Source: a virus | Taxonomy: Duplodnaviria > Heunggongvirae > Uroviricota > Caudoviricetes | Strand: one strand, 5' to 3' | DNA length: 47,589 nucleotides | Virus record (IMG/VR): IMGVR_UViG_2706794673_000013 | Notes under the pieces: model-generated | Database searches by the model: none | Told to the model about the DNA's origin: nothing | What the model saw: the letters and a program-made list of their open reading frames with translations, nothing else | Part shown: piece by piece, positions 1-47,589 of the stretch | How the letters are laid out: every line of letters begins with the position of its first letter | How positions within the stretch are numbered: the first letter of the stretch is position 1 | Translations under genes and position numbers: made by a program

Positions 1-1236
1 CTACGATAACCGCGCATTCAACATGGCTACCTGTTCGTCGTTCATGTCATCAATCCACATACCGTAAATTTCATACACCATCTGCGCAGTTTCATGCCCC
101 ATCTGGCTGGCTATAAACGCCGGGTTCGCTCCTGCCGTCAACAGCCAGCAGGCAAAAGTATGCCGCGTATGGTACGGATTACGGCGGCGAATACCAGCAC
201 GTTTTACTGCTGCATTCCATCTCGCACCCAAACTGCTTACCGAGTAATAAGGTTTCTGTTTTCCGTTACACACTCTGGGCATGAAAACAAAATGCAGTTT
301 TTGCTTTTCGGTTCTGCCGTACTCCCGATGATAAAAAGTGATTTCGCTTTTGCGATGATGCCCGGTCAGTTTGTATTGCTCCTTCAGTGCTTCAAGAGCA
401 GGCTGCAGTAGTGTTACCGTCCGGATCCCCGCATTTGTTTTTGGGGGACCGAACATATCCAGTATCGTCAGGTTTCTTCTGACATTCACAACTCCCTTCT
501 CGAAATCCACATCCTCCCACGCCAGAGCAGCCAGTTCCCCGTGACGAAGCCCGGAGTATACGGCAAATTTCCACAAGTTCTGGCTCTGTCCTTTTTCACT
601 TTCCATTAATGCATTGAATTCTGTTTTAGATAACGGGTCAGGCTTTATTCTGTTTCTCTGTAATTTCTTTACTCCTTCAAATGGTTTGGTTGATATAAAT
701 CCCGACTGATACGCAAAACGTAACAACGAACAGAGCAGGGCGATATAGTTATCAACTGTGCGCACGGTTCTTCCTTTTTTGTTGGATCTTGGATTATCCA
801 GGTAAAGCGTTTCTCCATGCAGCAGTTCATTCCGGTAGTTTAAGATATCGCTATAACGAATATGCGATATCGGAGTACTCTCACAAATTATTATCCTGAG
901 TGTTTTTAATTGTGATTTCGTTTTCTTCATTGTGTTTGTTGTTAACTCTGTTTCTTTAATTTTTGTCCAGATATCACAAAGCTCCCCGAACGTTTTTATG
1001 ACCCTCGTTGTCACCATTTTTGCCCCAGTGCTGGACTGGGGAAAACGTCTTAAATACTCAAACTCACCGGAATTGATTTCATGAACTATCAACGCTCTTA
1101 AATTCCCGGCTTTTTTAATGTTACTGTTAGTAACCTCCCAGCCTTTCAATGTTTCCCGACATCGTTTTCCTCGAAACATGAACCAGATGCGAATGTATTT
1201 ACCTCGAATCTCGACACCTGTTGGTAATTTAGACAT
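1..1236 (-). CDS. intR: Phage tyrosine integrase (Rac IntR-like)
   Basis: 411-aa ORF; C-terminal catalytic signature (HTRHTFA ... YEIYG) typical of tyrosine recombinases; stop codon at window positions 1-3; sits next to an excisionase-like gene at the prophage end. Confidence 0.9.
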   Translation of the reverse strand: MSKLPTGVEIRGKYIRIWFMFRGKRCRETLKGWEVTNSNIKKAGNLRALIVHEINSGEFEYLRRFPQSSTGAKMVTTRVIKTFGELCDIWTKIKETELTTNTMKKTKSQLKTLRIIICESTPISHIRYSDILNYRNELLHGETLYLDNPRSNKKGRTVRTVDNYIALLCSLLRFAYQSGFISTKPFEGVKKLQRNRIKPDPLSKTEFNALMESEKGQSQNLWKFAVYSGLRHGELAALAWEDVDFEKGVVNVRRNLTILDMFGPPKTNAGIRTVTLLQPALEALKEQYKLTGHHRKSEITFYHREYGRTEKQKLHFVFMPRVCNGKQKPYYSVSSLGARWNAAVKRAGIRRRNPYHTRHTFACWLLTAGANPAFIASQMGHETAQMVYEIYGMWIDDMNDEQVAMLNARLS

Positions 1237-1237
1237 A

Positions 1238-1453
1238 TCATGAGTCTTTGATAAACTGATTTATCTTTGGATAGTTATACCAGATAATCCCTCGCTTACT
1301 GTCTGGCTTCCCTAAAGGAGATACTCGTTTGAAGTGGAAGCCTTCCACCCAACAGTTCTGGCGGTATGCTTCAATTTGTCTGGCCCCCAGACCAGTGCGA
1401 AGCATCAGGCCGTATTCAACCATCCACTCTTCATTAAAGATTACTTGTGCCAT
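1238..1453 (-). CDS. Excisionase-like small DNA-binding protein (Xis/YdaQ-like)
   Basis: Small ORF immediately upstream of int on the same strand (1-nt spacing); start chosen at internal Met (MAQVIF...) giving about 71 aa; position typical of xis. Confidence 0.65.
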
Positions 1454-1552
1454 CGCATCACCTCTGGCAGGCGCCAATGTTAGACTTAAATTGACGCCCG
1501 ATGTTGATTATTAATAATCAGCTATGAAGTTTTAATTTGAATACAATGCAAT

Positions 1553-1741
1553 TCACGAGGACTGAAGTTTCTCGCAATTAAAATTTATCAGTTTTACTTT
1601 CTGCTCTCTGGAAACGCCTGCTTCTTTTTTACCTGAGAGCATTTTTTCGCATTCTGATTTCGTTAGTTTAGATTTTGAATATCTTGTCCAGTTAGTAGGA
1701 GTGCCACCTTCCTTTTCAATAGTGGCGGTAATTTTATACAT
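1553..1741 (-). CDS. Small hypothetical protein (YdaC-position)
   Basis: 62-aa ORF starting MYKITATIEKEGG; its ATG overlaps the TAA that would end full-length ralR (ATGTATAA arrangement). Confidence 0.5.
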   Translation of the reverse strand: MYKITATIEKEGGTPTNWTRYSKSKLTKSECEKMLSGKKEAGVSREQKVKLINFNCEKLQSS

Positions 1742-1928
1742 GAACACCTCCATTATTATTTCCAGTGGTTCGTTTATTTCATCGTTCGAGTGCTTCTTTT
1801 TCACTTCCACCATAACCGGTTCGGGATTCGCATCCGTTACACTTCGCTCGGTAATATCCTGAAATGGCTTTCACCGTTACTGATGGACAACCACAAAATG
1901 GACATGGTTTAACATTGTCATATCTCAT
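1734..1928 (-). pseudogene. ralR: ralR/lar-like restriction alleviation gene interrupted by an in-frame TGA (codon 50)
   Basis: Minus-strand translation MRYDNVKPCPFCGCPSVTVKAISGYYRAKCNGCESRTGYGGSEKEALER then TGA at 1779-1781, after which the same frame continues NKRTTGNNNGGVHV to TAA at 1734-1736; Cys-rich zinc-ribbon-like N-terminus. Confidence 0.5.
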
Positions 1929-1983
1929 AATTTTTCTCATAAAAATATTTCAAGTTGGCGGTGCATTACACCGCCAGGCTGAA

Positions 1984-2793
1984 TTATTCCTCTGAATTAT
2001 CGATTACACTGTATTCCCCGGTTAATACAGAGGAATCTGCAGGATCGATTGTCAGTGGTTCCTTTTCATCCATTGATACTGCACGCTGGATCTCAATTGA
2101 TACGGGCAGATATTTGAACAGGCGACGAATAGCCGTTTTCTTTGCCATTTCTTCCCAGTGAGTTACCCACGGCCCGTTATTACCAGCTTTACTCTGGCTG
2201 CGCACCAGCTCAATCTGTTTGCGCGTCATAACTTCAAACTGAGTACCTCCGTCTTTCAGTCTTGCGACAGCATAGACGTGGGTAACAGGGGCATCTTCGT
2301 TTTCTCCTGGGCGGTGTATTAACTTTTCATCAAGGCCAAATTCGAAATTAAACTCGTCACCTTCACGGACAACACGGGCTGACAGGCTGGCGATTTGACC
2401 TGAACGGCGAGCCAGATCAATCATGCCGCGATAGCCAATGATTAGCTGAACGTTTTTTTTACCGCTCTTTTCGTTTTTATTACCAAAAGGCAGTAAATAT
2501 GCATGACCGAGGGCGCTACCGGGCTCAAGTCCGAGCTGTGAACACTGTACGATTGCACTGACAAAACTCATAGTGTCACAGTTTCCTAACGCCGGAACTT
2601 TACGAATTTCTGTGGTGGCGATACGGATCATACGTTCAGCCGTCATATGGCGTGGAAGAGCTGCTGCCAGTTGCTCTTTCATTGATGGCTGGTTAATAAA
2701 ACTAATCACGTCGTTATTTTTAATTGCTGCTGGTGCACGGTTTCCCTGAGTTTTTTGCAGATCGGCTTTTGCGATTGGTGGTTGCTTAGTCAT
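1984..2793 (-). CDS. recT: RecT recombinase (single-strand annealing protein)
   Basis: 269-aa product from internal Met ([16 protein letters not shown]...); recognised RecT sequence; start overlaps recE stop. Confidence 0.9.
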
Positions 2794-5386
2794 TTGCATA
2801 TTCCTTAGCCCAGCGGGGCAGTGATAACGTCTTAATAGCTGGCCATTCATCGGTATTGAGGCAGTCAGCCAGGGTTCGCAGATTGCGGTGATATTCCAGC
2901 TGACCTGCCAGTTTTGCTTCTTCGCCCATCATGAAAATTTCAACCGGATAACGTCCGCATTCAATAGTTGTGCTGGCAACCAGAAAAACGAAAGTTGGCT
3001 GCACTCCAAACTGTGCTTCATAACCGTCACTGTAGAATGCATCCTGAACGTGATAGCGGTAGTCGTAATAAGCGGTTTTGAATCGTTGAATATCCGCCGT
3101 AGTTTTCACGTCCATGATCCAGTGAAATTCAGGGATAATTTTGTCCGGACGGCACCGACACAAAATTGCTGTTTCAGGATCTTCCCAGTAAATTGATGAT
3201 TCAGCGTGTCCGGCGCTTTCAACAAGCCATTGCCCCAGCGGCAAAGCCATAACGCTCTGATACATGAGTTCAATTTTCCGGCCTTCTTCGGCAGTGATAA
3301 CCGTTTTTCCTGTGCTTGCGCATTCCCTCAGAAACGCTTTCTCTTCTTCTTTTCCGGAGTTTGTCCGGCGGTTAAATTCAGGTGCTACGATAAAGCGGTT
3401 ACTGAATTCTTCCGGCTCAAGTACCCGGCAGTGGAAAGCGGTTCCTAAATCGAGCGTTTTTGTCTTTGTGGTGTCCACGGGGGCATTTTTACGCCACAAA
3501 TACAGTGCCGGAGTATCAGCAATGTCATCGAGCTGAGACTTACTGACACCGGGACCCGCGTGGTAATTCTCATTCGAAATTCCGTAATAAATACCTGGCT
3601 CTATGTCTTCTACGATTACGGGATCTGCGACTTCGCCAGTTTCATCACTGCAATCGCGATGCGGATCGCTGCCAGCATTCTCATTGTGCGGATGTTCAGC
3701 GCCTTCCATTTCCTCCGGATCATTTTCCTTAGCTTCAACCTGACTCTCTTCATCGAATGTTTCCTGGTATGTTGCGTCGCCCATCACCGCACCACAGTCA
3801 GGGCAGTTATCCCCGCCAGTCTGGCCGCAGGCATTGCAGGCTATTTCCGGTTCCTGTTGCACTACTGGCTCAGGTTGATTCATATCCGGGCTGGTTTTTT
3901 CCGTTTCTGGCTGGTTCTGGTACACACAATCGCGAGTCTGGATCCCCTTTACCCATTTCGGATCGTTCGGGTCGCTAATTCCGTCAACAAATTCACCACG
4001 TGATGCAGCAAGCAATTTATCGGCATCGACAGGATTTTTTGATGGAATGTTTTTCCGGGCTTCATGGAGTTCTGCCCGCAGTTCCTGATATTTCGCATCA
4101 ACAGAATTTACCTGTGACTGAGCATCCAGCGGCTGCGTGTCCTGATGATGTTCAGTTGCGTCCGGTTCCATTGTTTCAGCCTCTCCCTGTTCAACTGCCG
4201 TTGTTCCAGATGGTTGCGGTTTTTCTTCATCATCCTGTTTTCCTTCTTCTGTTACTCGCTGCGGCATCGGGGCAGAGGAGCGACCGCAGGCAATATCCAC
4301 GATTTCCGGATCAGGGTTGGCATGATCGGTTTCAGTCAGTACTTTGTTCAGATATTCAGTGACGTGCGCGGGGATGACCTCGATCCCAATTGGTGCTTCT
4401 TTTACGGACGCAACCACGATGGCGCGGGAATAATCCAGCCCGCCAGGCATGGTGATGAATTTGTCGCGGAAAACAGAAAAGGGCGGTTTATTTTCAGCGA
4501 TAATTTCCTCAATGCGTTTAGCGTGTGCCGGATGAAGGTTATAGATGTCCAGATCCATTGAACGGGCCAGTACGCCAGTGGCTACGTCCCGCGCCAGTGA
4601 CGTCAGATCGTGTACGAAACCTTCGCCGCGATCGGTGAGGTTTCCGCCGCCAGCATTAGCACCGGAAGCCGTGCGAGTGATGTGTGAAACACGATTACCC
4701 TTCATCCACTCTTTTGTCAGCAGTCCTCGATCGGTGTAGTCAGCGTTCAGGTATGCTTCGAAAAAAGCAGTTATCAGTCCCAGGTTTGAATTACCAGGAT
4801 TAGGGAAAACTTTGTCAGTGTCACGAACCAGTTTGTGGAGTTCGCGAATTTCCAGCGGGTCGAGCAGGCTGGTTTTGTGGGAAACAGCCAGGGCAGTAAC
4901 AGCCGGTAGTTCTTCAGCCCGAGCAATGTGTAATGCCTGGAGTCCGTCGCGTGAAACGTGCGTTACCGGTTTTTCGCTGCCGTGTTGAGCAAGCCAACGA
5001 ATGGGCAGTTCCTGGCCAGAAATTGGGAGTAGCATATTCTCCTCAATCTCAGTCATGTCTTCGCCGTTGACGTTGGTATTGCCTTGATAGTGAGCGTTGT
5101 CTGGTGCTGCTCCCGGTTTTAGTTCCCATGTCATGGAGTCTTTGCTGAGTTGATAGCGTTCACTCCAGGTAAAATCGATCTCACCTTCAGCGGGCAGGTC
5201 ATTAACGACAGGAAAATTCGTGGCAACAGCTTTAAAATAGCTGCTCAGTTTTTTACCTGACTTAACGATCAGGTAGTCCAGAGTGGCACAGGTCGATTCA
5301 AAATCGTTGCTTGCCCACAGGACGACGTCAGGTTCACCGGATGATTTTTTCGCTTTCCGTAACAGGAAGAGTGGTTTTGTGCTCAT
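2786..5386 (-). CDS. recE: Exodeoxyribonuclease VIII (RecE)
   Basis: 866-aa ORF immediately upstream of recT on same strand; acidic/low-complexity middle region and C-terminal nuclease domain as in RecE. Confidence 0.9.
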
Positions 5387-5487
5387 TGTTTTTTAACCTC
5401 AACTCAGATTAAAATTCGTTTTGTTCAGTGAATGATCTTGCCGGATACACACTGTTCATAGCCTGCGCCATACGCAGGCTATTTCTT

Positions 5488-5763
5488 TCAGATTTCACCT
5501 TTTAATTTCATTGCAATTAGAGTTGCCAGAAATTCGGCTTTTTTTTCTGCGGGCAGATTCTTTCCGATATGCACCAGGCACATTTTTTTGACACCTTCAT
5601 CAAGTGTTTTTACGTTGCCTGATGGACCATCGATATCAACCACAGTGAATGGGGTTTCTTTATTTTCTGTTTTAATTACGTAGCCAATGCGCTTTCCTTC
5701 CAGATTCACCTCGTGAACAATGTCATCGGTAGTTACAACAGTGGCTTCATAATTGGTAATCAT
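5488..5763 (-). CDS. racC: RacC protein
   Basis: 91-aa product from internal Met (MITNYEATVVTTDDIVHEVNLEGKRIGYVIKTENK...); recognised Rac prophage RacC. Confidence 0.8.
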   Translation of the reverse strand: MITNYEATVVTTDDIVHEVNLEGKRIGYVIKTENKETPFTVVDIDGPSGNVKTLDEGVKKMCLVHIGKNLPAEKKAEFLATLIAMKLKGEI

Positions 5764-5837
5764 GTTTTTCTCCTTAATTAAGGTTGAGCGAATACCTGCC
5801 ATTTCTGGCATAAATTCAGTTTCGAATAGTCAATTAA

Positions 5838-6008
5838 TTAAAGTTCATGTGCCATCTGGTCTTTTTCGGCACAAGCTTCACTGCAATATTTTCTCGGTTC
5901 GTCTTTTGATAAAATCCCGTGCATGAAGTGAAGCATTCTTTCAATAGCTTTGCTTTCTTCAACGTCTTTTTTGCAAAGGTGGTAAGCACATTTTATTTTC
6001 TTAGTCAT
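5838..6008 (-). CDS. ydaE: Small Cys-rich protein YdaE
   Basis: 56-aa ORF below the 60-aa track cut-off, found by manual translation ([56 protein letters not shown]); start ATG overlaps kilR stop (TGATG). Confidence 0.8.
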   Translation of the reverse strand: MTKKIKCAYHLCKKDVEESKAIERMLHFMHGILSKDEPRKYCSEACAEKDQMAHEL

Positions 6009-6229
6009 CACCATGACTCCGCCTTTACAGGTAAACCATCACGACCGAGGAAGACTTTAATCATGCGGTCAGTAATGCATGTTTTTGTGGTCAGGTTACG
6101 AATATATAGTTTTCGCTTTTTAATATTGTTTGCCGAGGCAATATATGTCCGGCCTTCATGAAGAACATAATCGCCAGGAGTCACACACTGACGTGGTATT
6201 TCATCAGTTCCGAAGTGATGTGCAATCAT
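6008..6229 (-). CDS. kilR: KilR cell-division (FtsZ) inhibitor
   Basis: 73-aa product from Met5 of the ORF ([29 protein letters not shown]...); recognised KilR; a start at 6241 is also possible. Confidence 0.85.
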
Positions 6230-6670
6230 AATTATCTCCATTTTTACAAATGAACTTTGTTGATGCGGTGCCTGGTGCCTCCAGGTGACTGCAACCAGTT
6301 AACAATTACAGTCGGCTTTCCCACCCAAACCAATAAGGACTAACATGACTTTTAACTGTGCCACGTGCGCTTAGCCGCATTCACCGCATCACAAAATTCA
6401 CTTTAAAAAGGGCGGACATCAGCCGAACTTCAAGAAAAAAACTGATGCCGCCAGGACTACACACAGCAATGTCGTTATTTACAACCGGAGGCGCACTCCC
6501 ACCATTTAAATTTAACAGACAAGACCGACTCTTTATGGATATCGGAAATGCGCCTTCGTGTTGTGCCCGGTTTTATTTCACCACCTCCGGGCTTCGGTGG
6601 TCTCGGCTATACCCCTACAGCGAGAGCTTGTGTTAACATTTCAATACCCTTACAGTTGAGAGTTATTGAT

Positions 6671-7159
6671 ATGTTGGATGTATTTACTCCATTGTTGAAA
6701 CTTTTTGCTAACGAGCCACTCGAAATACTTATGTATACGATTATCATTTTTGGTCTCACTCTCTGGCTGATACCGAAAGAGTTTACTGTCGCATTCAATG
6801 CTTATACTGAAATACCTTGGCTCTTTCAGATTATCGTTTTTGCCTTTTCTTTCGTGGTCGCCATTTCCTTCTCAAGATTGCGAGCACATATTCAAAAGCA
6901 TTATTCATTACTACCAGAGCAACGAGTATTGCTTCGTTTATCTGAGAAAGAAATCGCTGTATTTAAAGATTTCCTTAAAACAGGAAATCTTATTATCACT
7001 TCTCCTTGCCGTAACCCGGTTATGAAAAAATTAGAACGGAAGGGCATCATTCAACATCAGAGTGATAGCGCAAACTGTTCTTATTATCTCGTCACCGAAA
7101 AATACTCCCATTTTATGAAGTTATTCTGGAACAGCAGGAGTAGACGTTTTAATCGTTAG
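6671..7159 (+). CDS. sieB: Superinfection exclusion protein SieB
   Basis: 162-aa product from internal Met (MLDVFTPLLKLFANEPLEILMYTIIIFGLTLWLIP...), hydrophobic N-terminal segment; recognised SieB. Confidence 0.85.
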   Translation: MLDVFTPLLKLFANEPLEILMYTIIIFGLTLWLIPKEFTVAFNAYTEIPWLFQIIVFAFSFVVAISFSRLRAHIQKHYSLLPEQRVLLRLSEKEIAVFKDFLKTGNLIITSPCRNPVMKKLERKGIIQHQSDSANCSYYLVTEKYSHFMKLFWNSRSRRFNR

Positions 7160-7311
7160 CTTACTGTGTGCTTCTCCAACCATCGGCGCGCACCAGTTTC
7201 GGTTTTAAATGTTTTGCTTTTGGTATACGTCATGGCAGTGAACGTTCCATCCTGGTTGGGGAACACGCCGCACACCAGGGATTCGTTGTTGCCGAGGTCG
7301 ATTTTTTGCAT
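7156..7311 (-). CDS. ydaG: Small protein YdaG
   Basis: 51-aa ORF below track cut-off, found by manual reverse translation (MQKIDLGNNESLVCGVFPNQDGTFTAMTYTKSKTFKTETGARRWLEKHTVS). Confidence 0.75.
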   Translation of the reverse strand: MQKIDLGNNESLVCGVFPNQDGTFTAMTYTKSKTFKTETGARRWLEKHTVS

Positions 7312-7321
7312 TTTGCGAATC

Positions 7322-7456
7322 TCACATCTTGTTGCTGTGTATAGCGACTTCTGCCTGCCAGAGATCCCAGTCGTTGCTGCGTAAAGCCTGCACAGCCTGG
7401 TTGTAAGTGATACCGCAACAATCCATCAAATACTGAACTACTTCGTAATGCACCAT
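7322..7456 (-). CDS. ydaF: Small protein YdaF
   Basis: 44-aa product (MVHYEVVQYLMDCCGITYNQAVQALRSNDWDLWQAEVAIHSNKM) with strong SD AAGGGGAG upstream; first gene of the leftward early operon. Confidence 0.75.
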   Translation of the reverse strand: MVHYEVVQYLMDCCGITYNQAVQALRSNDWDLWQAEVAIHSNKM

Positions 7457-7599
7457 CTTATCTCTCCCCTTAACGCCGGGTGGCGGAACTGAAACCTGCT
7501 GCACTGCAAAATCTGAACCCTGCCGTCATGTTCATACGCCTCGGGCTGGCTACTTAACCCCTGACCACTGCCTGGTAACTCGAAGTATTGCCCTGCGTT

Positions 7600-7690
7600 C
7601 TGTGGGGCGGGGTGGGTTGGTAGGTATATAATGTACTTTGTGTTCATTGATGTAAAGTACTATAAGTACATTTTGTGTGTAAAAAAATGA
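7600..7690 (-). promoter_or_regulatory. Leftward early promoter/operator region (OL-like) with ATGTACT-type repeats
   Basis: Between repressor stop and ydaF start; minus strand shows TTTACA ... ATTATA promoter-like hexamers; motif AATGTACTT and its reverse complement occur (7629-7638, 7664-7675). Confidence 0.4.
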
Positions 7691-7746
7691 GATGGGATAA
7701 AGTGAAGCACAAACCCGGAGGGGGACGCTACCGGATTTATGCTGGT

Positions 7747-8184
7747 TTAAGAGGCTTTTTGTTTTTTCTTTCGTGCTAGCTCTTCGTAAATTGCATTGTA
7801 CTTCTGTTTTTTCTCCTCAAGAGTTTTTAAAAGTTCATCTGTCTCACTGTCAGGGAGCTCGTCCAGAAGGTCAATGATGATTTTTTGTCTTGGATTTAAC
7901 TCCTGATAGAAACGTACCTGTCCACTTTCTTCTGTATCCTCTCCCAAAAGATAGGTTGGTGTTGTTCCAATGAGTGTTGCTAATTCCCTTAATTTCTCTC
8001 GGCGAGGAATTGTTTCGCCATTAAACCATTTGCTAACCGCTTTTGGTGTTAATTTCATTCGACGGGCAATTTCTGCCTGCCTTCCATGTTGTTCATAACC
8101 AGCGTTTTCACAGGCTAGCGCAAGCCTACTGGCGAACTCTTTACGCGCTTTATCTTCATGAACCATAAGTTCAATGATATTCAC
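7747..8184 (-). CDS. XRE-family HTH prophage repressor (RacR-position)
   Basis: 145-aa ORF with an HTH-like segment (...QAEIARRMKLTPKAVSKWFNGETIPRREKL...) and a charged C-terminal tail; divergently transcribed from a Cro-like gene; start could be 8184 or 8163. Confidence 0.7.
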   Translation of the reverse strand: MNIIELMVHEDKARKEFASRLALACENAGYEQHGRQAEIARRMKLTPKAVSKWFNGETIPRREKLRELATLIGTTPTYLLGEDTEESGQVRFYQELNPRQKIIIDLLDELPDSETDELLKTLEEKKQKYNAIYEELARKKKQKAS

Positions 8185-8245
8185 TCTTGAATGTACTGTC
8201 AGTTCTGTTATAGCATGTACTCAAAGTTCACATTGTGAGGGTGAT
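8164..8245. promoter_or_regulatory. Divergent immunity promoter/operator region (OR-like)
   Basis: 82-nt intergenic region between divergent repressor and cro-like genes; TTGAAT (-35-like) and TATAGC (-10-like) on plus strand; ATGTACT motif at about 8191-8197 and 8213-8219. Confidence 0.45.
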
Positions 8246-8500
8246 ATGAACCAGAAAACACTTGAAGATGTAATCAAAACTGTTCGCGTTTCTGTTGTGG
8301 CCGACGTTTGTGGTGTCAGCCAAAGAGCAATCTACAAATGGATGGATAACGGAAAATTGCCTCGCACAGAATATACCGGCGAAACAAATTACGCTGAAAA
8401 AATCGCTCATGCATCAAACGGATTATTTTCTGCTGATGTAATTTTAACTATTGGCAGAAATAAAACTACTACGAAAAAGCTGATGGGAGTTGATTCATGA
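8246..8500 (+). CDS. Cro/YdaS-like small HTH regulator
   Basis: 84-aa product from ATG 8246 preceded by GAGGG; HTH-like segment (VCGVSQRAIYKWMDNGKLP); stop overlaps ydaT start. Confidence 0.6.
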   Translation: MNQKTLEDVIKTVRVSVVADVCGVSQRAIYKWMDNGKLPRTEYTGETNYAEKIAHASNGLFSADVILTIGRNKTTTKKLMGVDS

Positions 8501-8919
8501 AAATCAAGCATGAGCACATCGAGTCAGTGTTGTTAGCCCTGGCAGCCGAAAAAGGGCAGGCATGGGTAGCCAATGCCATTACTGAAGAATATCTGCGCCA
8601 GGGGGGCGGCGAATTGCCCCTGGTACCAGGCAAGGACTGGAATAATCAGCAGAATATCTATCACCGTTGGTTGAAAGGTGAAACGAAAACGCAAAGAGAA
8701 AAAATTCAGAAGCTGATCCCAGCAATTCTGGCAATCCTTCCGCGCGAGCTGCGTCACCGACTCTGCATCTTCGATACCCTGGAACGCCGTGCATTACTGG
8801 CGGCGCAGGAAGCGTTAAGTACGGCAATTGATGCGCATGATGATGCAGTCCAAGCCGTTTACCGGAAAGCGCATTTCAGCGGCGGCGGGTCTTCCGACGA
8901 TTCTGTCATTGTTCATTAA
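8497..8919 (+). CDS. ydaT: YdaT (toxic partner of the racR-ydaS-ydaT module)
   Basis: 140-aa ORF (MKIKHEHIESVLLALAAEKGQAWVANAITEEYLRQGGGELP...); recognised Rac YdaT. Confidence 0.85.
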   Translation: MKIKHEHIESVLLALAAEKGQAWVANAITEEYLRQGGGELPLVPGKDWNNQQNIYHRWLKGETKTQREKIQKLIPAILAILPRELRHRLCIFDTLERRALLAAQEALSTAIDAHDDAVQAVYRKAHFSGGGSSDDSVIVH

Positions 8920-8931
8920 GCAAAAGTTTCC

Positions 8932-9789
8932 ATGCTGTTTGTGCTTATTCTAAGCCACCGGGCAGCATCATACGGGGCAATTATGGCCGCATTACCATAC
9001 ATGCAACTGTACATAGCTGATTACCTGGCTGACACCATGCATTTGTCAGCAGAGGAGCATGGTGCGTATTTGTTGCTGATGTTCAATTACTGGCAAACAG
9101 GAAAGCCAATACCTAAAAACAGGCTGGCAAAAATTGCCCGTCTGACTAACGAGCGATGGGCTGATGTTGAACCATCCTTGCAGGAGTTTTTTTGCGATAA
9201 CGGCGAGGAATGGGTGCATCTTCGGATTGAGGAAGATCTGGCATCAGTCAGGGAAAAATTAACCAAAAAATCAGCCGCAGGAAAAGCATCTGTTCAGGCC
9301 AGAAGAAGCAGAAAGGAAGCAGATGTTCAAACAAAACAAGAGAGAAATTTAACAGGTGTTCAAACAGATGTTGAAGTGGTGTTTGAACATGATGTCAACA
9401 CAAAGGCAACTAATAAAGATACAGATAAAGATCTAAAAACAGATCCCCCCCTAAATCCCCCCCGGGGGAATCGAGGTGTCAAAAAGTTTGACCCTCTGGA
9501 TATTGCTTTGCCGAACTGGATTTCTGTCTCGCTTTGGCGTGAGTGGGTTGAATTTCGCCAGGCATTGCGAAAACCGATTCGAACGGAGCAGGGCGCTAAC
9601 GGGGCGATACGGGAGCTGGAAAAATTCCGCCAGCAGGGTTTTTCACCTGAGCAGGTGATTCGACACAGCATCGCCAATGAATACCAGGGCTTGTTCGCGC
9701 CGAAAGGTGTTCGACCTGAGACGTTACTCCGACAGGTTAACACCGTCTCGTTACCGGATAGTGCGATCCCGCCAGGCTTCAGGGGGTAA
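8932..9789 (+). CDS. ydaU: YdaU (DUF1376, replication-associated)
   Basis: 285-aa ORF (MLFVLILSHRAASYGAIMAALPYMQLYIADYLADTMHLSAEEHGAYLLLMFNYWQ...); recognised Rac YdaU. Confidence 0.85.
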   Translation: MLFVLILSHRAASYGAIMAALPYMQLYIADYLADTMHLSAEEHGAYLLLMFNYWQTGKPIPKNRLAKIARLTNERWADVEPSLQEFFCDNGEEWVHLRIEEDLASVREKLTKKSAAGKASVQARRSRKEADVQTKQERNLTGVQTDVEVVFEHDVNTKATNKDTDKDLKTDPPLNPPRGNRGVKKFDPLDIALPNWISVSLWREWVEFRQALRKPIRTEQGANGAIRELEKFRQQGFSPEQVIRHSIANEYQGLFAPKGVRPETLLRQVNTVSLPDSAIPPGFRG

Positions 9790-9795
9790 CTGACC

Positions 9796-10542
9796 ATGAA
9801 AAATATTGCGACAGGCGACGTTCTTGAACGTATCCGCAGACTGGCCCCGTCACATGTAACCGCGCCATTCAAGACGGTAGCGGAGTGGCGCGAGTGGCAA
9901 CTTTCCGAAGGCCAGAAACGTTGTGAGGAGATCAACCGTCAGAATCGTCAGTTGCGGGTGGAAAAAATTCTGAATCGCTCTGGCATCCAGCCATTGCACC
10001 GCAAATGCTCGTTTTCGAATTACCAGGTGCAGAACGAAGCGCAGCGATACGCGTTGAGTCAGGCGAAATCCATCGCTGATGAACTGATGACCGGGTGTAC
10101 AAATTTTGCGTTCAGCGGAAAACCTGGTACCGGGAAGAACCACTTAGCGGCAGCTATCGGGAATCGCCTGCTGAAAGACGGTCAGACAGTGATTGTGGTT
10201 ACCGTGGCTGATGTTATGAGTGCCCTGCACGCCAGCTATGACGATGGGCAGTCAGGCGAAAAATTTTTGCGGGAACTATGCGAAGTGGATCTGCTGGTTC
10301 TTGATGAAATTGGCATTCAGCGCGAGACGAAAAACGAGCAGGTGGTGCTGCACCAGATTGTTGATCGCCGGACAGCGTCGATGCGCAGCGTGGGGATGCT
10401 GACAAACCTGAACTATGAGGCCATGAAAACATTGCTCGGCGAGCGGATTATGGATCGCATGACCATGAACGGCGGGCGATGGGTGAATTTTAACTGGGAG
10501 AGCTGGCGTCCGAATGTCGTCCAGCCAGGAATTGAGAAGTAA
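9796..10542 (+). CDS. ydaV: DnaC-like replicative helicase loader (YdaV)
   Basis: 248-aa ORF with Walker A ([11 protein letters not shown]) and Walker B (LLVLDEIG) motifs of the IstB/DnaC AAA+ family. Confidence 0.9.
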
Positions 10543-10564
10543 TTTTTACCGGGAGGAAATTTTT

Positions 10565-11326
10565 ATGGAGACTGTTTTTGACGCACTGAAAGCAATGGGA
10601 AAAGCCACATCCATAGAACTTGCTGCGCGACTTGATATCAGTCGTGAAGAAGTGCTGAACGAACTATGGGAACTGAAAAAAGCTGGTTTCGTTGATAAAA
10701 GCGCGTACACCTGGCGTGTGGCTGATAACAACGTTCAGCAGGAACAGCCAATGCAGGCAGAACTGCCGGAAGAAACCACCACGGCAACTGTAGTGAAAAT
10801 CTCAGAGTGCGATTTAACCGCGACGATTGAACAACGCGGACCACAAACGGCGGATGAACTGGCTACGCTGTTCGGTACAACATCCCGCAAAGTTGCTTCA
10901 ACGCTGGCAATGGCAATCAGCAAAGGACGCCTGATTCGCGTAAACCAGAACAGTAAATTTCGTTACTGCATGCCGGGCGATAATTTACCAGCAGAGCCGA
11001 AAGCTGCATCGGTAGCGGAAACTGATGGTAAAGCCTTTCCTCAGCCAGCCGGTGTTGCGTTACCAGTACAGGAAGCGGCAACACAGGAAGATATTAAAAC
11101 AGAAACTGTGGCGGACATTGTGCAGTCGCTGCCATCGTTTACTGAAACGCAAGCGGATGACCTAGTTTTACCATCGCTGCATATGGCAAACCGCGAACTG
11201 CGTCGGGCGAAAAATCATGTCCAGAAGTGGGAGCGAGTCTGCGCCGCGCTGCGGGAGCTGAACAAGCACCGGGATATTGTCCGACAGATTGTCGATTCCT
11301 CCAGTCGTATTGTGTCGGAAAAGTGA
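10565..11326 (+). CDS. YdaW-like protein (full length)
   Basis: 253-aa product from ATG 10565 ([13 protein letters not shown]...) preceded by GGGAGGA; N-terminal winged-helix-like segment. Confidence 0.6.
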
Positions 11327-11341
11327 TTGCCGGAGGCGCTT

Positions 11342-11758
11342 ATGGCAAAAGTTTTTACACAGGAAGAGCGTGAAAAAATTAAGGAGCAGGTTGTTGAGTT
11401 GGTACGCCAGAGTGGGCGCGAGACGTTAAGGCAACTGGAGGCCAAGACAGGTGCGACAAGATATCTGATGAGCATTCTTGCCAGAGAGTTGGTTGCCAGT
11501 GGCGATGTATACAACTCTGGCTATGGGTTATTCCCGTCTGAACAGGCTCGTAAGGATTGGAAAAACGCCCGCAAAAAACTATCCAGGGCAAAGGTGAAAA
11601 AAACGGTTGTGGTTGATCCTGACCTTATCTGGTCATTACCAGACGGAGAAATACGCCGCTATGACAGGCGTCAGAACATAATCTGTCGCGAGTGCCGGAA
11701 GAGTGAAGTTATGAAACGTGTACTGGCATTTTATCAAGGAAATCTTCGGTATTTATAG
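11342..11758 (+). CDS. Hypothetical protein
   Basis: 138-aa ORF from ATG 11342 (MAKVFTQEEREKIKEQ...) with GGAGG SD; basic C-terminal half with a CxxC pair (CRECRK). Confidence 0.5.
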   Translation: MAKVFTQEEREKIKEQVVELVRQSGRETLRQLEAKTGATRYLMSILARELVASGDVYNSGYGLFPSEQARKDWKNARKKLSRAKVKKTVVVDPDLIWSLPDGEIRRYDRRQNIICRECRKSEVMKRVLAFYQGNLRYL

Positions 11759-11957
11759 ACGTTACTAGATCAAAGAGCATTAGTTCATATGTAAATTGAC
11801 ATTTTTCTGGCACAGGGGAGAGCTAGCGTGGTTGTCCGCTTTGTGCCAATAGCGGACATTGCTGGCTCATGGTATGTTAGTTTAAGGAGGCAGGTTATGC
11901 CCTGTATTTCGCTGTGGTATAATAGTTGCGCAATTGATACAAGGGAGCGTTACATCG

Positions 11958-12919
11958 TGAAAATTGTTTTCGAGGTTAATGGAAAGAAAGTTCCACTAAA
12001 ATCTTTAAAATACATAAGCAAAAAAGATCAACTCGAAGTAATGAAAAACTGGTTCTTTGAAAACTTTGAAGATCCGGCAAATGCTTGTCCGTATGAAAGT
12101 AGAGAAGGTGGCTATGCTTACATATATGGCGGGCCGTATGATGCGAGCGAAGAACTACAATCCATCTTCGGTCAATATGTTAAATCTGAGTATATTGAGG
12201 AATTAGTAGATGAATTACAAACACAATGTTTTGACTGGTCTGGAAACTCAAATAATATAGATGATTGGTACGATGATGATATCTACGACGCTGTAACGTC
12301 TTCCGGTAATCCGTATTTAAAATTCATTGATAATATCGATAAAATAAAAAAACTTGCAAAAGATAAAACTGAACAACAGCAAAAAAACCACTTGCTTAGT
12401 TTGCTCTACACGAATGTTATTACAGCTTTGGAAACGCTTTATGTTGAGCTATTCATTAATTCTATAGAGAAAGATGATGTCTACATAGCCAATTGTATAG
12501 AAAAAGGTAAGACTGAATTTAAAGTAAGCAAAGATATTGCTGCGTTGCCTTTCAAGGGTGAACCCATCGAGAAAATTAGGGGAGAGCTAATCAGGTCAAT
12601 CAAGGAACACTTGATCAGTGCAAGCTGGCATAGCACTAAAAAGGTAATCGACCGCTATGAAGCTACATTCGATATAAAAGTACAAAAAGACTGTCCGATA
12701 GAAGCTATTGAATTGGCAACCCTCAATCGAAATCACTTAGTGCATCGTGGTGGAAAGGATAAAGAAGGGAACCTCGTAGTGATTACAGACCAGGATCTTG
12801 AAACGCTGATTGAAAATGCATCGAACCTGGCAATTATGCTCTACAACAGTTTAAATGTAGCAACGAATAAAACCACCATTTTGCAACCAGATGACAAACC
12901 GTTCATTCATGAATTTTAA
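11958..12919 (+). CDS. Hypothetical protein A of AT-rich cassette (candidate defence/abortive-infection protein)
   Basis: About 320 aa from GTG 11958 preceded by AAGGGAG (alternative ATG at about 12041); visibly AT-rich, K/N/I/D-rich codon usage unlike flanking phage genes; R-x4-H motif (RNHLVH) near C-terminus. Confidence 0.55.
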
Positions 12920-12934
12920 TAGCGCAGGTCATAC

Positions 12935-13936
12935 ATGGATATTCGCACACGAAAGACAAAATTTTTAGAGTCGTTAGATTCAACTGAAGTGATACGCAAA
13001 GCAGTAAGTCTCGCTATAGATTGCATTATTGATAATCATAATAGTAATGAAGATACCCCCTTAGTTATTACCAGCTATGATGATCTCTGTAGAATCCAGG
13101 TGCTAAATTATGTACAGGAGTTTTGCGAAGCTGCATTCCCTGATATGGATGAATATTACTTTAGTCCTAACATACTTCGCATCAACGGCAAGACTAGTGA
13201 AGAAGCTTGTATTAACTTAATTAAACTCTTAAGAAGTACAAAAGGCATGCTATTCTGGTCCGATGCCCCATCGTGGTTCGCTAGCCTCCCCGACGGATTA
13301 TTCCATGTTGTTAACATTGATCAAAAAATCGTTACTCGCGGCCTTAATAAGAAAAACTCTAAGCCGACAATAATCAATAAAGATTACAGTGTAGATACAC
13401 TACTATCAGAGCTATTTTTGAATGGCGCACACATGGAGCAACCCAACGTACACAACGTTTCTGAGGGAAACATGAAGTTCTATGATGAATGCCATGCTGG
13501 ATTAATCAGACCAATACCCGCTCCAATAGGCGCGTCATACGATGAAGAGATCACAATTAATTCTCCAGATTGGCAAAAGCTCGCGTGTGTAGCTTTACGC
13601 CGCTATCAGTCGAAGGAATGTCATGACGGAATGCAATGGGATACAACCGATCATGGTTGGACTGATGTAATCGCGTATCCATTCGTCGAAGAAATACAAT
13701 CAATGGATAATAGTGGTTATCGACAATGTTTAGTTGGGCTGGTCACAATAAACAATTCAAATGCAAATTCTCCGTACCTATCTACCGTTTGGATACATCC
13801 ATTTTATCGCAGGAGAGGGTTATTAAGTAAGTTATGGCCAAAATTACAAGAGTTATATGGAAGTAACTTCGAAATTGAGCGACCTAATGAAAATATGAAA
13901 GCATTTCTGAAAAGTGCGAAACACGCAGATTACTAA
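12935..13936 (+). CDS. Hypothetical protein B of AT-rich cassette (possible GNAT-like C-terminal domain)
   Basis: 333-aa ORF 15 nt downstream of protein A, same strand and same AT-rich composition; C-terminal segment CLVGLVTINN...VWIHPFYRRRGLLSKLW resembles the GNAT acetyl-CoA binding motif. Confidence 0.55.
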   Translation: MDIRTRKTKFLESLDSTEVIRKAVSLAIDCIIDNHNSNEDTPLVITSYDDLCRIQVLNYVQEFCEAAFPDMDEYYFSPNILRINGKTSEEACINLIKLLRSTKGMLFWSDAPSWFASLPDGLFHVVNIDQKIVTRGLNKKNSKPTIINKDYSVDTLLSELFLNGAHMEQPNVHNVSEGNMKFYDECHAGLIRPIPAPIGASYDEEITINSPDWQKLACVALRRYQSKECHDGMQWDTTDHGWTDVIAYPFVEEIQSMDNSGYRQCLVGLVTINNSNANSPYLSTVWIHPFYRRRGLLSKLWPKLQELYGSNFEIERPNENMKAFLKSAKHADY

Positions 13937-14113
13937 TTTATGAATCAGTCTGTGGAGTTAGGGTTGGTGTGAACAAGTAGGGTAAGAGCCTCAACGTGAT
14001 GCTATGCCGACCTGCTCCCTGAGAATTCACACAGAAGGCTGCTAGCAATGTCTGCAGATCGCTCAAAGCGGACTAAAATGTTGGCTTGTTTCTGACTTAG
14101 AGCATTTAAGGAA

Positions 14114-14338
14114 GTGCTGGTGGTGACTGGTTGTTGTGTTCCATTTCTACAGAATAAAATCACAGAAACTATACCCAATAGTTGTATTGAATCACTGACG
14201 AGACAGCCTCATATTTATCAGGACTGGTGTGCGTCTAATACAGGGGGTTGTCGTGCTGGTTCTCAAATGTGCGCTGGCTATTGCGGCTGTAATGGCAATT
14301 TATTGTCTTGCTGTTGTTCTTATGGAGCGGCTTTCTGA
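14114..14338 (+). CDS. Small Cys/Gly-rich ORF (possible peptide; may be non-coding)
   Basis: 74-aa GTG-initiated ORF ending ...CRAGSQMCAGYCGCNGNLLSCCCSYGAAF; poor SD spacing; no family recognised. Confidence 0.2.
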   Translation: MLVVTGCCVPFLQNKITETIPNSCIESLTRQPHIYQDWCASNTGGCRAGSQMCAGYCGCNGNLLSCCCSYGAAF

Positions 14339-14556
14339 TTGATTACATACTGGCTAGAAAAAAGGTGTTACCTTGGTTTATCTTTGTCCGGCAAGGTGCG
14401 CTCATTAATCTTAAGTAAATTTATTGCTCAAGTATTCAGATTACTTCTTATGGTTGAAGTCTCCTGTCAATGTAGAACCAATATATTTACAAAAATGAGA
14501 CCCGTCGGGGATAGCCCTGCCGGGTCTGACTGTTAAAGCATTTTTAATATGATCAT

Positions 14557-14895
14557 CTATTTTTTGGTGCTATAGACTTTTTCGCCCGAAAAGTCTGGAG
14601 CGACCCAAAAGTTAATATTAAACTGAGCATCATCGCTTAGTTCAACACGGTGCCAGTATTGTGGTGGGCTTGTTGCAAAAGCGCCAGCATTAATGACTAC
14701 TTTTATCTCCGGTTCAGTAGCATTCTCATCAGTAAAACCATAATATGTTACAGTGCCTTCCATTACGCACAACTGCCCAAAAACACCTGCTGCTGTATTA
14801 TGATGTGTTAATAACGCTGAAGGTACGTTCTCTTTTGTGAAGAACGGAGTTGAGCGTTTGATTACCCAATCTTTAGGAATTCTCTTGTGTGTCAT
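14557..14895 (-). CDS. YeaR-like DUF1971 protein (tellurite-resistance-associated family)
   Basis: 112-aa product from internal Met with GGAGGAGG SD; RSTPFF...GVFGQLCVMEGTVTYYGF...YWHRVELSDDAQFNINFWVAP resembles E. coli YeaR. Confidence 0.65.
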   Translation of the reverse strand: MTHKRIPKDWVIKRSTPFFTKENVPSALLTHHNTAAGVFGQLCVMEGTVTYYGFTDENATEPEIKVVINAGAFATSPPQYWHRVELSDDAQFNINFWVAPDFSGEKVYSTKK

Positions 14896-15720
14896 AACCA
14901 CCTCCTCCAAAACATGCATTAAAAATGCATCTTTTGGAGGGTTATGTCAAGCTGTTATGAAACACATAATTGATATGTTGATTAGAGGAGAAGATAGAAT
15001 AAATATGGTTGTTTTTCGTATAACTATTTGTTTTACTTTTAGTTTATGCATTCTGTGTGTTNNNNNNNNNNNNNNNNNNNNNNNNNNNNNNNNNNNNNNN
15101 NNNNNNNNNNNNNNNNNNNNNNNNNNNNNNNNNNNNNNNNNNNNNNNNNNNNNNNNNNNNNNNNNNNNNNNNNNNNNNNNNNNNNNNNNNNNNNNNNNNN
15201 NNNNNNNNNNNNNNNNNNNNNNNNNNNNNNNNNNNNNNNNNNNNNNNNNNNNNNNNNNNNNNNNNNNNNNNNNNNNNNNNNNNNNNNNNNNNNNNNNNNN
15301 NNNNNNNNNNNNNNNNNGAAATATGATTCCAGCAACTTATCATGTGGCTACTTTATAAAAATAATGCCCATATAAAACAACAAGCGAAAAGGATTACGGA
15401 TAAAAAAGGAGCGAGATGTGCGAACTTGTTATTTTCCATGTTTAACCACCTTAAATAATTGATGATGACGGGATGATNNNNNNNNNNNNNNNNNNNNNNN
15501 NNNNNNNNNNNNNNNNNNNNNNNNNNNNNNNNNNNNNNNNNNNNNNNNNNNNNNNNNNNNNNNNNNNNNNNNNNNNNNNNNNNNNNNNNNNNNNNNNNNN
15601 NNNNNNNNNNNNNNNNNNNNNNNNNNNNNNNNNNNNNNNNNNNNNNNNNNNNNNNNNNNNNNNNNNNNNNNNNNNNNNNNNNNNNNNNNNNNNNNNNNNN
15701 NNNNNNNNNNNNNNNNNNNN

Positions 15721-16320
15721 ATGGCGCATATACAACTGGTCAAACAAACCTCTTCTGGTTTACTTCTCCCGGCGACGCCGGAGAGTTGCGATTTTCTGCA
15801 TCAAATCAAAATAGGTGAGTGGATACACGCAGACTTTAAGCGTGTGCGTAACTACGCATTCCACAAGCGTTTTTTCAAACTCCTGCAACTGGGATTCGAT
15901 TACTGGACTCCGGTCGGTGGGGCGATCACGCCTCGCGAACGAGAACTGCTGTCTGGTTTCGTTGATTACCTGTGCGAATCAGTTGGTCGGGAACACACGC
16001 CAGCCCTGAGTGATGCCGCAGAGCAATACCTTAACACCGTTGCGACTCGTAGAACCCGGGATACGGCGTTGCTAAAGTCGTTTGAGGCTTTCCGCGAGTG
16101 GGTAACCATTCAGGCCGGATTTTACACCGAGCATATTTATCCGGACGGTAGCCGTGGGCGTCGGGCAAAATCCATCGCTTTTGCGAATATGGACGAAGTC
16201 GAGTTTCAGCAGGTTTATAAATCTGTACTGAATGTGCTGTGGAACTGGATTCTGTTCCGTAAATTCTCCTCTCAGGAGGAAGTTGAAAATGTGGCCGCAC
16301 AACTACTGGAGTTTGCGTAA
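15721..16320 (+). CDS. DUF1367-family lambdoid prophage protein
   Basis: 199-aa ORF beginning right at the edge of an N run (true start may lie in masked sequence); family commonly found in nin regions of lambdoid phages. Confidence 0.6.
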   Translation: MAHIQLVKQTSSGLLLPATPESCDFLHQIKIGEWIHADFKRVRNYAFHKRFFKLLQLGFDYWTPVGGAITPRERELLSGFVDYLCESVGREHTPALSDAAEQYLNTVATRRTRDTALLKSFEAFREWVTIQAGFYTEHIYPDGSRGRRAKSIAFANMDEVEFQQVYKSVLNVLWNWILFRKFSSQEEVENVAAQLLEFA

Positions 16321-16610
16321 TGGTGAATTTACGTAAAGCGGCTAAAGGCCAGATGTGCCAGATCAGAATCCCTGGCTACTGCAATCACAATCCCGAAACC
16401 TCTGTGCTGGCGCATTACAGGCTGGCGGGGACGTGCGGAACAGCGACAAAACCACATGATATGCAGGCGGCGATAGCCTGTAGCTCATGCCACGATCTAA
16501 TCGACGGGCGGGTAAAAACCAGCGATTACACCAAAGAAGAATTGCGCCTGATGCATGCTGAAGGGGTTTTTCGCACACAAGAAATCTGGAGAAAGAAAGG
16601 TCATTTATGA
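16320..16610 (+). CDS. DUF1364-like Cys-rich small protein
   Basis: 96-aa ORF with C/H-rich segments (CQIRIPGYCNH ... CSSCHDLIDGR); overlaps neighbours by 1-4 nt. Confidence 0.55.
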   Translation: MVNLRKAAKGQMCQIRIPGYCNHNPETSVLAHYRLAGTCGTATKPHDMQAAIACSSCHDLIDGRVKTSDYTKEELRLMHAEGVFRTQEIWRKKGHL

Positions 16611-17149
16611 TTTACCCAACGAATACAGGAAAAAGCGGAGAACACCTTCGCCTCACCACGCTGGAAAGTGTCTGGATTCAGGGAAAACTACGTATGTGGG
16701 GGCGCTGGTCGTATATTGGCGGTGGCAGGTCAGGGAATATGTTCAATCAGTTGTTGGCATCCAAAAAACTGACGAAAACAGCCATTAATGAAGCCCTGCG
16801 CAGAATGAAAAAAGCGGGAATAGAGAAAGCTGAGCTGGAAGCGTTTTTGCGAGAGATGATCAACGGCAAGCAAAAGAGCTGGCTGGCGCATTGTACTGAT
16901 GCAGAGGCGTTATGTATTGATCGAGTCATAAGTGAGGTGCTGGCAGAGCATCCAGGATTGATTTGCATTCTCCGGCAACGCTATGAAGGGCGGGGGATGA
17001 CTAAGCGCAAAATGGCTGAATTGCTAAATGATGCACACCCAGAGTGGTGTTTTAGCACATGCGAAAAACGGATTGCTAATTGGTTAGCTGTTGCTGAGTA
17101 TGCCCTATATATTCCCATGCGTGAATCATTTGCTGAGAAAATGGCTTGA
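16607..17149 (+). CDS. Putative late-gene antiterminator (Q-like)
   Basis: 180-aa ORF at the position of Q, directly upstream of intrinsic terminators and the late/lysis genes; family assignment by position and general resemblance only. Confidence 0.55.
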   Translation: MIYPTNTGKSGEHLRLTTLESVWIQGKLRMWGRWSYIGGGRSGNMFNQLLASKKLTKTAINEALRRMKKAGIEKAELEAFLREMINGKQKSWLAHCTDAEALCIDRVISEVLAEHPGLICILRQRYEGRGMTKRKMAELLNDAHPEWCFSTCEKRIANWLAVAEYALYIPMRESFAEKMA

Positions 17150-17229
17150 TTTCTTACGTATAAACTGCTTCAATTTTGCTATGCTTCGCAAAGCTGTATC
17201 GCGAGGCGGATTGCAGACATGGACATCGT

Positions 17230-17257
17230 AAAAAAACCGCTTAATGCGGTTTTTTTA
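17230..17257 (+). terminator. Intrinsic terminator downstream of Q-like gene
   Basis: Hairpin AACCGC-TTAAT-GCGGTT followed by T7; preceded by an A-run (could work in both directions). Confidence 0.6.
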
Positions 17258-17577
17258 CGTCAGGAAAGCAGGGGAGAATGCTGCTAGTTGGGCAACTGGT
17301 CTTTCTGCTCCAAATTATAACAGAGACCAGTTATAGTTTCGGTGCTGTGTTTTTTTTACAATATTGTGATAACACATTGCTGGCGGGAGTTTTGATATTT
17401 CTTGGCAGGGGCTGATGATGCGTTATCCTGATGTCGTCAACTCATATAAAATGAGATGAGAGATCATTGCAGGGTGGTTTGTAATTCGCTGTTTAGCGGG
17501 ACAATATGTTGTCTGATACAAGACACCCGACGCCTCAGATTACTATAATAAAGACGAAGCATCCTTTGTATTGACCA

Positions 17578-17603
17578 ACCGCCTGTTTAGGCGGTTCTTT
17601 TTG
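17578..17603 (+). terminator. Intrinsic terminator (tR'-like) about 30 nt downstream of a TATAAT box
   Basis: Stem ACCGCCT / AGGCGGT with GTTT loop followed by CTTTTT; TATAAT at 17544-17549. Confidence 0.5.
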
Positions 17604-18193
17604 GGCTGGTTTATTGTATGCCAAATGATTATTAAAAAGGTTGTGTTAATAACAAGATCCGAAATAATATGCCTGCATATTTTTATCTTGCTTATATTCT
17701 GCATATTGTGCATAGCAGGCTCATCCCTGCAATCAAAACTGTATGATGAGTATTTTTTGTTTTCCTTTTTTCCAGTCATCTGATGATGACCTGCTTCTTT
17801 TTAATCCGGATCGACATCAGTTTTTTAAGATAATTCCTGCGAGTTATATGCATAAATGCCACAAACTCCGCATTTTATGTGGTTGGGAGTTGCCGGGCGC
17901 GCAGTGAGTTTGCTAAGAAAACTCCTGCATGGTGAATCCCCCTGTGCGGTGGGGTGATACCATTAACCTTTTCTGTCGCCGACAGGTATCACGAACATTT
18001 TGTTCACCGGGAGGCACCCGGCACCATGCACTTCAATAGATTCTCTCCACATTATGGATATTCTTTCAGAATATCCCACGCAGACTTTGTGTAAATGTTA
18101 ACAAATGTGCGTTTTATTTGATCTGATTCGCTGTTTGAGCGTCCAAAACAACGGTATATATAATCCTTTACTATATGACATATGTGAGGAAAA

Positions 18194-18622
18194 ATGGGTT
18201 TTCGTAGCGCATCAATTCTTACGTTGATTATTAGTGGGATTATTATCGGGTGCACTGATGCTGTATCGACAAATTATCATGACCGTACATCATATTACTC
18301 CGATAAAGCAATAGAGACACAGTATGTGAGTTCATCTGAACGTACTTCTGATGTTAGTGAGGATATCCGTCTGTATGCCCATCAAATCAAGAGCGCCATC
18401 GAAAAACAGTTCGGGGATGCGAGTAAGTATTCAGGAAAAGAGTGTACACTGAGAATGCATATGGCCCCGAATGGCCTTCTACTGGAGGTTAAAAGAGAAA
18501 GTGGAGACCTCGATTTATGTCGTGAAGCGATGAATGCGATAAAGAATGCTGATATACCTGCCCCCCCTTCGCCGGAAGTATATAAAGTATTTCAAAATGG
18601 GGTGCTGGATTTTAAACCCTGA
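18194..18622 (+). CDS. Lipoprotein with TolA C-terminal domain (domain III)-like region
   Basis: 142-aa ORF with signal peptide and lipobox (IIIGC); C-terminal 80 aa (IKSAIEKQFGDASKYSGKECTLRMHMAPNGLLLEV...PEVYKVFQNGVLDFKP) closely parallels the C-terminus of E. coli TolA as recalled; SD GAGGA upstream. Confidence 0.75.
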   Translation: MGFRSASILTLIISGIIIGCTDAVSTNYHDRTSYYSDKAIETQYVSSSERTSDVSEDIRLYAHQIKSAIEKQFGDASKYSGKECTLRMHMAPNGLLLEVKRESGDLDLCREAMNAIKNADIPAPPSPEVYKVFQNGVLDFKP

Positions 18623-18772
18623 TATTTATTGTTTTGTAATAAACGGTTTCGGCTTAGGTTTGTTCTGACACAGCTACGGCACTGAGCTAAATTTAGCGGA
18701 TAGTCAGCTCTGAGCCAGTGGCGGACGTAACAACTACTATTGCTGAGATTTTAATGGATTGAGGAGCAAGAA

Positions 18773-19168
18773 GTGGGATTAAAGAAAATCGTTATGTTGA
18801 CTTTTTGGGTCGGTTTTGTTGCGGGATGCACACCTTTACACCCTTCAGATTGCCACAAAACTACTGCTACAGGTAGTTGCAGTTCAGGACGCTGGGATGA
18901 TCAGGATGAATGGGGGGCGCAAGCGCGGGGAATCAGAGCTGCAATTAATGCCAAACTTGATGAGCCGCATAACTGGAAAGGGAAAAAATGCAGGTTGCAT
19001 ATGGAATTCTCTCAGGATGGCACGGCGTTAAAAATATCTACCAGTAACGGTGATAAAGCCTATTGCGAAGCGATAAAGTCCGCAGCTCATAAAGCCAAAT
19101 TTCCGGCCTTCAACAATCCGGAAGTCTACAGAGATTTTCAGAAATCTGGCTTTGACATGCGAGGTTAG
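18773..19168 (+). CDS. Lipoprotein, paralogue with TolA-CTD-like fold
   Basis: 131-aa GTG-initiated ORF (SD GAGGAG), lipobox FVAGC; C-terminal region aligns with the upstream lipoprotein (KKCRLHMEFSQDGTALKIS...CEAIKSAAHKAKFPAFNNPEVYRDFQKSGFD). Confidence 0.65.
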   Translation: MGLKKIVMLTFWVGFVAGCTPLHPSDCHKTTATGSCSSGRWDDQDEWGAQARGIRAAINAKLDEPHNWKGKKCRLHMEFSQDGTALKISTSNGDKAYCEAIKSAAHKAKFPAFNNPEVYRDFQKSGFDMRG

Positions 19169-19419
19169 CTCTTCAATTACTATATCTCATTCATAGCAAA
19201 CTGACAGATTTGATGATGTTCTATATACGAAACCTGTGATGTCAAGTCTGAGCTAATACAAATAAACATAATATCAGAGAAATACATTTTATTAGCTCGC
19301 TACGGCGAGCTTTTTATATTGCATCGTCTCCAGCATATATATCAATTAAGGCTCTGATTGATGTGTCTGAAAGCCTACACATAATAACTATGCCATCCGT
19401 TCCGTGCGGAGGTGAGGCT

Positions 19420-19635
19420 ATGAAATCCATGGACAAAATTTCAACAGGCATTGCCTACGGCACCTCCGCAGGCAGTGCTGGCTACTGGTTTTTACAGTTG
19501 CTCGATAGAGTAACTCCGTCACAGTGGGCTGCAATCGGTGTGCTGGGTAGTCTGGTATTTGGCCTGCTGACGTACCTGACAAACCTTTATTTCAAGATTA
19601 AAGAAGATAAGCGCAAGGCTGCGAGAGGTGAATAA
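19420..19635 (+). CDS. Class II pinholin (S21/EssD-like) with dual-start motif
   Basis: 71-aa product [29 protein letters not shown]... with two TMDs; Met1 and Met4 give the antiholin/holin dual start; SD GGAGGTGAGG. Confidence 0.85.
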
Positions 19636-20132
19636 TGCCTCCATCATTACGAAAAGTCGTTGCTGCTGCTATTGGTGGCGGAGCAATTGCTATAGCATCA
19701 GTGTTAATCACTGGCCCAAGTGGTAACGATGGTCTGGAAGGTGTCAGCTACATACCATACAAAGATATTGTTGGTGTATGGACTGTATGTCACGGGCATA
19801 CAGGAAAAGACATCATGCTCGGTAAAACGTATACCAAAGCAGAATGCAAAACACTCTTGAATAAAGACCTTGCCACTGTCGCCAGACAAATTAACCCGTA
19901 CATCAAAGTCGATATACCGGAAACAACGCGCGGCGCTCTTTACTCATTCGTTTACAACGTGGGTGCTGGCAATTTCAGAACATCGACGCTTCTTCGCAAA
20001 ATAAACCAGGGCGATATCAAAGGCGCATGTGATCAGCTACGTCGCTGGACATATGCTGGCGGTAAGCAATGGAAAGGTCTCATGACTCGTCGTGAGATTG
20101 AGCGTGAAATCTGTTTGTGGGGTCAGCAATGA
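19635..20132 (+). CDS. SAR endolysin (lysozyme, R21-like)
   Basis: 165-aa ORF with N-terminal signal-anchor-release segment ([20 protein letters not shown]) and lysozyme-like core; ATG overlaps holin stop (TAATG). Confidence 0.85.
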
Positions 20133-20593
20133 ACAGAGTAACCGCGATTATCTCCGCTCTGGTTATCTGCATCATCGTCTGCCTGTCATGGGCTGTTAAT
20201 CATTACCGTGATAACGCCATTACCTACAAAGCCCAGCGCGACAAAAATGCCAGAGAACTGAAGCTGGCGAACGCGGCAATTACTGACATGCAGATGCGTC
20301 AGCGTGATGTTGCTGCGCTCGATGCAAAATACACGAAGGAGTTAGCTGATGCGAAAGCTGAAAATGATGCTCTGCGTGATGATGTTGCCGCTGGTCGTCG
20401 TCGGTTGCACATCAAAGCAGTCTGTCAGTCAGTGCGTGAAGCCACCACCGCCTCCGGCGTGGATAATGCAGCCTCCCCCCGACTGGCAGACACCGCTGAA
20501 CGGGATTATTTCACCCTCCGGGAACGACTGGTAATGATGCAGGCCCAACTTGAAGGTGCTCAGCAATACATAACCGAGCAGTGTTTAAAGTAA
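20129..20593 (+). CDS. i-spanin (Rz)
   Basis: 154-aa product from ATG overlapping endolysin stop; N-terminal TMD plus coiled-coil periplasmic domain. Confidence 0.8.
20349..20534 (+). CDS. o-spanin (Rz1), embedded in +1 frame of Rz
   Basis: 61-aa ORF wholly inside Rz in another frame; signal peptide, lipobox (VVGC) and Pro-rich mature part ([15 protein letters not shown]). Confidence 0.7.
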
Positions 20594-20730
20594 AATCTTA
20601 ACTACAATATGATTCATTTTGATGATTGTTTCATAAGGAACAGTGAAGTAAGATCTAAGAGGAGTTAAATTTTATACAGTATAATCATAATATTGCAGCA
20701 AGGTGGTTATAATTGAAAGAATATTTAGAT

Positions 20731-22188
20731 ATGAATACATCTCATGTAAGAGTTGTTACTCATATGTGTGGGTTCCTGGTTTGGCTCTATAGTCTTTCAA
20801 TGTTGCCACCAATGGTTGTAGCATTGTTTTATAAAGAAAAAAGCCTGTTCGTTTTCTTTATAACTTTCGTTATATTTTTTTGCATTGGTGGCGGAGCGTG
20901 GTATACAACTAAGAAATCTGGCATTCAATTACGTACCCGTGATGGGTTTATTATAATTGTAATGTTTTGGATTTTGTTTTCTGTTATTAGTGCATTCCCT
21001 TTATGGATTGACTCAGAACTTAATTTAACGTTCATTGATGCTCTGTTTGAAGGGGTTTCTGGAATAACAACAACAGGAGCAACTGTAATTGATGATGTTA
21101 GTTCATTACCTCGGGCATATTTGTACTATCGGTCACAGTTAAATTTTATAGGTGGTTTAGGAGTTATTGTTCTGGCGGTTGCAGTATTGCCATTATTGGG
21201 TATTGGTGGTGCAAAGCTTTATCAGTCAGAAATGCCGGGGCCATTTAAGGATGACAAACTCACTCCCCGCCTGGCCGATACGTCACGGACACTGTGGATA
21301 ACTTATTCTTTATTAGGTATTGCTTGTATTGTCTGTTATAGACTTGCAGGAATGCCTTTGTTTGATGCTATTTGTCACGGGATTTCCACAGTTTCGCTTG
21401 GTGGTTTCTCAACTCATAGCGAGAGTATCGGATATTTTAATAACTATTTGGTTGAGCTGGTGGCTGGTTCTTTTTCCCTGCTATCGGCTTTCAACTTCAC
21501 TCTTTGGTATATTGTTATTAGCAGAAAAACGATAAAACCTTTAATCAGAGATATTGAACTTCGTTTCTTTCTGTTAATAGCCTTAGGGGTGATCATTGTT
21601 ACCTCTTTCCAGGTCTGGCATATAGGTATGTATGACTTGCATGGAAGTTTTATTCATTCGTTTTTTCTTGCCAGCTCCATGCTCACTGATAATGGTTTAG
21701 CTACGCAGGATTATGCAAACTGGCCCACGCACACGATAGTGTTTTTGCTGTTGTCAAGTTTCTTTGGGGGATGTATAGGTTCAACCTGTGGTGGAATTAA
21801 GTCACTTCGATTTCTTATACTTTTCAAACAAAGCAAACACGAGATAAATCAGCTTTCTCATCCCAGAGCGTTGTTGAGTGTAAATGTAGGAGGGAAGATA
21901 GTTACAGATCGTGTAATGAGGTCTGTATGGAGTTTCTTTTTTCTTTATACTCTCTTCACGGTGTTTTTTATACTGGTGTTAAATGGTATGGGATATGATT
22001 TTCTTACATCATTTGCAACAGTGGCTGCATGTATTAATAATATGGGATTAGGTTTTGGGGCTACTGCATCGTCATTCGGAGTGCTTAATGACATTGCAAA
22101 ATATTTAATGTGCATAGCTATGATTCTTGGTCGCCTTGAAATTTATCCTGTTATTATATTGTTTTCAGGTTTTTTTTGGCGCTCCTAA
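20731..22188 (+). CDS. trkG: TrkG potassium uptake protein (Trk system membrane subunit)
   Basis: 485-aa polytopic membrane protein from ATG 20731 (MNTSHVRVVTHMCGFLVWLYSLSML...); recognised Rac TrkG; AT-rich relative to flanks. Confidence 0.9.
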   Translation: MNTSHVRVVTHMCGFLVWLYSLSMLPPMVVALFYKEKSLFVFFITFVIFFCIGGGAWYTTKKSGIQLRTRDGFIIIVMFWILFSVISAFPLWIDSELNLTFIDALFEGVSGITTTGATVIDDVSSLPRAYLYYRSQLNFIGGLGVIVLAVAVLPLLGIGGAKLYQSEMPGPFKDDKLTPRLADTSRTLWITYSLLGIACIVCYRLAGMPLFDAICHGISTVSLGGFSTHSESIGYFNNYLVELVAGSFSLLSAFNFTLWYIVISRKTIKPLIRDIELRFFLLIALGVIIVTSFQVWHIGMYDLHGSFIHSFFLASSMLTDNGLATQDYANWPTHTIVFLLLSSFFGGCIGSTCGGIKSLRFLILFKQSKHEINQLSHPRALLSVNVGGKIVTDRVMRSVWSFFFLYTLFTVFFILVLNGMGYDFLTSFATVAACINNMGLGFGATASSFGVLNDIAKYLMCIAMILGRLEIYPVIILFSGFFWRS

Positions 22189-22325
22189 TATATGGCTGAT
22201 TTATAATTGTGAGTTTAATATTATGTTGACTCACTCATTGATCCAATACCTAACTTTACCAGCAACACCTCCGCCCCCAGTAGCACTGGCTGCTGGGGTG
22301 CGTTTTATTCATAAAGCAAGGCTGT

Positions 22326-23114
22326 ATGAGCGAGAAATTAAAGATAGTCTATCGCCCATTACAAGAATTGTCACCGTATGCGCACAACGCCAGGACGCAC
22401 AGTACTGAGCAGGTGGCACAACTGGTAGAAAGTATTAAGCAATTCGGCTGGACTAATCCGGTGCTGATTGACGAAAAGGGCGAAATTATTGCGGGTCACG
22501 GTCGTGTTATGGCGGCTGAAATGCTCAAAATGGATTCTGTTCCGGTCATTGTTCTGTCTGGCCTGACGGATGAGCAGAAAAAGGCGTACCGCCTGGCAGA
22601 TAATCGCCTGCCGATGAATGCTGGCTGGGATGAAGATCTGTTGCGGATGGAGCTGTCGGACCTAATCAATGCTGATTTTGATGTCTCCCTGACAGGCTTC
22701 ATCCCGGCAGAAATTGATGAACTGTTGACGGATGTTTTGCCCGGTACAGGAAATGAGGAGGAGCCGTATACGACGAAAATTGATACGCCTGTTTATGAGC
22801 CGTCAGGCGGTAAACCGGATATCAGTGAACTGTACGACGATACGAAAACTCAGGAGCTGATCAGCCGGATACGTTCGGCGTCCCTTGATCCTGATATTGA
22901 GAAATTCCTCCTGTGTGCAGCAGAACGTCACACGGTGTTTAATTTCAGCAGAATTGCGGACTATTACGCTCATGCCCCCGCTGAAATTCAGTGCCTTTTC
23001 GAGGAGTCGGCGCTGGTGATCATTGATTATCAGCAGGCTATTGAAAATGGATTTGTCCGAATGACGCAGCGCATGGTGGAGATCATGCATGGCGGGGAGG
23101 AGGAATATGCGTGA
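22326..23114 (+). CDS. ParB-like nuclease domain protein (YnaK-like, full length)
   Basis: 262-aa ORF with ParB/Srx N-terminal signature (KIVYRPLQELSPYAHNARTH...NPVLIDEKGEIIAGHGRVMAA). Confidence 0.7.
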   Translation: MSEKLKIVYRPLQELSPYAHNARTHSTEQVAQLVESIKQFGWTNPVLIDEKGEIIAGHGRVMAAEMLKMDSVPVIVLSGLTDEQKKAYRLADNRLPMNAGWDEDLLRMELSDLINADFDVSLTGFIPAEIDELLTDVLPGTGNEEEPYTTKIDTPVYEPSGGKPDISELYDDTKTQELISRIRSASLDPDIEKFLLCAAERHTVFNFSRIADYYAHAPAEIQCLFEESALVIIDYQQAIENGFVRMTQRMVEIMHGGEEEYA

Positions 23115-24039
23115 TGATTTTTGCGCCTTTATTCTGACTCACGGGCGACCGGACAAAGTTCTGACTTACCGGACGTTGCGTCGTGCTGGCTATACCGGGA
23201 AAATTTTTATCGTTGTTGATGATGAAGATAAGACACGGCATCAGTACATGGCTGAATTTGGTGAACAGGTGCTGGTATTTTCCAAAGCCGATATTGCTAG
23301 TCGTTTTGACGAAGCCGATAATTTTAGTGACCGCCGCTCAATTTTTTACGCCCGTAATGCCTGTTTCGACCAGGCAAAACTGGTCGGGTGTAAATACTTC
23401 ATTCAGCTCGATGATGATTATCACGAGTTCCAGTTTCGGGTGGATCGCAACTATGACCAGGCCTATTTCCCGATAAGGAAACTGGATGAGATCCTTTCTG
23501 AAATGCTTGCGTACTACGAATCAATACCTGCTCTTTCCATCGCTATGTCGCAGGGCGGGGATTTTCTTGGTGACAATGGCGGCCATGCTTCGTGGGTGAA
23601 ACGCAAGGCAATGAACAGCTTTATCTGTTCGGTTGATCGACCGTTCTCATTCATGGGGCGCATTAACGAGGATGTGAATACGTACACGAATCTCGGTCGC
23701 TGTGGTGAATTGTTTATGACGATCGGTGCTGTCCAGTTAGGGCAGAAACAGACGCAGAAAAACAGCGGCGGAATGACCGAGCTGTATCTGGATTCCGGAA
23801 CCTACGTTAAAAGTTTTTACTCCGTCATGTATGCGCCGTCGTGCGTAAAAATCTCACTTATGGGTGCCAGTCATAAACGCATTCACCATCAGGTCACCTG
23901 GAACAACGCTGCAGTAAAAATCCTTCACGAAAAATACAGGAAGAAGACACCCTGCATATCAATGGGGGTGACAAATGATTCCGTATTCGAAAGTCGAGTC
24001 TCTGGCAGCGTGCCGGATGACTGCACAACAAATCGCTGA
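23107..24039 (+). CDS. Hypothetical protein with DxD motifs (possible nucleotide-sugar transferase-like fold)
   Basis: 310-aa product from ATG 23107 (SD GGGGAGGAGG inside end of upstream gene); motifs FIVVDDEDK and FIQLDDDYHEF; family not recognised. Confidence 0.45.
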   Translation: MRDDFCAFILTHGRPDKVLTYRTLRRAGYTGKIFIVVDDEDKTRHQYMAEFGEQVLVFSKADIASRFDEADNFSDRRSIFYARNACFDQAKLVGCKYFIQLDDDYHEFQFRVDRNYDQAYFPIRKLDEILSEMLAYYESIPALSIAMSQGGDFLGDNGGHASWVKRKAMNSFICSVDRPFSFMGRINEDVNTYTNLGRCGELFMTIGAVQLGQKQTQKNSGGMTELYLDSGTYVKSFYSVMYAPSCVKISLMGASHKRIHHQVTWNNAAVKILHEKYRKKTPCISMGVTNDSVFESRVSGSVPDDCTTNR

Positions 24040-24226
24040 CGTTCTGGATGTTGATCTGAACCGACTGAAAGAAAATCGGGAAGCAATGACAGATTTTTAT
24101 GCGGCCATCCGTAAGGGCAGAGCGAAAGGTGAAGCCGAGTTACGAGCGGCATTGTTTAAGCTTGCCAGAAAAGGGGATGCCTTTGCTCTGCGCGAACTAC
24201 TCAGGGTGGATAAAAATCAGGACTAA
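24017..24226 (+). CDS. Small HTH-like protein upstream of terminase
   Basis: About 70 aa from internal ATG (MTAQQIADVLDVDLNRLKEN...); location and size suggest a DNA-binding packaging accessory protein. Confidence 0.4.
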   Translation: MTAQQIADVLDVDLNRLKENREAMTDFYAAIRKGRAKGEAELRAALFKLARKGDAFALRELLRVDKNQD

Positions 24227-24229
24227 CTG

Positions 24230-25324
24230 ATGAGCAGACCGGACTGGGGGGCGTTGCAGCAGGAGTATATTGCTGAATACACCCGCTCCGGTATATCTCC
24301 GGTGGCATGGTGTGAAGCAAGGGGACTGAATTACGCAACAGCCCGTCGTTACATCAAAAAAACTCCGAAAAATGCGCAGACAGAAATGTGCAAAACTGCG
24401 CAAAAAAGTGCGCAGAAAAAATCTGCGCAGACTGCACAAAAGCGGAACGAAAAATCTCAGGAAAAAAAGCCAGTATTCGATGCGGGCCTGAATGAGGGCG
24501 ACGCGGAGGAATTTTCGTTCTGTCCCGATGAATTCGGCATTTCTGACCAGCAGGCTAAGTTTGCGATGCTTGTTGCTCAGGGTAAAAAGCCGACAGAGGC
24601 GTACCGACTAGCCGGTTATGAGGGGCAAGGTGCGACAGCTAACAGCAACGCCAGTCGTATGCTTAGAAATGCCAGGGTTTTTCGCGCTATCAGCTACTTC
24701 CGCAATCAGTACCAGAAACGCTATACCGCAGACCTGGATTTACTAGTGAGTCAGTTGATGGCTATTGTCCTGGCCGACCCCAATCAGCTTGCACAATTTC
24801 GCCGTGTTAACTGCCGTTATTGCTGGGGCGAGAATCATCTCTACCAGTGGCGCGATATAGCAGAATTCGACAAGGCAGCGGCGCAGGCTTCCAGAGATGG
24901 CAAACCCGAACCGGAATATGGAGGCCTCGGCTTTGTTGATAACGCCATACCCAATCCGGACTGCCCGAAGTGCTGCGGTGAGGGAACGGGACAGCTTTAT
25001 ATGGCTGATACCACTCTGCTTGATGGGGATGCGCGGCAATTATATGCAGGGGCAAAATTCGGAAAATTCGGCGTTGAGATCCTGCTGGAGGATAAGGCTG
25101 CCGCCCGGCGTGAATTGTTGCGTTTGTTTTCTGCTGGCGGGGCTTTATGTGCAGATAAGCGGCTACGGGAACTGGAAATTGAACGGCGCAGAATGGAAAA
25201 CCAGAAGCTGCGCAAAGAGATCGAAACGGTGGAAGATAATGAACATCCCCAGCCTGTGGCGATCAATATTAATGTGGTTGATGCCAGAGTAAGGAGTGAT
25301 GAAGATGATCTCTCCGACGCTTAA
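24230..25324 (+). CDS. Putative terminase small subunit / DNA-packaging protein
   Basis: 364-aa ORF immediately upstream of terminase large subunit; N-terminal HTH-like segment, Lys/Ala/Gln-rich repeat region, and Cys pairs (CRYC ... CPKCC). Confidence 0.5.
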   Translation: MSRPDWGALQQEYIAEYTRSGISPVAWCEARGLNYATARRYIKKTPKNAQTEMCKTAQKSAQKKSAQTAQKRNEKSQEKKPVFDAGLNEGDAEEFSFCPDEFGISDQQAKFAMLVAQGKKPTEAYRLAGYEGQGATANSNASRMLRNARVFRAISYFRNQYQKRYTADLDLLVSQLMAIVLADPNQLAQFRRVNCRYCWGENHLYQWRDIAEFDKAAAQASRDGKPEPEYGGLGFVDNAIPNPDCPKCCGEGTGQLYMADTTLLDGDARQLYAGAKFGKFGVEILLEDKAAARRELLRLFSAGGALCADKRLRELEIERRRMENQKLRKEIETVEDNEHPQPVAININVVDARVRSDEDDLSDA

Positions 25325-26606
25325 TGTGCCTCAGGCGCGATTTCTTTCAATGCCCCATAAATTTAAAGCCTATATTGCTGGTTTTGGCTCGGGCAAAACA
25401 TGGGTTGGGTGTGGCGGCATATGCAAGGGGATTTGGGAGCATCCAGGTATAAATCAGGGATATTTTGCGCCAACGTATCCCCAAATTCGCGATATTTTTT
25501 ACCCTACAGTGGAAGAAGTTGCTGCTGACTGGGGATTGAACGTAAAAATTAATGAGGGAAATAAAGAGGTTCACTTTTATTACGGACGCCAGTATCGGGG
25601 AACCACTATCTGCAGATCGATGGAGAAGCCACAAACGATCGTCGGTTTCAAAATTGGTAATGCGTTGGTGGATGAACTGGACATTTTGCCGAAGGAAAAA
25701 GCCAGAACGGCGTGGCGCAAGATAATTGCACGTATGCGTTATAAGATTGATGGACTTCGCAACGGTATTGACGTTACAACCACGCCGGAAGGATTCAAAT
25801 TTGTCTACGAGCAGTTTGTTAAAGCCGTGCGTGAAAAAACAGAGCTGGCCTCACTGTATGGTCTGGTGCAGGCATCTACTTTCGATAATGAAAAGAACCT
25901 GCCAGCAGATTACATTCCTTCGCTTCTTGAATCATACCCTCCAGAGCTGATTAAAGCCTATCTTCGAGGACAGTTTACTAACCTGACAAGTGGTACTGTT
26001 TACCATCAGTTTGACCGGAAACTGAATAATTGCGAAGAAGTGGAGCAGCCAGGGGAGCCGATTTATATTGGGATGGATTTTAACGTTGGAAAGATGGCGG
26101 GAATCGTCCATGTGCTGCGTTTGGGGCTTCCATGTGCGGTAACTGAAATCATCAATGCCTACGATACGCCGGATATGATCCGCATCATTAAAGAACGCTT
26201 CTGGCTGTATGATGGGAATGATTACCGGAAAGTGAGGGAAATTTATATTTATCCAGATGCTTCCGGGGATTCCAGAAAATCAAGTAACGCAAGTACGACG
26301 GATATAGCCCAGCTTAAGCAGGCTGGTTTTAACGTTGTGGTGAACAGCTCGAACCCGCCAGTAAAAGATCGCGTTAACTCAATGAATGCAATGTTCTGCA
26401 ATGCCAATGGTGAGCGTCGCTATAAAGTTAATGTGAAGCGTTGCCCGTTATATGCCGAATCTCTGGAGCAACAGGTCTGGGATGAGAAGGGGGAGCCTGA
26501 TAAAAAATCTGGCAATGATCACCCGAATGATGCCGGAGGTTATTTCATCGTTAAGCAATTCCCTATTGTCAAACCGACCGGAAGAGTCACATCACTTCGG
26601 ATTTAA
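25296..26606 (+). CDS. Terminase large subunit
   Basis: 436-aa ORF with Walker A-like motif (AGFGSGKT) near N-terminus and C-terminal nuclease-like region; followed by portal gene. Confidence 0.85.
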   Translation: MMKMISPTLNVPQARFLSMPHKFKAYIAGFGSGKTWVGCGGICKGIWEHPGINQGYFAPTYPQIRDIFYPTVEEVAADWGLNVKINEGNKEVHFYYGRQYRGTTICRSMEKPQTIVGFKIGNALVDELDILPKEKARTAWRKIIARMRYKIDGLRNGIDVTTTPEGFKFVYEQFVKAVREKTELASLYGLVQASTFDNEKNLPADYIPSLLESYPPELIKAYLRGQFTNLTSGTVYHQFDRKLNNCEEVEQPGEPIYIGMDFNVGKMAGIVHVLRLGLPCAVTEIINAYDTPDMIRIIKERFWLYDGNDYRKVREIYIYPDASGDSRKSSNASTTDIAQLKQAGFNVVVNSSNPPVKDRVNSMNAMFCNANGERRYKVNVKRCPLYAESLEQQVWDEKGEPDKKSGNDHPNDAGGYFIVKQFPIVKPTGRVTSLRI

Positions 26607-26608
26607 TT

Positions 26609-28015
26609 ATGGCTGATATATCAACACCCAACCTCGACTATAACGATATGCTGGAGGCGTGGGATATTAACGACGCACTGATGGGCGGTACGCTTGAAAT
26701 GCGCAGGCAGGGGGAAAATTATCTCCCAAAATGGCCTAACGAAGATGAAGACGCTTATAAAAAACGCCTGTCTGTGGCTACGCTACTTCCTGTGTATGAA
26801 GAAAGCATCAAGCAAAATATTGGGCGCATATTTGCAGAGCCGACAGTATTGAGTGAGGAAACGCCGGCAAAAATCAGGGAATATGCAGAAAATATCGACA
26901 TGGAGGGGAGCCGACTGGATGTGTGGGCGCAGCAATTTTTCAGCCTCGCATTTCAGTATGGTGTGGCACATGCGCTGGTGGACTATCCACGAACGGATAT
27001 GAAAGAGATTCGGACAAAAGCCGATGAAAACGCGACCGGTGGTCGTCCGTACGTTACGATGCTGAATCCACGCCAGGTTATTGGATGGAAATCGAAAGTT
27101 GAAAAAGGGAAAGTTGTTCTCACTGATTTGCGTATAAAAGAGGTCATCATTATTGATGGTGATGATTTCGGGCAGAAGAAGGTGGAGCAGATCCGCCATA
27201 TTATGCCCCGTCGAGTTGAAATTTATCGACGTAGCGAAGGCACTAATGGCGAATCTGTCTGGACGCTTCATGAGTCATGGAATACCAGCCGTGATGATAT
27301 TCCTCTGGTAACACTGTACACGAAGAAAACAGGATTTATGCGTGGTACACCGCCATTGCTTAATCTTGGCTTGCTGAATATCAAGCACTGGCAAAGCCAG
27401 AGCGAGCAGGACAATATTCTTCATGTTGCCCGCGTTCCATTGCTGGTGGCCTACGGGCTGGACAGGAATGAAGAACTGACGGTTGGTGCATCCACCGCTA
27501 CGATTTTTGAGGACAGAACAAAAAATGGCCTCGAATATGTTGAACATAGTGGCGCAGCGATAGAATCTGGCGAAACATCACTTGAGAAGCTGGAAAATCA
27601 GATGCGTCATGCCGGCGCTAAACTTCTGCGTGCTGAAAATACATCCACCAAATCTGTTGATCAGACTAATGAAGAGCGAATGCAGGAAAACTCGCCGCTT
27701 TATACAATGGCGAACTCCCTCGAAGATGCCCTCGATAATATTCTCCAGATAATGGCGGAATGGATCGGAGAGAGTTGCGGTGGCAATGTGGATGTGCGCA
27801 CTGAACTGGATGTATCTGCCCAGGTGTTTGACTCATCCTCCGCGCTGGCTGTTCAGTCATTGCGTCAGGGCGGTGATATACGTCAGATTGATGCGGTTCG
27901 GGTGTTGCAGGCGTTGAAATTTATCGATCAGGATTCCCGTCCAGAGGAAGTGATCGATGAATTAAAAAATCAGAGTGTAATGCTGATGGAAATCAATGAT
28001 GCAAACCGTGAATGA
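26609..28015 (+). CDS. Portal protein
   Basis: 468-aa ORF between terminase and head morphogenesis genes; size and position typical of portal. Confidence 0.75.
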   Translation: MADISTPNLDYNDMLEAWDINDALMGGTLEMRRQGENYLPKWPNEDEDAYKKRLSVATLLPVYEESIKQNIGRIFAEPTVLSEETPAKIREYAENIDMEGSRLDVWAQQFFSLAFQYGVAHALVDYPRTDMKEIRTKADENATGGRPYVTMLNPRQVIGWKSKVEKGKVVLTDLRIKEVIIIDGDDFGQKKVEQIRHIMPRRVEIYRRSEGTNGESVWTLHESWNTSRDDIPLVTLYTKKTGFMRGTPPLLNLGLLNIKHWQSQSEQDNILHVARVPLLVAYGLDRNEELTVGASTATIFEDRTKNGLEYVEHSGAAIESGETSLEKLENQMRHAGAKLLRAENTSTKSVDQTNEERMQENSPLYTMANSLEDALDNILQIMAEWIGESCGGNVDVRTELDVSAQVFDSSSALAVQSLRQGGDIRQIDAVRVLQALKFIDQDSRPEEVIDELKNQSVMLMEINDANRE

Positions 28016-29111
28016 ACGGCTGCGTGATGAATCAATTGCTCATGCAGTCTGGATATCCCGCTATAGCACTGGCGTGGCTGCCAGAATGGTGAAAATACTG
28101 AATGACAGCGATGCGGAACTTACTGCTCGCCTGCTGATAGCACTGGACAGCCTCGATCCAGGTAGTTTTACCGTTAAGCGCCTGGAGTCACTTCTGGCGA
28201 GCGTCAGAGAGGTTAACCGCACTGCTATTAACAGCATGTTTACCAGTCTCTCCGGAGAGCTGAACGAGCTGGCAATTTATGAGGCTGGTTATCAGTTAAG
28301 TCTGTTTGATTCTATGCTACCTGATTTTGTTGCTGATGTTCACCCTCTGGTTGGTATCTCTCCTGATGCACTTTATGCCGCTGCAATGGCGCGACCATTC
28401 CAGGGACGACTGCTCAGTGAGTGGGCCTCAGATCTTGAGGCGGATCGGCTCAGACGCATAACAAATACAGTGCGTCAGGGTTTTTTGCTGGGGGATACCA
28501 ATGAGCAGATCGCAAGAAAAATTCGGGGACATGTCAGTAAGGGATTTCAGGATGGTGCATTGCAGATGAGCCGGGCTAATGCGGCCAGCATTGCAAAAAC
28601 AGCGGTTGGACATCTTGCTGCTACTGCCCGTGAGAGTTTTGCCAGCGCGAATAATGATTTGATTAAGGGTAAGCAATGGTTATCAACGCTTGATAATCGT
28701 ACTACGCCACAATGTCGAATCAGGGATCGCCTCAAATATACGCTGAATAATAAACCTGTAGGTCACAGCGTGCCTTATTTGCAGGGGCCGGGAAAAATTC
28801 ATTTCTGCTGCCGCTCAACGGAAACGTTCATTCTGAAATCAGCGAAGGAACTGGGTATTGATGTTCGCGATATTTCCCCGGCTGAGCGGGCCAGCATGGA
28901 TGGCGTGGTGGCCGGAGATACAACCTACAGGGAATGGTTTTTGCGTCAGCCTTACACCAGACAAAAACAGATTGTGGGGGAAAGCCGAGCAAAGCTGATT
29001 CGGGATGGTGGTATGTCGCCAGATGAATTTTACACCGATAAAGGCGAATGGCTGACGCTGAAGCAGCTCCGTGAGCGTGATGCACAGGTATTCAGAAAAG
29101 CAGGGATTTAA
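27996..29111 (+). CDS. Head morphogenesis protein (Mu F / SPP1 gp7-like)
   Basis: 371-aa ORF following portal; overlaps portal end by 20 nt. Confidence 0.7.
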   Translation: MMQTVNERLRDESIAHAVWISRYSTGVAARMVKILNDSDAELTARLLIALDSLDPGSFTVKRLESLLASVREVNRTAINSMFTSLSGELNELAIYEAGYQLSLFDSMLPDFVADVHPLVGISPDALYAAAMARPFQGRLLSEWASDLEADRLRRITNTVRQGFLLGDTNEQIARKIRGHVSKGFQDGALQMSRANAASIAKTAVGHLAATARESFASANNDLIKGKQWLSTLDNRTTPQCRIRDRLKYTLNNKPVGHSVPYLQGPGKIHFCCRSTETFILKSAKELGIDVRDISPAERASMDGVVAGDTTYREWFLRQPYTRQKQIVGESRAKLIRDGGMSPDEFYTDKGEWLTLKQLRERDAQVFRKAGI

Positions 29112-29130
29112 ATAAATCATTTATTACAAC

Positions 29131-29156
29131 AGGCTACCTTCGGGTGGCCTTTTTTA
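29131..29156 (+). terminator. Intrinsic terminator with UUCG tetraloop
   Basis: Stem AGGCTACC / GGTGGCCT (one G-U pair), loop TTCG, followed by TTTTT. Confidence 0.6.
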
Positions 29157-29215
29157 TTGCTGCGATCCGGATGGTGAGCAGCGTAACTGTCGGAAGACTT
29201 AAACCAGGTACTAAT

Positions 29216-29977
29216 ATGAAACTGAAAACGGTCGAGATTAACGGAAAACAATACGCAGAAATTGATACTGCTGGCCTGCCAGTTTATGTGCACGACGATG
29301 GTAAAGAAATTGGCTTCGATGCACCGCTGGCGACAAAAAAAATTACAGAGCTTAATGGCGAGGCAAAAAATCATCGCCTGGCTAAAGAAGCTGCAGAGGA
29401 NNNNNNNNNNNNNNNNNNNNNNNNNNNNNNNNNNNNNNNNNNNNNNNNNNNNNNNNNNNNNNNNNNNNNNNNNNNNNNNNNNNNNNNNNNNNNNNNNNNN
29501 NNNNNNNNNNNNNNNNNNNNNNNNNNNNNNNNNNNNNNNNNNNNNNNNNNNNNNNNNNNNNNNNNNNNNNNNNNNNNNNNNNNNNNNNNNNNNNNNNNNN
29601 NNNNNNNNNNNNNNNNNNNNNNNNNNNNNNNNNNNNNNNNNNNNNNNNNNATCCCGGCAGATTTATTACAAGCCCGCTTCGGGCAGGCATTCAAAGTGGA
29701 AGAAGGGAGGATCGTTGCTTATGACGCTTCCGGCAACAAAATTTATTCCCGCGCGAAGCCTGGCGAACTGGCGCAGTTTGATGAGGCGCTGGAGTTCCTT
29801 GTCGAAAATTACCCTCAGAAAGACTACATCCTGAAAGCCAGTGGCAACAATGGCGGCGGCTCCCGTCCGACACAGCATGATATTGGTCAGAAAACGATGA
29901 AACGCTCTGCTTTTGATGCACTGGATGTTGCAGGTAAGCAAAACGCATTGAAAGACGGTATCACAATCGTTGATTAA
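29216..29977 (+). CDS. Putative head scaffolding protein (interrupted by N run 29401-29650)
   Basis: ORF from ATG 29216 (MKLKTVEINGKQYAEID...) located between head morphogenesis and capsid genes; middle part masked so frame continuity is unverified. Confidence 0.45.
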   Translation: MKLKTVEINGKQYAEIDTAGLPVYVHDDGKEIGFDAPLATKKITELNGEAKNHRLAKEAAEXXXXXXXXXXXXXXXXXXXXXXXXXXXXXXXXXXXXXXXXXXXXXXXXXXXXXXXXXXXXXXXXXXXXXXXXXXXXXXXXXXXXIPADLLQARFGQAFKVEEGRIVAYDASGNKIYSRAKPGELAQFDEALEFLVENYPQKDYILKASGNNGGGSRPTQHDIGQKTMKRSAFDALDVAGKQNALKDGITIVD

Positions 29978-30075
29978 CACATTTGTCAGCTTCCGGATGG
30001 GAGCTGGTGTCAGGGCTGGATAGCTCATTACTCCATCTATTCACAATTACGCAAATTTTTAAGGAATATTTAATT

Positions 30076-31215
30076 ATGGCTGGAAATACCCTGACCGGGT
30101 TGATCCCGACTATTTATACCGCCCTGGATGTTGTATCCCGTGAGCAGGTAGGTTTTATCCCTGCGGTAGCAAAAAACGCAAAAGCTGACGCCGCAGCAAA
30201 AGATCAGACGGTAACCGCGCCAGTTGCGCCTGAGGCGAAAACCGAAGATATCGTACCGGGGCCGTCAGCTCCGAATACCGGTGATCAAAATATTGGCACT
30301 GTTGATGTAAAAATTACTAAATCCAAAATGGCACCGGTTAAATGGAATGGTGAAGAACAACTGGCTCTTGGCCCTTCAGGGACTTACAACACCATTCTGG
30401 CTGATCAGTTCAAGCAGGCTTTTCGCGCCCTTGCAAACGAGGTTGAGGCTGATCTTGGTGCGTTGTATTTCGGTGCTTCCCGCGCCGTGGGAACCGCAGG
30501 GACAACGCCGTTTGGTGTTAAAGATGATCTTTCTGATGCTGCTCTGGCTCGTCAGGTTCTGGAGGATAACGGCGCACCGACAACCGATCTGCAGATGGTG
30601 CTTGGCTCCACTGCCATTGCTAATTTGCGCGGAAAACAGTCTGTATTGTTTAAAGTGAATGAATCCGGCACTGAACAGCTACTGCGTGAGGGCGTGTTGG
30701 GGCGTCTGGAGGGATTCAATATTCACAGTTCGGCAGGTGTGAAACGAGCGCCAAAGGTTGCTGCAACTGGTTATCTCGTGAATGGAGAGAAAAAAGAAGG
30801 CGATGTTCTTATTTCCATTGATACTGGTTCGGGGAGTATTTCTGCAGGTCAGATTGTTACGTTCGCTGGTGATCCGAATCAGTATGTTGTGGCAGCAGCG
30901 ACCAGCAATCTGATTACTCTTGCAGCGCCCGGACTGCGTCAGGATCTGGCCGATGATACTGCCATCACAGTTGTTGGGGCCTTTACTGCAAATATGGCGT
31001 TTGATCGCAACGCGTTTCTGCTGGCATCCCGTACTCCGGCAATGCCGGAAGGTGGCGATAATGCTGATGATGTAATGAATGTTACGGACCCGATTTCAGG
31101 GATTACGTTCCAGATTGCACTGTATCGTCAGTATCGCCAGGTGCGCTATGAAGTTGGACTGGCATGGGGTGTTTCATCAGTGAAGCCGGCACATGGTTGT
31201 CTGATTCTTGGTTAA
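30076..31215 (+). CDS. Major capsid protein
   Basis: 379-aa product from ATG 30076 with SD TAAGGAA; Ala/Gly/Thr-rich composition, followed by a strong terminator. Confidence 0.75.
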   Translation: MAGNTLTGLIPTIYTALDVVSREQVGFIPAVAKNAKADAAAKDQTVTAPVAPEAKTEDIVPGPSAPNTGDQNIGTVDVKITKSKMAPVKWNGEEQLALGPSGTYNTILADQFKQAFRALANEVEADLGALYFGASRAVGTAGTTPFGVKDDLSDAALARQVLEDNGAPTTDLQMVLGSTAIANLRGKQSVLFKVNESGTEQLLREGVLGRLEGFNIHSSAGVKRAPKVAATGYLVNGEKKEGDVLISIDTGSGSISAGQIVTFAGDPNQYVVAAATSNLITLAAPGLRQDLADDTAITVVGAFTANMAFDRNAFLLASRTPAMPEGGDNADDVMNVTDPISGITFQIALYRQYRQVRYEVGLAWGVSSVKPAHGCLILG

Positions 31216-31225
31216 ACATTCAAAC

Positions 31226-31246
31226 GGGGCTTCGGCCCCATTTTTA
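31226..31246 (+). terminator. Intrinsic terminator after major capsid gene (UUCG tetraloop)
   Basis: GGGGC-TTCG-GCCCC hairpin followed by ATTTTT. Confidence 0.6.
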
Positions 31247-31257
31247 ATGGGGGGCAT

Positions 31258-31434
31258 ATGGCCGGATTAACTAAAGAGCAAAGAGCACAGCGTGAAGCCG
31301 CACAAAAAACGCAAATTGAGTTAGTGGTTATGGTGACCGATTATCAGATGTTTCCCGGCGCACCAACTATCGCTAATGTTCATCCTGATGAAGTTGACAA
31401 CTGGAAGGCTATGGGCTGGAAAACTCAGGAGTAA
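31258..31434 (+). CDS. Small hypothetical protein (58 aa) between capsid and connector genes
   Basis: Manually found ORF MAGLTKEQRAQREAAQKTQIELVVMVTDYQMFPGAPTIANVHPDEVDNWKAMGWKTQE, below the track cut-off; stop is 3 nt before next gene. Confidence 0.35.
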   Translation: MAGLTKEQRAQREAAQKTQIELVVMVTDYQMFPGAPTIANVHPDEVDNWKAMGWKTQE

Positions 31435-31437
31435 CAC

Positions 31438-31833
31438 ATGATCACTTACGTGACCTGTGATGACGTTGATAATGCGTTTGGGAACGCCTGGACGAGTGAG
31501 AACGCTAAAAATAAAGCTGTTTTAATGGCTAATGCCTGGCTTAATGGCTTCAACCTGAAAATTAACCCATCCCGTATTCCGGAAGAGGTAAAACTTGCGG
31601 GAGCATATGCAGCCAGAATTGCCTCATTCGGTAAGTTGTTTCAGCAGAAAAATGATTCTGGCGTTGTTATCAGTAAAGCCGTGTCGGCTGACGGGGTCAG
31701 TGTATCGAAATCATTTTCTGAGTTGCCAGCAAACAGCACTGCATTGCTTGAACCCGATTTACAGCTTGCGATAGCACTGCTGAAACCGTACGGACTTAGT
31801 CGCTCACAAGTCAGGGTTGTGAGGGGGGGATAA
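31438..31833 (+). CDS. Putative head-tail connector protein
   Basis: 131-aa ORF in the first head-tail joining position after the capsid gene; call by position only. Confidence 0.45.
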   Translation: MITYVTCDDVDNAFGNAWTSENAKNKAVLMANAWLNGFNLKINPSRIPEEVKLAGAYAARIASFGKLFQQKNDSGVVISKAVSADGVSVSKSFSELPANSTALLEPDLQLAIALLKPYGLSRSQVRVVRGG

Positions 31834-32216
31834 TGGGGCTTCGTGAAGAGATTCAGTCAGAGGTTGCCGCTGCTTTTGATGAGGATTTAGCGGACGCCGT
31901 GAGTGATTTTTCTGGTTCTTACGTTACGCACCGGCACTGGGATCCTGTGACGGAAACTGGCGGCGAATCAACCGCAATCTATACCGGGCGAGGCGTGTTG
32001 ACACGTTATAAGCTGGGCAGAATTGATGGGATTAATATTTTGCATGGTGACCTTAAATTAACCGCTCTGGTATGCGAGGTTACGGATAAACCAGCTGTCG
32101 ACCATATTATTGAGATTTATGATCCTGTATCAAGGCAGTTACAACGATACGAGGTAATTACAGCAAGTGTAGATCCTTCCGCATCAGTTTACTCTATCCA
32201 GTTAAGGAGAGCGTAA
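31833..32216 (+). CDS. Putative head-tail joining/head closure protein
   Basis: 127-aa ORF with ATG overlapping upstream stop. Confidence 0.45.
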   Translation: MGLREEIQSEVAAAFDEDLADAVSDFSGSYVTHRHWDPVTETGGESTAIYTGRGVLTRYKLGRIDGINILHGDLKLTALVCEVTDKPAVDHIIEIYDPVSRQLQRYEVITASVDPSASVYSIQLRRA

Positions 32217-32597
32217 ATGGCAAAGGCATGGGATATAGAACCGTCAATATTTGCCGGGATGATTGAGGAAGATGTAGGGCTGAAGATTCGCTACATCGCT
32301 ATGCAGATTCTTACTGCTATTGATATTGCTGCTCCGGTTGATACCGGACGTTTCAGAAATAACAACCTGGTGTCGTTACAGCATCCCGATTTTGGTATAT
32401 CTGATAACGTGGATCCGAACGGTACGATTGCTGTTCAGCGTGGGATCGGGGTTATTTCGAAAGCTGCAAATTACGGGGTTATTTATATCCAGAATAACCT
32501 TCCTTATGCAGAGGCTCTTGAAAACGGTCATTCACAACAAGCGCCAACTGGCGTGTATGCCAACGCTTTTCATGGTGTTTTACAGGCTTACAAATGA
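32217..32597 (+). CDS. Putative neck/tail completion protein (HK97 gp10-like position)
   Basis: 126-aa ORF in the neck gene block. Confidence 0.45.
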   Translation: MAKAWDIEPSIFAGMIEEDVGLKIRYIAMQILTAIDIAAPVDTGRFRNNNLVSLQHPDFGISDNVDPNGTIAVQRGIGVISKAANYGVIYIQNNLPYAEALENGHSQQAPTGVYANAFHGVLQAYK

Positions 32598-33088
32598 AGT
32601 TTACTGAAATCAGAAATACGGTTATTTCCAGAATGACGGCACAGACGATTATTGATGGAAAAGACGTATTGTATCCGAACGGGCCAACGTTCGATCCTTC
32701 CGGTAAGTTAATCTGGGCGCGGTTAAGTANNNNNNNNNNNNNNNNNNNNNNNNNNNNNNNNNNNNNNNNNNNNNNNNNNNNNNNNNNNNNNNNNNNNNNN
32801 NNNNNNNNNNNNNNNNNNNNNNNNNNNNNNNNNNNNNNNNNNNNNNNNNNNNNNNNNNNNNNNNNNNNNNNNNNNNNNNNNNNNNNNNNNNNNNNNNNNN
32901 NNNNNNNNNNNNNNNNNNNNNNNNNNNNNNNNNNNNNNNNNNNNNNNNNNNNNNNNNNNNNNNNNNNNNNNNNNNNNNNNNNNNNNNNNNNNNNNNNNNN
33001 NNNNNNNNNNNNNNNNNNNNNNNNNNNNNNNNNNNNNNNNNNNNNNNNNNNNNNNNNATCGCGCGCTCTAGCGCAATTAATGACATAG
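32594..33088 (+). CDS. Putative tail terminator/tail component (interrupted by N run 32730-33057)
   Basis: ORF beginning MKFTEIRNTVISRMTAQTIIDGKDVLYPNGPTFDPSGKLIWARLS then masked; boundaries uncertain. Confidence 0.3.
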   Translation: MKFTEIRNTVISRMTAQTIIDGKDVLYPNGPTFDPSGKLIWARLSXXXXXXXXXXXXXXXXXXXXXXXXXXXXXXXXXXXXXXXXXXXXXXXXXXXXXXXXXXXXXXXXXXXXXXXXXXXXXXXXXXXXXXXXXXXXXXXXXXXXXXXXXXXXXXSRALAQLMT

Positions 33089-33097
33089 GAGGCTCCT

Positions 33098-33526
33098 GTG
33101 AGTTCAGGTGCAAAGGTTATCTCGGCATTTATCCGGGAGACGGTTGCAGGCACTACGCCAGCAAGTGGTGACTGGAGTTTATTAAAACGCACAAGCTGGG
33201 GAGTAAAACCCNNNNNNNNNNNNNNNNNNNNNNNNNNNNNNNNNNNNNNNNNNNNNNNNNNNNNNNNNNNNNNNNNNNNNNNNNNNNNNNNNNNNNNNNN
33301 NNNNNNNNNNNNNNNNNNNNNNNNNNNNNNNNNNNNNNNNNNNNNNNNNNNNNNNNNNNNNNNNNNNNNNNNNNNNNNNNNNNNNNNNNNNNNNNNNNNN
33401 NNNNNNNNNNNNNNNNNNNNNNNNNNNNNNNNNNNNNNNNNNNNNNNNNNNNNNNNNNNNNNNNNNNNNNNNNNNNNNNNNNNNNNNNGGAGCGCAGGTT
33501 GGCTCATGGAAAATGCAGATCCCTAA
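33098..33526 (+). CDS. Putative tail structural protein (interrupted by N run 33212-33488)
   Basis: ORF beginning MSSGAKVISAFIRETVAGTTPASGDWSLLKRTSWGVKP then masked; boundaries uncertain. Confidence 0.3.
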   Translation: MSSGAKVISAFIRETVAGTTPASGDWSLLKRTSWGVKPXXXXXXXXXXXXXXXXXXXXXXXXXXXXXXXXXXXXXXXXXXXXXXXXXXXXXXXXXXXXXXXXXXXXXXXXXXXXXXXXXXXXXXXXXXXXXSAGWLMENADP

Positions 33527-34094
33527 CGACGGCGATATTACAGCGACCGTAACCTTTGCCGGACTGGACTGGGAATCAAAGGCCGATGATACGAATTTTA
33601 TCAAAGGCGAACCTGTGGATAGTGCAGGAAAGCTACGTTATTCGTTTAAGGAGGTTTCAGCAGTAAGCCTGAATGGTGTTGCCGGAGGTAACGGTTTTTG
33701 TATCGACAGTTTTGATATTCAGTTCGATAACAAACTCCAGACACAGCGTTGTATCGGGACTGGCTCGCCTTATGCAGGAGCAAATATTCCGACTACTTTT
33801 ACACCGTCCGGTACGGTGACGCTTTCATGGTCTAAAGCCGCGTGGGAAATCTGGAGTAAAACACTGACTGGAGAAACAGTTCCGTTCAGCTTCACGCTTT
33901 CGAATGGAGAGGGGGCATACACTTTCAGTTTCCCGAAGGTTCAGGTGTCAGGTGAATGGCCTGATGGGGGTAATAGCGACATTATCCAGGTTCAATTGAG
34001 CATTACCGCAGCAGATGAAGCACCTACGATAACCAGAAAAAAAAATTCCCCGGCTGCCGTGATCGCAAAAGCCAGTGCTGAGGCGATTAGTTGA
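33513..34094 (+). CDS. Putative major tail (tube) protein
   Basis: 193-aa ORF immediately upstream of the tail assembly chaperone pair; start may lie in masked sequence. Confidence 0.5.
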   Translation: MQIPNDGDITATVTFAGLDWESKADDTNFIKGEPVDSAGKLRYSFKEVSAVSLNGVAGGNGFCIDSFDIQFDNKLQTQRCIGTGSPYAGANIPTTFTPSGTVTLSWSKAAWEIWSKTLTGETVPFSFTLSNGEGAYTFSFPKVQVSGEWPDGGNSDIIQVQLSITAADEAPTITRKKNSPAAVIAKASAEAIS

Positions 34095-34142
34095 TTTTCC
34101 GTTATTCCTCCTGTGGTACTGCCCTACAGGGGGACGCATTGA

Positions 34143-34604
34143 ATGAGGTTATGGATGTTTATTCTTAATCAGAAAATTATCATTGGTGGAGAACGCTGGT
34201 TTACGCCAATGAAGGACTTAAAACCTGTAGACGGGTTAAAACTGTTGGTGGCAAGCAGCGATAACGATCAGTATCGCTCCCGTAATGCATTAATCCGTCG
34301 CCACATTGAGAAAATGGATGCCAGTTTGCACGTCGGAACGAAGGAGTTTGATATTTCAAAGGTTTCCGAGGTGGATTCTGTTGATGATTTACTCATTGAT
34401 AATGCCGCTCGTTATCTGCTGAAAGACTGGAAAGGGGTTGGTGAACTGGTTAATGGTGTTGAGGTTGCACTGGAATATACGGCAGAACGAGGGATCGCGC
34501 TGCTTAAGCAGAATCCAGAGTTGTACTGGCAGATCCTTGCAGAAGCAGCCAGCATCGCCCAGGGTAAAGAGCAGCAGAAGCAGGATACGATAAAAAAGCC
34601 ATAG
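34143..34604 (+). CDS. Tail assembly chaperone (lambda G-like)
   Basis: 153-aa ORF just upstream of tape measure gene; ends ...DTIKKP with slippery heptamer A_AAA_AAG two codons before its stop; alternative start at 34155. Confidence 0.65.
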   Translation: MRLWMFILNQKIIIGGERWFTPMKDLKPVDGLKLLVASSDNDQYRSRNALIRRHIEKMDASLHVGTKEFDISKVSEVDSVDDLLIDNAARYLLKDWKGVGELVNGVEVALEYTAERGIALLKQNPELYWQILAEAASIAQGKEQQKQDTIKKP

Positions 34605-34912
34605 CTGCCCAGCGGTGGTTATCGGAGTTCGGGGGAGAAAGGGGGGAAAAGGCAAGATGGAAGCGAGAAAAACTCAGGTTGCCACCGATACCGGAACCAG
34701 AAATAGACCCGGTGCTTAAGGAGTTGTTGTACGCCTATTCGGTAATATCCCGTGCCCGACGTTATGCTGGAATGGCTGGGGTGCCTTTGCCTTTATCTCT
34801 GACAGAGATAAATGAATATTTAGCCACTCATCCGGTATTGATTGAGCGCGATGAATTTGAAGCAGTGATCTTTGCACTGGATGACCAGTATTTTCAGGAG
34901 CAGTGTGTGTAG
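34143..34912 (+). CDS. Tail assembly chaperone frameshift product (GT-like) via -1 shift at A_AAA_AAG
   Basis: The -1 frame is open from the slippery site through to the stop at 34910-34912 (manual translation ...DTIKK|KAIAAQRWLSEFGGERGEKARWKREKLRLPPIPEPE...QCV). Confidence 0.5.
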
Positions 34913-35033
34913 TTGTTAATTACGTACACTCTGTTACAGAGATGTGATGGTGTCTTTAATTAAATCGATGATGCTCCTGGAGAAAAGCATTGCGTGGCCT
35001 CGTAATCGCTATATCTACTATTATGTCGCCTGA

Positions 35034-35057
35034 AACCCACTTCGCGGTGGGTTTTTT
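35034..35057 (+). terminator. Hairpin plus T-run upstream of tape measure gene (possible attenuator)
   Basis: Stem AACCCAC / GTGGGTT with TTCGCG loop followed by TTTT. Confidence 0.45.
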
Positions 35058-35077
35058 GTTGTCAGGAGTTTTAATAA

Positions 35078-38000
35078 ATGGCAGAGCAAACCTCGCGTCT
35101 CGCAATAATTATTGATAGCACTGGAGCGAAAAATAATGCTGACAATCTGACCTCCTCATTAGTCAAAATGACGCAGGCTGGGGAAACTGCTGCAAATAGC
35201 GCAGGGAAAGTGACTAAGGCAACAGAAGATGAGAAGAACGCGCTCGCAAAATTAAAAGCAGCTATTGATCCAGTTGGTGCCGCAATTGATACTGTCGGTC
35301 GACGCTATTCTGAATTAAAGAAATTTTTCGATAAAGGGCTTATTGATAAAGAAGAATATGAATTTCTTGTCCGTAAACTTAATGAAACCACAGAGGAATT
35401 GAGCGGGGTTGCGCAAGCGCAGAGAGAAGCCGAGAAGGCCGGAAAACTTGCTGCCGCCCAGCAGGAAGCGCAGGCTCAGGCCTTTCAAAGAATGCTGGAC
35501 AAGATCGACCCTCTGGCTGCGGCGCTAAGAAATCTTGAACAACAGCATGATGAACTTAATGCTGCGTTTGCATCCGGGAAAATAAATGGTTCTCAGTTTG
35601 AGAATTATAGCCGAAAAATACAGGAAACACGGCGAGAGCTTACCGGAGAGGCTCAGGCAGAGCGAGAAGCAGCAAAAGCGCATGATGAACAGGTTGTTGC
35701 TTTGCAACGTCTGATTGCTCAACTTGATCCTGTCGGAACTGCTTTTAATCGTCTGGTAGAACAACAGAAACAGCTCAATGAAGCAAAAGCTAAGGGGATG
35801 CTTTCTCCTGAAATGTATGAGGAGCTTTCTGGAAAACTTCGTGCTATGCGGAGTGAGCTTGAGGTTACTCAATCACAATTAAGCAAAACCGGAATGTCGG
35901 CAAAACAAACGGCTTTTGCTATGCGCATGTTGCCTGTACAAATGACGGATATTGTTGTTGGGTTGTCCACTGGTCAGTCGCCATTTATGGTGTTAATGCA
36001 GCAGGGCGGCCAGCTAAAAGATATGTTCGGTGGGATTGGCCCGGCGATCAAAGGTGTAGGTTCTTATGTGCTGGGATTAATTAATCCTTTTACCCTGGCC
36101 GCAGCAGCCGTTGGGGTCTTAGGACTGGCTTACTATAAAGGCTCTCAGGAGCAGGACGAATTTAATAAATCTCTTATTCTTACCGGAAATCAGTTGGGGA
36201 CAACCAGCGGGCAATTGGGCGATATAGCTCAACGTGCCGGGAATGCGGCTGATTCGACAACTGGTGCTGCGGCGGCAGTATTAAATCAGCTTGTGCGTTC
36301 GGGAAAGGTAGCGAGCAGTTCGCTGGAGCAAGTGACGACAGCGATAGTAAAAACGAGCGAAGTAACAGGAATATCAACCGAACAACTGGTTAATGACTTC
36401 AATGAAATTGCAAAGGATCCTGTCAGTGCCATATCAAAACTTAATGATCAGTACCATTTTCTGACACTTGCGACTTATAACCAGATTAAGGCGCTACAGG
36501 ATGAAGGGAACCAGCAGGAGGCCGCCCGCATTGCGACAGAAGAATACTCATCCTCAATGATCCAGCGCACCAACCAGATTAAAGAAAATCTTGGTTATCT
36601 TGAGACTGCATGGAAAGCTGTCGCAGACTCCGCAAAATGGGCATGGGATTCCATGCTGGATATTGGCCGTGAGGCCTCCCTTGATCAAAAAATCTNNNNN
36701 NNNNNNNNNNNNNNNNNNNNNNNNNNNNNNNNNNNNNNNNNNNNNNNNNNNNNNNNNNNNNNNNNNNNNNNNNNNNNNNNNNNNNNNNNNNNNNNNNNNN
36801 NNNNNNNNNNNNNNNNNNNNNNNNNNNNNNNNNNNNNNNNNNNNNNNNNNNNNNNNNNNNNNNNNNNNNNNNNNNNNNNNNNNNNNNNNNNNNNNNNNNN
36901 NNNNNNNNNNNNNNNNNNNNNNNNNNNNNNNNNNNNNNNNNNNNNCCGGGAGCAGCAGAGAGCTAGTGAACTTGCAAAACTGGAAAAGCTAAAGAATCAG
37001 TATTCAAAGGAAGAATATAATAATCTTATCGCTCAAATAAATGAGCGTTATAAAGATCCAAAGCAACCAAAGGCGAAAGGTTATTCTGATGATGCAGCCC
37101 AACGAATGATTGATCATCTGAATCAACAGAATGCGTTACTAAGTTCACAAGCTGAGTTGACCGTTAAATTAAGTTCCTCTGAACAGGAACTGGTTAAGTG
37201 GCGTCAGCGGATTGCCGACCTAGAGTCACGACCATCATCGAAATTAACCCAGGATCAGAAATCGCTTCTCTTACACCGGGAAGAAATAACCACGTTGATG
37301 GAGAAAAATGTTGCGATTGAAAAAAATAACAGGCTAATCAAGGAATCCGCCGAAATAACAGCATGGCGTGATTCATTGCAGGCTTCGATTGATAATCGTC
37401 AGCAGGGGTATGATATTCAGATTGCTGGTTATGGGGTTGGCGATAAAAATCAGCAACGCCAGCAGGAATTACTGCGGATTGAACATGGATATAACAATCA
37501 GCGTCTGCAACTTGAACGTGACTATGCAGATAAATCCCGTGGAATGTCAGATCATGTTTTTCAAGAGAAAATGCAGGCTCTGAATGATGCTCTGGAACGG
37601 GAAAAAGAAATTGTCAGACAGAAAAACGAGCAGCTCGATATTCAGGCAGGAGACTGGGTTAGTGGTGCCTCCCAGGGATTCAATAACTGGCTGGATGACA
37701 CTAAGGATATCAGTGAGCAGATAAAATCAACCACGACTCAGATGTTTGATGGGATGACCGATGCGCTGGGTGATTTTGTCACGACAGGCAAGGCAAATTT
37801 TCGTTCTTTCGCTACTTCCGTGATTTCGGATCTTAGTCGAATAGCATTAAAGGCTTCAATTACTGGGATTTTCGACAGCATTAGTAACAGTTCTTCTGGG
37901 GGGATTTTAGGAACTATCGGGAGTGCTATTAGTAAATTTATTCCGAATGCAAAGGGCGGTGTTTATGAGTCTCCGTCATTGAGCACGTATTCGAACGGTA

Positions 38001-38311
38001 TTTATGATTCCCCGCAATTTTTTGCTTTTGCAAAAGGGGCTGGTGTTTTTGGTGAGGCTGGACCGGAAGCCATTATGCCATTAACACGAACTTCCGATGG
38101 TTCTCTTGGTGTCAGAGCTATTAATAGTAAAAGTGGTAATGGAGGCGGAGATATTACCTATGCCCCTGTATACCAAATCACTATTCAAAATGACGGCCAG
38201 AATGGAGAGATTGGCCCTCAGGCAATAAAAGCACTTATGGGGATGGTTGATCAGCGGGTGCAGGGCAATCTGTTAAATATGCGACGTGATGGGGGAATGT
38301 TAAGTGGCTAA
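35078..38311 (+). CDS. Tail tape measure protein (interrupted by N run 36696-36945)
   Basis: 1077-aa ORF (by track) with long coiled-coil-rich N-terminal half; SD AGGAG; C-terminus ...[40 protein letters not shown]. Confidence 0.85.
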
Positions 38312-38642
38312 TACGGAAGAATTTCACTGGTTACCAGAGGATGGAATGAAAACAGAAAATAAACCATCGATAAAAACTGTAAGATTTGGTGATGGTTATG
38401 AGCAACGAAGTCCAAATGGACTTAATCATTCTCTGCGCGTTTTCACCTGTGATTTCAAAGTTGAGGCGAATGAACGTGATTCATTTGAAAAATTTTTAGC
38501 CCGGCATGAAGGCTATAAATCTTTTTTTTGGCGCCCGCCGGGTATTAACAGAAAAATCAGAGTGGTGTGTCGAACGTGGTCAGCGACAGAACATATCACC
38601 TATACCGATTTTTCGTGTCAGTTTGACGAAGTGGTGATCTGA
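38304..38642 (+). CDS. Minor tail protein M-like (divergent copy)
   Basis: 112-aa ORF with M-family signature (VRFGDGYEQRSPNGLN ... FWRPP ... DFSCQFDEVV) but low identity to the second M copy at 39721. Confidence 0.6.
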   Translation: MANTEEFHWLPEDGMKTENKPSIKTVRFGDGYEQRSPNGLNHSLRVFTCDFKVEANERDSFEKFLARHEGYKSFFWRPPGINRKIRVVCRTWSATEHITYTDFSCQFDEVVI

Positions 38643-39227
38643 TGCAGGACATACAACAGGAAACGCTGAATGAATGCATTCGTGCGGAGCAGTCGGCCAG
38701 CGTGGTGCTCTGGGAAATCGACCTGACCGAGGTAGGCGGGGATCGCTACTTTTTCTGCAATGAGCAGAACGAGAAAGGAGAGTCTGTCACCTGGCAGAGT
38801 CGGCAGTATCAGGCCTATCCCATTCAGGGGAGTGGATTTGAGATGAACGGCAAAGGTGCCAGTGCAAGGCCAACGCTGAAAGTCTCTAATCTGCACGGCA
38901 TGGTCACCGGGATGGCGGAAGACCTGCAGAGTCTGGTCGGCGGAACGGTGGTCAGGCGTAAGGTTTACGCCCGTTTTCTGGATGCGGTGAACTTCGTCAA
39001 CGGAAACAGTGACGCCGATCCGGAGCAGGAGGTGATCAGCCGCTGGCGTATTGAGCAGTGCAGCGAACTGAGCGCGGTCAGTGCCTCCTTTGTACTGTCC
39101 ACGCCGACGGAAACGGACGGCGCTGTTTTTCCGGGGCGCATCATGCTTGCTAATACCTGCACCTGGACCTATCGCGGTGATGAGTGCGGTTATCACGGTC
39201 CGGCTGTCGCGGATGAATATGACCAGC
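38642..39227 (+). CDS. Minor tail protein L-like (first copy; C-terminus lost in N run 39228-39495)
   Basis: Visible 195 aa are about 95% identical to the L gene at 40050-40748; DNA near-identical over 38940-39227 vs 40340-40627. Confidence 0.6.
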
Positions 39228-39495
39228 NNNNNNNNNNNNNNNNNNNNNNNNNNNNNNNNNNNNNNNNNNNNNNNNNNNNNNNNNNNNNNNNNNNNNNNNN
39301 NNNNNNNNNNNNNNNNNNNNNNNNNNNNNNNNNNNNNNNNNNNNNNNNNNNNNNNNNNNNNNNNNNNNNNNNNNNNNNNNNNNNNNNNNNNNNNNNNNNN
39401 NNNNNNNNNNNNNNNNNNNNNNNNNNNNNNNNNNNNNNNNNNNNNNNNNNNNNNNNNNNNNNNNNNNNNNNNNNNNNNNNNNNNNNNNNNNNNNN

Positions 39496-39724
39496 TGCGG
39501 AAGGTGGTTATGTGGGCGGTGCCGGAAGTCCGGCGCAGATGCGGCGGGCTGAAGGCATTAATTTTAATCAGAACAATCACGTGGTGATTCAGAACGACGG
39601 TACGAATGGTCTGCCAGGTCCACAGATGATGAAGGCCGTGTATGACATGGCCCGCAAGGGTGCCCGTGATGAAATTCAGACACAGATGCGTGATGGTGGC
39701 CTGTTCTCCGGAGGTGGACGATGA
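39496..39724 (+). other. Fragment encoding a tape-measure (H-like) C-terminal end
   Basis: Post-gap translation AEGGYVGGAGSPAQMRRAEGINFNQNNHVVIQNDGTNGLPGPQMMKAVYDMARKGARDEIQTQMRDGGLFSGGGR parallels the C-terminus of the tape measure ORF at 35078-38311. Confidence 0.4.
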
Positions 39725-40050
39725 AAACCTTCCGCTGGAAAGTGAAACCCGGTATGGATGTGGCTTCGGCCCCTTCTGTAAGAAAGGTGCGCTTTGGTGA
39801 TGGCTATTCCCAGCGAGCGCCTGCCGGGCTGAATGCCAACCTGAAAACGTACAGCGTGACGCTTTCTGTCCCCCGTGAGGAGGCCATGGTACTGGAGTCG
39901 TTTCTGGAAGAGCACGGGGGCTGGAAAGCCTTTCTGTGGACGCCGCCTTATGAGTGGCGGCAGATAAAGGTGACCTGCGCAAAATGGTCGTCGCGGGTCA
40001 GTATGCTGCGTGTTGAGTTCAGCGCAGAGTTTGAACAGGTGGTGAACTGA
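39721..40050 (+). CDS. M: Minor tail protein M (lambda-like)
   Basis: 109-aa ORF MKTFRWKVKPGMDVASAPSVRKVRFGDGYSQRAPAGLNANLKTYSVTLSVPREEA..., near-identical to lambda gpM as recalled. Confidence 0.9.
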   Translation: MKTFRWKVKPGMDVASAPSVRKVRFGDGYSQRAPAGLNANLKTYSVTLSVPREEAMVLESFLEEHGGWKAFLWTPPYEWRQIKVTCAKWSSRVSMLRVEFSAEFEQVVN

Positions 40051-40748
40051 TGCAGGATATCCGGCAGGAAACACTGAATGAATGCACCCGTGCGGAGCAG
40101 TCGGCCAGCGTGGTGCTCTGGGAAATCGATCTGACAGAGGTCGGTGGAGAACGTTATTTTTTCTGTAATGAGCAGAACGAAAAAGGTGAGCCGGTCACCT
40201 GGCAGGGGCGACAGTATCAGCCGTATCCCATTCAGGGGAGTGGTTTTGAACTGAATGGCAAAGGCACCAGTACGCGCCCCACGCTGATGGTTTCTAACCT
40301 GTACGGTATGGTCACCGGGATGGCGGAAGATCTACAGAGTCTGGTCGGCGGAACGGTGGTCCGGCGTAAGGTTTACGCCCGTTTTCTGGATGCGGTGAAC
40401 TTCGTCAACGGAAACAGTGACGCCGATCCGGAGCAGGAGGTGATCAGCCGCTGGCGCATTGAGCAGTGCAGCGAACTGAGCGCGGTGAGTGCCTCTTTTG
40501 TACTGTCCACGCCGACGGAAACAGATGGCGCTGTTTTTCCGGGACGTATCATGCTGGCCAACACCTGCACCTGGACCTATCGCGGCGATGAGTGCGGTTA
40601 TCACGGTCCGGCGGTCGCGGATGAATATGACCAGCCAACGTCCGACATCACGAAGGATAAATGCAGCAAATGCCTGAGTGGCTGTAAGTTTCGCAATAAC
40701 GTCGGCAACTTTGGCGGCTTCCTTTCCATTAACAAACTTTCGCAGTAA
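40050..40748 (+). CDS. L: Minor tail protein L (lambda-like)
   Basis: 232-aa ORF MQDIRQETLNECTRAEQSASVVLWEIDLTEVGGERYFFCNEQNEKGEPVTWQGRQYQPYPIQGSGFELNGKG..., near-identical to lambda gpL; C-terminal Cys cluster. Confidence 0.9.
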   Translation: MQDIRQETLNECTRAEQSASVVLWEIDLTEVGGERYFFCNEQNEKGEPVTWQGRQYQPYPIQGSGFELNGKGTSTRPTLMVSNLYGMVTGMAEDLQSLVGGTVVRRKVYARFLDAVNFVNGNSDADPEQEVISRWRIEQCSELSAVSASFVLSTPTETDGAVFPGRIMLANTCTWTYRGDECGYHGPAVADEYDQPTSDITKDKCSKCLSGCKFRNNVGNFGGFLSINKLSQ

Positions 40749-40753
40749 ATCCC

Positions 40754-41790
40754 ATGACACAGACAGAATCAGCGATTCTGGCGCACGCCCGGCGATGTGC
40801 GCCAGCGGAGTCGTGCGGCTTCGTGGTGAGAACACCGGAGGGGGAAAGATATTTTCCCTGCGTGAATATTTCCGGTGAGCCGGAGGAGTATTTCCGGATG
40901 GCTCCGGAGGACTGGCTGCAGGCAGAGATGCAGGGTGAGATTGTGGCGCTGGTCCACAGCCACCCCGGTGGTCTGCCCTGGCTGAGTGAGGCCGACCGGC
41001 GGCTGCAGGTGCAGAGTGATTTGCCGTGGTGGCTGGTCTGCCGGGGGGCGATTCACAAGTTCCGCTGTGTGCCACATCTTACCGGGCGGCGCTTTGAGCA
41101 CGGGGTGACGGACTGTTACACGCTGTTCCGGGATGCTTACCATCTGGCGGGGATTGAGATGCCGGATTTTCATCGTGAGGATGACTGGTGGCGTCACGGT
41201 CANNNNNNNNNNNNNNNNNNNNNNNNNNNNNNNNNNNNNNNNNNNNNNNNNNNNNNNNNNNNNNNNNNNNNNNNNNNNNNNNNNNNNNNNNNNNNNNNNN
41301 NNNNNNNNNNNNNNNNNNNNNNNNNNNNNNNNNNNNNNNNNNNNNNNNNNNNNNNNNNNNNNNNNNNNNNNNNNNNNNNNNNNNNNNNNNNNNNNNNNNN
41401 NNNNNNNNNNNNNNNNNNNNNNNNNNNNNNNNNNNNNNNNNNNNNNNNNNNNTGCCAGATTTTCATCGTGAGGACGACTGGTGGCGTAATGGTCAGAATC
41501 TCTATCTGGATAATCTGGAGGCTACAGGGCTGTATCAGGTGCCGTTGTCAACGGCGCAGCCGGGCGATGTGCTGCTGTGCTGTTTTGGTTCATCGGTGCC
41601 GAATCATGCCGCCATTTACTGTGGTGACGGCGAGCTGCTGCACCATATTCCTGAACAACTGAGCAAACGAGAGAGGTATACCGACAAATGGCAGCGACGC
41701 ACACACTCCCTCTGGCGTCACCGGGCATGGCACGCATCTGCCTTTACGGGGATTTGCAGCGATTTGGCCGCCGCATCGACCTTCGTGTGA
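40754..41790 (+). CDS. K: Tail assembly protein K (lambda-like; interrupted by N run 41203-41452 with flanking duplicate sequence)
   Basis: MTQTESAILAHARRCAPAESCGFVV... matches lambda gpK; the peptide PDFHREDDWWR(H/N)G is encoded on both sides of the N run, indicating a duplicated or unresolved join. Confidence 0.75.
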
Positions 41791-42335
41791 AAACGGGGGC
41801 CGAAGCCATCCGGGCACTGGCCACACAGCTCCCGGCATTTCGTCAGAAACTGAGCGACGGCTGGTATCAGGTGCGCATTGCCGGGCGTGATGCAGGCGAA
41901 AATGAATTATCTGCCCGTCTTAATGAACCGCTGGCAAATGGTGCCGTGATCCACATCGTTCCGCGTCTGGCGGGTGCCAAAAGTGGCGGTGTGTTTCAGG
42001 CGGTGCTGGGTGCGGCGCTGATTGCGGTGGCATGGTGGAACCCTGTGGGCTGGCTGGGGGCCGCGGCTGTATCGGGTATGTATGCAGCAGGGGCCAGTAT
42101 GATCCTGGGTGGTGTGGCGCAGATGCTGGCACCGAAAGCCAGGACGCCCACGGCAGCCAGTACAGATAACGGCAAACAGAACACGTATTTCTCGTCACTG
42201 GATAACATGGTTGCCCAGGGTAATGTTCTGCCTGTTCTGTACGGGGAAATGCGCGTGGGGTCACGTGTGGTTTCTCAGGAGATCAGCACGGCAGACGAAG
42301 GGGATGGTGGTCAGGTTGTGGTGATTGGTCGCTGA
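41688..42335 (+). CDS. I: Tail assembly protein I (lambda-like)
   Basis: 215-aa ORF MAATHTLPLASPGMARICLYGDLQRFGRRIDLRVKTGAEAIRALATQLPAF..., overlapping end of K as in lambda. Confidence 0.85.
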   Translation: MAATHTLPLASPGMARICLYGDLQRFGRRIDLRVKTGAEAIRALATQLPAFRQKLSDGWYQVRIAGRDAGENELSARLNEPLANGAVIHIVPRLAGAKSGGVFQAVLGAALIAVAWWNPVGWLGAAAVSGMYAAGASMILGGVAQMLAPKARTPTAASTDNGKQNTYFSSLDNMVAQGNVLPVLYGEMRVGSRVVSQEISTADEGDGGQVVVIGR

Positions 42336-42395
42336 TGCAAAATGTTTTATGAGAAACCGCCTGCGGGCGGTTTTGTCGTTTATGGAGCGTGAGGA

Positions 42396-45300
42396 ATGGG
42401 TAAAGGCAGCAGTAAGGGGCATACCCCGCGCGNNNNNNNNNNNNNNNNNNNNNNNNNNNNNNNNNNNNNNNNNNNNNNNNNNNNNNNNNNNNNNNNNNNN
42501 NNNNNNNNNNNNNNNNNNNNNNNNNNNNNNNNNNNNNNNNNNNNNNNNNNNNNNNNNNNNNNNNNNNNNNNNNNNNNNNNNNNNNNNNNNNNNNNNNNNN
42601 NNNNNNNNNNNNNNNNNNNNNNNNNNNNNNNNNNNNNNNNNNNNNNNNNNNNNNNNNNNNNNNNNNNNNNNNNNNNNNNNNNNNNNNNNGGAAAAAGACA
42701 TCACCATTAAGGGCAAAACCACCTCGCAGTATCTGGTCTCGGTGGTGGTGGATAACCTGCCTCCGCGCCCGTTCAGTATCCGGATGCGCAGGATGACACC
42801 GGACAGCACCACAGACCAGCTGCAGAACAAAACGCTCTGGTCGTCATACACCGAAATCATCGATGTGAAACAGTGCTACCCGAACACTGCACTGGTCGGC
42901 GTACAGGTGGACTCGGAGCAGTTCGGCAGCCAGCAGGTGAGTCGTAATTATCATCTTCGCGGGCGCATTCTGCAGGTGCCGTCGAACTATAACCCGCAGA
43001 CGCGACAATACAGCGGTATCTGGGACGGAACGTTAAAACCAGCATACAGCAACAACATGGCCTGGTGTCTGTGGGATATGCTGACCCACCCGCGCTACGG
43101 CATGGGGAAACGTCTTGGTGCGGCGGATGTGGACAAATGGGCGCTGTATGTCATCGGCCAGTACTGCGACCNNNNNNNNNNNNNNNNNNNNNNNNNNNNN
43201 NNNNNNNNNNNNNNNNNNNNNNNNNNNNNNNNNNNNNNNNNNNNNNNNNNNNNNNNNNNNNNNNNNNNNNNNNNNNNNNNNNNNNNNNNNNNNNNNNNNN
43301 NNNNNNNNNNNNNNNNNNNNNNNNNNNNNNNNNNNNNNNNNNNNNNNNNNNNNNNNNNNNNNNNNNNNNNNNNNNNNNNNNNNNNNNNNNNNNNNNNNNN
43401 NNNNNNNNNNNNNNNNNNNNNGCCGTTGAGGTGAACTGGATTGACCCGGATAACGGCTGGGAGACGGCGACAGAGCTTGTGGAGGATACGCAGGCCATTG
43501 CCCGTTACGGTCGTAACGTCACGAAGATGGATGCTTTTGGCTGTACCAGCCGGGGGCAGGCACACCGCGCCGGGCTGTNNNNNNNNNNNNNNNNNNNNNN
43601 NNNNNNNNNNNNNNNNNNNNNNNNNNNNNNNNNNNNNNNNNNNNNNNNNNNNNNNNNNNNNNNNNNNNNNNNNNNNNNNNNNNNNNNNNNNNNNNNNNNN
43701 NNNNNNNNNNNNNNNNNNNNNNNNNNNNNNNNNNNNNNNNNNNNNNNNNNNNNNNNNNNNNNNNNNNNNNNNNNNNNNNNNNNNNNNNNNNNNNNNNNNN
43801 NNNNNNNNNNNNNNNNNNNNNNNNNNNNGAGCCGTGTTCCTGACGGCGTTGCTGAATACAGCGTGTGGGGGCTGAAGCTGCCGACGTTGCGCCAGCGCCT
43901 GTTCCGCTGTGNNNNNNNNNNNNNNNNNNNNNNNNNNNNNNNNNNNNNNNNNNNNNNNNNNNNNNNNNNNNNNNNNNNNNNNNNNNNNNNNNNNNNNNNN
44001 NNNNNNNNNNNNNNNNNNNNNNNNNNNNNNNNNNNNNNNNNNNNNNNNNNNNNNNNNNNNNNNNNNNNNNNNNNNNNNNNNNNNNNNNNNNNNNNNNNNN
44101 NNNNNNNNNNNNNNNNNNNNNNNNNNNNNNNNNNNNNNNNNNNNNNNNNNNNNNNNNNNNNNNNNNNNNNNNNNNNNNNNNNNNNNNNNNNNNNNNNNNN
44201 NNNNNNNNNNNNNNNNNNNNNNNNNNNNNNNNNNNNNNNNNNNNNNNNNNNNNNNNNNNNNNNNNNNNNTTGACCCGGATAACGGCTGGGAGACGGCGAC
44301 AGAGCTTGTGGAGGATACGCAGGCCATTGTCCGTTACGGTCGTAACGTCACGAAGATGGATGCCTTTGGCTGTACCAGCCGGGGGCAGGCACACCGCGCC
44401 GGGCTGTGGCTGATTAAAACGGAACTGCTGGAGACGNNNNNNNNNNNNNNNNNNNNNNNNNNNNNNNNNNNNNNNNNNNNNNNNNNNNNNNNNNNNNNNN
44501 NNNNNNNNNNNNNNNNNNNNNNNNNNNNNNNNNNNNNNNNNNNNNNNNNNNNNNNNNNNNNNNNNNNNNNNNNNNNNNNNNNNNNNNNNNNNNNNNNNNN
44601 NNNNNNNNNNNNNNNNNNNNNNNNNNNNNNNNNNNNNNNNNNNNNNNNNNNNNNNNNNNNNNNNNNNNNNNNNNNNNNNNNNNNNNGTAAAAGTGAGCCG
44701 TGTTCCTGACGGTGTTGCTGAATACAGCGTGTGGGGGCTGAAGCTGCCGACGCTGCACCAGCGATTGTTCCGCTGCGTGAGTATCCGTGAGAACGACGAC
44801 GGCACGTATGCCATCACCGCCGTGCAGCATGTGCCGGAAAAAGAAGCCATCGTGGATAACGGGGCGCACTTTGACGGCGACCAGAGCGGCACGGTGAATG
44901 GTGTCACGCCGCCAGCGGTGCAGCACCTGACTGCCGAAGTCACCGCAGACAGCGGGGAATATCAGGTGCTGGCGCGCTGGGACACGCCGAAGGTGGTGAA
45001 GGGGGTGAGCTTTATGCTTCGCCTGACCGTGGCAGCGGATGACGGCAGTGAGCGGCTGGTCAGCACGGCCCGGACGACGGAAACCACATACCGCTTCACG
45101 CAACTGGCGCTGGGACGGTACACGCTGACAGTCCGGGCGGTAAATGCCTGGGGACAGCAGGGCGATCCGGCGTCGGTATCGTTCAGGATTGCCGCACCGG
45201 TAGCACCGTCGCGGATTGAGCTGACGCCGGGCTATTTTCAGATAACTGCCACGCCGCATCTTGCGGTTTATGATCCGACGGTACAGTTTGAGTTCTGGTT

Positions 45301-46471
45301 CTCGGAAACGCGGATTACCGATATCAGGCAGGTTGAAACCACAGCCCGCTACCTTGGCGCGGGGCTGTACTGGATAGCCGCCAGTATCAATATCAAACCG
45401 GGCCATGATTATTACTTTTATATCCGCAGTGTGAACACCGTTGGCAAATCGGCATTCGTGGAGGCCGTCGGTCGGGCGAGCGATGATGCGGAAGGTTACC
45501 TGGATTTTTTCAAAGGCAAGATAACCGAATCCCATCTCGGTAAAGAGCTGCTGGAAAAAGTTGATCTGACGGAGGATAACGCCAGCAGACTGGATGAGTT
45601 TTCGAAAGAGTGGAAGGACGCTAACGATAAATGGAATGCGATGTGGGGCGTCAAAATTGAGCAGACCAAAGACGGCAAACATTATGTCGCGGGTATTGGC
45701 CTCAGCATGGAGGACACGGAGGAAGGCAAGCTGAGCCAGTTTCTGGTTGCCGCCAATCGTATCGCGTTTATTGACCCGGCAAACGGGAATGAAACGCCGA
45801 TGTTTGTGGCGCAGGGCAACCAGATATTCATGAACGACGTGTTCCTGAAGCGCCTGACAGCCCCCGCCATTACCAGCGGTGGCAGTCCTCCGGTATTTTC
45901 CCTGACATCAGACGGAAAGCTGACCGCTAAAAATGCGGATATCAGTGGTAGTGTGAATGCGAACTCAGGAACGCTCAACAATGTCACGATTAACCAGAAC
46001 TGTACGATTAAGGGCATGCTGGAGGCGACCCAGGTCAGAGGGGATTTCGTTAAAGCTGTATCAAAAGCCTTCCCGAAAAAAGTCGGTACGTGGGGTAACA
46101 CGGAAACACCAGACGGTACGGTTACAGTCACCATCAGCGATGATCATAACTTTGACCGCCAGATTATTATTCCGCCCATTATTTTTAACGGTATAGCGTA
46201 TGACGATCCGGGGAGCGGAAATAACCCGGGAGGCACGCGATACACGGGTTATGGTTTTGAAGTTCGCAAAAACGGCGTATTAATCGCATCCAGAGAAACT
46301 AAAGGTGCCATTCCCGGTAGTTACAGTGCAGTTATTGATATGCCTAGTGGTGGTGGTAGCGTCACTCTGGAGTTTAAGATTTTCCAGAAAGGCAATCAGG
46401 GGGCAGGCAATATCACCGACTGTACGGTGATTGTGACCAAAAAAGCGGCTTCCGGCATCAGTATTCGTTGA
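42396..46471 (+). CDS. J: Tail tip/host specificity protein J (lambda-like N-terminal and central parts; divergent C-terminus; interrupted by six N runs and internal repeats)
   Basis: Starts [12 protein letters not shown] as lambda gpJ; central segments ([14 protein letters not shown]..., ...[26 protein letters not shown]..., ...[21 protein letters not shown]...) match lambda J; last about 170 aa differ from lambda J as recalled. Confidence 0.75.
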
Positions 46472-46493
46472 AATATTTATAACCCCAATAAAT

Positions 46494-46517
46494 GGCGTCA
46501 GGAATGACGCCTTTTTT
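46494..46517 (+). terminator. Intrinsic terminator after J
   Basis: GGCGTCA-GGAA-TGACGCC hairpin followed by TTTTTT. Confidence 0.65.
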
Positions 46518-46541
46518 ATTGCAGAAAAGCGAGAGGTAATT

Positions 46542-47141
46542 ATGCGTAAAGTTTGTGCAGCCATTTTGTCCGCAGCCATTTGCCTGGCCGTATCCGGTGC
46601 GCCTGCATGGGCGTCTGAACATCAGTCCACGCTGAGCGCGGGGTATCTTCATGCCCGGACCAACGTTCCCGGCAGTGATGATCTGAACGGGATTAACGTG
46701 AAATACCGTTATGAGTTTACGGATACGCTGGGGCTGGTGACGTCATTCAGCTATGCAGGAGACAAGAATCGCCAGCTGACCCGTTACAGCGATACCCGCT
46801 GGCATGAAGATTCCGTGCGTAACCGCTGGTTCAGCGTGATGGCGGGGCCGTCTGTGCGCGTGAATGAATGGTTCAGCGCGTATGCGATGGCGGGTGTGGC
46901 TTACAGCCGTGTGTCGACTTTCTCCGGGGATTATCTCCGCGTAACTGACAACAAGGGGAAAACGCACGACGTGCTGACCGGAAGTGATGACGGTCGCCAC
47001 AGCAACACGTCTCTGGCGTGGGGAGCTGGCGTGCAGTTTAACCCGACCGAATCCGTGGCCATTGATATTGCTTATGAAGGCTCCGGCAGTGGCGACTGGC
47101 GCACTGACGGTTTCATCGTGGGTGTCGGTTATAAGTTCTGA
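46542..47141 (+). CDS. lom: Outer membrane protein Lom (Ail/Lom family)
   Basis: 199-aa ORF with signal peptide (MRKVCAAILSAAICLAVSGAPAWA) and beta-barrel pattern ending ...GFIVGVGYKF; matches lambda Lom. Confidence 0.9.
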   Translation: MRKVCAAILSAAICLAVSGAPAWASEHQSTLSAGYLHARTNVPGSDDLNGINVKYRYEFTDTLGLVTSFSYAGDKNRQLTRYSDTRWHEDSVRNRWFSVMAGPSVRVNEWFSAYAMAGVAYSRVSTFSGDYLRVTDNKGKTHDVLTGSDDGRHSNTSLAWGAGVQFNPTESVAIDIAYEGSGSGDWRTDGFIVGVGYKF

Positions 47142-47177
47142 TTAGCCAGGTAACACAGTGTTATGACAGCCCGCCGG

Positions 47178-47205
47178 TTCAGGCGGGCTTTTTTGTGGGG
47201 TGAAT
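47178..47205 (+). terminator. Intrinsic terminator after lom
   Basis: AGCCCGCC-GGTTCA-GGCGGGCT hairpin followed by TTTTTT. Confidence 0.65.
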
Positions 47206-47215
47206 ATGGCAGTAA

Positions 47216-47589
47216 AGATTTCAGGTGTACTGAAAGACGGCACAGGAAAACCGGTACAGAACTGCACAATCCAGCTGAAAGCAAAACGTAACAGCACCAC
47301 GGTGGTGGTGAACACGCTGGCCTCAGAAAATCCGGATGAAGCCGGGCGTTACAGCATGGACGTTGAGTACGGTCAGTACAGCGTTATTCTGTTGGTGGAA
47401 GGATTCCCGCCGTCACATGCCGGGACCATCACCGTGTATGAAGATTCCCGACCCGGTACGCTGAATGATTTTCTCGGTGCCATGACGGAGGATGATGCCC
47501 GTCCGGAGGCTCTGCGCCGTTTTGAACTGATGGTGGAAGAGGTGGCGCGTAACGCGTCCGCGGTGGCACAGAACACGGCAGCCGCGAAG
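47216..47589 (+). CDS. stf: Side tail fibre protein Stf, N-terminal part (truncated by window end)
   Basis: MAVKISGVLKDGTGKPVQNCTIQLKAKRNSTTVVVNTLASENPDEAGRYSMDVEYGQYSVILLVEGFPPSHAGTITVYEDS... matches the N-terminus of lambda Stf; no stop before the window ends. Confidence 0.8.

Follow-up and report, generated by a model that had tools for sequence, protein, structure and literature searches.

The element described here is a Rac-like E. coli prophage, and the window (the whole stretch of DNA that was analyzed) comprises 47,589 nucleotides of it. Two small genes, referred to as ORF1 and ORF2, lie between its Q-like late-gene antiterminator and its lysis cassette, and each encodes a short lipoprotein ending in a TolA domain III (TolAIII). 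The features of the locus are as follows:

16607..17149, + strand: Q-like late-gene antiterminator, left border (phrog_753 'anti-termination protein Q-like', E=2e-79)
17577..17606, + strand: terminator-like hairpin and T-run 3' of Q, from a consensus scan (8-bp stem AACCGCCT/AGGCGGTT, then CTTTTTGGGC)
17897..18083, + strand: match to the Rfam STnc100 sRNA family in the non-coding gap 5' of ORF1 (86.6 bits against a gathering threshold of 47)
18135..18164, + strand: sigma70-like promoter candidate, TTGAGC-18-TATAAT, 10/12 matches, 30 bp 5' of ORF1
18186..18190, + strand: Shine-Dalgarno sequence of ORF1, GAGGA, read directly from the sequence
18194..18622, + strand: ORF1, lipoprotein of 142 aa; signal peptide aa 1-19, codon of the predicted lipid-bearing Cys20 at 18251-18253
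18356-18619, + strand: TolA domain III of ORF1 (aa 55-142), preceded by a disordered linker up to about aa 54
18761..18766, + strand: Shine-Dalgarno sequence of ORF2, GAGGAG, read directly, 6 nt 5' of the GTG at 18773
18773..19168, + strand: ORF2, lipoprotein of 131 aa; signal peptide aa 1-18, codon of the predicted lipid-bearing Cys19 at 18827-18829
18902-19165, + strand: TolA domain III of ORF2 (aa 44-131), preceded by a conserved cysteine-containing linker
19294..19319, + strand: intrinsic-terminator-like hairpin after ORF2, AGCTCGC-TACG-GCGAGCT followed by TTTTT
19363..20593, + strand: lysis cassette, right border; holin to 19635, endolysin 19635-20132
20117-20593, + strand: Rz, with embedded Rz1 at 20349-20534, from the ORF list

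The ORF list bears out the coordinates that a sequence-only reading of this DNA had given for the two genes, both on the + strand, and its placement of the pair between the Q region and the lysis cassette also stands, the borders being a Q-like antiterminator and a holin/endolysin/Rz cassette. The Q-like protein matches Pfam DUF1133 (E=2.5e-107) and, weakly, Phage_antitermQ, and the hairpin that follows it is a candidate late-leader terminator. No tRNAs were found between Q and the cassette, unlike in many Stx phages. The holin is supported by PHROG matches, and the RefSeq names essD, rrrD and 'lysis protein' are taken from a 99.6%-identical collinear region; the window is collinear with strain ECCHD184 at 639-8520 and from 15721 onward only, and gene names were drawn solely from there. 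Sigma70-like sites in the region are no more numerous than in shuffled sequence, and the region upstream of ORF1 does not align with that of a 66%-identical diverged cassette, in which the promoter site is not conserved. That diverged ORF1-type cassette has strong terminator-like hairpins 180-260 bp past the stop codon. The sigma70-like consensus site together with the downstream terminator suggests that expression of ORF1 and ORF2 may extend to the repressed prophage.

To judge from their sequence, ORF1 and ORF2 are real genes. ORF1 starts with the ATG at 18194 and ORF2 with the GTG at 18773, where plasmid copies have an ATG at the aligned start. The ORF2 start given by PGAP (ATG 18794) was considered and rejected, as the lipobox rule then fails and the n-region of the signal peptide is lost. 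The signal peptide and lipobox that had been noticed in both proteins pass a PROSITE PS51257-type rule (positive n-region, hydrophobic core, [LVI][ASTVI][GAS]C with the cysteine at positions 15-35): ORF1 reads ...IIIG-C20 and ORF2 ...FVAG-C19, each with K/R within residues 1-7. The same rule is satisfied in 22/27 members of the ORF1 family and in 115/119 members of the ORF2 family.

RefSeq labels ORF1 either 'tolA' or a tolA pseudogene, with the pseudogene flag in strain ECCHD184, and PGAP describes it as 'incomplete; missing N-terminus'. If this were correct, ORF1 would be a dead tolA fragment and the pair functionless; besides the flag, such a reading can point to a match that covers no more than about the final 95 positions of the TolA equivalog models. 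However, ORF1 is complete, has a Shine-Dalgarno sequence and encodes a lipoprotein signal peptide that passes the rule above, and its relatives down to 65% identity are full-length and retain both lipobox and length. Its dN/dS is 0.36 overall and 0.24 within the domain (0.11 for ORF2 against the plasmid copies), its identity to the host TolA is 59% and not near 100%, and the same architecture of lipoprotein plus TolAIII is seen in 57 or more diverged clusters formed at 50% identity. The PGAP call of a tolA pseudogene is wrong, because dN/dS for the two genes is 0.11-0.36 and the lipobox is conserved. A functionless pair is thus highly improbable, and for ORF1 the dead-fragment reading is already contradicted on sequence grounds.

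That ORF1 and ORF2 are lipoproteins with a genuine and complete TolA domain III is confirmed. Both pass the 25-bit gathering threshold of Pfam PF06519 (TolA_C), ORF1 with 82.6 bits (E=2.4e-23) and ORF2 with 54.6 bits (E=1.3e-14), and phmmer against the TolAIII chains of the PDB gives E=5e-28 and E=5e-9, respectively, a likeness far beyond chance. Aligned without gaps to E. coli TolA 334-421, ORF1 aa 55-142 is identical at 52/88 positions (59%) and ORF2 at 27/82 (33%), and the TolA string given in the sequence-only reading agrees with the actual ORF1-TolA alignment. The Pfam, NCBIfam and PDB sequence matches extend to the extreme C-terminus of TolA. Scores against the equivalog NF007065 (107.8 bits for ORF1, 53.7 for ORF2) both fall below the cut-off of 213, with the match limited to model positions 293-386 of 387; for TIGR02794, ORF1 exceeds the cut-off of 59.45 with 75.6 bits but as a partial match, and ORF2 stays below it with 47.2 bits.

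The fold tells the same story. The domains in the AF2 models of both proteins have pLDDT >90 and superpose on solved TolAIII structures at 0.6-1.4 Å, so that the structural similarity on which the proposed likeness depended is present: the ORF1 model matches 2x9a_B with TM 0.96 (rmsd 0.6 Å over 88 aa) and the ORF2 model 3qdp with TM 0.91 (rmsd 1.1 Å). Foldseek ranks structures of E. coli TolAIII highest, among them the complexes with If1 g3p (2x9a_B), M13 g3p (1tol) and colicin A (3qdr). The TolAIII cysteine pair GKxC...C (TolA C363/C388) is invariant across both families, and the two motifs reported as shared were found, namely K-x-C-x-L-x-M (KECTLRM in ORF1, KKCRLHM in ORF2) and PEVY..FQ (PEVYKVFQ and PEVYRDFQ). 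The description of the pair as paralogous is loose: ORF1 and ORF2 share just 29% identity and the ORF1 domain is nearer to E. coli TolA than to ORF2, therefore they are neither recent duplicates nor a recent tandem pair. Both proteins are assigned to phrog_5772 ('unknown function'), with TolA_C as the sole Pfam match, and no family in the PADLOC-DB 2.0 defense models matched either at E<=0.1.

Domain I of TolA, the TolQR-coupled transmembrane anchor, and the long helical domain II are absent from ORF1 and ORF2, and the N-terminus is a lipoprotein signal peptide with no domain for coupling to TolQ-TolR; therefore, neither protein can couple to TolQR or transduce the proton-motive force. The residue at +2 is Thr in both, and Asp at this position occurs in 0/57 diverged lipoprotein relatives. 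Since Asp at +2 is missing, sorting to the inner leaflet of the outer membrane is predicted, following lipidation at Cys20 (ORF1) or Cys19 (ORF2). A linker of ~25-35 residues, modeled by AF2 with low confidence in both proteins, precedes the domain.

An IMG/VR scan gave 80 loci, each 99-100% identical to ORF1, which were too uniform to inform on diversity but served for boundary mapping. The left mosaic boundary of the cassette lies at about 18000, inside the STnc100 match, and at ~18000 the cassette is joined to differing upstream regions in 40/81 loci and also in mEp460_ev081, whose Q differs. To the right, the cassette and the holin gene form one mosaic block with a boundary at ~19620-19640 in roughly 40/81 loci. 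An ORF1-type gene without ORF2 was found behind a PF03589-type Q, and a 66%-identical relative occupies the same slot behind a different Q family, with genes for a nanS-p-like esterase and a holin 3' of it, an order which we take to be the arrangement that follows stx in Stx phages. The pair thus behaves as a moron, lying between Q and holin and being present or absent independently of the flanking conserved modules. Among phage GenBank records, DNA and protein searches found the pair in mEp460_ev081 only.

The distribution of these genes reaches well beyond phages. ORF1-type genes occur in 888/5426 complete E. coli genomes (16%) and ORF2-type genes in 1269/5426 (23%). The latter are a backbone gene of I-complex plasmids, adjoining the relaxase, and are also found in the leading region of pO157-like IncF plasmids and on the chromosomes of Citrobacter, Enterobacter, Leclercia and other Enterobacteriaceae, at varied sites and in ordinary contexts. 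In 25 such chromosomal loci no operon partner was found, and the sole recurrent neighbor was a LysR-type regulator gene (10/25 loci). P0187, which belongs to the broader class of short lipoproteins with TolAIII, likewise has an ordinary chromosomal context, in a metagenome contig. The late-operon moron position claimed for the pair therefore applies to the Q-holin slot here, but the ORF2 type is not phage-specific, and its presence on plasmids and chromosomes speaks for a general role in host protection or in the envelope and not for one tied to the late operon.

TolAIII is the docking point for group A colicins and for filamentous phages, including those of the CTXphi type in other species. 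The beta3 edge strand was described by Ridley & Lakey as the common site for TolB, ColN and g3p, and the TolA substitutions D418P and K420P abolished binding (PMC4339652). ORF1 and the entire ORF1 family have the TolA sequence, LDFKP, in this strand, and of the 20 positions in helix alpha2 and beta3 that were picked for mutagenesis from crystal-structure contacts in that study, ORF1 matches TolA at 14. By comparison, ORF2 is identical to TolA at 5/20 of these positions. Its helix alpha2, beta3 and ColA box have strongly diverged from E. coli TolA; beta3 reads FDMRG and not LDFKP, with D418 kept and K replaced by R, and the ColA box is ALKIST and not LLDIKP. Binding of E. coli-specific invaders by ORF2 is therefore doubtful on its residues.

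The reading we favor, tentatively and at slightly less than an even chance, is that ORF1 and ORF2 are outer-membrane-tethered decoys against Tol-dependent colicins and filamentous phages. The lipoprotein signal would export each module, the lipidated Cys20 or Cys19 would tether it to the inner leaflet of the outer membrane, and the domain would dangle in the periplasm on its flexible linker of ~25-35 residues. The translocation domains of group A colicins and related bacteriocins, like g3p N1, normally dock on TolAIII by beta-strand addition and are then pulled in; an invader near the outer membrane would first encounter the tethered copy and remain stuck on an unenergized partner, leaving the lysogen or plasmid host tolerant or resistant. 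We infer that both proteins would bind such ligands and protect their host. The Ridley & Lakey study gives TolAIII an affinity of about 1 µM for ColN compared with about 40 µM for TolB (PMC4339652), therefore a modest level of decoy could intercept invaders with limited damage to Tol-Pal. A moron slot with a putative terminator of its own fits a host-protective accessory gene. On the plasmid side, the phages If1 and Ff, which depend on TolA, use I and F pili as their primary receptors. Points against the decoy reading are the divergence of the ORF2 ligand surfaces, the ordinary chromosomal contexts, the lack of a PADLOC match and a promoter candidate that is a consensus match without conservation; a TolAIII copy should also bind TolB, which makes a cost or another purpose plausible. 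A full-text literature search found no functional study of ORF1- or ORF2-type proteins, and mentions are confined to genome tables ('TolA protein, hypothetical protein', PMC6854850).

Binding to TolB is the starting point of the main rival explanation, which the same observations fit and in which the tethered TolAIII modulates Tol-Pal. It would bind the N-terminus of TolB, and possibly CpoB, in competition with TolA, so that Pal mobilization goes down, the outer membrane loosens and vesiculation goes up; this would aid lysis and release if the genes are transcribed mainly from the Q-dependent late promoter, and would tune the envelope on plasmids and chromosomes. The unchanged TolB-binding beta3 strand of ORF1 agrees with this, as do the movement of the cassette as a single mosaic block with the holin gene within the late operon and the chromosomal copies in other genera, which suggest an endogenous envelope role. 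Engineered periplasmic TolAIII also causes leakage of periplasmic proteins (PMC6195910). However, because the TolA-TolB affinity is weak (about 40 µM), competition would need high expression. Terminators follow the gene both here and in the diverged cassette, which suits an autonomous unit more than a lysis gene, and the plasmid and chromosomal homologs have no lysis context. If a tol-like defect were constitutive, it would carry a cost, yet purifying selection maintains the genes, which are present in 16-23% of E. coli genomes. We consider Tol-Pal modulation rather unlikely.

Some of the evidence that weakens the decoy reading for ORF2 leads to another explanation, namely that the TolA/TonB-type C-terminal fold has been reused for a different partner, either another outer-membrane protein or another invader, unrelated to the known TolA ligands. 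This would concern mainly ORF2, whose surfaces for the known ligands have diverged, whose chromosomal homologs occupy varied sites, and whose linker, CxPLHPSxCHKTTAxGSCSSGRWDDQDEWG, has two extra cysteines and strong conservation across genera, which suggests a functional element missing from TolA. Nevertheless, the ORF2 domain clears the TolA_C threshold by a wide margin, and the structures it matches best are TolAIII and not TonB. Beta-strand addition rests largely on backbone contacts, and sequence divergence is therefore tolerated (PMC4339652). Reuse for an unrelated partner is, in our judgment, unlikely.

Returning to the decoy reading, its broader form is that prophages, I-complex and F-like plasmids and some chromosomes carry a widespread, unrecognized class of co-receptor mimics that trap invaders and so make their hosts broadly tolerant of Tol-dependent bacteriocins and resistant to filamentous phages. 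This generalization is possible, and we hold it with somewhat more reserve than the decoy function of the pair itself. If true, it would represent a new exclusion principle, a decoy of the import machinery as opposed to the blocking of a receptor, and it could account for natural differences between E. coli strains in their susceptibility to colicins and Ff/If1. As a resistance determinant, a lipid-anchored TolAIII copy that is natural and mobile would be simple and open to testing, and as these genes are common in E. coli genomes and on pO157-like virulence and I-complex resistance plasmids, it would have a wider bearing on colicin competition in the gut, on bacteriocin and phage therapeutics, on phage-display hosts and on how mobile elements pay their way. 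In terms of annotation, the RefSeq 'tolA'/pseudogene label of ORF1 and the start of ORF2 need mending.

Several known systems can be set beside ORF1 and ORF2. With E. coli TolAIII (1TOL, 2X9A, 3QDP/3QDR, 1S62; PF06519) they have in common the fold, the C-terminal register and the cysteine pair. They differ from E. coli TolA in having a lipoprotein signal peptide in place of domain I and domain II, in standing outside a tol-pal operon and in their predicted anchorage in the outer membrane, whereas TolA is anchored in the inner membrane. Cor (phi80/N15/HK022), Llp (T5) and Bor (lambda) are small envelope lipoproteins that protect the host and are encoded by accessory genes, with roles in superinfection exclusion or serum resistance; for Cor and Llp, the primary receptor that is blocked is FhuA. 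ORF1 and ORF2 resemble them as small lipoproteins from accessory genes of temperate or T5-like phages but have no sequence relationship to them, matching Pfam TolA_C and phrog_5772 only. We know of no exclusion lipoprotein that mimics a periplasmic co-receptor.

Closer in principle is engineered periplasmic TolAIII, produced as a fusion to the ribose-binding-protein signal, which is likewise a free TolAIII without a connection to energy. The periplasmic TolAIII construct of Levengood-Freyermuth et al. in 1993 reportedly makes cells colicin-tolerant; the other study named in this connection is that of Wan & Baneyx in 1998. The engineered protein perturbs the envelope and is reported to make the outer membrane leaky (PMC6195910). 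It is, however, soluble, overproduced and artificial, whereas ORF1 and ORF2 are natural, diverged, predicted to be lipid-anchored and borne by mobile elements. In exclusion by g3p, periplasmic g3p N1 sequesters TolA and protects the cell from phage uptake and from colicin A (PMC10424213). The interface between g3p N1 and TolAIII is the one proposed here for ORF1 and ORF2, but there the ligand blocks the host receptor; the arrangement proposed for ORF1 and ORF2 would be its mirror image, in which a copy of the receptor soaks up the ligand.

The two small genes that the sequence-only reading had placed in the late region, ORF1 and ORF2, are both present on the + strand, and the TolA domain III (TolAIII)-like module claimed for their products was confirmed by several sequence comparisons.

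Features of the ORF1-ORF2 region and of the surrounding prophage
1557-1735, + strand: RalA sRNA (Rfam RF02694), full-length match, 225 bits
16607-17149: Q-like antiterminator, upstream of ORF1-ORF2
17577-17606: terminator-like hairpin, within the Q-ORF1 gap
17897-18083, + strand: STnc100 (Rfam RF02076), 86.6 bits (gathering score 47), Q-ORF1 gap
18135-18164: sigma70-like promoter candidate, 10/12 consensus matches, upstream of ORF1
18186-18190, + strand: ORF1 Shine-Dalgarno GAGGA, upstream of the ATG
18194-18622, + strand: ORF1, 142 aa, ATG start
18761-18766, + strand: ORF2 Shine-Dalgarno GAGGAG, six bases before the GTG
18773-19168, + strand: ORF2, 131 aa, GTG start
19294-19319: hairpin with T-run, after ORF2
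Downstream of ORF2: holin, endolysin, Rz/Rz1 and trkG, in that order

Pfam TolA_C (PF06519; cut-off 25 bits) matched ORF1 with 82.6 bits and ORF2 with 54.6 bits, and phmmer against PDB sequences retrieved the TolAIII chains of E. coli (1S62, 3QDP, 2X9A, 1TOL) at E-values of ~5e-28 and 5e-9, respectively. Both proteins align without gaps to TolA 334-421 as far as the final residue (52/88 identical in ORF1, 27/82 in ORF2), with both cysteines of the TolAIII pair invariant, and the NCBIfam TolA equivalog models were matched over their last ~95 positions only, with scores below the NF007065 cut-off. The AF2 models have pLDDT <50 over aa 1-49 (ORF1) and 1-39 (ORF2) and >90 over the rest, which has the topology of TolAIII. 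Foldseek against the PDB ranked TolAIII chains best for ORF1 (including 2x9a_B, TM 0.96, rmsd 0.6 Å over 88 residues) and 3qdp and 3qdr best for ORF2 (TM ~0.9, rmsd 1.1 Å), with TonB C-terminal domains far lower in both searches. Because sequence and AF2/Foldseek results agree, a lack of structural similarity to TolAIII, the outcome that the sequence-only reading had set against itself, is excluded. Unlike TolA, both proteins lack transmembrane domain I and helical domain II, and on this architecture coupling to TolQ-TolR would be impossible; they are TolA-domain proteins, not TolA.

The signal peptide and lipobox claimed for each are borne out by a PROSITE PS51257-type rule, which both N-termini pass (MGFRSASILTLIISGIIIG-C20 in ORF1 and MGLKKIVMLTFWVGFVAG-C19 in ORF2). 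The residue next to the lipidated cysteine decides lipoprotein sorting in E. coli (the +2 rule), and as it is Thr in both proteins, outer-membrane sorting is predicted. RefSeq starts ORF2 at ATG 18794, and the shorter N-terminus fails the lipoprotein rule because the positively charged n-region is gone; the codon aligned to the GTG is ATG in plasmid copies, a point in favour of 18773 being the real start. The internal ATG thus costs ORF2 its signal peptide n-region in RefSeq, and the annotation of plasmid copies has the opposite fault, being over-extended upstream to 143 aa. ORF1 is itself misannotated in RefSeq as 'tolA' or as a tolA pseudogene without its N-terminus; these RefSeq faults concern window 18794 versus 18773 and L001 20463-20723. 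Pseudogene status is contradicted by conservation and dN/dS and is effectively excluded: length, lipobox and domain are retained in full-length relatives as distant as 65% identity, and comparison with a relative at 66% identity gives a dN/dS of 0.36 over the whole gene and 0.24 over the domain. For ORF2 against plasmid copies it is 0.11. Both are genuine genes rather than debris.

The description of the two as paralogous stands only in part. They have a common architecture and both fall in phrog_5772 ('unknown function'), yet they are 29% identical, and when TolAIII domains are compared by distance the nearest neighbour of ORF1 is E. coli TolA itself and those of ORF2 are other short lipoproteins. 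The pair did not arise by recent tandem duplication. Members of the ORF2 family also carry a linker, C-x-PLHPS-x-CHKTTA-x-GSCSSGRWDDQDEWG, that is strikingly conserved and includes two additional cysteines. This linker (aa 19-47, window 18827-18913) is near-invariant across genera in the related proteins P0048-P0166 despite its low AF2 confidence, and may be a functional element, for example a segment that is stapled by a disulfide or binds a partner, and not just a passive tether.

The full-length RalA match, which marks a Rac-type ralR/RalA toxin-antitoxin locus, confirms that the window is a Rac-like prophage, and window 639-8520 and 15721 onward are collinear with the intR...recET...kilR prophage of E. 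coli strain ECCHD184. A non-coding gap of ~1 kb separates Q from ORF1, and the ORF1 promoter within it is an unproven candidate. Mapping of mosaic boundaries across 81 related loci delimited a shared unit from ~18000 to ~19630, comprising ORF1, ORF2, the terminator and holin. In half of these loci the unit is joined to other sequence on its left; phage mEp460_ev081, with a different Q, is one such case. The 66%-identical ORF1-type gene lies without an ORF2 partner behind a PF03589-type Q, is likewise followed by strong terminator-like hairpins, and has a nanS-p-like esterase gene and holin downstream, which we take to be the order following stx in Stx phages. The proposal of a moron in the stx slot holds. 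The STnc100 match contains the block's recombination boundary (~18000) in half of the related loci, and this region may belong to the late leader or be a hot spot of recombination. Directly after Rz/Rz1, as in K-12 Rac, lies the potassium transporter gene trkG (20713-22188, + strand), a second late-region accessory gene with a GC of 0.377 vs 0.49 in the lysis genes.

The stretch 8520-15720 does not align to the otherwise collinear ECCHD184 prophage, which carries BCCT/MFS/LysR cargo there. It holds a two-gene pair (11828-13936, + strand) between DUF977 replication genes and a hok/DUF1367 region, encoding 363 aa with a weak N-terminal HEPN/RES domain match (E=2e-4) and 333 aa with a weak GNAT match. 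PADLOC gave no match for the two genes, which may be cargo or serve in defence.

Among 5426 complete E. coli genomes, 888 carry ORF1-type genes, almost all chromosomal, and 1269 carry ORF2-type genes, at 825 chromosomal places and 525 on plasmids. The latter are a conserved backbone gene of I-complex plasmids (IncI1/B/O and IncK2/Z), 68 bp downstream of a nikB-type relaxase on the same strand, and in pO157-like IncF plasmids they occupy the leading region after psiB-psiA-hok and upstream of toxB.

Plasmid loci of ORF2-type genes
L003, 5995-6426
L004, 5995-6426
L118, L119 and L120, 3495-3926

ORF2-type genes also occur at varied chromosomal sites in Citrobacter, Enterobacter, Leclercia, Klebsiella, Raoultella, Serratia and other genera, where no conserved partner was found besides a frequently neighbouring LysR-type gene. 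Searching 1.8 billion cluster representatives with a profile gave 611 relatives; among the best 150, 96 are at most 170 aa, and 57 of those with at least 110 aa have a signal peptide and lipobox, none (0/57) with Asp at +2. Of the relatives sampled, one is in a contig resembling a phage and another in ordinary chromosomal surroundings. A diverged member of 134 aa (P0194; 5001-5405 of metagenomic contig L126) lies among many small ORFs on one strand together with a T5orf172-domain protein, giving that contig the look of a phage genome, unlike a lambdoid prophage. The TolAIII lipoprotein is thus a large, diverse and uncharacterised architecture that extends beyond one prophage.

The best-supported reading, which we infer and hold at somewhat under even odds, is that ORF1 and ORF2 act as unenergised decoys tethered to the outer membrane. 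The translocation domains of incoming group A colicins, like g3p N1, would engage the tethered copy and not PMF-coupled TolA. By binding the TolB N-terminus, a decoy could also intercept the TolB-TolA contact that colicins E2-E9 promote (PMC7391070), perhaps blocking these indirectly. Strand beta3 of TolAIII is the strand-addition site common to TolB, ColN and g3p N1, with addition abolished by D418P and K420P, and helix alpha2 is an additional g3p contact (PMC4339652); ColA uses beta2, box 375-LLDIKP-380 (PMC4339652; PMC7391070). The beta3 strand of ORF1, LDFKP, is exactly that of TolA and the same throughout its family; of the 20 alpha2/beta3 positions that PMC4339652 mutated, ORF1 has 14 identical, and its ColA box reads LLEVKR. 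In ORF2 the beta3 strand is FDMRG and the ColA box ALKIST, with only 5/20 identical positions. Such surface comparisons are only suggestive because strand addition rests largely on backbone contacts, but they make ORF1 a good candidate for binding known TolAIII ligands and leave ORF2 uncertain; a different partner from these, for ORF2 especially, is possible, at about one chance in five. Modulation of Tol-Pal through titration of TolB, the main alternative and one compatible with a decoy, is slightly likelier than that. PMC4339652 gives ColN a ~40-fold tighter affinity for TolAIII than TolB, which would favour capture of invaders over Tol-Pal disruption. Carriage of ORF2-type genes on I-complex and F-like plasmids suggestively fits the decoy reading. 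Phages If1 and Ff, which depend on TolA, use the pili of these plasmids as primary receptors, and 2X9A is the If1 g3p-TolAIII complex.

Annotation pipelines recognise the domain ('cell envelope integrity TolA C-terminal domain-containing protein'), and we found no curated family specific to this architecture in NCBIfam or PHROG, no PADLOC entry for ORF1 or ORF2 and no functional paper on TolAIII lipoproteins in the full-text literature. What is new is a known domain in a mobile, lipid-anchored and energy-uncoupled form. Two precedents may be offered for the decoy reading: engineered periplasmic TolAIII, which perturbs the envelope (PMC6195910), and periplasmic g3p N1, which sequesters TolA and protects from phage and ColA (PMC10424213).

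What the first reader, a model, noticed from the sequence alone, without database searches (positions are those of the whole stretch)
22326..24039. ParB-like nuclease-domain protein followed by a DxD-motif protein between trkG and the terminase genes
The ParB/Srx-like protein is full length (262 aa) and is translationally coupled to a 310-aa protein with two acidic DxD-like motifs (VVDDEDK, LDDDYHEF) of the kind used by metal-dependent nucleotide-sugar or nucleotidyl transferases. I could not assign it to a known family. A ParB-like nuclease paired with a putative transferase just upstream of packaging genes could be a DNA-modification, anti-restriction or packaging-accessory module.
Basis: partly seen in the sequence, partly recalled or inferred. 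Interest (0 to 1): 0.5.

Follow-up and report, generated by a model that had tools for sequence, protein, structure and literature searches.

The report
ParB-like partner plus DNA-type glycosyltransferase cassette
Two overlapping genes just upstream of the DNA-packaging genes of an E. coli Rac-type prophage encode a ParB-like protein and a glycosyltransferase of the family phages use to put sugars on DNA; the pair is conserved in viruses of many bacterial phyla and of archaea, yet no enzyme that would make the usual sugar acceptor is present, so its target is unknown.

Summary
A 262-aa ParB/Srx-fold protein (22326-23114) overlaps by 8 nt a 310-aa protein (23107-24039), between trkG and the terminase genes of a Rac-type lambdoid prophage.

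It matches Pfam PF20691, TET-associated glycosyltransferase (TAGT; PGAP name "GREB1-related"), at E 4e-34.

New here:
- In 90 of 91 non-redundant related loci, a YnaK-type gene lies directly upstream of this TAGT subfamily. The loci span Proteobacteria, Bacteroidota, Firmicutes, CPR bacteria and a halovirus.
- The constant partner is an unannotated acidic C-terminal domain of about 115 aa.
- The ParB N-domain is the type found fused to phage DNA methyltransferases.
- The cassette usually sits just before terminases of at least five families.
- No TET/JBP dioxygenase or thymidylate-synthase homologue recurs near it, and none was found in this prophage.

Best reading (about 0.45): a late-expressed, two-component glycosyltransferase aimed at DNA, in which the ParB-like subunit docks or activates the enzyme, as shown for ParB-dependent phage thymine dioxygenases. 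The acceptor is unknown. Protein glycosylation is the main rival.

This is a new variant of a known kind, of moderate interest.

The parts
22275..22298 (+). Terminator-like hairpin (CCCCAGTAGCACTGGCTGCTGGGG followed by a T-rich tail) closing the trkG moron, 28 nt before the ParB-like gene
   Evidence: Consensus scan only and direct reading of the sequence. Function not shown.
22326..23114 (+). ynaK-type gene for a 262-aa ParB-like protein: a ParB/Srx-fold N-domain followed by a conserved acidic C-domain
   Evidence: Pfam ParB_N E 8.7e-7 and phrog_620 E 1.7e-90. PGAP product name 'ParB/Srx family N-terminal domain-containing protein'. pI 4.5, net charge -24.
22326..22730 (+). ParB/Srx-fold N-domain (aa 1-135). 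Motifs: HNARTH (22383-22400), GWTNPV (22446-22463), IIAGHGR (22485-22505, in place of the canonical GERRxRA) and YRLADN (22587-22604)
22743..23111 (+). YnaK C-terminal domain (aa about 140-262), acidic and predicted helical, with no Pfam family. It contains the linear motif YTxKIxxPxYEP (22767-22805) and the blocks AAERHTVFNF, IADYYAHAP and FEESALVIIDY
   Evidence: It is the element most constantly found next to this TAGT subfamily. A profile built from it hits 161 ORFs, against 139 for the N-domain. It also occurs as a stand-alone ORF or fused to other N-termini. No Pfam or PDB sequence relative. Family median pI 4.76. AF2 confidence is low.
23107..24039 (+). 310-aa GT-A glycosyltransferase of the TAGT / GREB1-related family (PF20691). 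The start overlaps the ParB stop by 8 nt and is preceded by a GGAGGAGG Shine-Dalgarno sequence
23137..23892 (+). Conserved catalytic-type motifs of the glycosyltransferase: THGR (R14), VVDDEDK (D38, D41), FDEADNF, YARN, LDDDY (D102-104), SQGGD, RKAMN, NEDVNTY (E188, D189) and RIHH (H260, H261)
   Evidence: Invariant or at least 90% conserved in alignments A2 and A4, with coordinates. They fit the R...DDD...EDY/F pattern reported for phage DNA GT-A enzymes (bioRxiv 10.1101/2023.12.21.572611).
24017..24226 (+). 69-aa helix-turn-helix protein that overlaps the GT stop by 23 nt. It resembles a small-terminase N-terminal piece and begins the packaging module
   Evidence: PGAP CDS on identical DNA. 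The longer reading 23975-24226 matches phrog_309, terminase small subunit, at E 8e-23.
24230..26606 (+). Terminase small (24230-25324) and large (25296-26606) subunit genes, the conserved downstream neighbours of the cassette
   Evidence: Pfam Terminase_2, Terminase_6N and Terminase_6C. In related loci the large terminase belongs to at least five different families.

Best explanation
The two genes form a self-contained, two-subunit glycosyltransferase module. It is expressed with the late (packaging) genes and most likely acts on phage DNA after replication and before or during packaging. The 310-aa protein is the catalytic subunit: a basic, metal-dependent GT-A enzyme that would use a UDP- or other NDP-sugar. 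The 262-aa YnaK-type protein is its obligate partner. Its acidic C-domain would bind or activate the enzyme. Its ParB/Srx N-domain, the type otherwise fused to phage DNA methyltransferases, would act as an NTP-gated dimerising module that holds the enzyme on double-stranded DNA. This would parallel the ParB-like activator that phage thymine dioxygenases need on dsDNA. The expected pay-off is protection of progeny DNA from restriction or other defences in the next host. Shown here: family and fold of both proteins, conserved catalytic motifs, obligate pairing, the position next to terminase or replication genes, and the lack of a recurrent TET/ThyA-type partner. Inferred: the physical complex, NTP binding, DNA as the target, the chemical acceptor and the biological benefit.
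For: (1) PF20691 membership is well above threshold, the fold is GT-A, and the catalytic motifs are conserved. Members of the family add sugars to modified DNA bases: T2/T6 beta-glucosyl-HMC-alpha-GT, the TET-linked phage GT-A enzymes, and JGT (PMC13216743; bioRxiv 10.1101/2023.12.21.572611).
(2) In 90 of 91 non-redundant loci with upstream sequence, a YnaK-type ORF lies directly upstream on the same strand, usually overlapping. In 77 of them the match spans both YnaK domains. Annotated examples are halovirus HHTV-2 gp21/gp22 and Lactobacillus phage phi jlb1 024/025.
(3) The ParB N-domain scores far better against the N-termini of DNA methyltransferases (PADLOC MTase_II E 1.5e-38; phrog_498 E 6e-51) than against partition ParB (TIGR00180 38 bits, cut-off 58). 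It occurs in 498 phage records, many of them annotated as DNA or adenine methyltransferase.
(4) A ParB-like protein with a nucleotide-binding domain and a C-terminal domain but no DNA-binding domain is required by phage 5mYOX176 specifically on dsDNA (PMC13229309).
(5) Large terminases of at least five families follow the cassette (Terminase_6N in 24, Terminase_3 in 14, GpA in 5, TerL_ATPase in 4, T7-type in 3). In variants that carry only the C-domain, the cassette sits among DNA polymerase A, primase-helicase and helicase genes. Across these viruses, with hosts from E. coli to Haloarcula, Veillonella, Bacteroides and CPR bacteria, the only obvious common substrate is dsDNA.
(6) The enzyme family is basic (median pI 8.56) and the partner is acidic.
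(7) Some relatives carry a second TAGT, or fused or adjacent SAM-methyltransferase, sulfotransferase or sugar-nucleotide genes, as DNA-hypermodification clusters do.
Against: No enzyme able to make 5-hydroxymethyl-pyrimidine was found. None appears among the 52 PGAP features of the matching prophage, which covers most of the window, or in ten unannotated ORFs of the window scanned with Pfam. Among 447 neighbouring ORFs in up to 78 loci, no TET/JBP or thymidylate-synthase family reached the listed families: it was found in at most one ORF of each of the three sets scanned. No glycosylation of unmodified DNA bases is known. A TAGT-family member, GREB1, glycosylates a protein (PMC7968844). YnaK is strongly acidic and has no recognisable DNA-binding domain. 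Its GERRxR box reads AGHGR, so CTP-clamp behaviour is unproven. The authors of the GT-A survey judged glycosyltransferases without a neighbouring base-modification enzyme 'less likely' to act on DNA (bioRxiv 10.1101/2023.12.21.572611). No modified DNA has been reported, as far as I know, for the cultured phages that carry the cassette. No complex prediction could be run.
Confidence: 0.45

Rival explanations
1. The enzyme is a protein O-glycosyltransferase. It would glycosylate a phage protein, possibly YnaK itself at the invariant Tyr/Thr of the disordered YTxKIxxPxYEP motif, or a packaging or virion protein. Its role would lie in assembly, stability or immune evasion, not in DNA modification.
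For: GREB1, a TAGT-family enzyme, O-GlcNAcylates Thr/Ser of ER-alpha (PMC7968844). No hydroxymethyl-base source is present. A nearly invariant linear motif rich in Tyr, Thr and Pro lies in a predicted disordered linker of the obligate partner. The cassette abuts the head and packaging genes in most loci. Glycan-tailoring fusions exist.
Against: The partner carries an NTP-binding ParB N-domain shared with DNA methyltransferases. Terminase, portal and capsid families differ among the carriers, so no structural protein is a common target. In large Vibrio phages and several metagenomic loci the cassette sits in the replication module, away from structural genes. Self-glycosylation of YnaK is pure conjecture.
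Confidence: 0.2
2. The module is a counter-defence or host-manipulation enzyme acting on a small molecule or host component, such as a nucleotide second messenger, NAD-derived signal, RNA or host defence protein. The ParB-fold domain would bind the nucleotide ligand.
Against: No PADLOC hit except the methyltransferase-type ParB N-domain. Placement in the late operon, directly before the terminase, is conserved across unrelated phages. Variants lacking the ParB N-domain keep the C-domain and the GT, so the nucleotide-binding domain is not the core of the chemistry. Sequence conservation of 44-60% across phyla and into an archaeal virus argues against a host-specific target.
Confidence: 0.15
3. 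The pair is a packaging accessory with no transferase role. The ParB-like protein would help the terminase recognise or organise concatemeric DNA, and the GT-like protein would be structural or regulatory.
For: Position immediately upstream of TerS/TerL. Aravind and colleagues proposed that phage ParB proteins direct machinery to DNA during packaging (as cited in PMC8256090).
Against: All GT-A catalytic-type residues are invariant or nearly so across phyla, which is not expected of a non-enzymatic protein. The cassette goes with five different terminase families, and in some phages with replication genes instead. K-12 Rac lost the region, but that prophage is defective anyway.
Confidence: 0.08

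Closest known systems
T2/T6 beta-glucosyl-HMC-alpha-glucosyltransferase (the phage TAGT of T-even phages; PF20691)
   Same: Same Pfam family and GT-A fold. Same PHROG (phrog_842, E 8e-104), which is why RefSeq phage records name the homologues 'beta-glucosyl-HMC-alpha-glucosyltransferase' (PMC13216743).
   Different: It is a distant subfamily. tblastn at E 1e-3 finds no Tequatrovirus, and the T4-like Aeromonas phage 65 protein is only 22% identical. T-even enzymes extend a glucose on 5-hmC that was made before replication and glucosylated by alpha-GT. Here there is no hmC pathway and no alpha- or beta-GT, and there is an obligate ParB-like partner. NAR 2026 counts 288 of 753 phage genomes with such 'solitary' TAGTs and leaves their function undefined.
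TET/JBP (5mYOX)-linked phage DNA hypermodification clusters, including ParB-dependent thymine dioxygenases
   Same: A GT-A glycosyltransferase together with a ParB-like protein that has an N-terminal NTP-binding fold and a C-terminal domain but no DNA-binding domain, often near terminase genes (PMC8256090; PMC13229309; bioRxiv 10.1101/2023.12.21.572611). A functional precedent exists: the ParB-like protein activates the DNA-modifying enzyme on dsDNA.
   Different: No 5mYOX and no C5-methyltransferase in this prophage or recurrently in related loci. Here the ParB-like protein is paired with the glycosyltransferase itself. Homology of the YnaK C-domain to the C-terminal domain of 5mYOX-associated ParBs could not be tested, because no sequences were available.
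ParB_N-DNA methyltransferase fusions of phages and prophages (PADLOC MTase_II PDLC03229; phrog_498; CDD ParB_N_like_MT)
   Same: The ParB N-domain is of this type (E 1.5e-38 and 6e-51).
   Different: In those proteins the effector is a fused SAM-dependent DNA methyltransferase. Here the N-domain is followed by a different, unannotated C-domain, and the effector is a separate, translationally coupled glycosyltransferase.
Base-J glucosyltransferase (JGT) and animal GREB1
   Same: Members or relatives of the TAGT clade of Fringe-like GT-A enzymes, with the same catalytic motif pattern (PMC7968844; bioRxiv 10.1101/2023.12.21.572611).
   Different: JGT needs 5-hmU made by JBP. GREB1 is a 1949-aa protein O-GlcNAc transferase. 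Neither has a ParB-like partner.
Chromosome and plasmid partition ParB / Spo0J / KorB CTPase clamps
   Different: No ParA and no recognisable HTH DNA-binding domain. Box II reads AGHGR instead of GERRxRA. The score is below the TIGR00180 cut-off. The protein is very acidic.

Membership tests
TAGT / GREB1-related glycosyltransferases (Pfam PF20691) | Profile match above the curated threshold over the whole domain | tested here: met
   118.8 bits against a cut-off of 27.5, E 4.1e-34, residues 14-228 on profile positions 4-205 of 205. All listed homologues carry PF20691.
TAGT / GREB1-related glycosyltransferases (Pfam PF20691) | GT-A (Rossmann-like, nucleotide-diphospho-sugar transferase) fold | tested here: met
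TAGT / GREB1-related glycosyltransferases (Pfam PF20691) | Conserved catalytic pattern R ... DDD ... E-D-(Y/F) of phage DNA GT-A enzymes | tested here: met
   R14, D102-D103-D104-Y105 and N187-E188-D189 are invariant or at least 90% conserved. Assignment to metal, donor or base roles is by analogy only.
TAGT / GREB1-related glycosyltransferases (Pfam PF20691) | Genomic association with a TET/JBP dioxygenase or a hydroxymethyl-pyrimidine pathway, the association that gave the family its name | tested here: not met
   None among the 52 PGAP features of the matching prophage or in ten extra ORFs of the window. PF12851 and thymidylate-synthase families are absent from the listed families of 150 downstream, 149 near-upstream and 148 farther-upstream ORFs of related loci. 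Given what those lists show, that means at most one ORF in each set.
TAGT / GREB1-related glycosyltransferases (Pfam PF20691) | Transfer of a sugar to a DNA base | not testable with these tools
   Needs biochemistry or LC-MS of virion DNA.
ParB/Srx N-terminal domain superfamily (PF02195) | Profile match and fold | tested here: met
Partition-type ParB CTPase clamp (TIGR00180; ParABS) | Equivalog- or domain-level profile score, GERRxRA box II, HTH DNA-binding domain, ParA partner and parS site | tested here: not met
   TIGR00180 scores 38.1 bits against a cut-off of 58.45. Box II reads IIAGHGR. No Pfam domain beyond residue about 95. No ParA among the annotated prophage genes. parS was not searched for.
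Partition-type ParB CTPase clamp (TIGR00180; ParABS) | CTP (or other NTP) binding and hydrolysis | not testable with these tools
   R60 and N93 are invariant, but the box II Glu and first Arg are replaced. In the related 5mYOX system, mutating such residues did not abolish function (PMC13229309).
ParB_N-type module of phage DNA-modifying enzymes (ParB_N-methyltransferase fusions) | N-domain more similar to methyltransferase-fused ParB_N than to partition ParB | tested here: met
   PADLOC MTase_II E 1.5e-38 (residues 10-144) and phrog_498 E 6e-51, against Pfam ParB_N E 8.7e-7. Many of the 498 phage hits are annotated as methyltransferases.
ParB_N-type module of phage DNA-modifying enzymes (ParB_N-methyltransferase fusions) | Covalent fusion to a DNA methyltransferase domain | tested here: not met
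   The C-terminal 120 residues have no methyltransferase or other Pfam match. The effector is the separate GT.
ParB-dependent 5mYOX systems (PMC13229309) | A ParB-like activator (nucleotide-binding plus C-terminal domain, no DNA-binding domain) encoded next to a 5mYOX dioxygenase that depends on it | tested here: not met
   The architecture of the ParB-like protein is analogous, but no 5mYOX was found. Dependence of the GT on YnaK is untested.
Known anti-phage defence systems (PADLOC-DB v2) | Match of either protein to a defence-system model | tested here: not met
   The only hit is the ParB_N part of the MTase_II model. The GT and the 69-aa protein have no hit.

The most novel reading that the evidence does not exclude
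The YnaK-TAGT pair may install a sugar on DNA that carries no hydroxymethyl-pyrimidine. The acceptor could be a canonical base (through an exocyclic N or O), or DNA termini or backbone positions created during replication or packaging. That would be a DNA modification chemistry not yet described, spread among temperate phages of most bacterial phyla and some archaeal viruses, and present in about one in six complete E. coli genomes.
Probability: 0.2. Interest if true: 0.9.

Novelty: new variant of a known kind. Interest (0 to 1): 0.55.

Why it matters
Phage DNA glycosylation is understood only where a hydroxymethylated base supplies the acceptor, as in T-even phages, TET/JBP-linked clusters and base J. 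Recent surveys note that most phage GT-A/TAGT genes lack such a partner and leave their role open (PMC13216743; bioRxiv 10.1101/2023.12.21.572611).

This window provides a genetically tractable example of that orphan class. The cassette sits in an E. coli prophage and is present at 80% coverage or more in 867 of 5,426 complete genomes. Related phage records (vB_EcoS series) are available.

The census here narrows the problem to a minimal two-gene unit: the TAGT plus the YnaK C-domain, usually with a methyltransferase-type ParB N-domain. It also shows that the unit travels with DNA packaging or replication genes across domains of life. If the target is DNA, this would be a new modification and a second case of a ParB-fold protein acting as a cofactor of a DNA-modifying enzyme. 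If the target is protein, it would be a widespread phage protein-glycosylation system. Either outcome would also correct current database names such as 'partition protein', 'beta-glucosyl-HMC-alpha-glucosyltransferase' and the pseudogene ynaK.

Tried and rejected
- **ydaY as a GT remnant.** I first assumed from memory that K-12 ydaY is what remains of the glycosyltransferase. PGAP places ydaY after the tail-tube gene, so this was wrong. In K-12 only the 5' part of ynaK survives.
- **ParB-TAGT fusion.** I looked for a Rosetta-stone fusion among the 150 best 50%-identity representatives. The long proteins turned out to be TAGT fused to a SAM-methyltransferase, a sulfotransferase or a second TAGT, or carried N-terminal extensions with no Pfam match. 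None contained ParB.
- **PDB sequence searches.** The GT has no hit at E 1 or below. The YnaK C-domain profile gave only spurious matches to designed armadillo repeats and other helical proteins.
- **NCBIfam.** No model matches the GT.
- **PADLOC.** No defence-system assignment.
- **TET/JBP or ThyA in neighbours.** Not among the listed families in three Pfam scans of neighbouring ORFs. Only the top 25 families per scan are shown, so a single occurrence per set cannot be excluded. Divergent 5mYOX proteins without a Pfam match exist (PMC13229309).
- **Unavailable resources.** The afdb50 fold library was not available. Iyer et al. 2013 (PMC3763556) is not held, so its statements on TAGT and ParB are cited only through other papers. 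No supplementary sequences of 5mYOX-associated ParBs were available, so I could not test whether their C-terminal domain is homologous to the YnaK C-domain.
- **Microbacterium phage Metamorphoo.** Its gp84/gp85 (ParB_N plus 'glycosyltransferase' plus UDP-glucose dehydrogenase) showed no significant profile similarity to TAGT or to the YnaK C-domain. It is a parallel, not a member.
- **Literature.** Searches for ynaK, GREB1-related, HHTV-2 and ParB plus glycosyltransferase plus terminase found no experimental study of this cassette.
- **Complex prediction.** No multimer structure prediction was possible.
Full report
**What is there.** The window is a Rac-type lambdoid prophage of E. coli. It carries recET, kilR and sieB, a Q-like antiterminator, a lysis cassette, the trkG moron, and then head and tail genes. 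The finding covers two + strand ORFs.

ORF A (22326-23114, 262 aa) matches Pfam ParB_N (E 8.7e-7) and phrog_620 (E 1.7e-90). PGAP calls it ynaK, 'ParB/Srx family N-terminal domain-containing protein'.

ORF B is 310 aa from the ATG at 23107, the start PGAP uses. That ATG follows GGAGGAGG and overlaps the ParB stop codon by 8 nt. The next gene (24017-24226, a 69-aa HTH protein resembling a small-terminase piece) overlaps the end of ORF B by 23 nt. It is followed by TerS, TerL and the portal gene. A terminator-like hairpin (22275-22298) closes trkG 28 nt before ORF A. The cassette therefore reads as the first genes of the packaging operon, presumably transcribed by Q-modified polymerase; that last step is an inference.

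The same 2.3 kb occurs at 80% coverage or more in 867 of 5,426 complete E. coli genomes. It also occurs in ten phage records.

**Family of the 310-aa protein.** It is not an orphan. It matches Pfam PF20691, 'TET-associated glycosyltransferase' (TAGT), at E 4e-34, and phrog_842 at E 8e-104. PGAP and UniRef name it 'GREB1-related protein'.

VVDDEDK contains D38 and D41, and LDDDY contains D102-D104 and Y105. Also conserved are R14, FDEADNF, YARN, NED (187-189) and RIHH (258-261). This fits the R...DDD...EDY/F pattern reported for phage DNA GT-A enzymes and JGT (bioRxiv 10.1101/2023.12.21.572611).

Within PF20691 it belongs to a separate subfamily. tblastn does not reach the T2/T6 enzymes, and a T4-like Aeromonas phage protein is only 22% identical.

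Residues of about 140-262 form a conserved, acidic, predicted helical domain with no Pfam or PDB relative. It begins with a nearly invariant linear motif, Y-T-x-K-I-x-x-P-x-Y-E-P, in a predicted disordered linker. Blocks such as AA-x-RH-x-VF-x-F, IA-x-YYAH and ME-x-SALVIID follow.

**Comparative genomics.** The GT has more than 8,000 relatives in the 90%-clustered collection and 1,323 representatives at the 50% level. Scans of IMG/VR and of one genome per species returned 160 loci, which with earlier look-ups gave 103 non-redundant ones. Their hosts include Enterobacteria, Desulfovibrionaceae, Bacteroidales, Veillonella, Clostridia, Lactobacillaceae, Verrucomicrobia, Chlorobi, Acidobacteria, Planctomycetes, CPR bacteria and an archaeal MAG. 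Identity to the query remains 44-60%.

In 90 of the 91 loci with at least 700 nt upstream, a YnaK-type ORF lies immediately upstream on the same strand. In 77 of them the match covers both YnaK domains. Deposited annotations agree for Lactobacillus phage phi jlb1 (ParB, GT, TerS, TerL, portal) and for the archaeal halovirus HHTV-2 (gp21 ParB, gp22 GT, 11-nt overlap).

The C-domain is the more constant partner. It is found in 161 ORFs, against 139 for the N-domain. It occurs as a stand-alone ORF of about 135 aa, or behind unrelated N-termini, in at least 13 loci. Those loci include 191-196-kb Vibrio phages. In several of them the cassette lies among DNA polymerase A, primase-helicase or helicase genes.

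Downstream, within three ORFs, 53 loci show large terminases of at least five families: Terminase_6N in 24, Terminase_3 in 14, GpA in 5, TerL_ATPase in 4 and T7-type in 3. Upstream neighbours are heterogeneous.

No TET/JBP or thymidylate-synthase family appears among the listed families in any of the three neighbour scans. None is present in the PGAP annotation of this prophage or in ten further ORFs of the window.

Some relatives add a second TAGT. Others carry fused or adjacent SAM-methyltransferase, sulfotransferase, epimerase, NDP-sugar or UDP-sugar genes.

**Literature.** TAGT in T2/T6 adds the second glucose to glucosyl-hmC. NAR 2026 reports 288 of 753 phage genomes with 'solitary' TAGTs of undefined function (PMC13216743). 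The NEB survey found GT-A genes next to ParB and terminase genes. It considered the roughly 65% without a 5mYOX or ThyS neighbour less obviously DNA-directed (bioRxiv 10.1101/2023.12.21.572611). A ParB-like protein with nucleotide-binding and C-terminal domains but no DNA-binding domain was shown to be required by a phage thymine dioxygenase on dsDNA. In the structure predictions of that study the enzyme occupies the place of the ParB DNA-binding domain (PMC13229309). Orphan ParB-CTPase folds, including methyltransferase fusions, are enriched in prophages (PMC12704722). GREB1, a TAGT-family enzyme, glycosylates a protein (PMC7968844). I found no experimental work on this cassette.

**Interpretation.** The best-supported model is a two-subunit glycosyltransferase directed at DNA. 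The basic GT (family median pI 8.6) would be bound or activated by the acidic YnaK C-domain (median pI 4.8). The methyltransferase-type ParB N-domain would supply NTP-gated dimerisation or retention on DNA. The module would act on replicated phage DNA before packaging.

The strongest arguments are four:
- the pedigree of the enzyme family;
- a partner module shared with DNA methyltransferases;
- the functional precedent of ParB-dependent 5mYOX;
- the fact that dsDNA is the only obvious common substrate of viruses with different terminases, capsids and hosts.

The main weakness is chemical. No hydroxymethylated acceptor can be made by any recognised gene. So the acceptor would be new (a canonical base or DNA ends), or the target would not be DNA at all. 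Protein glycosylation, possibly of the invariant Tyr/Thr motif of YnaK itself, is the chief rival. A small-molecule or counter-defence role and a non-catalytic packaging role are less likely.

**Verdict.** The family is known and already annotated, so this is not a new kind of protein. The stand-alone YnaK-TAGT cassette, with its unannotated obligate C-domain and no acceptor-generating enzyme, is a distinct and uncharacterised variant of phage glycosylation modules. It is found in a convenient model organism.

Noticed in passing
window 22326-23114; L001 20327-20584: On DNA identical to the window, PGAP annotates ynaK as an 86-codon pseudogene ('incomplete; missing C-terminus'), although the 262-codon ORF is intact. 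The gene model seems to be copied from the truncated K-12 Rac remnant. Other databases call the pair 'chromosome (plasmid) partitioning protein' and 'beta-glucosyl-HMC-alpha-glucosyltransferase', names that nothing here supports.
   Followed up: partly
window 11828-12919 and 12935-13936 (+): Two adjacent low-GC (0.37-0.40) genes of 363 and 333 aa with no family assignment. The only hits are weak and below threshold: HEPN/RES N-terminal domain 1 and GNAT. They may be a moron or a defence or toxin pair. The second is frameshifted in strain EC2.
   Followed up: partly
window 18194-18622 and 18773-19168 (+): Two prophage genes encoding TolA C-terminal-domain proteins just upstream of the lysis cassette (Pfam TolA E 2e-23 for the first; PGAP annotates both as TolA-like). 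They could be decoys against Tol-dependent colicins or filamentous phages.
   Followed up: no
window 15062-15317, 15478-15720, 29401-29650, 32730-33057, 33212-33488, 36696-36945, 39228-39495, 41203-41452, 42433-42689, 43172-43421, 43579-43828, 43912-44269, 44437-44686: Thirteen runs of N (243-358 nt each, 3,487 nt in all) mask parts of the window. They cause the apparent GC dips in the composition profile and split several tail genes. None touches the finding.
   Followed up: yes
window 23975-24226 / 24017-24226 and 24230-25324: The small terminase seems to be split. A 69-83-aa HTH protein (phrog_309, TerS-like, E 8e-23) comes immediately before a 364-aa Terminase_2 protein. The same two-gene arrangement (about 85 aa, then about 340-360 aa) recurs in related enterobacterial loci (L036-L048).
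   Followed up: partly
L171 4435-6631 (Microbacterium phage Metamorphoo gp84-gp86): Another ParB_N protein overlaps a 246-aa annotated glycosyltransferase (no Pfam match), which is followed by a UDP-glucose dehydrogenase. It shows no detectable homology to TAGT or to the YnaK C-domain. ParB_N plus glycosyltransferase pairings may therefore have arisen more than once. Pseudomonas phage SM1 (L172) has two adjacent ParB_N genes, one fused to a Methyltransf_23 domain.
   Followed up: partly
P0248, P0252, P0290, P0266, P0268 (relatives of the GT): Some TAGT relatives are fused to a C-terminal class-I SAM methyltransferase, to a sulfotransferase (PF03567) or to a second TAGT. This hints at methylated, sulfated or di-saccharide products in those viruses.
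   Followed up: partly
E. coli K-12 ynaK (literature): In an overexpression screen, the truncated K-12 ynaK (the ParB N-domain fragment) raised MICs of six unrelated antibiotics (PMC12924614). The effect is unexplained and may reflect toxicity or slow growth.
   Followed up: no

What the first reader, a model, noticed from the sequence alone, without database searches (positions are those of the whole stretch)
34580..34912. Programmed -1 frameshift site A_AAA_AAG at the end of the tail assembly chaperone gene (G/GT)
The G-like ORF ends ...ATA AAA AAG CCA TAG. The heptamer A_AAA_AAG is a classic -1 slippery sequence, and the -1 frame is open from that point for about 105 codons to the stop at 34912. 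This reproduces the conserved G/GT frameshift of long-tailed phages with a different heptamer from lambda's G_GGA_AAG.
Basis: seen in the sequence. Interest (0 to 1): 0.4.

Follow-up and report, generated by a model that had tools for sequence, protein, structure and literature searches.

The report
Tail chaperone G/GT frameshift site
This is the usual programmed -1 ribosomal frameshift that lets a long-tailed phage make a short and a long tail-assembly chaperone from one gene, here in a Rac-type E. coli prophage where databases do not annotate it; real, well supported by comparison with relatives, but an ordinary member of a well-known class.

Summary
The chaperone-like ORF (34155..34604, +) ends ATA AAA AAG CCA TAG. 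The heptamer A_AAA_AAG (34592..34598) is in X_XXY_YYZ register. The -1 frame runs on for 104 codons to the stop at 34910..34912. The pair lies between the tail tube gene and the tape measure gene.

The heptamer alone is common (24 in the window, about 14 expected). The case rests on comparison with relatives.
- The same site holds A_AAA_AAG in 11 distinct enterobacterial or phage loci and in 80 IMG/VR loci, and lambda's G_GGA_AAG at the same position in Raoultella and Pantoea.
- Codon-position variability switches from the 0 frame to the -1 frame at the heptamer.
- None of 17 related loci has a start codon in the -1 frame until at least 27 codons past the site.
- The 0-frame stop position varies (3, 21, 75 or 105 nt downstream).
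- No conserved downstream RNA structure was found.

The most likely mechanism is lambda-like, low-efficiency tandem tRNA slippage giving G (149 aa) and GT (252 aa). No fusion protein has been observed.

A_AAA_AAG chaperone sites are already known (ECs1801, O157 Sakai). This YdaY family, including E. coli K-12 Rac, is unannotated. It is a new member of a known kind, of low interest.

The parts
33132..34094 (+). Tail tube (major tail) gene, immediately upstream of G; partly hidden by an N mask at 33212..33488
   Evidence: Pfam Phage_tube_2 E 1.8e-12 and phrog_290 E 1.2e-59 on the visible C-terminal part. Collinear with the RefSeq 'phage tail tube protein' at L001 5033..5995.
34155..34604 (+). 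G: tail assembly chaperone ORF, 149 aa, of the YdaY family. The likely start is ATG 34155, with GAGG 7 nt upstream. ATG 34143 is in frame. RefSeq calls a shorter 119-aa YdaY from 34245.
   Evidence: phrog_313 'tail assembly chaperone' E 4e-46. The N-terminus from M-F/I-I-L is conserved across genera. Annotated as ydaY in E. coli RefSeq records.
34592..34598 (+). Slippery heptamer A_AAA_AAG in X_XXY_YYZ register. Lys AAA would be in the P site and Lys AAG in the A site; both tRNAs can re-pair with AAA after a 1-nt backward slip.
   Evidence: Sequence. Same position and register in 11 distinct relatives; G_GGA_AAG in 2. All 80 IMG/VR loci keep it.
34598..34912 (+). T: the -1 frame extension, 104 codons plus stop TAG at 34910..34912. 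It can only be reached by frameshifting. The first possible start codon in this frame is TTG 34679.
   Evidence: phrog_1189 E 1.4e-36; weak matches to phrog_313 positions 173-246 and to Pfam PF23812 Phage_TAC_18, 20.7 bits. 11 of 22 family members hit PF23812. Third-position variability follows this frame from the heptamer onward.
34155..34912 (+). Predicted GT fusion product, 252 aa: G residues 1-148 followed by AIAAQRWLSEFGG...QEQCV
   Evidence: Translation across the slip. tblastn of the fusion finds two-piece matches, G and T in different frames, in Klebsiella, Erwinia, Pseudomonas and Acinetobacter phages.
34582..34585 (+). AGGA, a Shine-Dalgarno-like tetramer 6 nt upstream of the heptamer. 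It is a possible but untested stimulator and also lies inside conserved Gln-Asp/Glu codons.
   Evidence: Present in 11 of 13 aligned sequences. Its spacing is at the lower edge of the 6-17 nt range searched by Sharma et al. 2014. There is no independent evidence for a role.
34599..34625 (+). Local hairpin directly after the heptamer (spacer 0). It is not conserved and is probably not a stimulator.
   Evidence: MFE fold. Energy is no better than shuffles: z 0.31 for 129 nt and z -0.17 for 45 nt. It is absent from relatives, and RNAalifold gives a consensus of -3.1 kcal/mol with no covariation.
35078..38311 (+). Tape measure protein gene, 1077 aa, downstream partner of the chaperone
   Evidence: Pfam TMP_2 E 3.9e-81, Tape_meas_lam_C E 3.9e-26; phrog_24.

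Best explanation
This is a programmed -1 ribosomal frameshift of the phage G/GT tail-assembly-chaperone type. Ribosomes translating G (34155..34604) mostly terminate at TAG 34602..34604 and release the 149-aa chaperone G. A small fraction slips back one nucleotide while tRNA-Lys occupies AAA (P site) and AAG (A site) of A_AAA_AAG (34592..34598). These ribosomes resume at GCC 34598 and add 104 residues, giving the 252-aa fusion GT.

By analogy with lambda, G and the G part of GT would coat the tape measure protein (35078..38311). The T part would recruit the tail tube protein (33132..34094), and neither would end up in the virion.

Shown here: the sequence geometry, the lack of any independent start for T, the frame switch in selective constraint at the heptamer, and conservation or equivalent replacement of the heptamer across genera.

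Inferred: that the fusion is actually made, its efficiency, and the binding partners of the two domains. My guess for efficiency is a few tenths of a percent to a few percent, because no conserved stimulator was found.
For: (1) Geometry and context. Gene order is tail tube, G, T (-1), tape measure, M, L. G matches phrog_313 'tail assembly chaperone' at E 4e-46.

(2) Site conservation with flanks varying. The window shares its exact site with Shigella. The distinct loci with A_AAA_AAG are E. ruysiae, four Citrobacter species, Siccibacter, Dryocola, Entomohabitans, Scandinavium and a Klebsiella phage. All 80 IMG/VR loci, with 30 distinct site regions, keep it. The 66-nt site region is 100% identical in 759 E. 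coli genomes.

(3) Equivalent replacement. Raoultella and Pantoea have GTG GGA AAG in place of GTA AAA AAG at the same position. This changes Lys to Gly and the preceding Val codon's third base together, which preserves X_XXY_YYZ. Acinetobacter phages TRS1 and TCUAN1 have G_GGA_AAG in phase in the overlap, and TRS1 carries a joined chaperone CDS. Sharma et al. 2014 measured the two heptamers as near-equal: 0.29 vs 0.28% bare, 4.3 vs 3.8% with IS911 stimulators, 39 vs 43% with the IS3 pseudoknot. In-phase A_AAA_AAG is strongly avoided in E. coli genes, z -10.1.

(4) Column entropy is concentrated at 0-frame third positions upstream (24-25 against 6-9). From 7 nt after the heptamer it is concentrated at -1-frame third positions: 49.5 against 17-22 over 120 nt.

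(5) None of 17 loci has ATG, GTG or TTG in the -1 frame from its opening to at least 27 codons past the site. In Raoultella and Scandinavium the first is at +58, and in the Acinetobacter phages at +76 to +84. Gene callers give T homologues inconsistent lengths of 60-138 aa.

(6) The 0-frame stop lies 3, 21, 75 or 105 nt after the heptamer in different relatives, while the -1 peptide stays conserved from the first residue, K-A-I/L-E-A-Q-K-W-L.

(7) The T family is weakly related to Pfam Phage_TAC_18: 11 of 22 members, best E 9.4e-6.
Against: There is no direct evidence of the fusion protein, such as proteomics or a reporter assay. No conserved downstream structure was found, and there is no clear SD-like stimulator. 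In a reporter the bare heptamer gave only about 0.3%, so efficiency could be very low.

One relative, Erwinia phage Gungnir39, has C_GCA_AAG, and the Pseudomonas phages have G_GAA_AAG at the homologous position. The canonical P-site half is therefore not universal in the family.

G has no hit in the local Pfam or NCBIfam copies, nor to PDB sequences. The AlphaFold model is of low confidence (pLDDT 62.6), so the chaperone fold could not be confirmed. The prophage in this window may be defective, since its tail-tip region looks rearranged, so the site need not be in use in this particular genome.
Confidence: 0.9

Rival explanations
1. T is a separate gene translated from its own internal start, as current annotation has it (GTG 34712 or TTG 34727 as annotated, or TTG 34679, the first start codon in the frame). 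The heptamer at the end of G would be incidental.
For: RefSeq and GenBank records annotate a separate 61-66 aa 'hypothetical protein' there. phrog_1189 models only the C-terminal ~76 residues.
Against: The 27-38 codons between the heptamer and those starts are conserved as protein in the -1 frame, with third-position variation. No start codon is shared: relatives have their first start at +27 to +84, and it is often the internal conserved Met at +58. No SD precedes 34679, 34712 or 34727. Gene callers disagree on the start.
Confidence: 0.03
2. The frame change is made at the RNA level. RNA polymerase stutters on the A6 run and adds an extra A to a fraction of transcripts (transcriptional slippage), so the ribosome does not slip.
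For: The site contains a homopolymeric run, AAAAAA. Transcriptional slippage is a known alternative in some bacterial and IS genes (review PMC5009743).
Against: The run is only 6 A. From my own knowledge, productive slippage generally needs about 9 or more. Relatives with G_GGA_AAG (Raoultella, Pantoea, Acinetobacter phages) and G_GAA_AAG (Pseudomonas phages) have only 3-4 A at the site but keep the two-frame arrangement. What is conserved is the X_XXY_YYZ register, including the third base of the preceding codon. That matters for tRNA re-pairing, not for polymerase stuttering.
Confidence: 0.03
3. There is no recoding in this genome. The region after G is a decaying remnant or chance ORF of a defective prophage, or the two frames result from a homopolymer sequencing error in what is really one ORF.
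For: The window's tail-tip region looks rearranged. Rac-type prophages are often defective, and K-12 Rac has only a 5'-truncated ydaY. A few database proteins are in-frame G-T fusions (P0001, P0002).
Against: The two-frame structure is identical in 759 complete E. coli genomes for the site region and holds across more than 10 genera and isolated phages. The T frame is under purifying selection. The G_GGA_AAG variants cannot be homopolymer miscounts. P0001 is a deletion derivative that lacks the site, not an A7 variant.
Confidence: 0.03

Closest known systems
Bacteriophage lambda G/GT (Levin, Hendrix & Casjens 1993; Xu, Hendrix & Duda 2004, 2013, 2014, as summarised in PMC5009743)
   Same: Gene order is major tail, G, T (-1), tape measure. 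The sizes are similar: lambda G 140 aa plus a 144-aa T extension, here 149 plus 104. An in-phase heptamer ending in A_AAG lies near the end of G. T has no start of its own. I found no conserved stimulatory structure here. Relatives of the window carry lambda's exact heptamer at this site.
   Different: There is no detectable sequence similarity to gpG or gpT: no BLASTP hit with E below 61, and hhalign probability 0.1%. The heptamer is A_AAA_AAG, not G_GGA_AAG. The 0-frame stop is 3 nt after the heptamer instead of 15 nt. A 165-nt gap with a terminator-like hairpin separates T from the tape measure gene, whereas lambda T overlaps H.
ECs1801/ECs1802 tail assembly chaperone of O157:H7 Sakai prophage Sp9 (cluster A_AAA_AAG_25, marked 'true' in Sharma et al. 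2014, PMC4066793)
   Same: It has the same heptamer, A_AAA_AAG, at the very end of a chaperone gene in an E. coli lambdoid prophage...AGA AAA AAG TAG, and sits between the major tail and tape measure genes.
   Different: The protein family is unrelated: no BLASTP alignment with E up to 100. The stop codon is directly adjacent to the heptamer rather than one codon later.
Acinetobacter phage vB_AbaS_TRS1 TRS1_18/TRS1_19 (chaperone annotated as a joined CDS)
   Same: It is a distant homologue of the T part, 39% identity over about 80 residues, E 4e-6, with the same two-frame arrangement between major tail and downstream genes. The frameshift is already annotated there.
   Different: The only canonical in-phase heptamer in the overlap is G_GGA_AAG, 78 nt before the G stop. 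The G part was not matched by tblastn.
E. coli dnaX and IS911/IS3 -1 frameshift signals
   Same: The heptamer A_AAA_AAG is identical and relies on the same tRNA-Lys slippage.
   Different: Those signals owe their high efficiency to an upstream SD-like element and a downstream hairpin or pseudoknot. Here no conserved downstream structure exists. Only an AGGA at 6 nt upstream is present, and it is confounded with coding. In dnaX the shifted product is shorter, whereas here it is longer.

Membership tests
G/GT-type tail assembly chaperone with programmed -1 frameshift (Xu et al. 2004 class) | Two overlapping ORFs located between the major tail (tube) gene and the tape measure gene | tested here: met
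   Tube 33132..34094, G 34155..34604, T frame 34568..34912, tape measure 35078..38311.
G/GT-type tail assembly chaperone with programmed -1 frameshift (Xu et al. 2004 class) | A slippery sequence in the correct phase inside the overlap, leading into the downstream ORF in the -1 frame | tested here: met
   A_AAA_AAG at 34592..34598 in X_XXY_YYZ register; the -1 frame is open for 104 codons beyond it.
G/GT-type tail assembly chaperone with programmed -1 frameshift (Xu et al. 2004 class) | The downstream ORF lacks its own translation start | tested here: met
   No ATG, GTG or TTG in the -1 frame until +27 codons here, and +27 to +84 in 16 relatives. No SD precedes the annotated starts.
G/GT-type tail assembly chaperone with programmed -1 frameshift (Xu et al. 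2004 class) | The arrangement and a slippery site are conserved among diverged relatives | tested here: met
   Of 13 distinct enterobacterial or phage sequences, 10 have A_AAA_AAG, 2 have G_GGA_AAG and 1 has C_GCA_AAG. 80 of 80 IMG/VR loci keep A_AAA_AAG. Pseudomonas and Acinetobacter phages keep an A_AAG-based site. The coding phase switches at the site.
G/GT-type tail assembly chaperone with programmed -1 frameshift (Xu et al. 2004 class) | The fusion protein is made at a low, fixed ratio to G and is needed for tail assembly; neither protein is in the virion | not testable with these tools
   This needs proteomics, reporter assays or genetics. The lambda values (30:1) come from the review PMC5009743.
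Tail assembly chaperone protein families (profile or fold membership) | Significant match of G to a curated tail assembly chaperone profile | tested here: met
   phrog_313 'tail assembly chaperone' E 4e-46, residues 5-153 on profile positions 13-149 of 258. No hit in the local Pfam or NCBIfam copies. The precomputed Pfam tag PF27119 on homologues is not in the local copy, so its description was not seen.
Tail assembly chaperone protein families (profile or fold membership) | Match of the T extension to a tail assembly chaperone profile above the curated threshold | tested here: inconclusive
   PF23812 Phage_TAC_18 scores 20.7 bits against a cut-off of 27, E 4.7e-4. 11 of 22 family members match, best E 9.4e-6. 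phrog_313 positions 173-246 match at E 0.0097.
Tail assembly chaperone protein families (profile or fold membership) | Tail assembly chaperone fold of G | tested here: inconclusive
Lambda gpG / gpT sequence families | Detectable sequence homology to lambda gpG and gpT | tested here: not met
   No BLASTP alignment with E below 61; hhalign probability 0.1%. The window works like lambda G/GT but is not a member of lambda's protein families.
Stimulated -1 frameshift signals of the dnaX / IS3 type | A conserved downstream hairpin or pseudoknot 5-9 nt after the heptamer | tested here: not met
   RNAalifold consensus -3.1 kcal/mol with covariation term +0.07. Folds of the 45 nt downstream in 13 sequences give z from -1.0 to +1.3. 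The window's own hairpin starts at spacer 0 and is not conserved. No Rfam match.
Stimulated -1 frameshift signals of the dnaX / IS3 type | An upstream Shine-Dalgarno-like element at stimulatory spacing | tested here: inconclusive
   AGGA lies 6 nt upstream in 11 of 13 sequences, but inside conserved CAG GAN codons. It is absent in Siccibacter and the Erwinia phage.
Transcriptional slippage sites | A long homopolymeric A or T run (about 9 or more; my own knowledge) conserved as a run | tested here: not met
   There are only 6 A here. Relatives have GGGAAAG or GGAAAAG at the site.

The most novel reading that the evidence does not exclude
The YdaY-type chaperone family may be a natural allelic series showing that only the A-site half of the heptamer (A_AAG, tRNA-Lys) is essential for GT production in Gammaproteobacteria. 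The P-site half ranges from perfect (A_AAA, G_GGA) through one mismatch (G_GAA in Pseudomonas phages) to none (C_GCA followed directly by TAA in Erwinia phage Gungnir39), all without a conserved stimulatory structure. If the non-canonical members still make GT at useful levels, they would be natural cases of unstimulated tetramer-type -1 frameshifting in an essential phage gene. The nearby 0-frame stop might then act as the stimulator.
Probability: 0.3. Interest if true: 0.35.

Novelty: new member of a known kind. Interest (0 to 1): 0.2.

Why it matters
The main value is for annotation. The frameshift product is missing from every record of this family that I opened, and from the feature lists of the other hits. 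These include RefSeq E. coli genomes, where the gene is called 'protein YdaY' from a start that is too short and T is either a 61-66 aa 'hypothetical protein' or absent. They also include E. coli K-12 MG1655, where the T frame lies unannotated between ydaY (b1366) and ynaA (b1368). About a fifth of complete E. coli genomes (1066-1075 of 5426) carry the locus.

Recognising it gives YdaY a function, tail assembly chaperone G, and explains an apparently non-coding gap. It also supplies a clean comparative example: A_AAA_AAG and G_GGA_AAG are exchanged at one homologous position, which fits their measured equivalence. It does not change what is known about frameshifting or tail assembly.

Tried and rejected
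- Pfam and NCBIfam on G and on GT gave no hits. A PDB sequence search with a G profile gave nothing.
- Downstream stimulatory RNA was sought with a single-sequence fold, RNAalifold on 13 sequences, per-sequence folds with shuffles, and Rfam. Nothing was conserved or better than shuffles.
- Homology to lambda gpG/gpT and to ECs1801 was tested and rejected.
- A literature search for ydaY together with frameshift or tail assembly chaperone found nothing relevant. Xu et al. 2004 is not held in the library, so I could not check whether Rac-type prophages are in its tables.
- I first misread the Pseudomonas phage sequences as lacking any site and as having GGGAAAG in the wrong frame. Re-alignment showed the homologous site is G_GAA_AAG.
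- I tested whether 'heptamer plus long -1 ORF' is unusual in itself. It is not: 3 other cases among 58 ORFs, so I do not use it as evidence.
Full report
**1. What is in the sequence**

On the + strand an ORF in frame with ATG 34143 and ATG 34155 ends ...CAG GAT ACG ATA AAA AAG CCA TAG, with the stop at 34602..34604. AAAAAAG occupies 34592..34598 and its first A is the last base of the ATA codon. The register is therefore A_AAA_AAG, the X_XXY_YYZ form needed for tandem tRNA slippage.

The -1 frame is open from 34568 to the stop at 34910..34912. After a slip the next codon read is GCC at 34598, and 104 sense codons follow. Only the start coordinate, 34580, is a little upstream of the heptamer.

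ATG 34155 is the likely start of G. A GAGG lies 7 nt upstream, and the peptide from M-F-I-L is conserved across genera. This gives G = 149 aa and GT = 252 aa.

**2. Context**

- Upstream is the tail tube gene, 33132..34094 (Pfam Phage_tube_2, phrog_290; partly N-masked).
- Downstream is a 1077-aa tape measure gene, 35078..38311 (TMP_2, Tape_meas_lam_C).
- After that come the lambda-type M and L genes.
- G matches phrog_313 'tail assembly chaperone' at E 4e-46.
- The T extension matches phrog_1189 (function unknown) at E 1.4e-36. It also matches the C-terminal part of phrog_313 and Pfam Phage_TAC_18 weakly, the latter at 20.7 bits, below the cut-off of 27.
- 11 of 22 T homologues hit Phage_TAC_18.

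The DNA is a Rac-type E. coli prophage.
- The 1-kb region is found in 1075 of 5426 complete E. coli genomes.
- It is 100% identical in 'Salmonella phage SPF_0923'.
- The 66 nt around the site are identical in 759 genomes, including K-12 strains.
- RefSeq calls G 'protein YdaY' from a late start (119 aa). It annotates T either as a 66-aa hypothetical protein or not at all. No record that I opened for this family joins the two.
- In K-12 MG1655 the T frame lies unannotated between ydaY (b1366) and the tape measure remnant ynaA (b1368).

**3. Is it more than chance?**

The heptamer alone is not. It occurs 24 times in the window against 13.9 +/- 3.7 in shuffles. An in-phase XXXYYYZ near the end of an ORF with a long -1 ORF behind it occurs at three other places among 58 ORFs. 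Two of these are trivial: the next gene with its own ATG, and an off-frame ORF inside the capsid gene. I did not examine the third. The evidence is comparative.

(a) *Conservation of the site.* I collected relatives from annotated phages, from one genome per species and from IMG/VR. The region aligns without gaps around the site.
- Among 13 distinct sequences at down to 55% protein identity, 10 have A_AAA_AAG. These are E. coli, E. ruysiae, three Citrobacter sequences, Siccibacter, Dryocola, Entomohabitans, Scandinavium and a Klebsiella phage.
- Two, Raoultella and Pantoea, have G_GGA_AAG.
- One, Erwinia phage Gungnir39, has C_GCA_AAG followed directly by TAA.
- All 80 IMG/VR loci, with 30 distinct site regions, have A_AAA_AAG.

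(b) *Equivalent replacement.* The change from GTA AAA AAG to GTG GGA AAG alters an amino acid (Lys to Gly) and the synonymous third base of the preceding Val codon together. That is exactly what is needed to keep X_XXY_YYZ.

(c) *Deeper relatives.* At 31-33% identity, Acinetobacter phages TRS1 and TCUAN1 have G_GGA_AAG in phase in the overlap. TRS1 is annotated with a joined chaperone CDS. Pseudomonas phages phiPSA1 and Aurca01 have G_GAA_AAG followed by CCA T, as in the window.

(d) *Frame switch in constraint.* Summed column entropy lies at 0-frame third positions upstream of the heptamer (25.2 and 24.0, against 6-9 for positions 1 and 2). From 7 nt after the heptamer it lies at -1-frame third positions: 49.5 against 22.3 and 17.1 over 120 nt. 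The -1 peptide K-A-I/L-E-A-Q-K-W-L... is conserved from its first residue.

(e) *No independent start for T.* None of 17 loci has ATG, GTG or TTG in the -1 frame from where it opens until at least 27 codons past the site. In Raoultella and Scandinavium the first is the conserved internal Met at +58, and in the Acinetobacter phages it is at +76 to +84. Gene callers accordingly give T homologues lengths from 60 to 138 aa.

(f) *Variable G stop.* The 0-frame stop lies 3, 21, 75 or 105 nt after the heptamer in different relatives. The G tail is free to vary while the -1 frame is not.

**4. Mechanism**

The best explanation is simultaneous -1 slippage of the two tRNA-Lys on A_AAA_AAG. Most ribosomes terminate one codon later and give G. 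A minority give GT.

- Sharma et al. 2014 (PMC4066793) measured this heptamer in E. coli at 0.29% without stimulators, 4.3% with the IS911 stimulators and 39% with the IS3 pseudoknot.
- G_GGA_AAG behaved almost identically (0.28, 3.8 and 43%), which fits their interchange in this family.
- In-phase A_AAA_AAG is strongly avoided in E. coli genes (z -10.1), so keeping it here is meaningful.

I found no stimulator.
- The window has a hairpin immediately after the heptamer, 34599..34625. Its spacer is zero, its energy is no better than shuffles, and it is absent from relatives.
- RNAalifold gives -3.1 kcal/mol with no covariation.
- Rfam finds nothing.
- An AGGA lies 6 nt upstream in 11 of 13 sequences, but inside conserved Gln-Glu/Asp codons, so its role cannot be separated from coding.

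The signal thus resembles lambda's, which gives a G:GT ratio of about 30:1 (review PMC5009743). I expect a low efficiency, from a few tenths of a percent to a few percent, but this is an inference.

By analogy with lambda (same review), the G domain would bind the tape measure protein and the T domain the tube protein. Nothing here tests that.

**5. Rivals**

- *Independent initiation of T* is contradicted by points (d) and (e).
- *Transcriptional slippage* is unlikely. The run is only six A. Relatives with GGGAAAG or GGAAAAG keep the arrangement. What is conserved is codon register.
- *A sequencing error or decaying remnant* is contradicted by the identical two-frame structure in hundreds of complete genomes, more than ten genera and isolated phages, and by purifying selection on T. 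This particular prophage may still be defective (see section 8).

**6. Comparison with known systems**

- *Lambda G/GT.* The locus works like lambda G/GT and meets every computational criterion of the Xu et al. 2004 class. It is not a member of lambda's protein families: no BLASTP or hhalign similarity to gpG or gpT. In lambda the heptamer G_GGA_AAG lies 15 nt before the G stop and T overlaps H. Here the stop is 3 nt away, and 165 nt containing a terminator-like hairpin separate T from the tape measure gene.
- *ECs1801.* The heptamer A_AAA_AAG is already known at a tail assembly chaperone. ECs1801 of O157 Sakai prophage Sp9 ends AGA AAA AAG TAG and is marked 'true' by Sharma et al.. That protein is unrelated to the window's G.
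- *dnaX / IS3.* These share the heptamer but not the stimulators.
- *Fold.* The chaperone fold could not be confirmed. The model has pLDDT 62.6, and structure searches gave only weak hits, one of them a 'pre-tape measure chaperone' at E 0.027.

**7. Novelty and score**

This is a new, unannotated member of a very well-known kind. I found no paper linking ydaY to a frameshift, and I could not read Xu et al. 2004. A specialist would not be surprised.

The value lies in three things:
- correcting annotation in about a fifth of E. coli genomes, K-12 included;
- giving YdaY a function;
- the tidy natural exchange of two equivalent heptamers.

The non-canonical sites in the Erwinia and Pseudomonas phages are the only mildly unexpected element. 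Interest 0.2.

**8. Noticed in passing**

- After M and L, the window carries the C-terminal end of a second tape measure gene and a second M-L-K-I-J set (38642..42400). E. coli L73 and phage SPF_0923 have one set each.
- A terminator-like hairpin lies at 35032..35055.
- Natural in-frame G-T deletion derivatives exist in databases (P0001, P0123).
- A ParB-YdaY fusion protein (P0040) corresponds to the ynaK-ydaY junction of K-12 Rac.

Noticed in passing
window 38642..42400: The tail-tip module is partly duplicated. After M (38304..38642) and L (from 38642, running into the N mask at 39228..39495) comes the C-terminal end of a second tape measure gene (visible 39496..39724, ...GGLFSGGGR). It is followed by a second M (39721..40050), a second L (40050..40748, 93% nt identity to the L of E. 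coli L73), then K, I and J. E. coli L73 and phage SPF_0923 have a single M-L-K-I-J set. This looks like a recombination joint between two lambdoid tail modules, and the prophage may be defective. The joint itself is hidden by the mask.
   Followed up: partly
window 35032..35055 (+): A strong intrinsic-terminator-like hairpin, GAAACCCAC-TTCG-CGGTGGGTTTT followed by TTGTTG, lies in the 165-nt gap between the T stop and the tape measure start, inside what should be a late operon. Its only Rfam match is a sub-threshold hit to the terminator end of sroH (E 0.7). I did not check whether it is conserved in relatives.
   Followed up: no
L025 (E. coli K-12 MG1655 NC_000913.3 1425621..1426454): K-12's cryptic prophage Rac keeps the 3' part of this G gene as ydaY (b1366) with the identical slippery site. 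In the species-representative K-12-type loci the -1 frame is still open for 114 codons. In NC_000913.3 no feature is annotated between ydaY and the tape measure remnant ynaA (b1368). The RefSeq ydaY start (119 aa) also looks too late in intact prophages, where the conserved N-terminus begins 30 codons earlier (window 34155).
   Followed up: partly
proteins P0001, P0123, P0040: Database proteins that are natural fusions. P0001 (240 aa, E. coli) joins G to T in frame through a deletion that removes the heptamer region (...LAEA|GYDKKAIAAQ...). P0123 (101 aa, 11 contigs) joins the first 26 residues of G to T from PEPEID. P0040 (246 aa, 18 contigs) is ParB N-terminal domain plus YdaY, matching the ynaK-ydaY junction of K-12 Rac.
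   Followed up: no
L004 1986..1995 (Erwinia phage Gungnir39); L005 434..440 and L006 1887..1893 (Pseudomonas phages phiPSA1, Aurca01): At the homologous position these relatives have non-canonical sites: C_GCA_AAG directly followed by TAA, and G_GAA_AAG. Only the A-site half (A_AAG) is kept. The Erwinia phage also has CAA AAA G 12 nt upstream as an alternative. Whether and where these shift is unresolved.
   Followed up: partly
window, 13 runs between 15062 and 44686: There are thirteen masked N runs of 243-358 nt, for example 32730..33057 and 33212..33488 in the tail terminator and tube genes, and 36696..36945 in the tape measure gene. They make ORF lists show long X stretches and spurious ORFs across them.
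   Followed up: no
window 31824..31833: G_GGG_GGA lies in phase at the end of ORF 31438..31833, with the next gene (31833..32216) in the -1 frame. That gene has its own ATG overlapping the stop, so this looks like ordinary gene overlap and not recoding.
   Followed up: no

What the first reader, a model, noticed from the sequence alone, without database searches (positions are those of the whole stretch)
38304..41790. Apparent tandem duplication of the tail-tip module (M-like, L-like, tape-measure C-terminus, then M, L, K) with N runs at the junctions
After the tape measure gene comes a divergent M-like gene and an L gene copy whose visible 195 codons are about 95% identical to the downstream L, then an N run, then sequence encoding a second tape-measure-like C-terminus, then lambda-like M, L and K. 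In K, the peptide PDFHREDDWWR(H/N)G is encoded on both sides of the N run at 41203-41452. This is either genuine mosaic duplication from tail-module exchange, or two related prophage tail regions collapsed into one scaffold.
Basis: seen in the sequence. Interest (0 to 1): 0.5.

Follow-up and report, generated by a model that had tools for sequence, protein, structure and literature searches.

The report
False tail-gene duplication from scaffolding
The apparent doubling of phage tail-tip genes is most likely a draft-assembly error, in which a 1.7-kb piece of a second, related prophage was slotted into a gap of a Rac-type E. coli prophage that in finished genomes has one ordinary set of these genes.

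Summary
In detail: the sequence reads H_A–M_A–L_A(1-585) | N268 | H_B last 229 nt–M_B–L_B–K(1-449) | N250 | K(407-744)–I–J.

The duplication itself is almost certainly a scaffolding artefact.
- The two flanks (36946-39227 and 41453-42432) are 100% and 99.2-99.6% identical to one Rac-type prophage in finished E. coli genomes. There they lie only 524 nt apart, with a single M-L-K set.
- The middle piece (39496-41202) matches a different, lambda-type prophage. In strain NCTC9082 that prophage is 220 kb away on the other strand.
- None of 5,426 finished E. coli genomes has M_A-L next to H_B'-M_B.
- Among 123 related loci, a doubled L occurs only in scaffolds containing N (6 of 7 with N, 0 of 116 without).
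- N-run lengths disagree with the true distances and break reading frames, so they are padded gaps.
- The same allelic doubling recurs in J.
- The interloper carries a 332-nt stretch identical to the Rac-type K. That would give read pairs a false link.

One thing here is genuine and already known: an old mosaic joint at the M/L boundary (~38620).

Interest is low.

The parts
35078..38311 (+). Tape measure gene H_A of the Rac-type prophage. It is read through the N run 36696-36945, which here happens to equal the reference distance of 250 nt.
   Evidence: Pfam TMP_4 and Tape_meas_lam_C. 99.9-100% identical to finished genomes E7, NCTC9082 and NCTC10444.
38304..38642 (+). M_A, the divergent M-type minor tail protein of the Rac-type prophage (41% GC).
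   Evidence: Phage_min_tail, E = 1e-31. 41% aa identity to M_B. 100% identical to WP_000024051-encoding loci in finished genomes.
38620..38642 (+). Genuine old mosaic joint. Nucleotide similarity between the Rac-type and lambda-type prophages begins here, 22 nt before the L start codon. GC content rises from 41-45% to 55-61%.
   Evidence: The BLAST alignment of piece 1 to prophage B starts at query position 1675, which is window 38620. GC values. 707 finished genomes cover at least 80% of piece 1.
38642..39227 (+). L_A, the first 586 nt of the Rac-type prophage's own L gene. The contig ends here.
   Evidence: Phage_tail_L. 100% identical to E7, NCTC9082 and NCTC10444.
39228..39495 (.). Scaffold gap (268 N). 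It hides the join between the Rac-type contig and the interloper contig.
   Evidence: N-run lengths in this window do not track the true distances.
39496..41202 (+). Interloper contig from a lambda-type prophage B: the last 229 nt of H_B, then M_B (39721-40050), L_B (40050-40748) and K codons 1-149 (40754-41202).
   Evidence: 98.8% identical to a separate prophage in NCTC9082 (L002), 220 kb from the Rac-type prophage and on the other strand. 99.3% identical to IMG/VR lambda-type contigs. Only 93.6% identical to the Rac-type prophage over L-K.
40692..41023 (+). A 332-nt stretch inside the interloper that is identical to the Rac-type prophage's L 3' end and K 5' end. It is the probable source of the false read-pair links. 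All 12 mismatches to the closest lambda-type contigs lie in 40760-40948.
   Evidence: Mismatch maps. Each flank junction also exists in N-free contigs. No contig or genome carries the whole piece at 100%.
41203..41452 (.). Scaffold gap (250 N) between two contig ends that overlap by 43 nt (39/43 identical). The K reading frame is not preserved across it.
   Evidence: ORF frames.
41453..42432 (+). Continuation of the Rac-type prophage: K from nt 407 to the stop (41790), I (41688-42335), and the start of J.
   Evidence: 99.6% identical to NCTC9082 and 99.2% to NCTC10444. In both, this segment begins 524 nt after the end of piece 1 in the same prophage. NLPC_P60 and Lambda_tail_I.
43422..44769 (+). 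A second false doubling, inside J. Islands 43422-43578 and 43829-43911 are repeated as allelic versions at 44270-44436 and 44687-44769, separated by N runs.
   Evidence: Both members of each pair map to the same J coordinates in finished genomes. The overlaps are 136/138 and 77/83 identical.

Best explanation
The window is a draft scaffold of a full-length Rac-type lambdoid prophage of E. coli. It starts at intR, next to ttcA.

The real tail-tip region is a single, ordinary set: H_A-M_A-L-K-I-J. The apparent tandem duplication is a false duplication made during assembly and scaffolding.

The proposed mechanism has three steps.
1. The host genome also carries at least one lambda-type prophage whose L-K-I-J genes are 90-100% identical to those of the Rac-type prophage in patches.
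2. The assembler broke the contigs in this patchwork. A 1,707-nt contig was built mostly from the lambda-type copy (H_B 3' end, M_B, L_B, K 5' part). It contains a 332-nt stretch identical to the Rac-type L 3'/K 5' sequence.
3. Read pairs from the Rac-type flanks therefore link to this contig. The scaffolder placed it in the 524-nt hole between L_A nt 586 and K nt 407, and padded both joins with about 250 N.

The same process put two allelic sets of short J contigs in series further on.

What is shown:
- the origin of each piece;
- the 524-nt true spacing of the flanks;
- the absence of the arrangement from finished genomes;
- the unfaithful gap lengths;
- the recurrence of the same doubling in other scaffolds.

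What is inferred:
- the read-pair mechanism;
- that prophage B lies in the same genome, rather than in a contaminating strain.
For: 1. Flanks. Piece 1 (36946-39227) is 100% identical to E7, NCTC9082 and NCTC10444. Segment 41453-42432 is 99.6% identical to NCTC9082 and 99.2% to NCTC10444, in the same prophage. In all three genomes the two segments are exactly 524 nt apart, with one M, one L and one K. In the window they are 2,225 nt apart.

2. Middle piece. Its best matches are lambda-type prophages with G, T, H, M, L, K. In NCTC9082 that prophage sits at 2.373 Mb on the + strand, whereas the Rac-type prophage sits at 2.596 Mb on the - strand. Finished genomes have a median of 3 and up to 15 places matching this piece, so co-resident paralogues are normal.

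3. Arrangement test. I used a concatenated query of M_A + L 5' part + H_B 3' end + M_B. Of 5,426 finished genomes, 0 have a place covering at least 80% of it. The maximum was 74%, which is the ordinary H_B-M_B-L order.

4. Doubling and N go together. Of 123 related loci, 6 have two L hits, and all 6 contain N. In the four inspected in detail (L037, L104, L074, L123), an L copy ends or begins within a few nucleotides of an N. None of the 116 N-free loci has two L hits (Fisher p = 1.6e-9). GenBank ON470602.1 shows H-M-L | N | H'-M-L | N | L 3' part with different breakpoints.

5. N-run lengths differ from the reference distances: 328 against 243, 277 against 243, 257 against 409, 250 against 263, 289 and 252. 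Seven of ten differ by a non-multiple of 3. The K parts are out of frame with each other.

6. The contig ends at the K gap overlap by 43 nt with 4 mismatches. This is the 'duplicated overlapping contig' signature (PMC2864568).

7. The same doubling occurs in J.

8. The 332-nt patch identical to the Rac-type prophage lies inside the interloper.

9. All four junctions that a real structure would need lie under N runs. N runs make up 7.3% of the window, so the chance expectation is about 3e-5.
Against: - The reads are not available, so no junction can be inspected directly, and depth and mate-pair consistency are untested.
- The source record was not found, so the assembler and the meaning of its N runs are unknown.
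- Some N runs lie in single-copy sequence. Repeats therefore do not explain every gap in this scaffold, and the regular 242-253 nt size of the missing reference stretches is unexplained.
- The arrangement test only detects copies joined within about 1.1 kb.
- Two databases contain similar doubled arrangements. A sceptic could read that as recurrence of a real structure. Against this, breakpoints differ among the scaffolds I mapped, and each of those scaffolds has N at or beside an L copy.
Confidence: 0.93

Rival explanations
1. Genuine structural variant. A 1.7-kb H_B'-M_B-L_B-K' cassette from a lambda-type prophage was inserted between L and K of the Rac-type prophage by illegitimate or unequal recombination. 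This would give a real partial tandem duplication of the tail-tip module, with a disrupted K.
For: The order of the pieces in the window is collinear and on one strand. Lambdoid prophages recombine often. The M_A|L joint and the A-type patch in K show that real exchange happens in this region. Similar doubled arrangements exist in ON470602.1 and in several IMG/VR scaffolds.
Against: - 0 of 5,426 finished genomes show the arrangement.
- Every doubled L in other records occurs in a scaffold containing N, and none of 116 N-free loci has one.
- Breakpoints differ among the scaffolds mapped (L123, L104, L037, L025, L074).
- At least two novel junctions here, plus two more in J, would all have to be hidden exactly under N runs (about 3e-5 by chance).
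- K would be interrupted and out of frame.
- The flanks are 524 nt apart in three finished genomes with 99-100% identical sequence.
Confidence: 0.03
2. Mixed sample rather than paralogues. The interloper and the second J alleles come from a second E. coli strain, or from free phage DNA, in the sequenced material, not from a second prophage in the same chromosome. The result is still a false duplication.
For: Some gaps fall in sequence that is single-copy in finished genomes. Strain heterogeneity could explain these better than intragenomic repeats. No finished genome or contig carries piece 2 at 100%.
Against: Co-resident lambda-type prophages are the rule in genomes carrying this Rac-type prophage: 3-4 L-matching places in E7, NCTC9082 and NCTC10444. 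No second strain is therefore needed. The non-N segments of the Rac-type backbone up to and including L_A are 99.95-100% identical to single finished genomes, with no sign of mixed consensus.
Confidence: 0.1
3. The N runs are deliberate in-place masks over a contiguous underlying record, so the duplication exists as uninterrupted sequence in the source.
For: Six or seven N runs are exactly 250 long. Six missing reference stretches are 242-253 nt. One gap (36696-36945) equals the reference distance exactly and keeps the tape measure ORF in frame.
Against: Other N runs differ from the reference distance by +85, +34, -152, -13, -39 and -2 nt, although their flanks are 96-100% identical to the finished reference genomes. 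Seven of ten differences are not multiples of 3, which would frameshift the tail terminator, tail tube and J genes. Even if the source were contiguous, the comparative evidence against a real duplication would stand.
Confidence: 0.05

Closest known systems
False duplications in draft assemblies: the 'duplicated overlapping contigs' and 'duplicated contained contigs' of Kelley & Salzberg 2010 (PMC2864568). See also Ko et al. 2022 (PMC9516828).
   Same: Two diverged copies of one region are built as separate contigs. Both are linked by read pairs to the same surroundings and are placed next to each other in a scaffold. The contig ends overlap at the gap (43 nt, 39/43 identical), and the copies differ by SNPs.
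   Different: Those papers concern haplotypes of diploid genomes. Here the two copies are most likely paralogous prophages in one haploid bacterial genome. The mate-pair test used in that work could not be run here.
Assembly difficulty caused by co-resident lambdoid prophages in E. coli (for example Yin et al. 2015, PMC4587872).
   Same: High similarity among lambdoid prophages breaks and confuses short-read assemblies of the prophage regions.
   Different: That work concerns stx-converting phages of O157:H7. Here it is a Rac-type prophage paired with a lambda-type prophage, and the specific result is a doubled tail-tip module.
Phage lambda tail-tip module H-M-L-K-I-J.
   Same: The gene order and Pfam families match: Phage_min_tail, Phage_tail_L, Prok-JAB + NLPC_P60, Lambda_tail_I. 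Piece 2 is 95-96.5% identical to phages mEp332, 21 and 2B8.
   Different: The resident prophage has a non-lambda, AT-rich H and M joined to lambda-type L-K-I-J at about 38620. Its head genes are P22-coat-like.
Rac prophage of E. coli K-12.
   Same: It has intR next to ttcA, along with recE, recT, ralR, kilR, sieB, ydaSTUV, trkG, stfR and tfaR.
   Different: Here the prophage is full length, about 47 kb, with complete head and tail genes. From general knowledge, the K-12 copy is a roughly 23-kb remnant.

Membership tests
False duplication by scaffolding (duplicated overlapping or contained contigs) | The duplicated copies are bounded by assembly gaps. | tested here: met
   N runs at 39228-39495 and 41203-41452 bound the extra piece. 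The J doublets are bounded by N runs as well.
False duplication by scaffolding (duplicated overlapping or contained contigs) | Adjacent contig ends align to each other at or near their ends. | tested here: met
   41160-41202 against 41453-41495: 43 nt running exactly to both contig ends, 39/43 identical. None of the other 12 gaps shows this.
False duplication by scaffolding (duplicated overlapping or contained contigs) | The arrangement is absent from independently finished assemblies of the same locus. | tested here: met
   Three finished genomes with 99-100% identical flanks have a single M-L-K and a 524-nt spacing. 0 of 5,426 genomes show the doubled order.
False duplication by scaffolding (duplicated overlapping or contained contigs) | Read depth and mate-pair distances are inconsistent with two copies. 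| not testable with these tools
   No reads are available and the source record was not found.
Genuine tandem duplication or insertion | A readable novel junction joins the end of one copy to the start of the next. | tested here: not met
   Both junctions, and those in J, are N runs. No junction sequence exists in the window.
Genuine tandem duplication or insertion | The same junctions are present in independent contiguous sequences. | tested here: not met
   0 of 5,426 finished genomes. 0 of 116 N-free related loci have two L copies. Scaffolds that do have different breakpoints.
Lambda-type tail-tip module (M, L, K, I) | Pfam families Phage_min_tail, Phage_tail_L, Prok-JAB + NLPC_P60 and Lambda_tail_I, in that order after a tape measure gene. 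| tested here: met
   All hits are above their gathering scores. Finished genomes are annotated the same way.
Rac-type prophage | Integrated at ttcA with intR/xisR, and carrying recET, ralR, kilR, sieB, ydaSTUV and trkG. | tested here: met
   Window 1-15061 is 99.95-100% identical to loci annotated with these genes. Window position 1 coincides with the end of intR, next to ttcA, in NCTC10444.

The most novel reading that the evidence does not exclude
The scaffold could be correct. In that case this Rac-type prophage would carry a real inserted H'-M-L-K' cassette from a lambda-type prophage, giving two different M genes and two 94%-identical L genes in tandem. That could be an intermediate caught in the act of tail-tip module exchange.
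Probability: 0.03. Interest if true: 0.3.

Novelty: not a real feature. Interest (0 to 1): 0.05.

Why it matters
The main value is as a caution.
- Automated annotation of this scaffold would report two M genes, two L genes, an orphan tape-measure fragment and a split K. A survey of prophage gene content or 'tail-module duplication' would count these as biology.
- The same doubling is present in a deposited GenBank phage record (ON470602.1) and in several IMG/VR proviruses. The artefact therefore recurs wherever E. coli drafts with several lambdoid prophages are scaffolded.
- The biology underneath is an ordinary Rac-type prophage with a lambda-type tail tip and an old mosaic joint at the M/L boundary. 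This is already represented in hundreds of finished genomes.

Tried and rejected
- Finding the source record. A pattern spanning the N run found nothing in genome contigs. An 89-nt piece-2 pattern found only an unrelated E. coli draft there. It also found 117 IMG/VR contigs, none identical to the window. The source stays unknown.
- Explaining all N runs by intragenomic repeats. This was rejected for the tail terminator and tail tube gaps. Both the missing 243-nt stretch and the 154-nt island are single-copy in about 730 finished genomes. GC content of the missing stretches is unremarkable. The cause of those gaps is unexplained.
- In-place masking of a contiguous record. This was rejected because N lengths differ from the reference distances by non-multiples of 3 in seven of ten cases.
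- Deciding whether piece 2 is an assembly chimera or a natural mosaic. Its B-to-A and A-to-B junctions each occur in N-free IMG/VR contigs (40 and 3 contigs). No contig or finished genome carries the whole 1,707 nt at 100%. This is unresolved, and it does not affect the main conclusion.
- A tandem-prophage (polylysogen) reading. This was rejected because the extra piece is only 1.7 kb. It starts inside a tape measure gene, and both its sides are contiguous parts of one prophage.
Full report
**What is in the sequence**

The window has 13 runs of N, 243-358 long. The region in question contains these features:
- the end of a 1,077-codon tape measure gene, H_A, up to 38311;
- M_A, 38304-38642;
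- L_A, from 38642 up to a contig end at 39227 (195 codons);
- 268 N;
- the last 229 nt of a second tape measure gene, H_B (39496-39724);
- M_B, 39721-40050;
- L_B, 40050-40748;
- K codons 1-149 (40754-41202);
- 250 N;
- K from nt 407 to its stop (41453-41790);
- then I and J.

Pfam confirms the gene identities: Phage_min_tail for both M genes, Phage_tail_L for both L genes, Prok-JAB for the K 5' part, NLPC_P60 for the K 3' part, Lambda_tail_I for I, and Tape_meas_lam_C and TMP_4 for H_A.

The two M proteins are 41% identical. The two L copies are 184/195 aa and 90.3% nt identical. PDFHREDDWWR(H/N)G is encoded on both sides of the K gap, in 43 nt that match at 39 positions.

**Where each piece comes from**

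Piece 1 (36946-39227) is 100% identical to at least eight finished E. coli chromosomes. I fetched the locus from three of them: E7, NCTC9082 and NCTC10444. All three show H-M-L-K-I-J-lom-stfR-tfaR, with one copy of each gene.

The segment after the K gap (41453-42432) is 99.6% identical to NCTC9082 and 99.2% to NCTC10444, in the same prophage. In all three genomes it begins exactly 524 nt after the end of piece 1. In the window the two are 2,225 nt apart.

The piece between them (39496-41202) is only 93.6% identical to that prophage over L-K. Its best matches (98.7-99.3%) are lambda-type prophages with G, T, H, M, L, K, I, J. It is also 95-96.5% identical to phages mEp332, 21 and 2B8.

In NCTC9082 the two prophages are 220 kb apart and on opposite strands. 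Finished genomes have a median of three and up to fifteen places matching this piece, so co-resident paralogues are the norm.

The whole window is a full-length Rac-type prophage. Positions 1-15061 are 99.95-100% identical to loci with intR, xisR, ralR, recT, recE, racC, kilR, sieB and ydaSTUV. The window starts exactly at the end of intR, next to ttcA.

**Is the doubled order ever real?**

I built a 1,194-nt query from M_A + the first 300 nt of L_A + the H_B 3' end + M_B. An ordinary Rac-type locus can cover 54% of it and an ordinary lambda-type locus about 72-74%. Only the doubled order can cover more than 80%.

Of 5,426 finished E. coli genomes, 4,311 had a match and none reached 80%. The best was 74%, which is the ordinary H_B-M_B-L order.

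I then examined 123 related loci: 117 IMG/VR contigs, four stretches of finished genomes, one draft and one GenBank phage record. Six have two L hits, and all six contain N. In the four inspected in detail (L037, L104, L074, L123), an L copy ends or begins within a few nucleotides of an N. None of the 116 N-free loci has two L hits (Fisher p = 1.6e-9).

One of the six is GenBank ON470602.1 (phage vB_EcoS-885R8, partial genome). It is annotated with H three times, M twice and L twice. It reads H-M-L(1-411) | N | ... | N | H'-M-L(1-596) | N | L(417-699)-K. The L gene of the resident prophage resumes after the inserted piece there.

IMG/VR contig L104 reads L(1-536) | N | H_B'-M_B-L_B(1-644) | N | L(475-699). 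Its middle piece is 100% identical to the first 1,198 nt of piece 2.

Breakpoints differ among the scaffolds I mapped in detail (L123, L104, L037, L025, L074). That fits repeated graph-resolution errors and does not fit a shared rearrangement.

**Nature of the N runs**

I compared N-run lengths with distances in NCTC10444; the flanks of the gaps upstream of L are 99.95-100% identical to it, those in J 96-99%. The pairs (N length / reference distance) are 256/245, 243/242, 250/253, 328/243, 277/243, 250/250, 257/409, 250/263, 250/289 and 250/252. Seven of the ten differences are not multiples of three. Taken literally, those lengths would frameshift the tail terminator, tail tube and J genes.

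The two K parts are also out of frame with each other. The N runs are therefore padded or estimated gaps, not length-faithful masks.

The K gap is the only one of the thirteen whose flanks overlap. This is the 'duplicated overlapping contig' signature described for false duplications (PMC2864568).

**The same thing happens in J**

Islands 43422-43578 and 44270-44436 map to the same J coordinates (136/138 identical). So do 43829-43911 and 44687-44769 (77/83 identical). Two allelic series of short contigs have been laid end to end.

A real structure would need at least four novel junctions, and all of them would have to lie under N runs. N runs occupy 7.3% of the window, so the chance expectation is about 3e-5.

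**Why the scaffolder put the piece there (inferred)**

Against the closest lambda-type contigs, piece 2 has no mismatch in 39496-40759 or in 40949-41202. All twelve mismatches fall in 40760-40948. Against the Rac-type prophage it has no mismatch in 40692-41023.

The contig thus carries a 332-nt stretch identical to exactly the part of the Rac-type prophage that is missing from the scaffold, namely the L 3' end and K 5' end. Read pairs from both Rac-type flanks would have mates there.

I could not decide whether this patch is a natural gene-conversion tract or a path switch in the assembly graph. Each of its junctions exists in N-free contigs (40 and 3 contigs), but no contig or finished genome carries the whole piece at 100%.

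**What is genuine**

Nucleotide similarity between the Rac-type and lambda-type prophages begins at 38620, 22 nt before the L start codon. GC content is 41-45% in H_A and M_A, against 55-61% from L onward.

This is an old mosaic joint. It links a non-lambda tape measure and M to a lambda-type L-K-I-J, and it is present with single-copy genes in 707 finished genomes. It is ordinary lambdoid mosaicism.

**Open points**

- The source record and its assembler are unknown.
- Several gaps lie in sequence that is single-copy in finished genomes. The missing stretches there are a suspiciously regular 242-253 nt with unremarkable composition. I have no explanation for this. It leaves some room for a mixed sample, or for an unusual assembly procedure.
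- Neither possibility rescues the duplication.

**Verdict**

The duplication is an assembly artefact, with confidence about 0.93. The biology underneath is a known kind of prophage with one tail-tip module. Difficulty in assembling co-resident lambdoid prophages is documented (PMC4587872), as are false duplications in scaffolds (PMC2864568; PMC9516828).

Noticed in passing
window 43422-44769: J contains a second false doubling. Two short islands (157 and 83 nt) are repeated as allelic versions after N runs, at 136/138 and 77/83 identity.
   Followed up: yes
window 32730-33057 and 33212-33488; also 15062-15317, 15478-15720, 29401-29650, 36696-36945: These N runs lie in sequence that is single-copy in about 730 finished genomes (tested for the tail terminator and tail tube pair). 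The reference stretches they replace are a regular 242-253 nt, while the N lengths differ (328 and 277 against 243). Repeats do not explain these gaps, and their cause is unknown.
   Followed up: partly
L123 (GenBank ON470602.1, phage vB_EcoS-885R8) 7697-10020; IMG/VR L104 7663-9883; L037 7731-9274; L025, L074, L102: Public records carry the same doubled L (some with H'-M-L), and all contain N runs. The GenBank record is annotated with two L genes, two M genes and three tape-measure pieces. These look like the same scaffolding artefact deposited as phage or provirus sequence.
   Followed up: partly
window 38620-38642: A genuine mosaic joint at the M/L gene boundary. Upstream are an AT-rich, non-lambda tape measure and M (41-45% GC). 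Downstream is lambda-type L-K-I-J (55-61% GC). It is conserved in 707 finished genomes.
   Followed up: partly
window 40760-40948: A 189-nt tract with 12 Rac-type SNPs sits inside an otherwise lambda-type contig. It is either a gene-conversion tract between co-resident prophages or an assembly path switch. No database sequence carries the whole contig at 100%.
   Followed up: partly
window 1-47589 as a whole: The window is a full-length (~47 kb) Rac-type prophage, cut exactly at the end of intR next to ttcA. It has recET, ralR, kilR and sieB, and trkG lies between the lysis and terminase genes. It also has a P22-like coat gene. ydaY plus a small ORF (34143-34912) sit where tail assembly chaperones usually lie, between the tail tube and tape measure genes.
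   Followed up: partly
window 41453-42432 compared with L001 (E7) and L003 (NCTC9082): K 3' part, I and J 5' part are 99.6% identical to the NCTC9082 Rac-type prophage but only 91.4% to the E7 one, although both are 100% identical to the window over H-M-L. This is natural mosaic variation among Rac-type prophages downstream of K.
   Followed up: no

Follow-up and report, generated by a model that had tools for sequence, protein, structure and literature searches.

Apparent internal repeats in the tail-tip gene J of a Rac-family prophage, probably a scaffold mis-join, and a receptor-binding domain of the phage 434 type

Gene J and its reading frame

The window analysed here, a stretch of 47,589 nucleotides from a virus of the Caudoviricetes (IMG/VR record IMGVR_UViG_2706794673_000013), is a complete Rac-family prophage, and its tail-tip gene raises two questions: whether two segments that occur twice in the gene belong to it, and which receptor its C-terminal region would recognise. 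Both peculiarities are present in the sequence, and neither represents new biology.

The gene starts with the ATG at 42396 and stops at 46469-46471. According to open reading frames and annotated relatives, it is part of a lambdoid tail module, behind K and I and ahead of lom and stf. Six Pfam families (FNIII-A_GpJ, Phage-tail_3, Ig_J, Ig_J_second, Phage_Tail_Tip and Ig_GpJ_C) all match a relative whose J equals the A-type pieces (defined below) of the window. By both its domain series and its position, the gene encodes the lambda-type tip attachment protein J (gpJ). The prophage that carries it has P22-type head genes.

From 42396 to 46471 there is no single verifiable ORF, and the pieces of J across five N runs lie in frames 0, 1, 0, 0, 1 and 2. 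In related loci J encodes 1131-1159 aa and is single copy (19 J genes called in 20 related loci). The region equivalent to window 42300-47589 measures 4628 nt in complete genomes, versus 5290 in the window. Most probably, the true J of this prophage is present in one ordinary copy, 3414 nt long (1137 aa), with a receptor-binding domain of the phage 434 type.

Repeats, gaps and two alleles

The first-pass annotation had pointed out two segments of J that occur twice with a few SNPs, and this was confirmed with slightly shifted coordinates. In the first pair, 43441-43578 and 44270-44407 share 138 nt with 2 differences (98.6%, E = 6e-64), and in the second, 43829-43909 and 44695-44775 share 81 nt with 5 differences (93.8%, E = 1e-28). 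Both repeats are real in the sequence as given, far beyond chance, and in each pair the copies are in direct orientation. The whole window has only four direct repeats; the remaining two (38620-39227 with 40028-40635, and 41160-41202 with 41453-41495) exist because a contig of the other allele is misplaced at 39496-41202 (Table 1). Every truncated repeat end falls on the edge of an N run and, in reference coordinates, each repeat is the overlap between two neighbouring contigs.

Table 1. Pieces of J and features around it, in window coordinates
Feature	Position	Strand	Remarks
B-type contig, misplaced, upstream of J: 3' end of H, M, L and 5' part of K	39496-41202	+	12/1707 mismatches to B-type loci vs 75/1175 to Rac-type
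J nt 1-37, codons 1-12, A-type	42396-42432	+	3' end of native Rac-type contig 41453-42432
N run of 257, replaces 409 nt (J nt 38-446), frame shifted	42433-42689		
J nt 447-928, A-type	42690-43171	+	0/482 mismatches to L022; 17/17 A/B sites A-type
N run of 250, replaces 263 nt	43172-43421		
Repeat 1 copy 1, J nt 1192-1348, A-type	43422-43578	+	0/157 mismatches to L022; 2/2 sites A
N run of 250, replaces 289 nt	43579-43828		
Repeat 2 copy 1, J nt 1638-1720, A-type, 83-nt contig	43829-43911	+	0/83 mismatches to L022; 6/6 sites A
N run of 358, probably covering a spurious join	43912-44269		
Repeat 1 copy 2, J nt 1211-1377, B-type	44270-44436	+	0/167 mismatches to 14 IMG/VR stretches, 4/167 to L022; 4/4 sites B
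N run of 250, replaces 252 nt of B allele, frame shifted	44437-44686		
Repeat 2 copy 2, J nt 1630-1776, B-type head of last contig	44687-44833	+	10/10 sites B
170 nt with A and B alleles identical; last contig goes from B to A	44834-45003	+	
J nt 1947-3414, A-type: Ig/FNIII domains, fibre, receptor-binding domain, stop	45004-46471	+	18/18 sites A in tested stretch
Receptor-binding domain, Ig_GpJ_C, J aa 1001-1136, 434 type	46058-46465	+	Pfam match on identical relative
Terminator-like hairpin between J and lom	46494-46511	+	Terminator annotated at same place in phage 434 record

The window holds 13 N runs, which make up about 7% of its length, six of them being exactly 250 long. They do not preserve true distances, even where the reference agrees fully with the flanks. 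This is shown for J by the replaced lengths in Table 1, and for the head and tail genes by runs of 328, 277 and 250 N that stand for 243, 243 and 250 nt in five relatives. Three other origins for the gaps or for the order of contigs were rejected. The gaps are not collapsed repeats in which the two alleles are identical, as each hidden stretch contains 8-21 differences between them; they are not coverage holes driven by GC content, as only two, at 15062-15720, are AT-rich; and the contigs were not merely sorted by reference start, as 44270-44436 begins before 43829-43911 in J coordinates.

What the pieces are was established with two reference alleles: A, Rac-type, from CP022457.1 (L022), and B, lambda-like, from IMGVR_UViG_2671181056_000002, which serve as proxies from other genomes and are not the source strain's own two prophages. 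Site assignment was clean at every position where A and B differ, with zero private differences, and wherever the copies disagree, the disagreement is one already known between two J alleles that other genomes carry apart from each other. This holds for 12/12 informative sites across repeat 1 (both copies) and the first copy of repeat 2, and for 10/10 in the B-type start of the last contig. The contig at 41453-42432, with the K 3' end, I and the start of J, has 2/980 mismatches to L022 and 8/980 to NCTC10444, versus 120-145/1007 to lambda-like prophages. Copy 1 of repeat 1 (43422-43578), which lies within the hub domain PF13550, matches the lambda-like prophages L005 and L006 at 100%, as a foreign allele would; comparison with L022 nevertheless shows that copy 1 is native Rac-type and copy 2 foreign. 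The piece at 44270-44436 is from a lambda-like prophage and foreign to this J gene. In the last contig, the B-type head shows 0/154 mismatches to B-type loci versus 10/154 to L022, and the A-type end shows 0/1160 and 1/471 to L022. The sole difference between the protein of the window and L022 J, R567H, is sited in that B-type head (44687-44833).

Thus, the limits of the repeats coincide with gaps, the gaps do not have the lengths of the distances they span, and alternate contigs belong to two alleles that occur separately elsewhere. The joins themselves lie under N runs and our reading rests on the flanking sequence, from which we conclude, with a probability of roughly 0.9, that the repeats are an assembly artefact, contigs from the J genes of two prophages having been interleaved in one scaffold across gaps. 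The first-pass annotation had regarded them as internal segments of J, a property of the gene that it was prepared to abandon should they prove to be single copies and an artefact. This is most probably the case, two alleles from two prophage types having been set in series.

According to this mis-join reading, short J contigs of allele A would have been joined, through N gaps of roughly estimated length, to contigs of allele B, which would stem from another J in the same sample, that of a second, lambda-like prophage. With the B-type 44270-44436 and 44687-44833 placed behind the A-type 43422-43578 and 43829-43911, the same part of J would be read twice, the apparent SNPs between the copies being allelic differences. 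The last contig would begin as B and cross to A within the 170 nt of identity. The same event would have occurred 3 kb upstream, with a B-type H-M-L-K contig wedged among A-type tail genes. Three back-steps in reference coordinates (M/L, K and J) are seen, all inside N runs; that in J, of about 510 nt, lies under the run at 43912-44269 and leads from J nt 1720 to 1211. The same pattern of A, N run and B with back-steps is found in IMG/VR contigs of other draft genomes (L031 and others), and in L031 and L037 there are allele joins with a single N. Since E. coli genomes have a median of 2 J-like places, and up to 8-19, paralogous J alleles within one genome are the rule.

Alternative accounts of the repeats

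It could be proposed that a contiguous public record was masked with N once it had been assembled, so that the runs would carry no information on assembly and the order of the pieces would be the record's own. The six runs of exactly 250 would fit such masking, as would the uniform 242-253 nt of the stretches hidden in the first 37 kb, which are not collapsed between A and B and are mostly of ordinary GC content. However, in-place masking keeps length, whereas here 257 N replace 409 nt and the 328 and 277 N of the head and tail genes replace 243 nt each; moreover, all three back-steps fall in N runs although these are only 7% of the window. We consider masking very unlikely, and even if true, the record beneath would still alternate two alleles, and the repeats would stay a mis-join, as in L031 and L037.

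A further alternative is that the two resident prophages recombined, unequally or illegitimately, to give a hybrid J with a real partial tandem duplication of about J nt 1211-1720, from the hub domain to the first Ig domain, with parts of it hidden by N runs. In its favour, the sequence as given contains both copies, directly oriented, two J alleles seem to coexist in the sample and would therefore provide a substrate for recombination, and the junction is concealed under N. However, such an event would need illegitimate joins to have arisen independently at three places (M/L, K and J) over a span of 6 kb, all of them in N runs. The reading frame is not kept, the join lying under 358 N between pieces in different frames, and the duplicated part would split the hub domain (PF13550, aa 330-496). 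The copies have no difference private to this locus, and the limits of the repeats are contig ends and not any sequence feature. None of the 19 related J genes is duplicated or has this arrangement. In 5,426 complete E. coli genomes, with 13,915 J places, the B-to-A junction of the last contig has no match of at least 99%; the best reaches 98.4%. A real duplication is, then, highly improbable. That such a hybrid would moreover carry an in-frame partial duplication from hub to Ig (about residues 404-573) and yield a tip protein of about 1300 residues still able to assemble is extremely improbable.

The probable mis-join calls for caution beyond this locus. Because an E. coli genome has several sets of lambdoid tail genes, draft scaffolds can interleave alleles and simulate internal repeats, over-long genes and mosaic alleles. 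When J genes are mined for receptor-binding diversity, such scaffolds should be discarded or re-resolved.

The receptor-binding domain and its known relatives

The C-terminal region of J had been described as unlike that of lambda over about 170 codons; the divergence was upheld, and the length should be shortened. Nucleotide similarity to lambda ends at window position 46027 (lambda 18474, about codon 990 of lambda J), and the divergent part therefore covers about 145-160 codons. Alignment to J proteins with known receptors gave, for the last 142 aa, 139/142 identities to 434 J and only 52/130 to lambda J, besides 141/142 to WP_041520804.1, whereas two 200-aa blocks upstream are 192/200 and 187/200 identical to lambda J. 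A natural swap point near residue 964 of lambda J is already in engineering use (PMC11338833). Judging from its 434-like sequence and from a divergence that sets in at a known module boundary, the C-terminal domain is of the 434 type and not that of lambda.

Dependence on OmpC is reported both for phage 434 and for lambda equipped with 434 J, and replacement of lambda J by 434 J shifts the receptor from LamB to OmpC (PMC3509688, PMC11101478). With 98% identity to the 434 domain, the J of the window probably uses OmpC and not LamB, which agrees with the earlier suggestion of a receptor other than lambda's, although the specificity is one already known. As homology and the literature suggest, the J trimer would close the tail tip and its C-terminal Ig-like domain would bind an outer-membrane porin trimer, which for a 434-type domain would be OmpC rather than LamB; this binding would trigger opening of the tip and DNA ejection.

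It must be taken into account that three substitutions relative to 434 J (V1108I, H1110Q and R1115G) are all within the Ig_GpJ_C domain and that through them the domain may recognise another porin, or only certain OmpC variants rather than K-12-type OmpC. Indeed, two natural OmpC-using gpJ variants accept different OmpC alleles (PMC11338833), and a few mutations in J can alter which porin lambda and phage 21 use (PMC11336670). Against this, the two domains are 98% identical and the exact variant is common in E. coli prophages (at least 99% nucleotide identity in 409 records), and we regard such a change of receptor as unlikely. The real J gene is thus nothing new: at a nucleotide identity of at least 90%, the 434-type domain, predicted to bind OmpC, is already present in 2112/5426 complete E. 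coli genomes (about 39%, or about two fifths), and its modular exchange already serves the engineering of delivery particles.

Among known systems, the J of L022, likewise from a Rac-type prophage, agrees with the window at all readable A-type positions but one synonymous site, and that of E. coli PM22 (WP_041520804.1) at 584/592 aa. Unlike the gene in the window, both are single uninterrupted ORFs of 3414 nt; compared with the true allele, the window has 929 positions of N and B-type sequence in place of 63 nt. Lambda gpJ (NP_040600.1; PDB 8iyk, and 8xcj with LamB) has the same series of domains and is about 95% identical as far as residue 975-990 or so, and the readable 592 aa match 8iyk_J with E = 0 over residues 547-1131. 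However, identity falls to only 40% over the last 142 aa or so, which form the domain that binds LamB in lambda, and the alignment there has two indels. The engineered OmpC-using chimera of lambda gpJ, A8 (PDB 9wca), has likewise a lambda body with an exchanged C-terminal domain, but of another allele, roughly half identical over 175 aligned aa with many substitutions (E = 2e-40). A further relative is the J of phage 434 (central tail fibre, 'h434' host range; OL657226.1, UMO75286.1). The genomic setting differs, the window J being part of a Rac-family prophage whose head genes are of the P22 type and not of a 434-like genome, and 18 substitutions separate the proteins in the last 594 aa, three of them in the binding domain. 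The two nevertheless share the K-I-J-lom-stf order, the positions of terminators, the length class (the matching relative has 1137 aa) and 574/592 aa of the readable C-terminal part.

Contig order and alleles in the J region

The two repeats that the first-pass annotation placed inside J are present, 2-10 nt away from the coordinates it gave, but they are almost certainly not a property of the J gene; contigs of two alleles appear to be interleaved there. J starts with the ATG at 42396 and its stop codon lies at 46469-46471. Comparison of the whole window with itself revealed four direct repeats, two of them outside J and both in the tail genes directly upstream, and in 4/4 the truncated repeat ends coincide with N-run edges. 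Numbered as in an intact J, the pieces follow the order 1-37, 447-928, 1192-1348 and 1638-1720, then step back to 1211-1377 and resume from 1630 to the end, with a gap at each junction. Each "repeat" is the overlap of the J intervals of two contigs, and contig ends, not sequence features, set its limits.

The window contains 13 N runs of 243-358, five of them between the J ATG and stop, and these runs do not preserve length. In the first 37 kb, 256, 243, 250, 328, 277 and 250 N stand for true lengths of 245, 242, 253, 243, 243 and 250 nt in the NCTC10444 reference, and for three of these gaps 243, 243 and 250 nt were found again in five more relatives. In J, 257, 250, 250 and 250 N stand for 409, 263, 289 and 252 nt in references with perfect flank matches. 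Since the J pieces also lie in different frames (0, 1, 0, 0, 1, 2), the 4076 nt at 42396-46471 have no verifiable ORF status; in complete genomes the matching region is 662 nt shorter and J measures 3414 nt. The runs of the first 37 kb (243-328 N) replace strikingly uniform reference sequence of 242-253 nt, and are twice paired around an island of 154-160 nt.

The I protein of the window, used as a query, led to a Rac-type prophage (L022, CP022457.1) with a single J of 1137 aa, the proxy for the native A-type allele. An exact search with copy 2 (44270-44436) led to 14 IMG/VR stretches from lambda-like prophages, here called B-type, with 0/167 mismatches to copy 2, 0/154 to the head of the last contig (from 44687) and 12/1707 to the misplaced H-M-L-K contig 39496-41202, and strongly different from the A pieces of the window. 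Contig 39496-41202 (3' end of H, M, L and 5' part of K) is B-type and wedged between Rac-type contigs, which accounts for the M/L and K repeats.

Features of the window and mismatches to the A-type proxy L022
Feature	Position	Observation
N runs, first 37 kb	15062-15317, 15478-15720, 29401-29650, 32730-33057, 33212-33488, 36696-36945	
Repeat 1 in J	43441-43578 vs 44270-44407	138 nt, 2 differences
Repeat 2 in J	43829-43909 vs 44695-44775	81 nt, 5 differences
M/L direct repeat	38620-39227 vs 40028-40635	90%
K direct repeat	41160-41202 vs 41453-41495	43 nt, 91%
Contig sequence	41453-42432	2/980 mismatches
Contig sequence	42690-43171	0/482 mismatches
Copy 1	43422-43578	0/157 mismatches
Copy 1	43829-43911	0/83 mismatches
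Copy 2	44270-44436	4/167 mismatches
Last contig, first 147 nt	44687-44833	10 mismatches
Last contig	44841-46000	0/1160 mismatches
Terminator-like hairpin	42353-42374	between I and J
Terminator-like hairpin	46494-46511	between J and lom
Terminator-like hairpin	47168-47189	between lom and stf
Pfam Ig_GpJ_C	46058-46465	J aa 1001-1136

All positions at which the A and B proxies differ were taken as test sites. The window is A-type at 17/17 informative sites in 42690-43171 and at 2/2 and 6/6 in the two copy-1 contigs, and B-type at 4/4 in copy 2; at this test its J pieces have no private differences. The last contig is chimeric, being B-type at 10/10 and then A-type at 18/18 sites: its B-type part spans 44687-44833, its A-type part begins at 45004, and the changeover falls within the intervening 170 nt (up to 45003), which are identical in both alleles. 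R567H, the sole amino acid difference from the native allele, stems from this B-type head. The B-to-A combination occurred 0 times at at least 99% identity among 13,915 J places in 5,426 complete E. coli genomes.

Probable misassembly and the rival reading of a duplication

These repeats are no biological feature. We consider that the scaffold interleaves contigs from two paralogous prophage tail modules and that the repeats are an artefact, with a probability of nearly nine in ten. Such interleaving is to be expected in E. coli, because J-like sequences are multi-copy (median 2 per genome, up to 8-19 places). A real duplication of J would require three independent illegitimate junctions, every one under N, would cut the hub domain PF13550 (aa 330-496), and has 0 counterparts among 19 related J genes (1131-1159 aa). 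That the N runs are collapsed stretches shared by A and B was ruled out, as the hidden sequence is not common to both prophage types.

Steps back from A-type J across N to B-type J also occur in IMG/VR contigs from draft genomes, e.g. L031 1-2694 (IMGVR_UViG_2693429679_000007); in the draft-isolate contigs L027, L031, L032, L034 and L037 the two types flank a single N. Mis-joined J genes seem to be recurrent in public prophage collections. Recognizing the interleaved contigs flags the scaffold as unreliable at about 39.2-45.0 kb.

The Rac-family prophage

A complete prophage of the Rac family makes up the window: intR, recET, kilR, sieB and trkG are followed by head genes of the P22 type and then by a tail tip of the lambda type. 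Positions 1-39227 show 99.95-100% identity to a prophage that E. coli NCTC10444 carries next to ttcA, between that gene and sitD. This part contains intR, xisR, ralR, recT, recE, racC, kilR, sieB, ydaT/U/V, lysis genes, trkG, a P22-type capsid gene and ydaY, and appears structurally complete, in contrast to the K-12 Rac remnant. J is followed by lom (46542-47141) and the beginning of stf; the phage 434 record has annotated terminators at positions matching the I/J, J/lom and lom/stf hairpins.

The receptor-binding domain and its known relatives

The 452 nt coding for the receptor-binding domain are found at at least 90% identity in 2112/5426 complete E. coli genomes, at at least 99% in 409 records, and in numerous phages as well, among them 434, mEp460 and Stx phages; the domain is of a known, very common type. 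The B-type J of L030 (2582-6079, IMGVR_UViG_2671181056_000002; 1164 aa) contains additional sequence and diverges strongly in the fibre (Phage_Tail_Tip) region, and its C-terminal end is a binding domain of the 434 type that differs at 15/471 nt. Judging from this shared domain, the two prophages of the sample probably have the same porin as their target.

For the J of the window this porin is most likely OmpC. When lambda J is swapped for 434 J the phage uses OmpC, the receptor of 434 (PMC3509688, PMC11101478), and a natural swap site close to residue 964 of lambda J has already been exploited for OmpC-targeting particles (PMC11338833). By analogy with lambda structures (PMC11101478), we infer that a J trimer would plug the tail tip and its Ig-like C-terminal domains would bind the extracellular loops of the porin trimer, whereupon the fibre would spread and the hub open for DNA ejection. 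The differences from 434 J in the domain, V1108I, H1110Q and R1115G, could tune the range of OmpC alleles accepted.

The proposal that the C-terminus of J is not that of lambda was borne out by alignment: the last 142 aa are identical to 434 J at 139/142 positions and to WP_041520804.1, a J widespread among E. coli prophages, at 141/142, against 52/130 for lambda J. Over the 400 residues preceding them identity to lambda J is about 95%, and nucleotide similarity stops at codon ~990. The nearest solved structures are those of lambda gpJ (8iyk, and 8xcj in complex with LamB) and of A8 (9wca), a chimera that uses OmpC; each is far more distant than 434 J.
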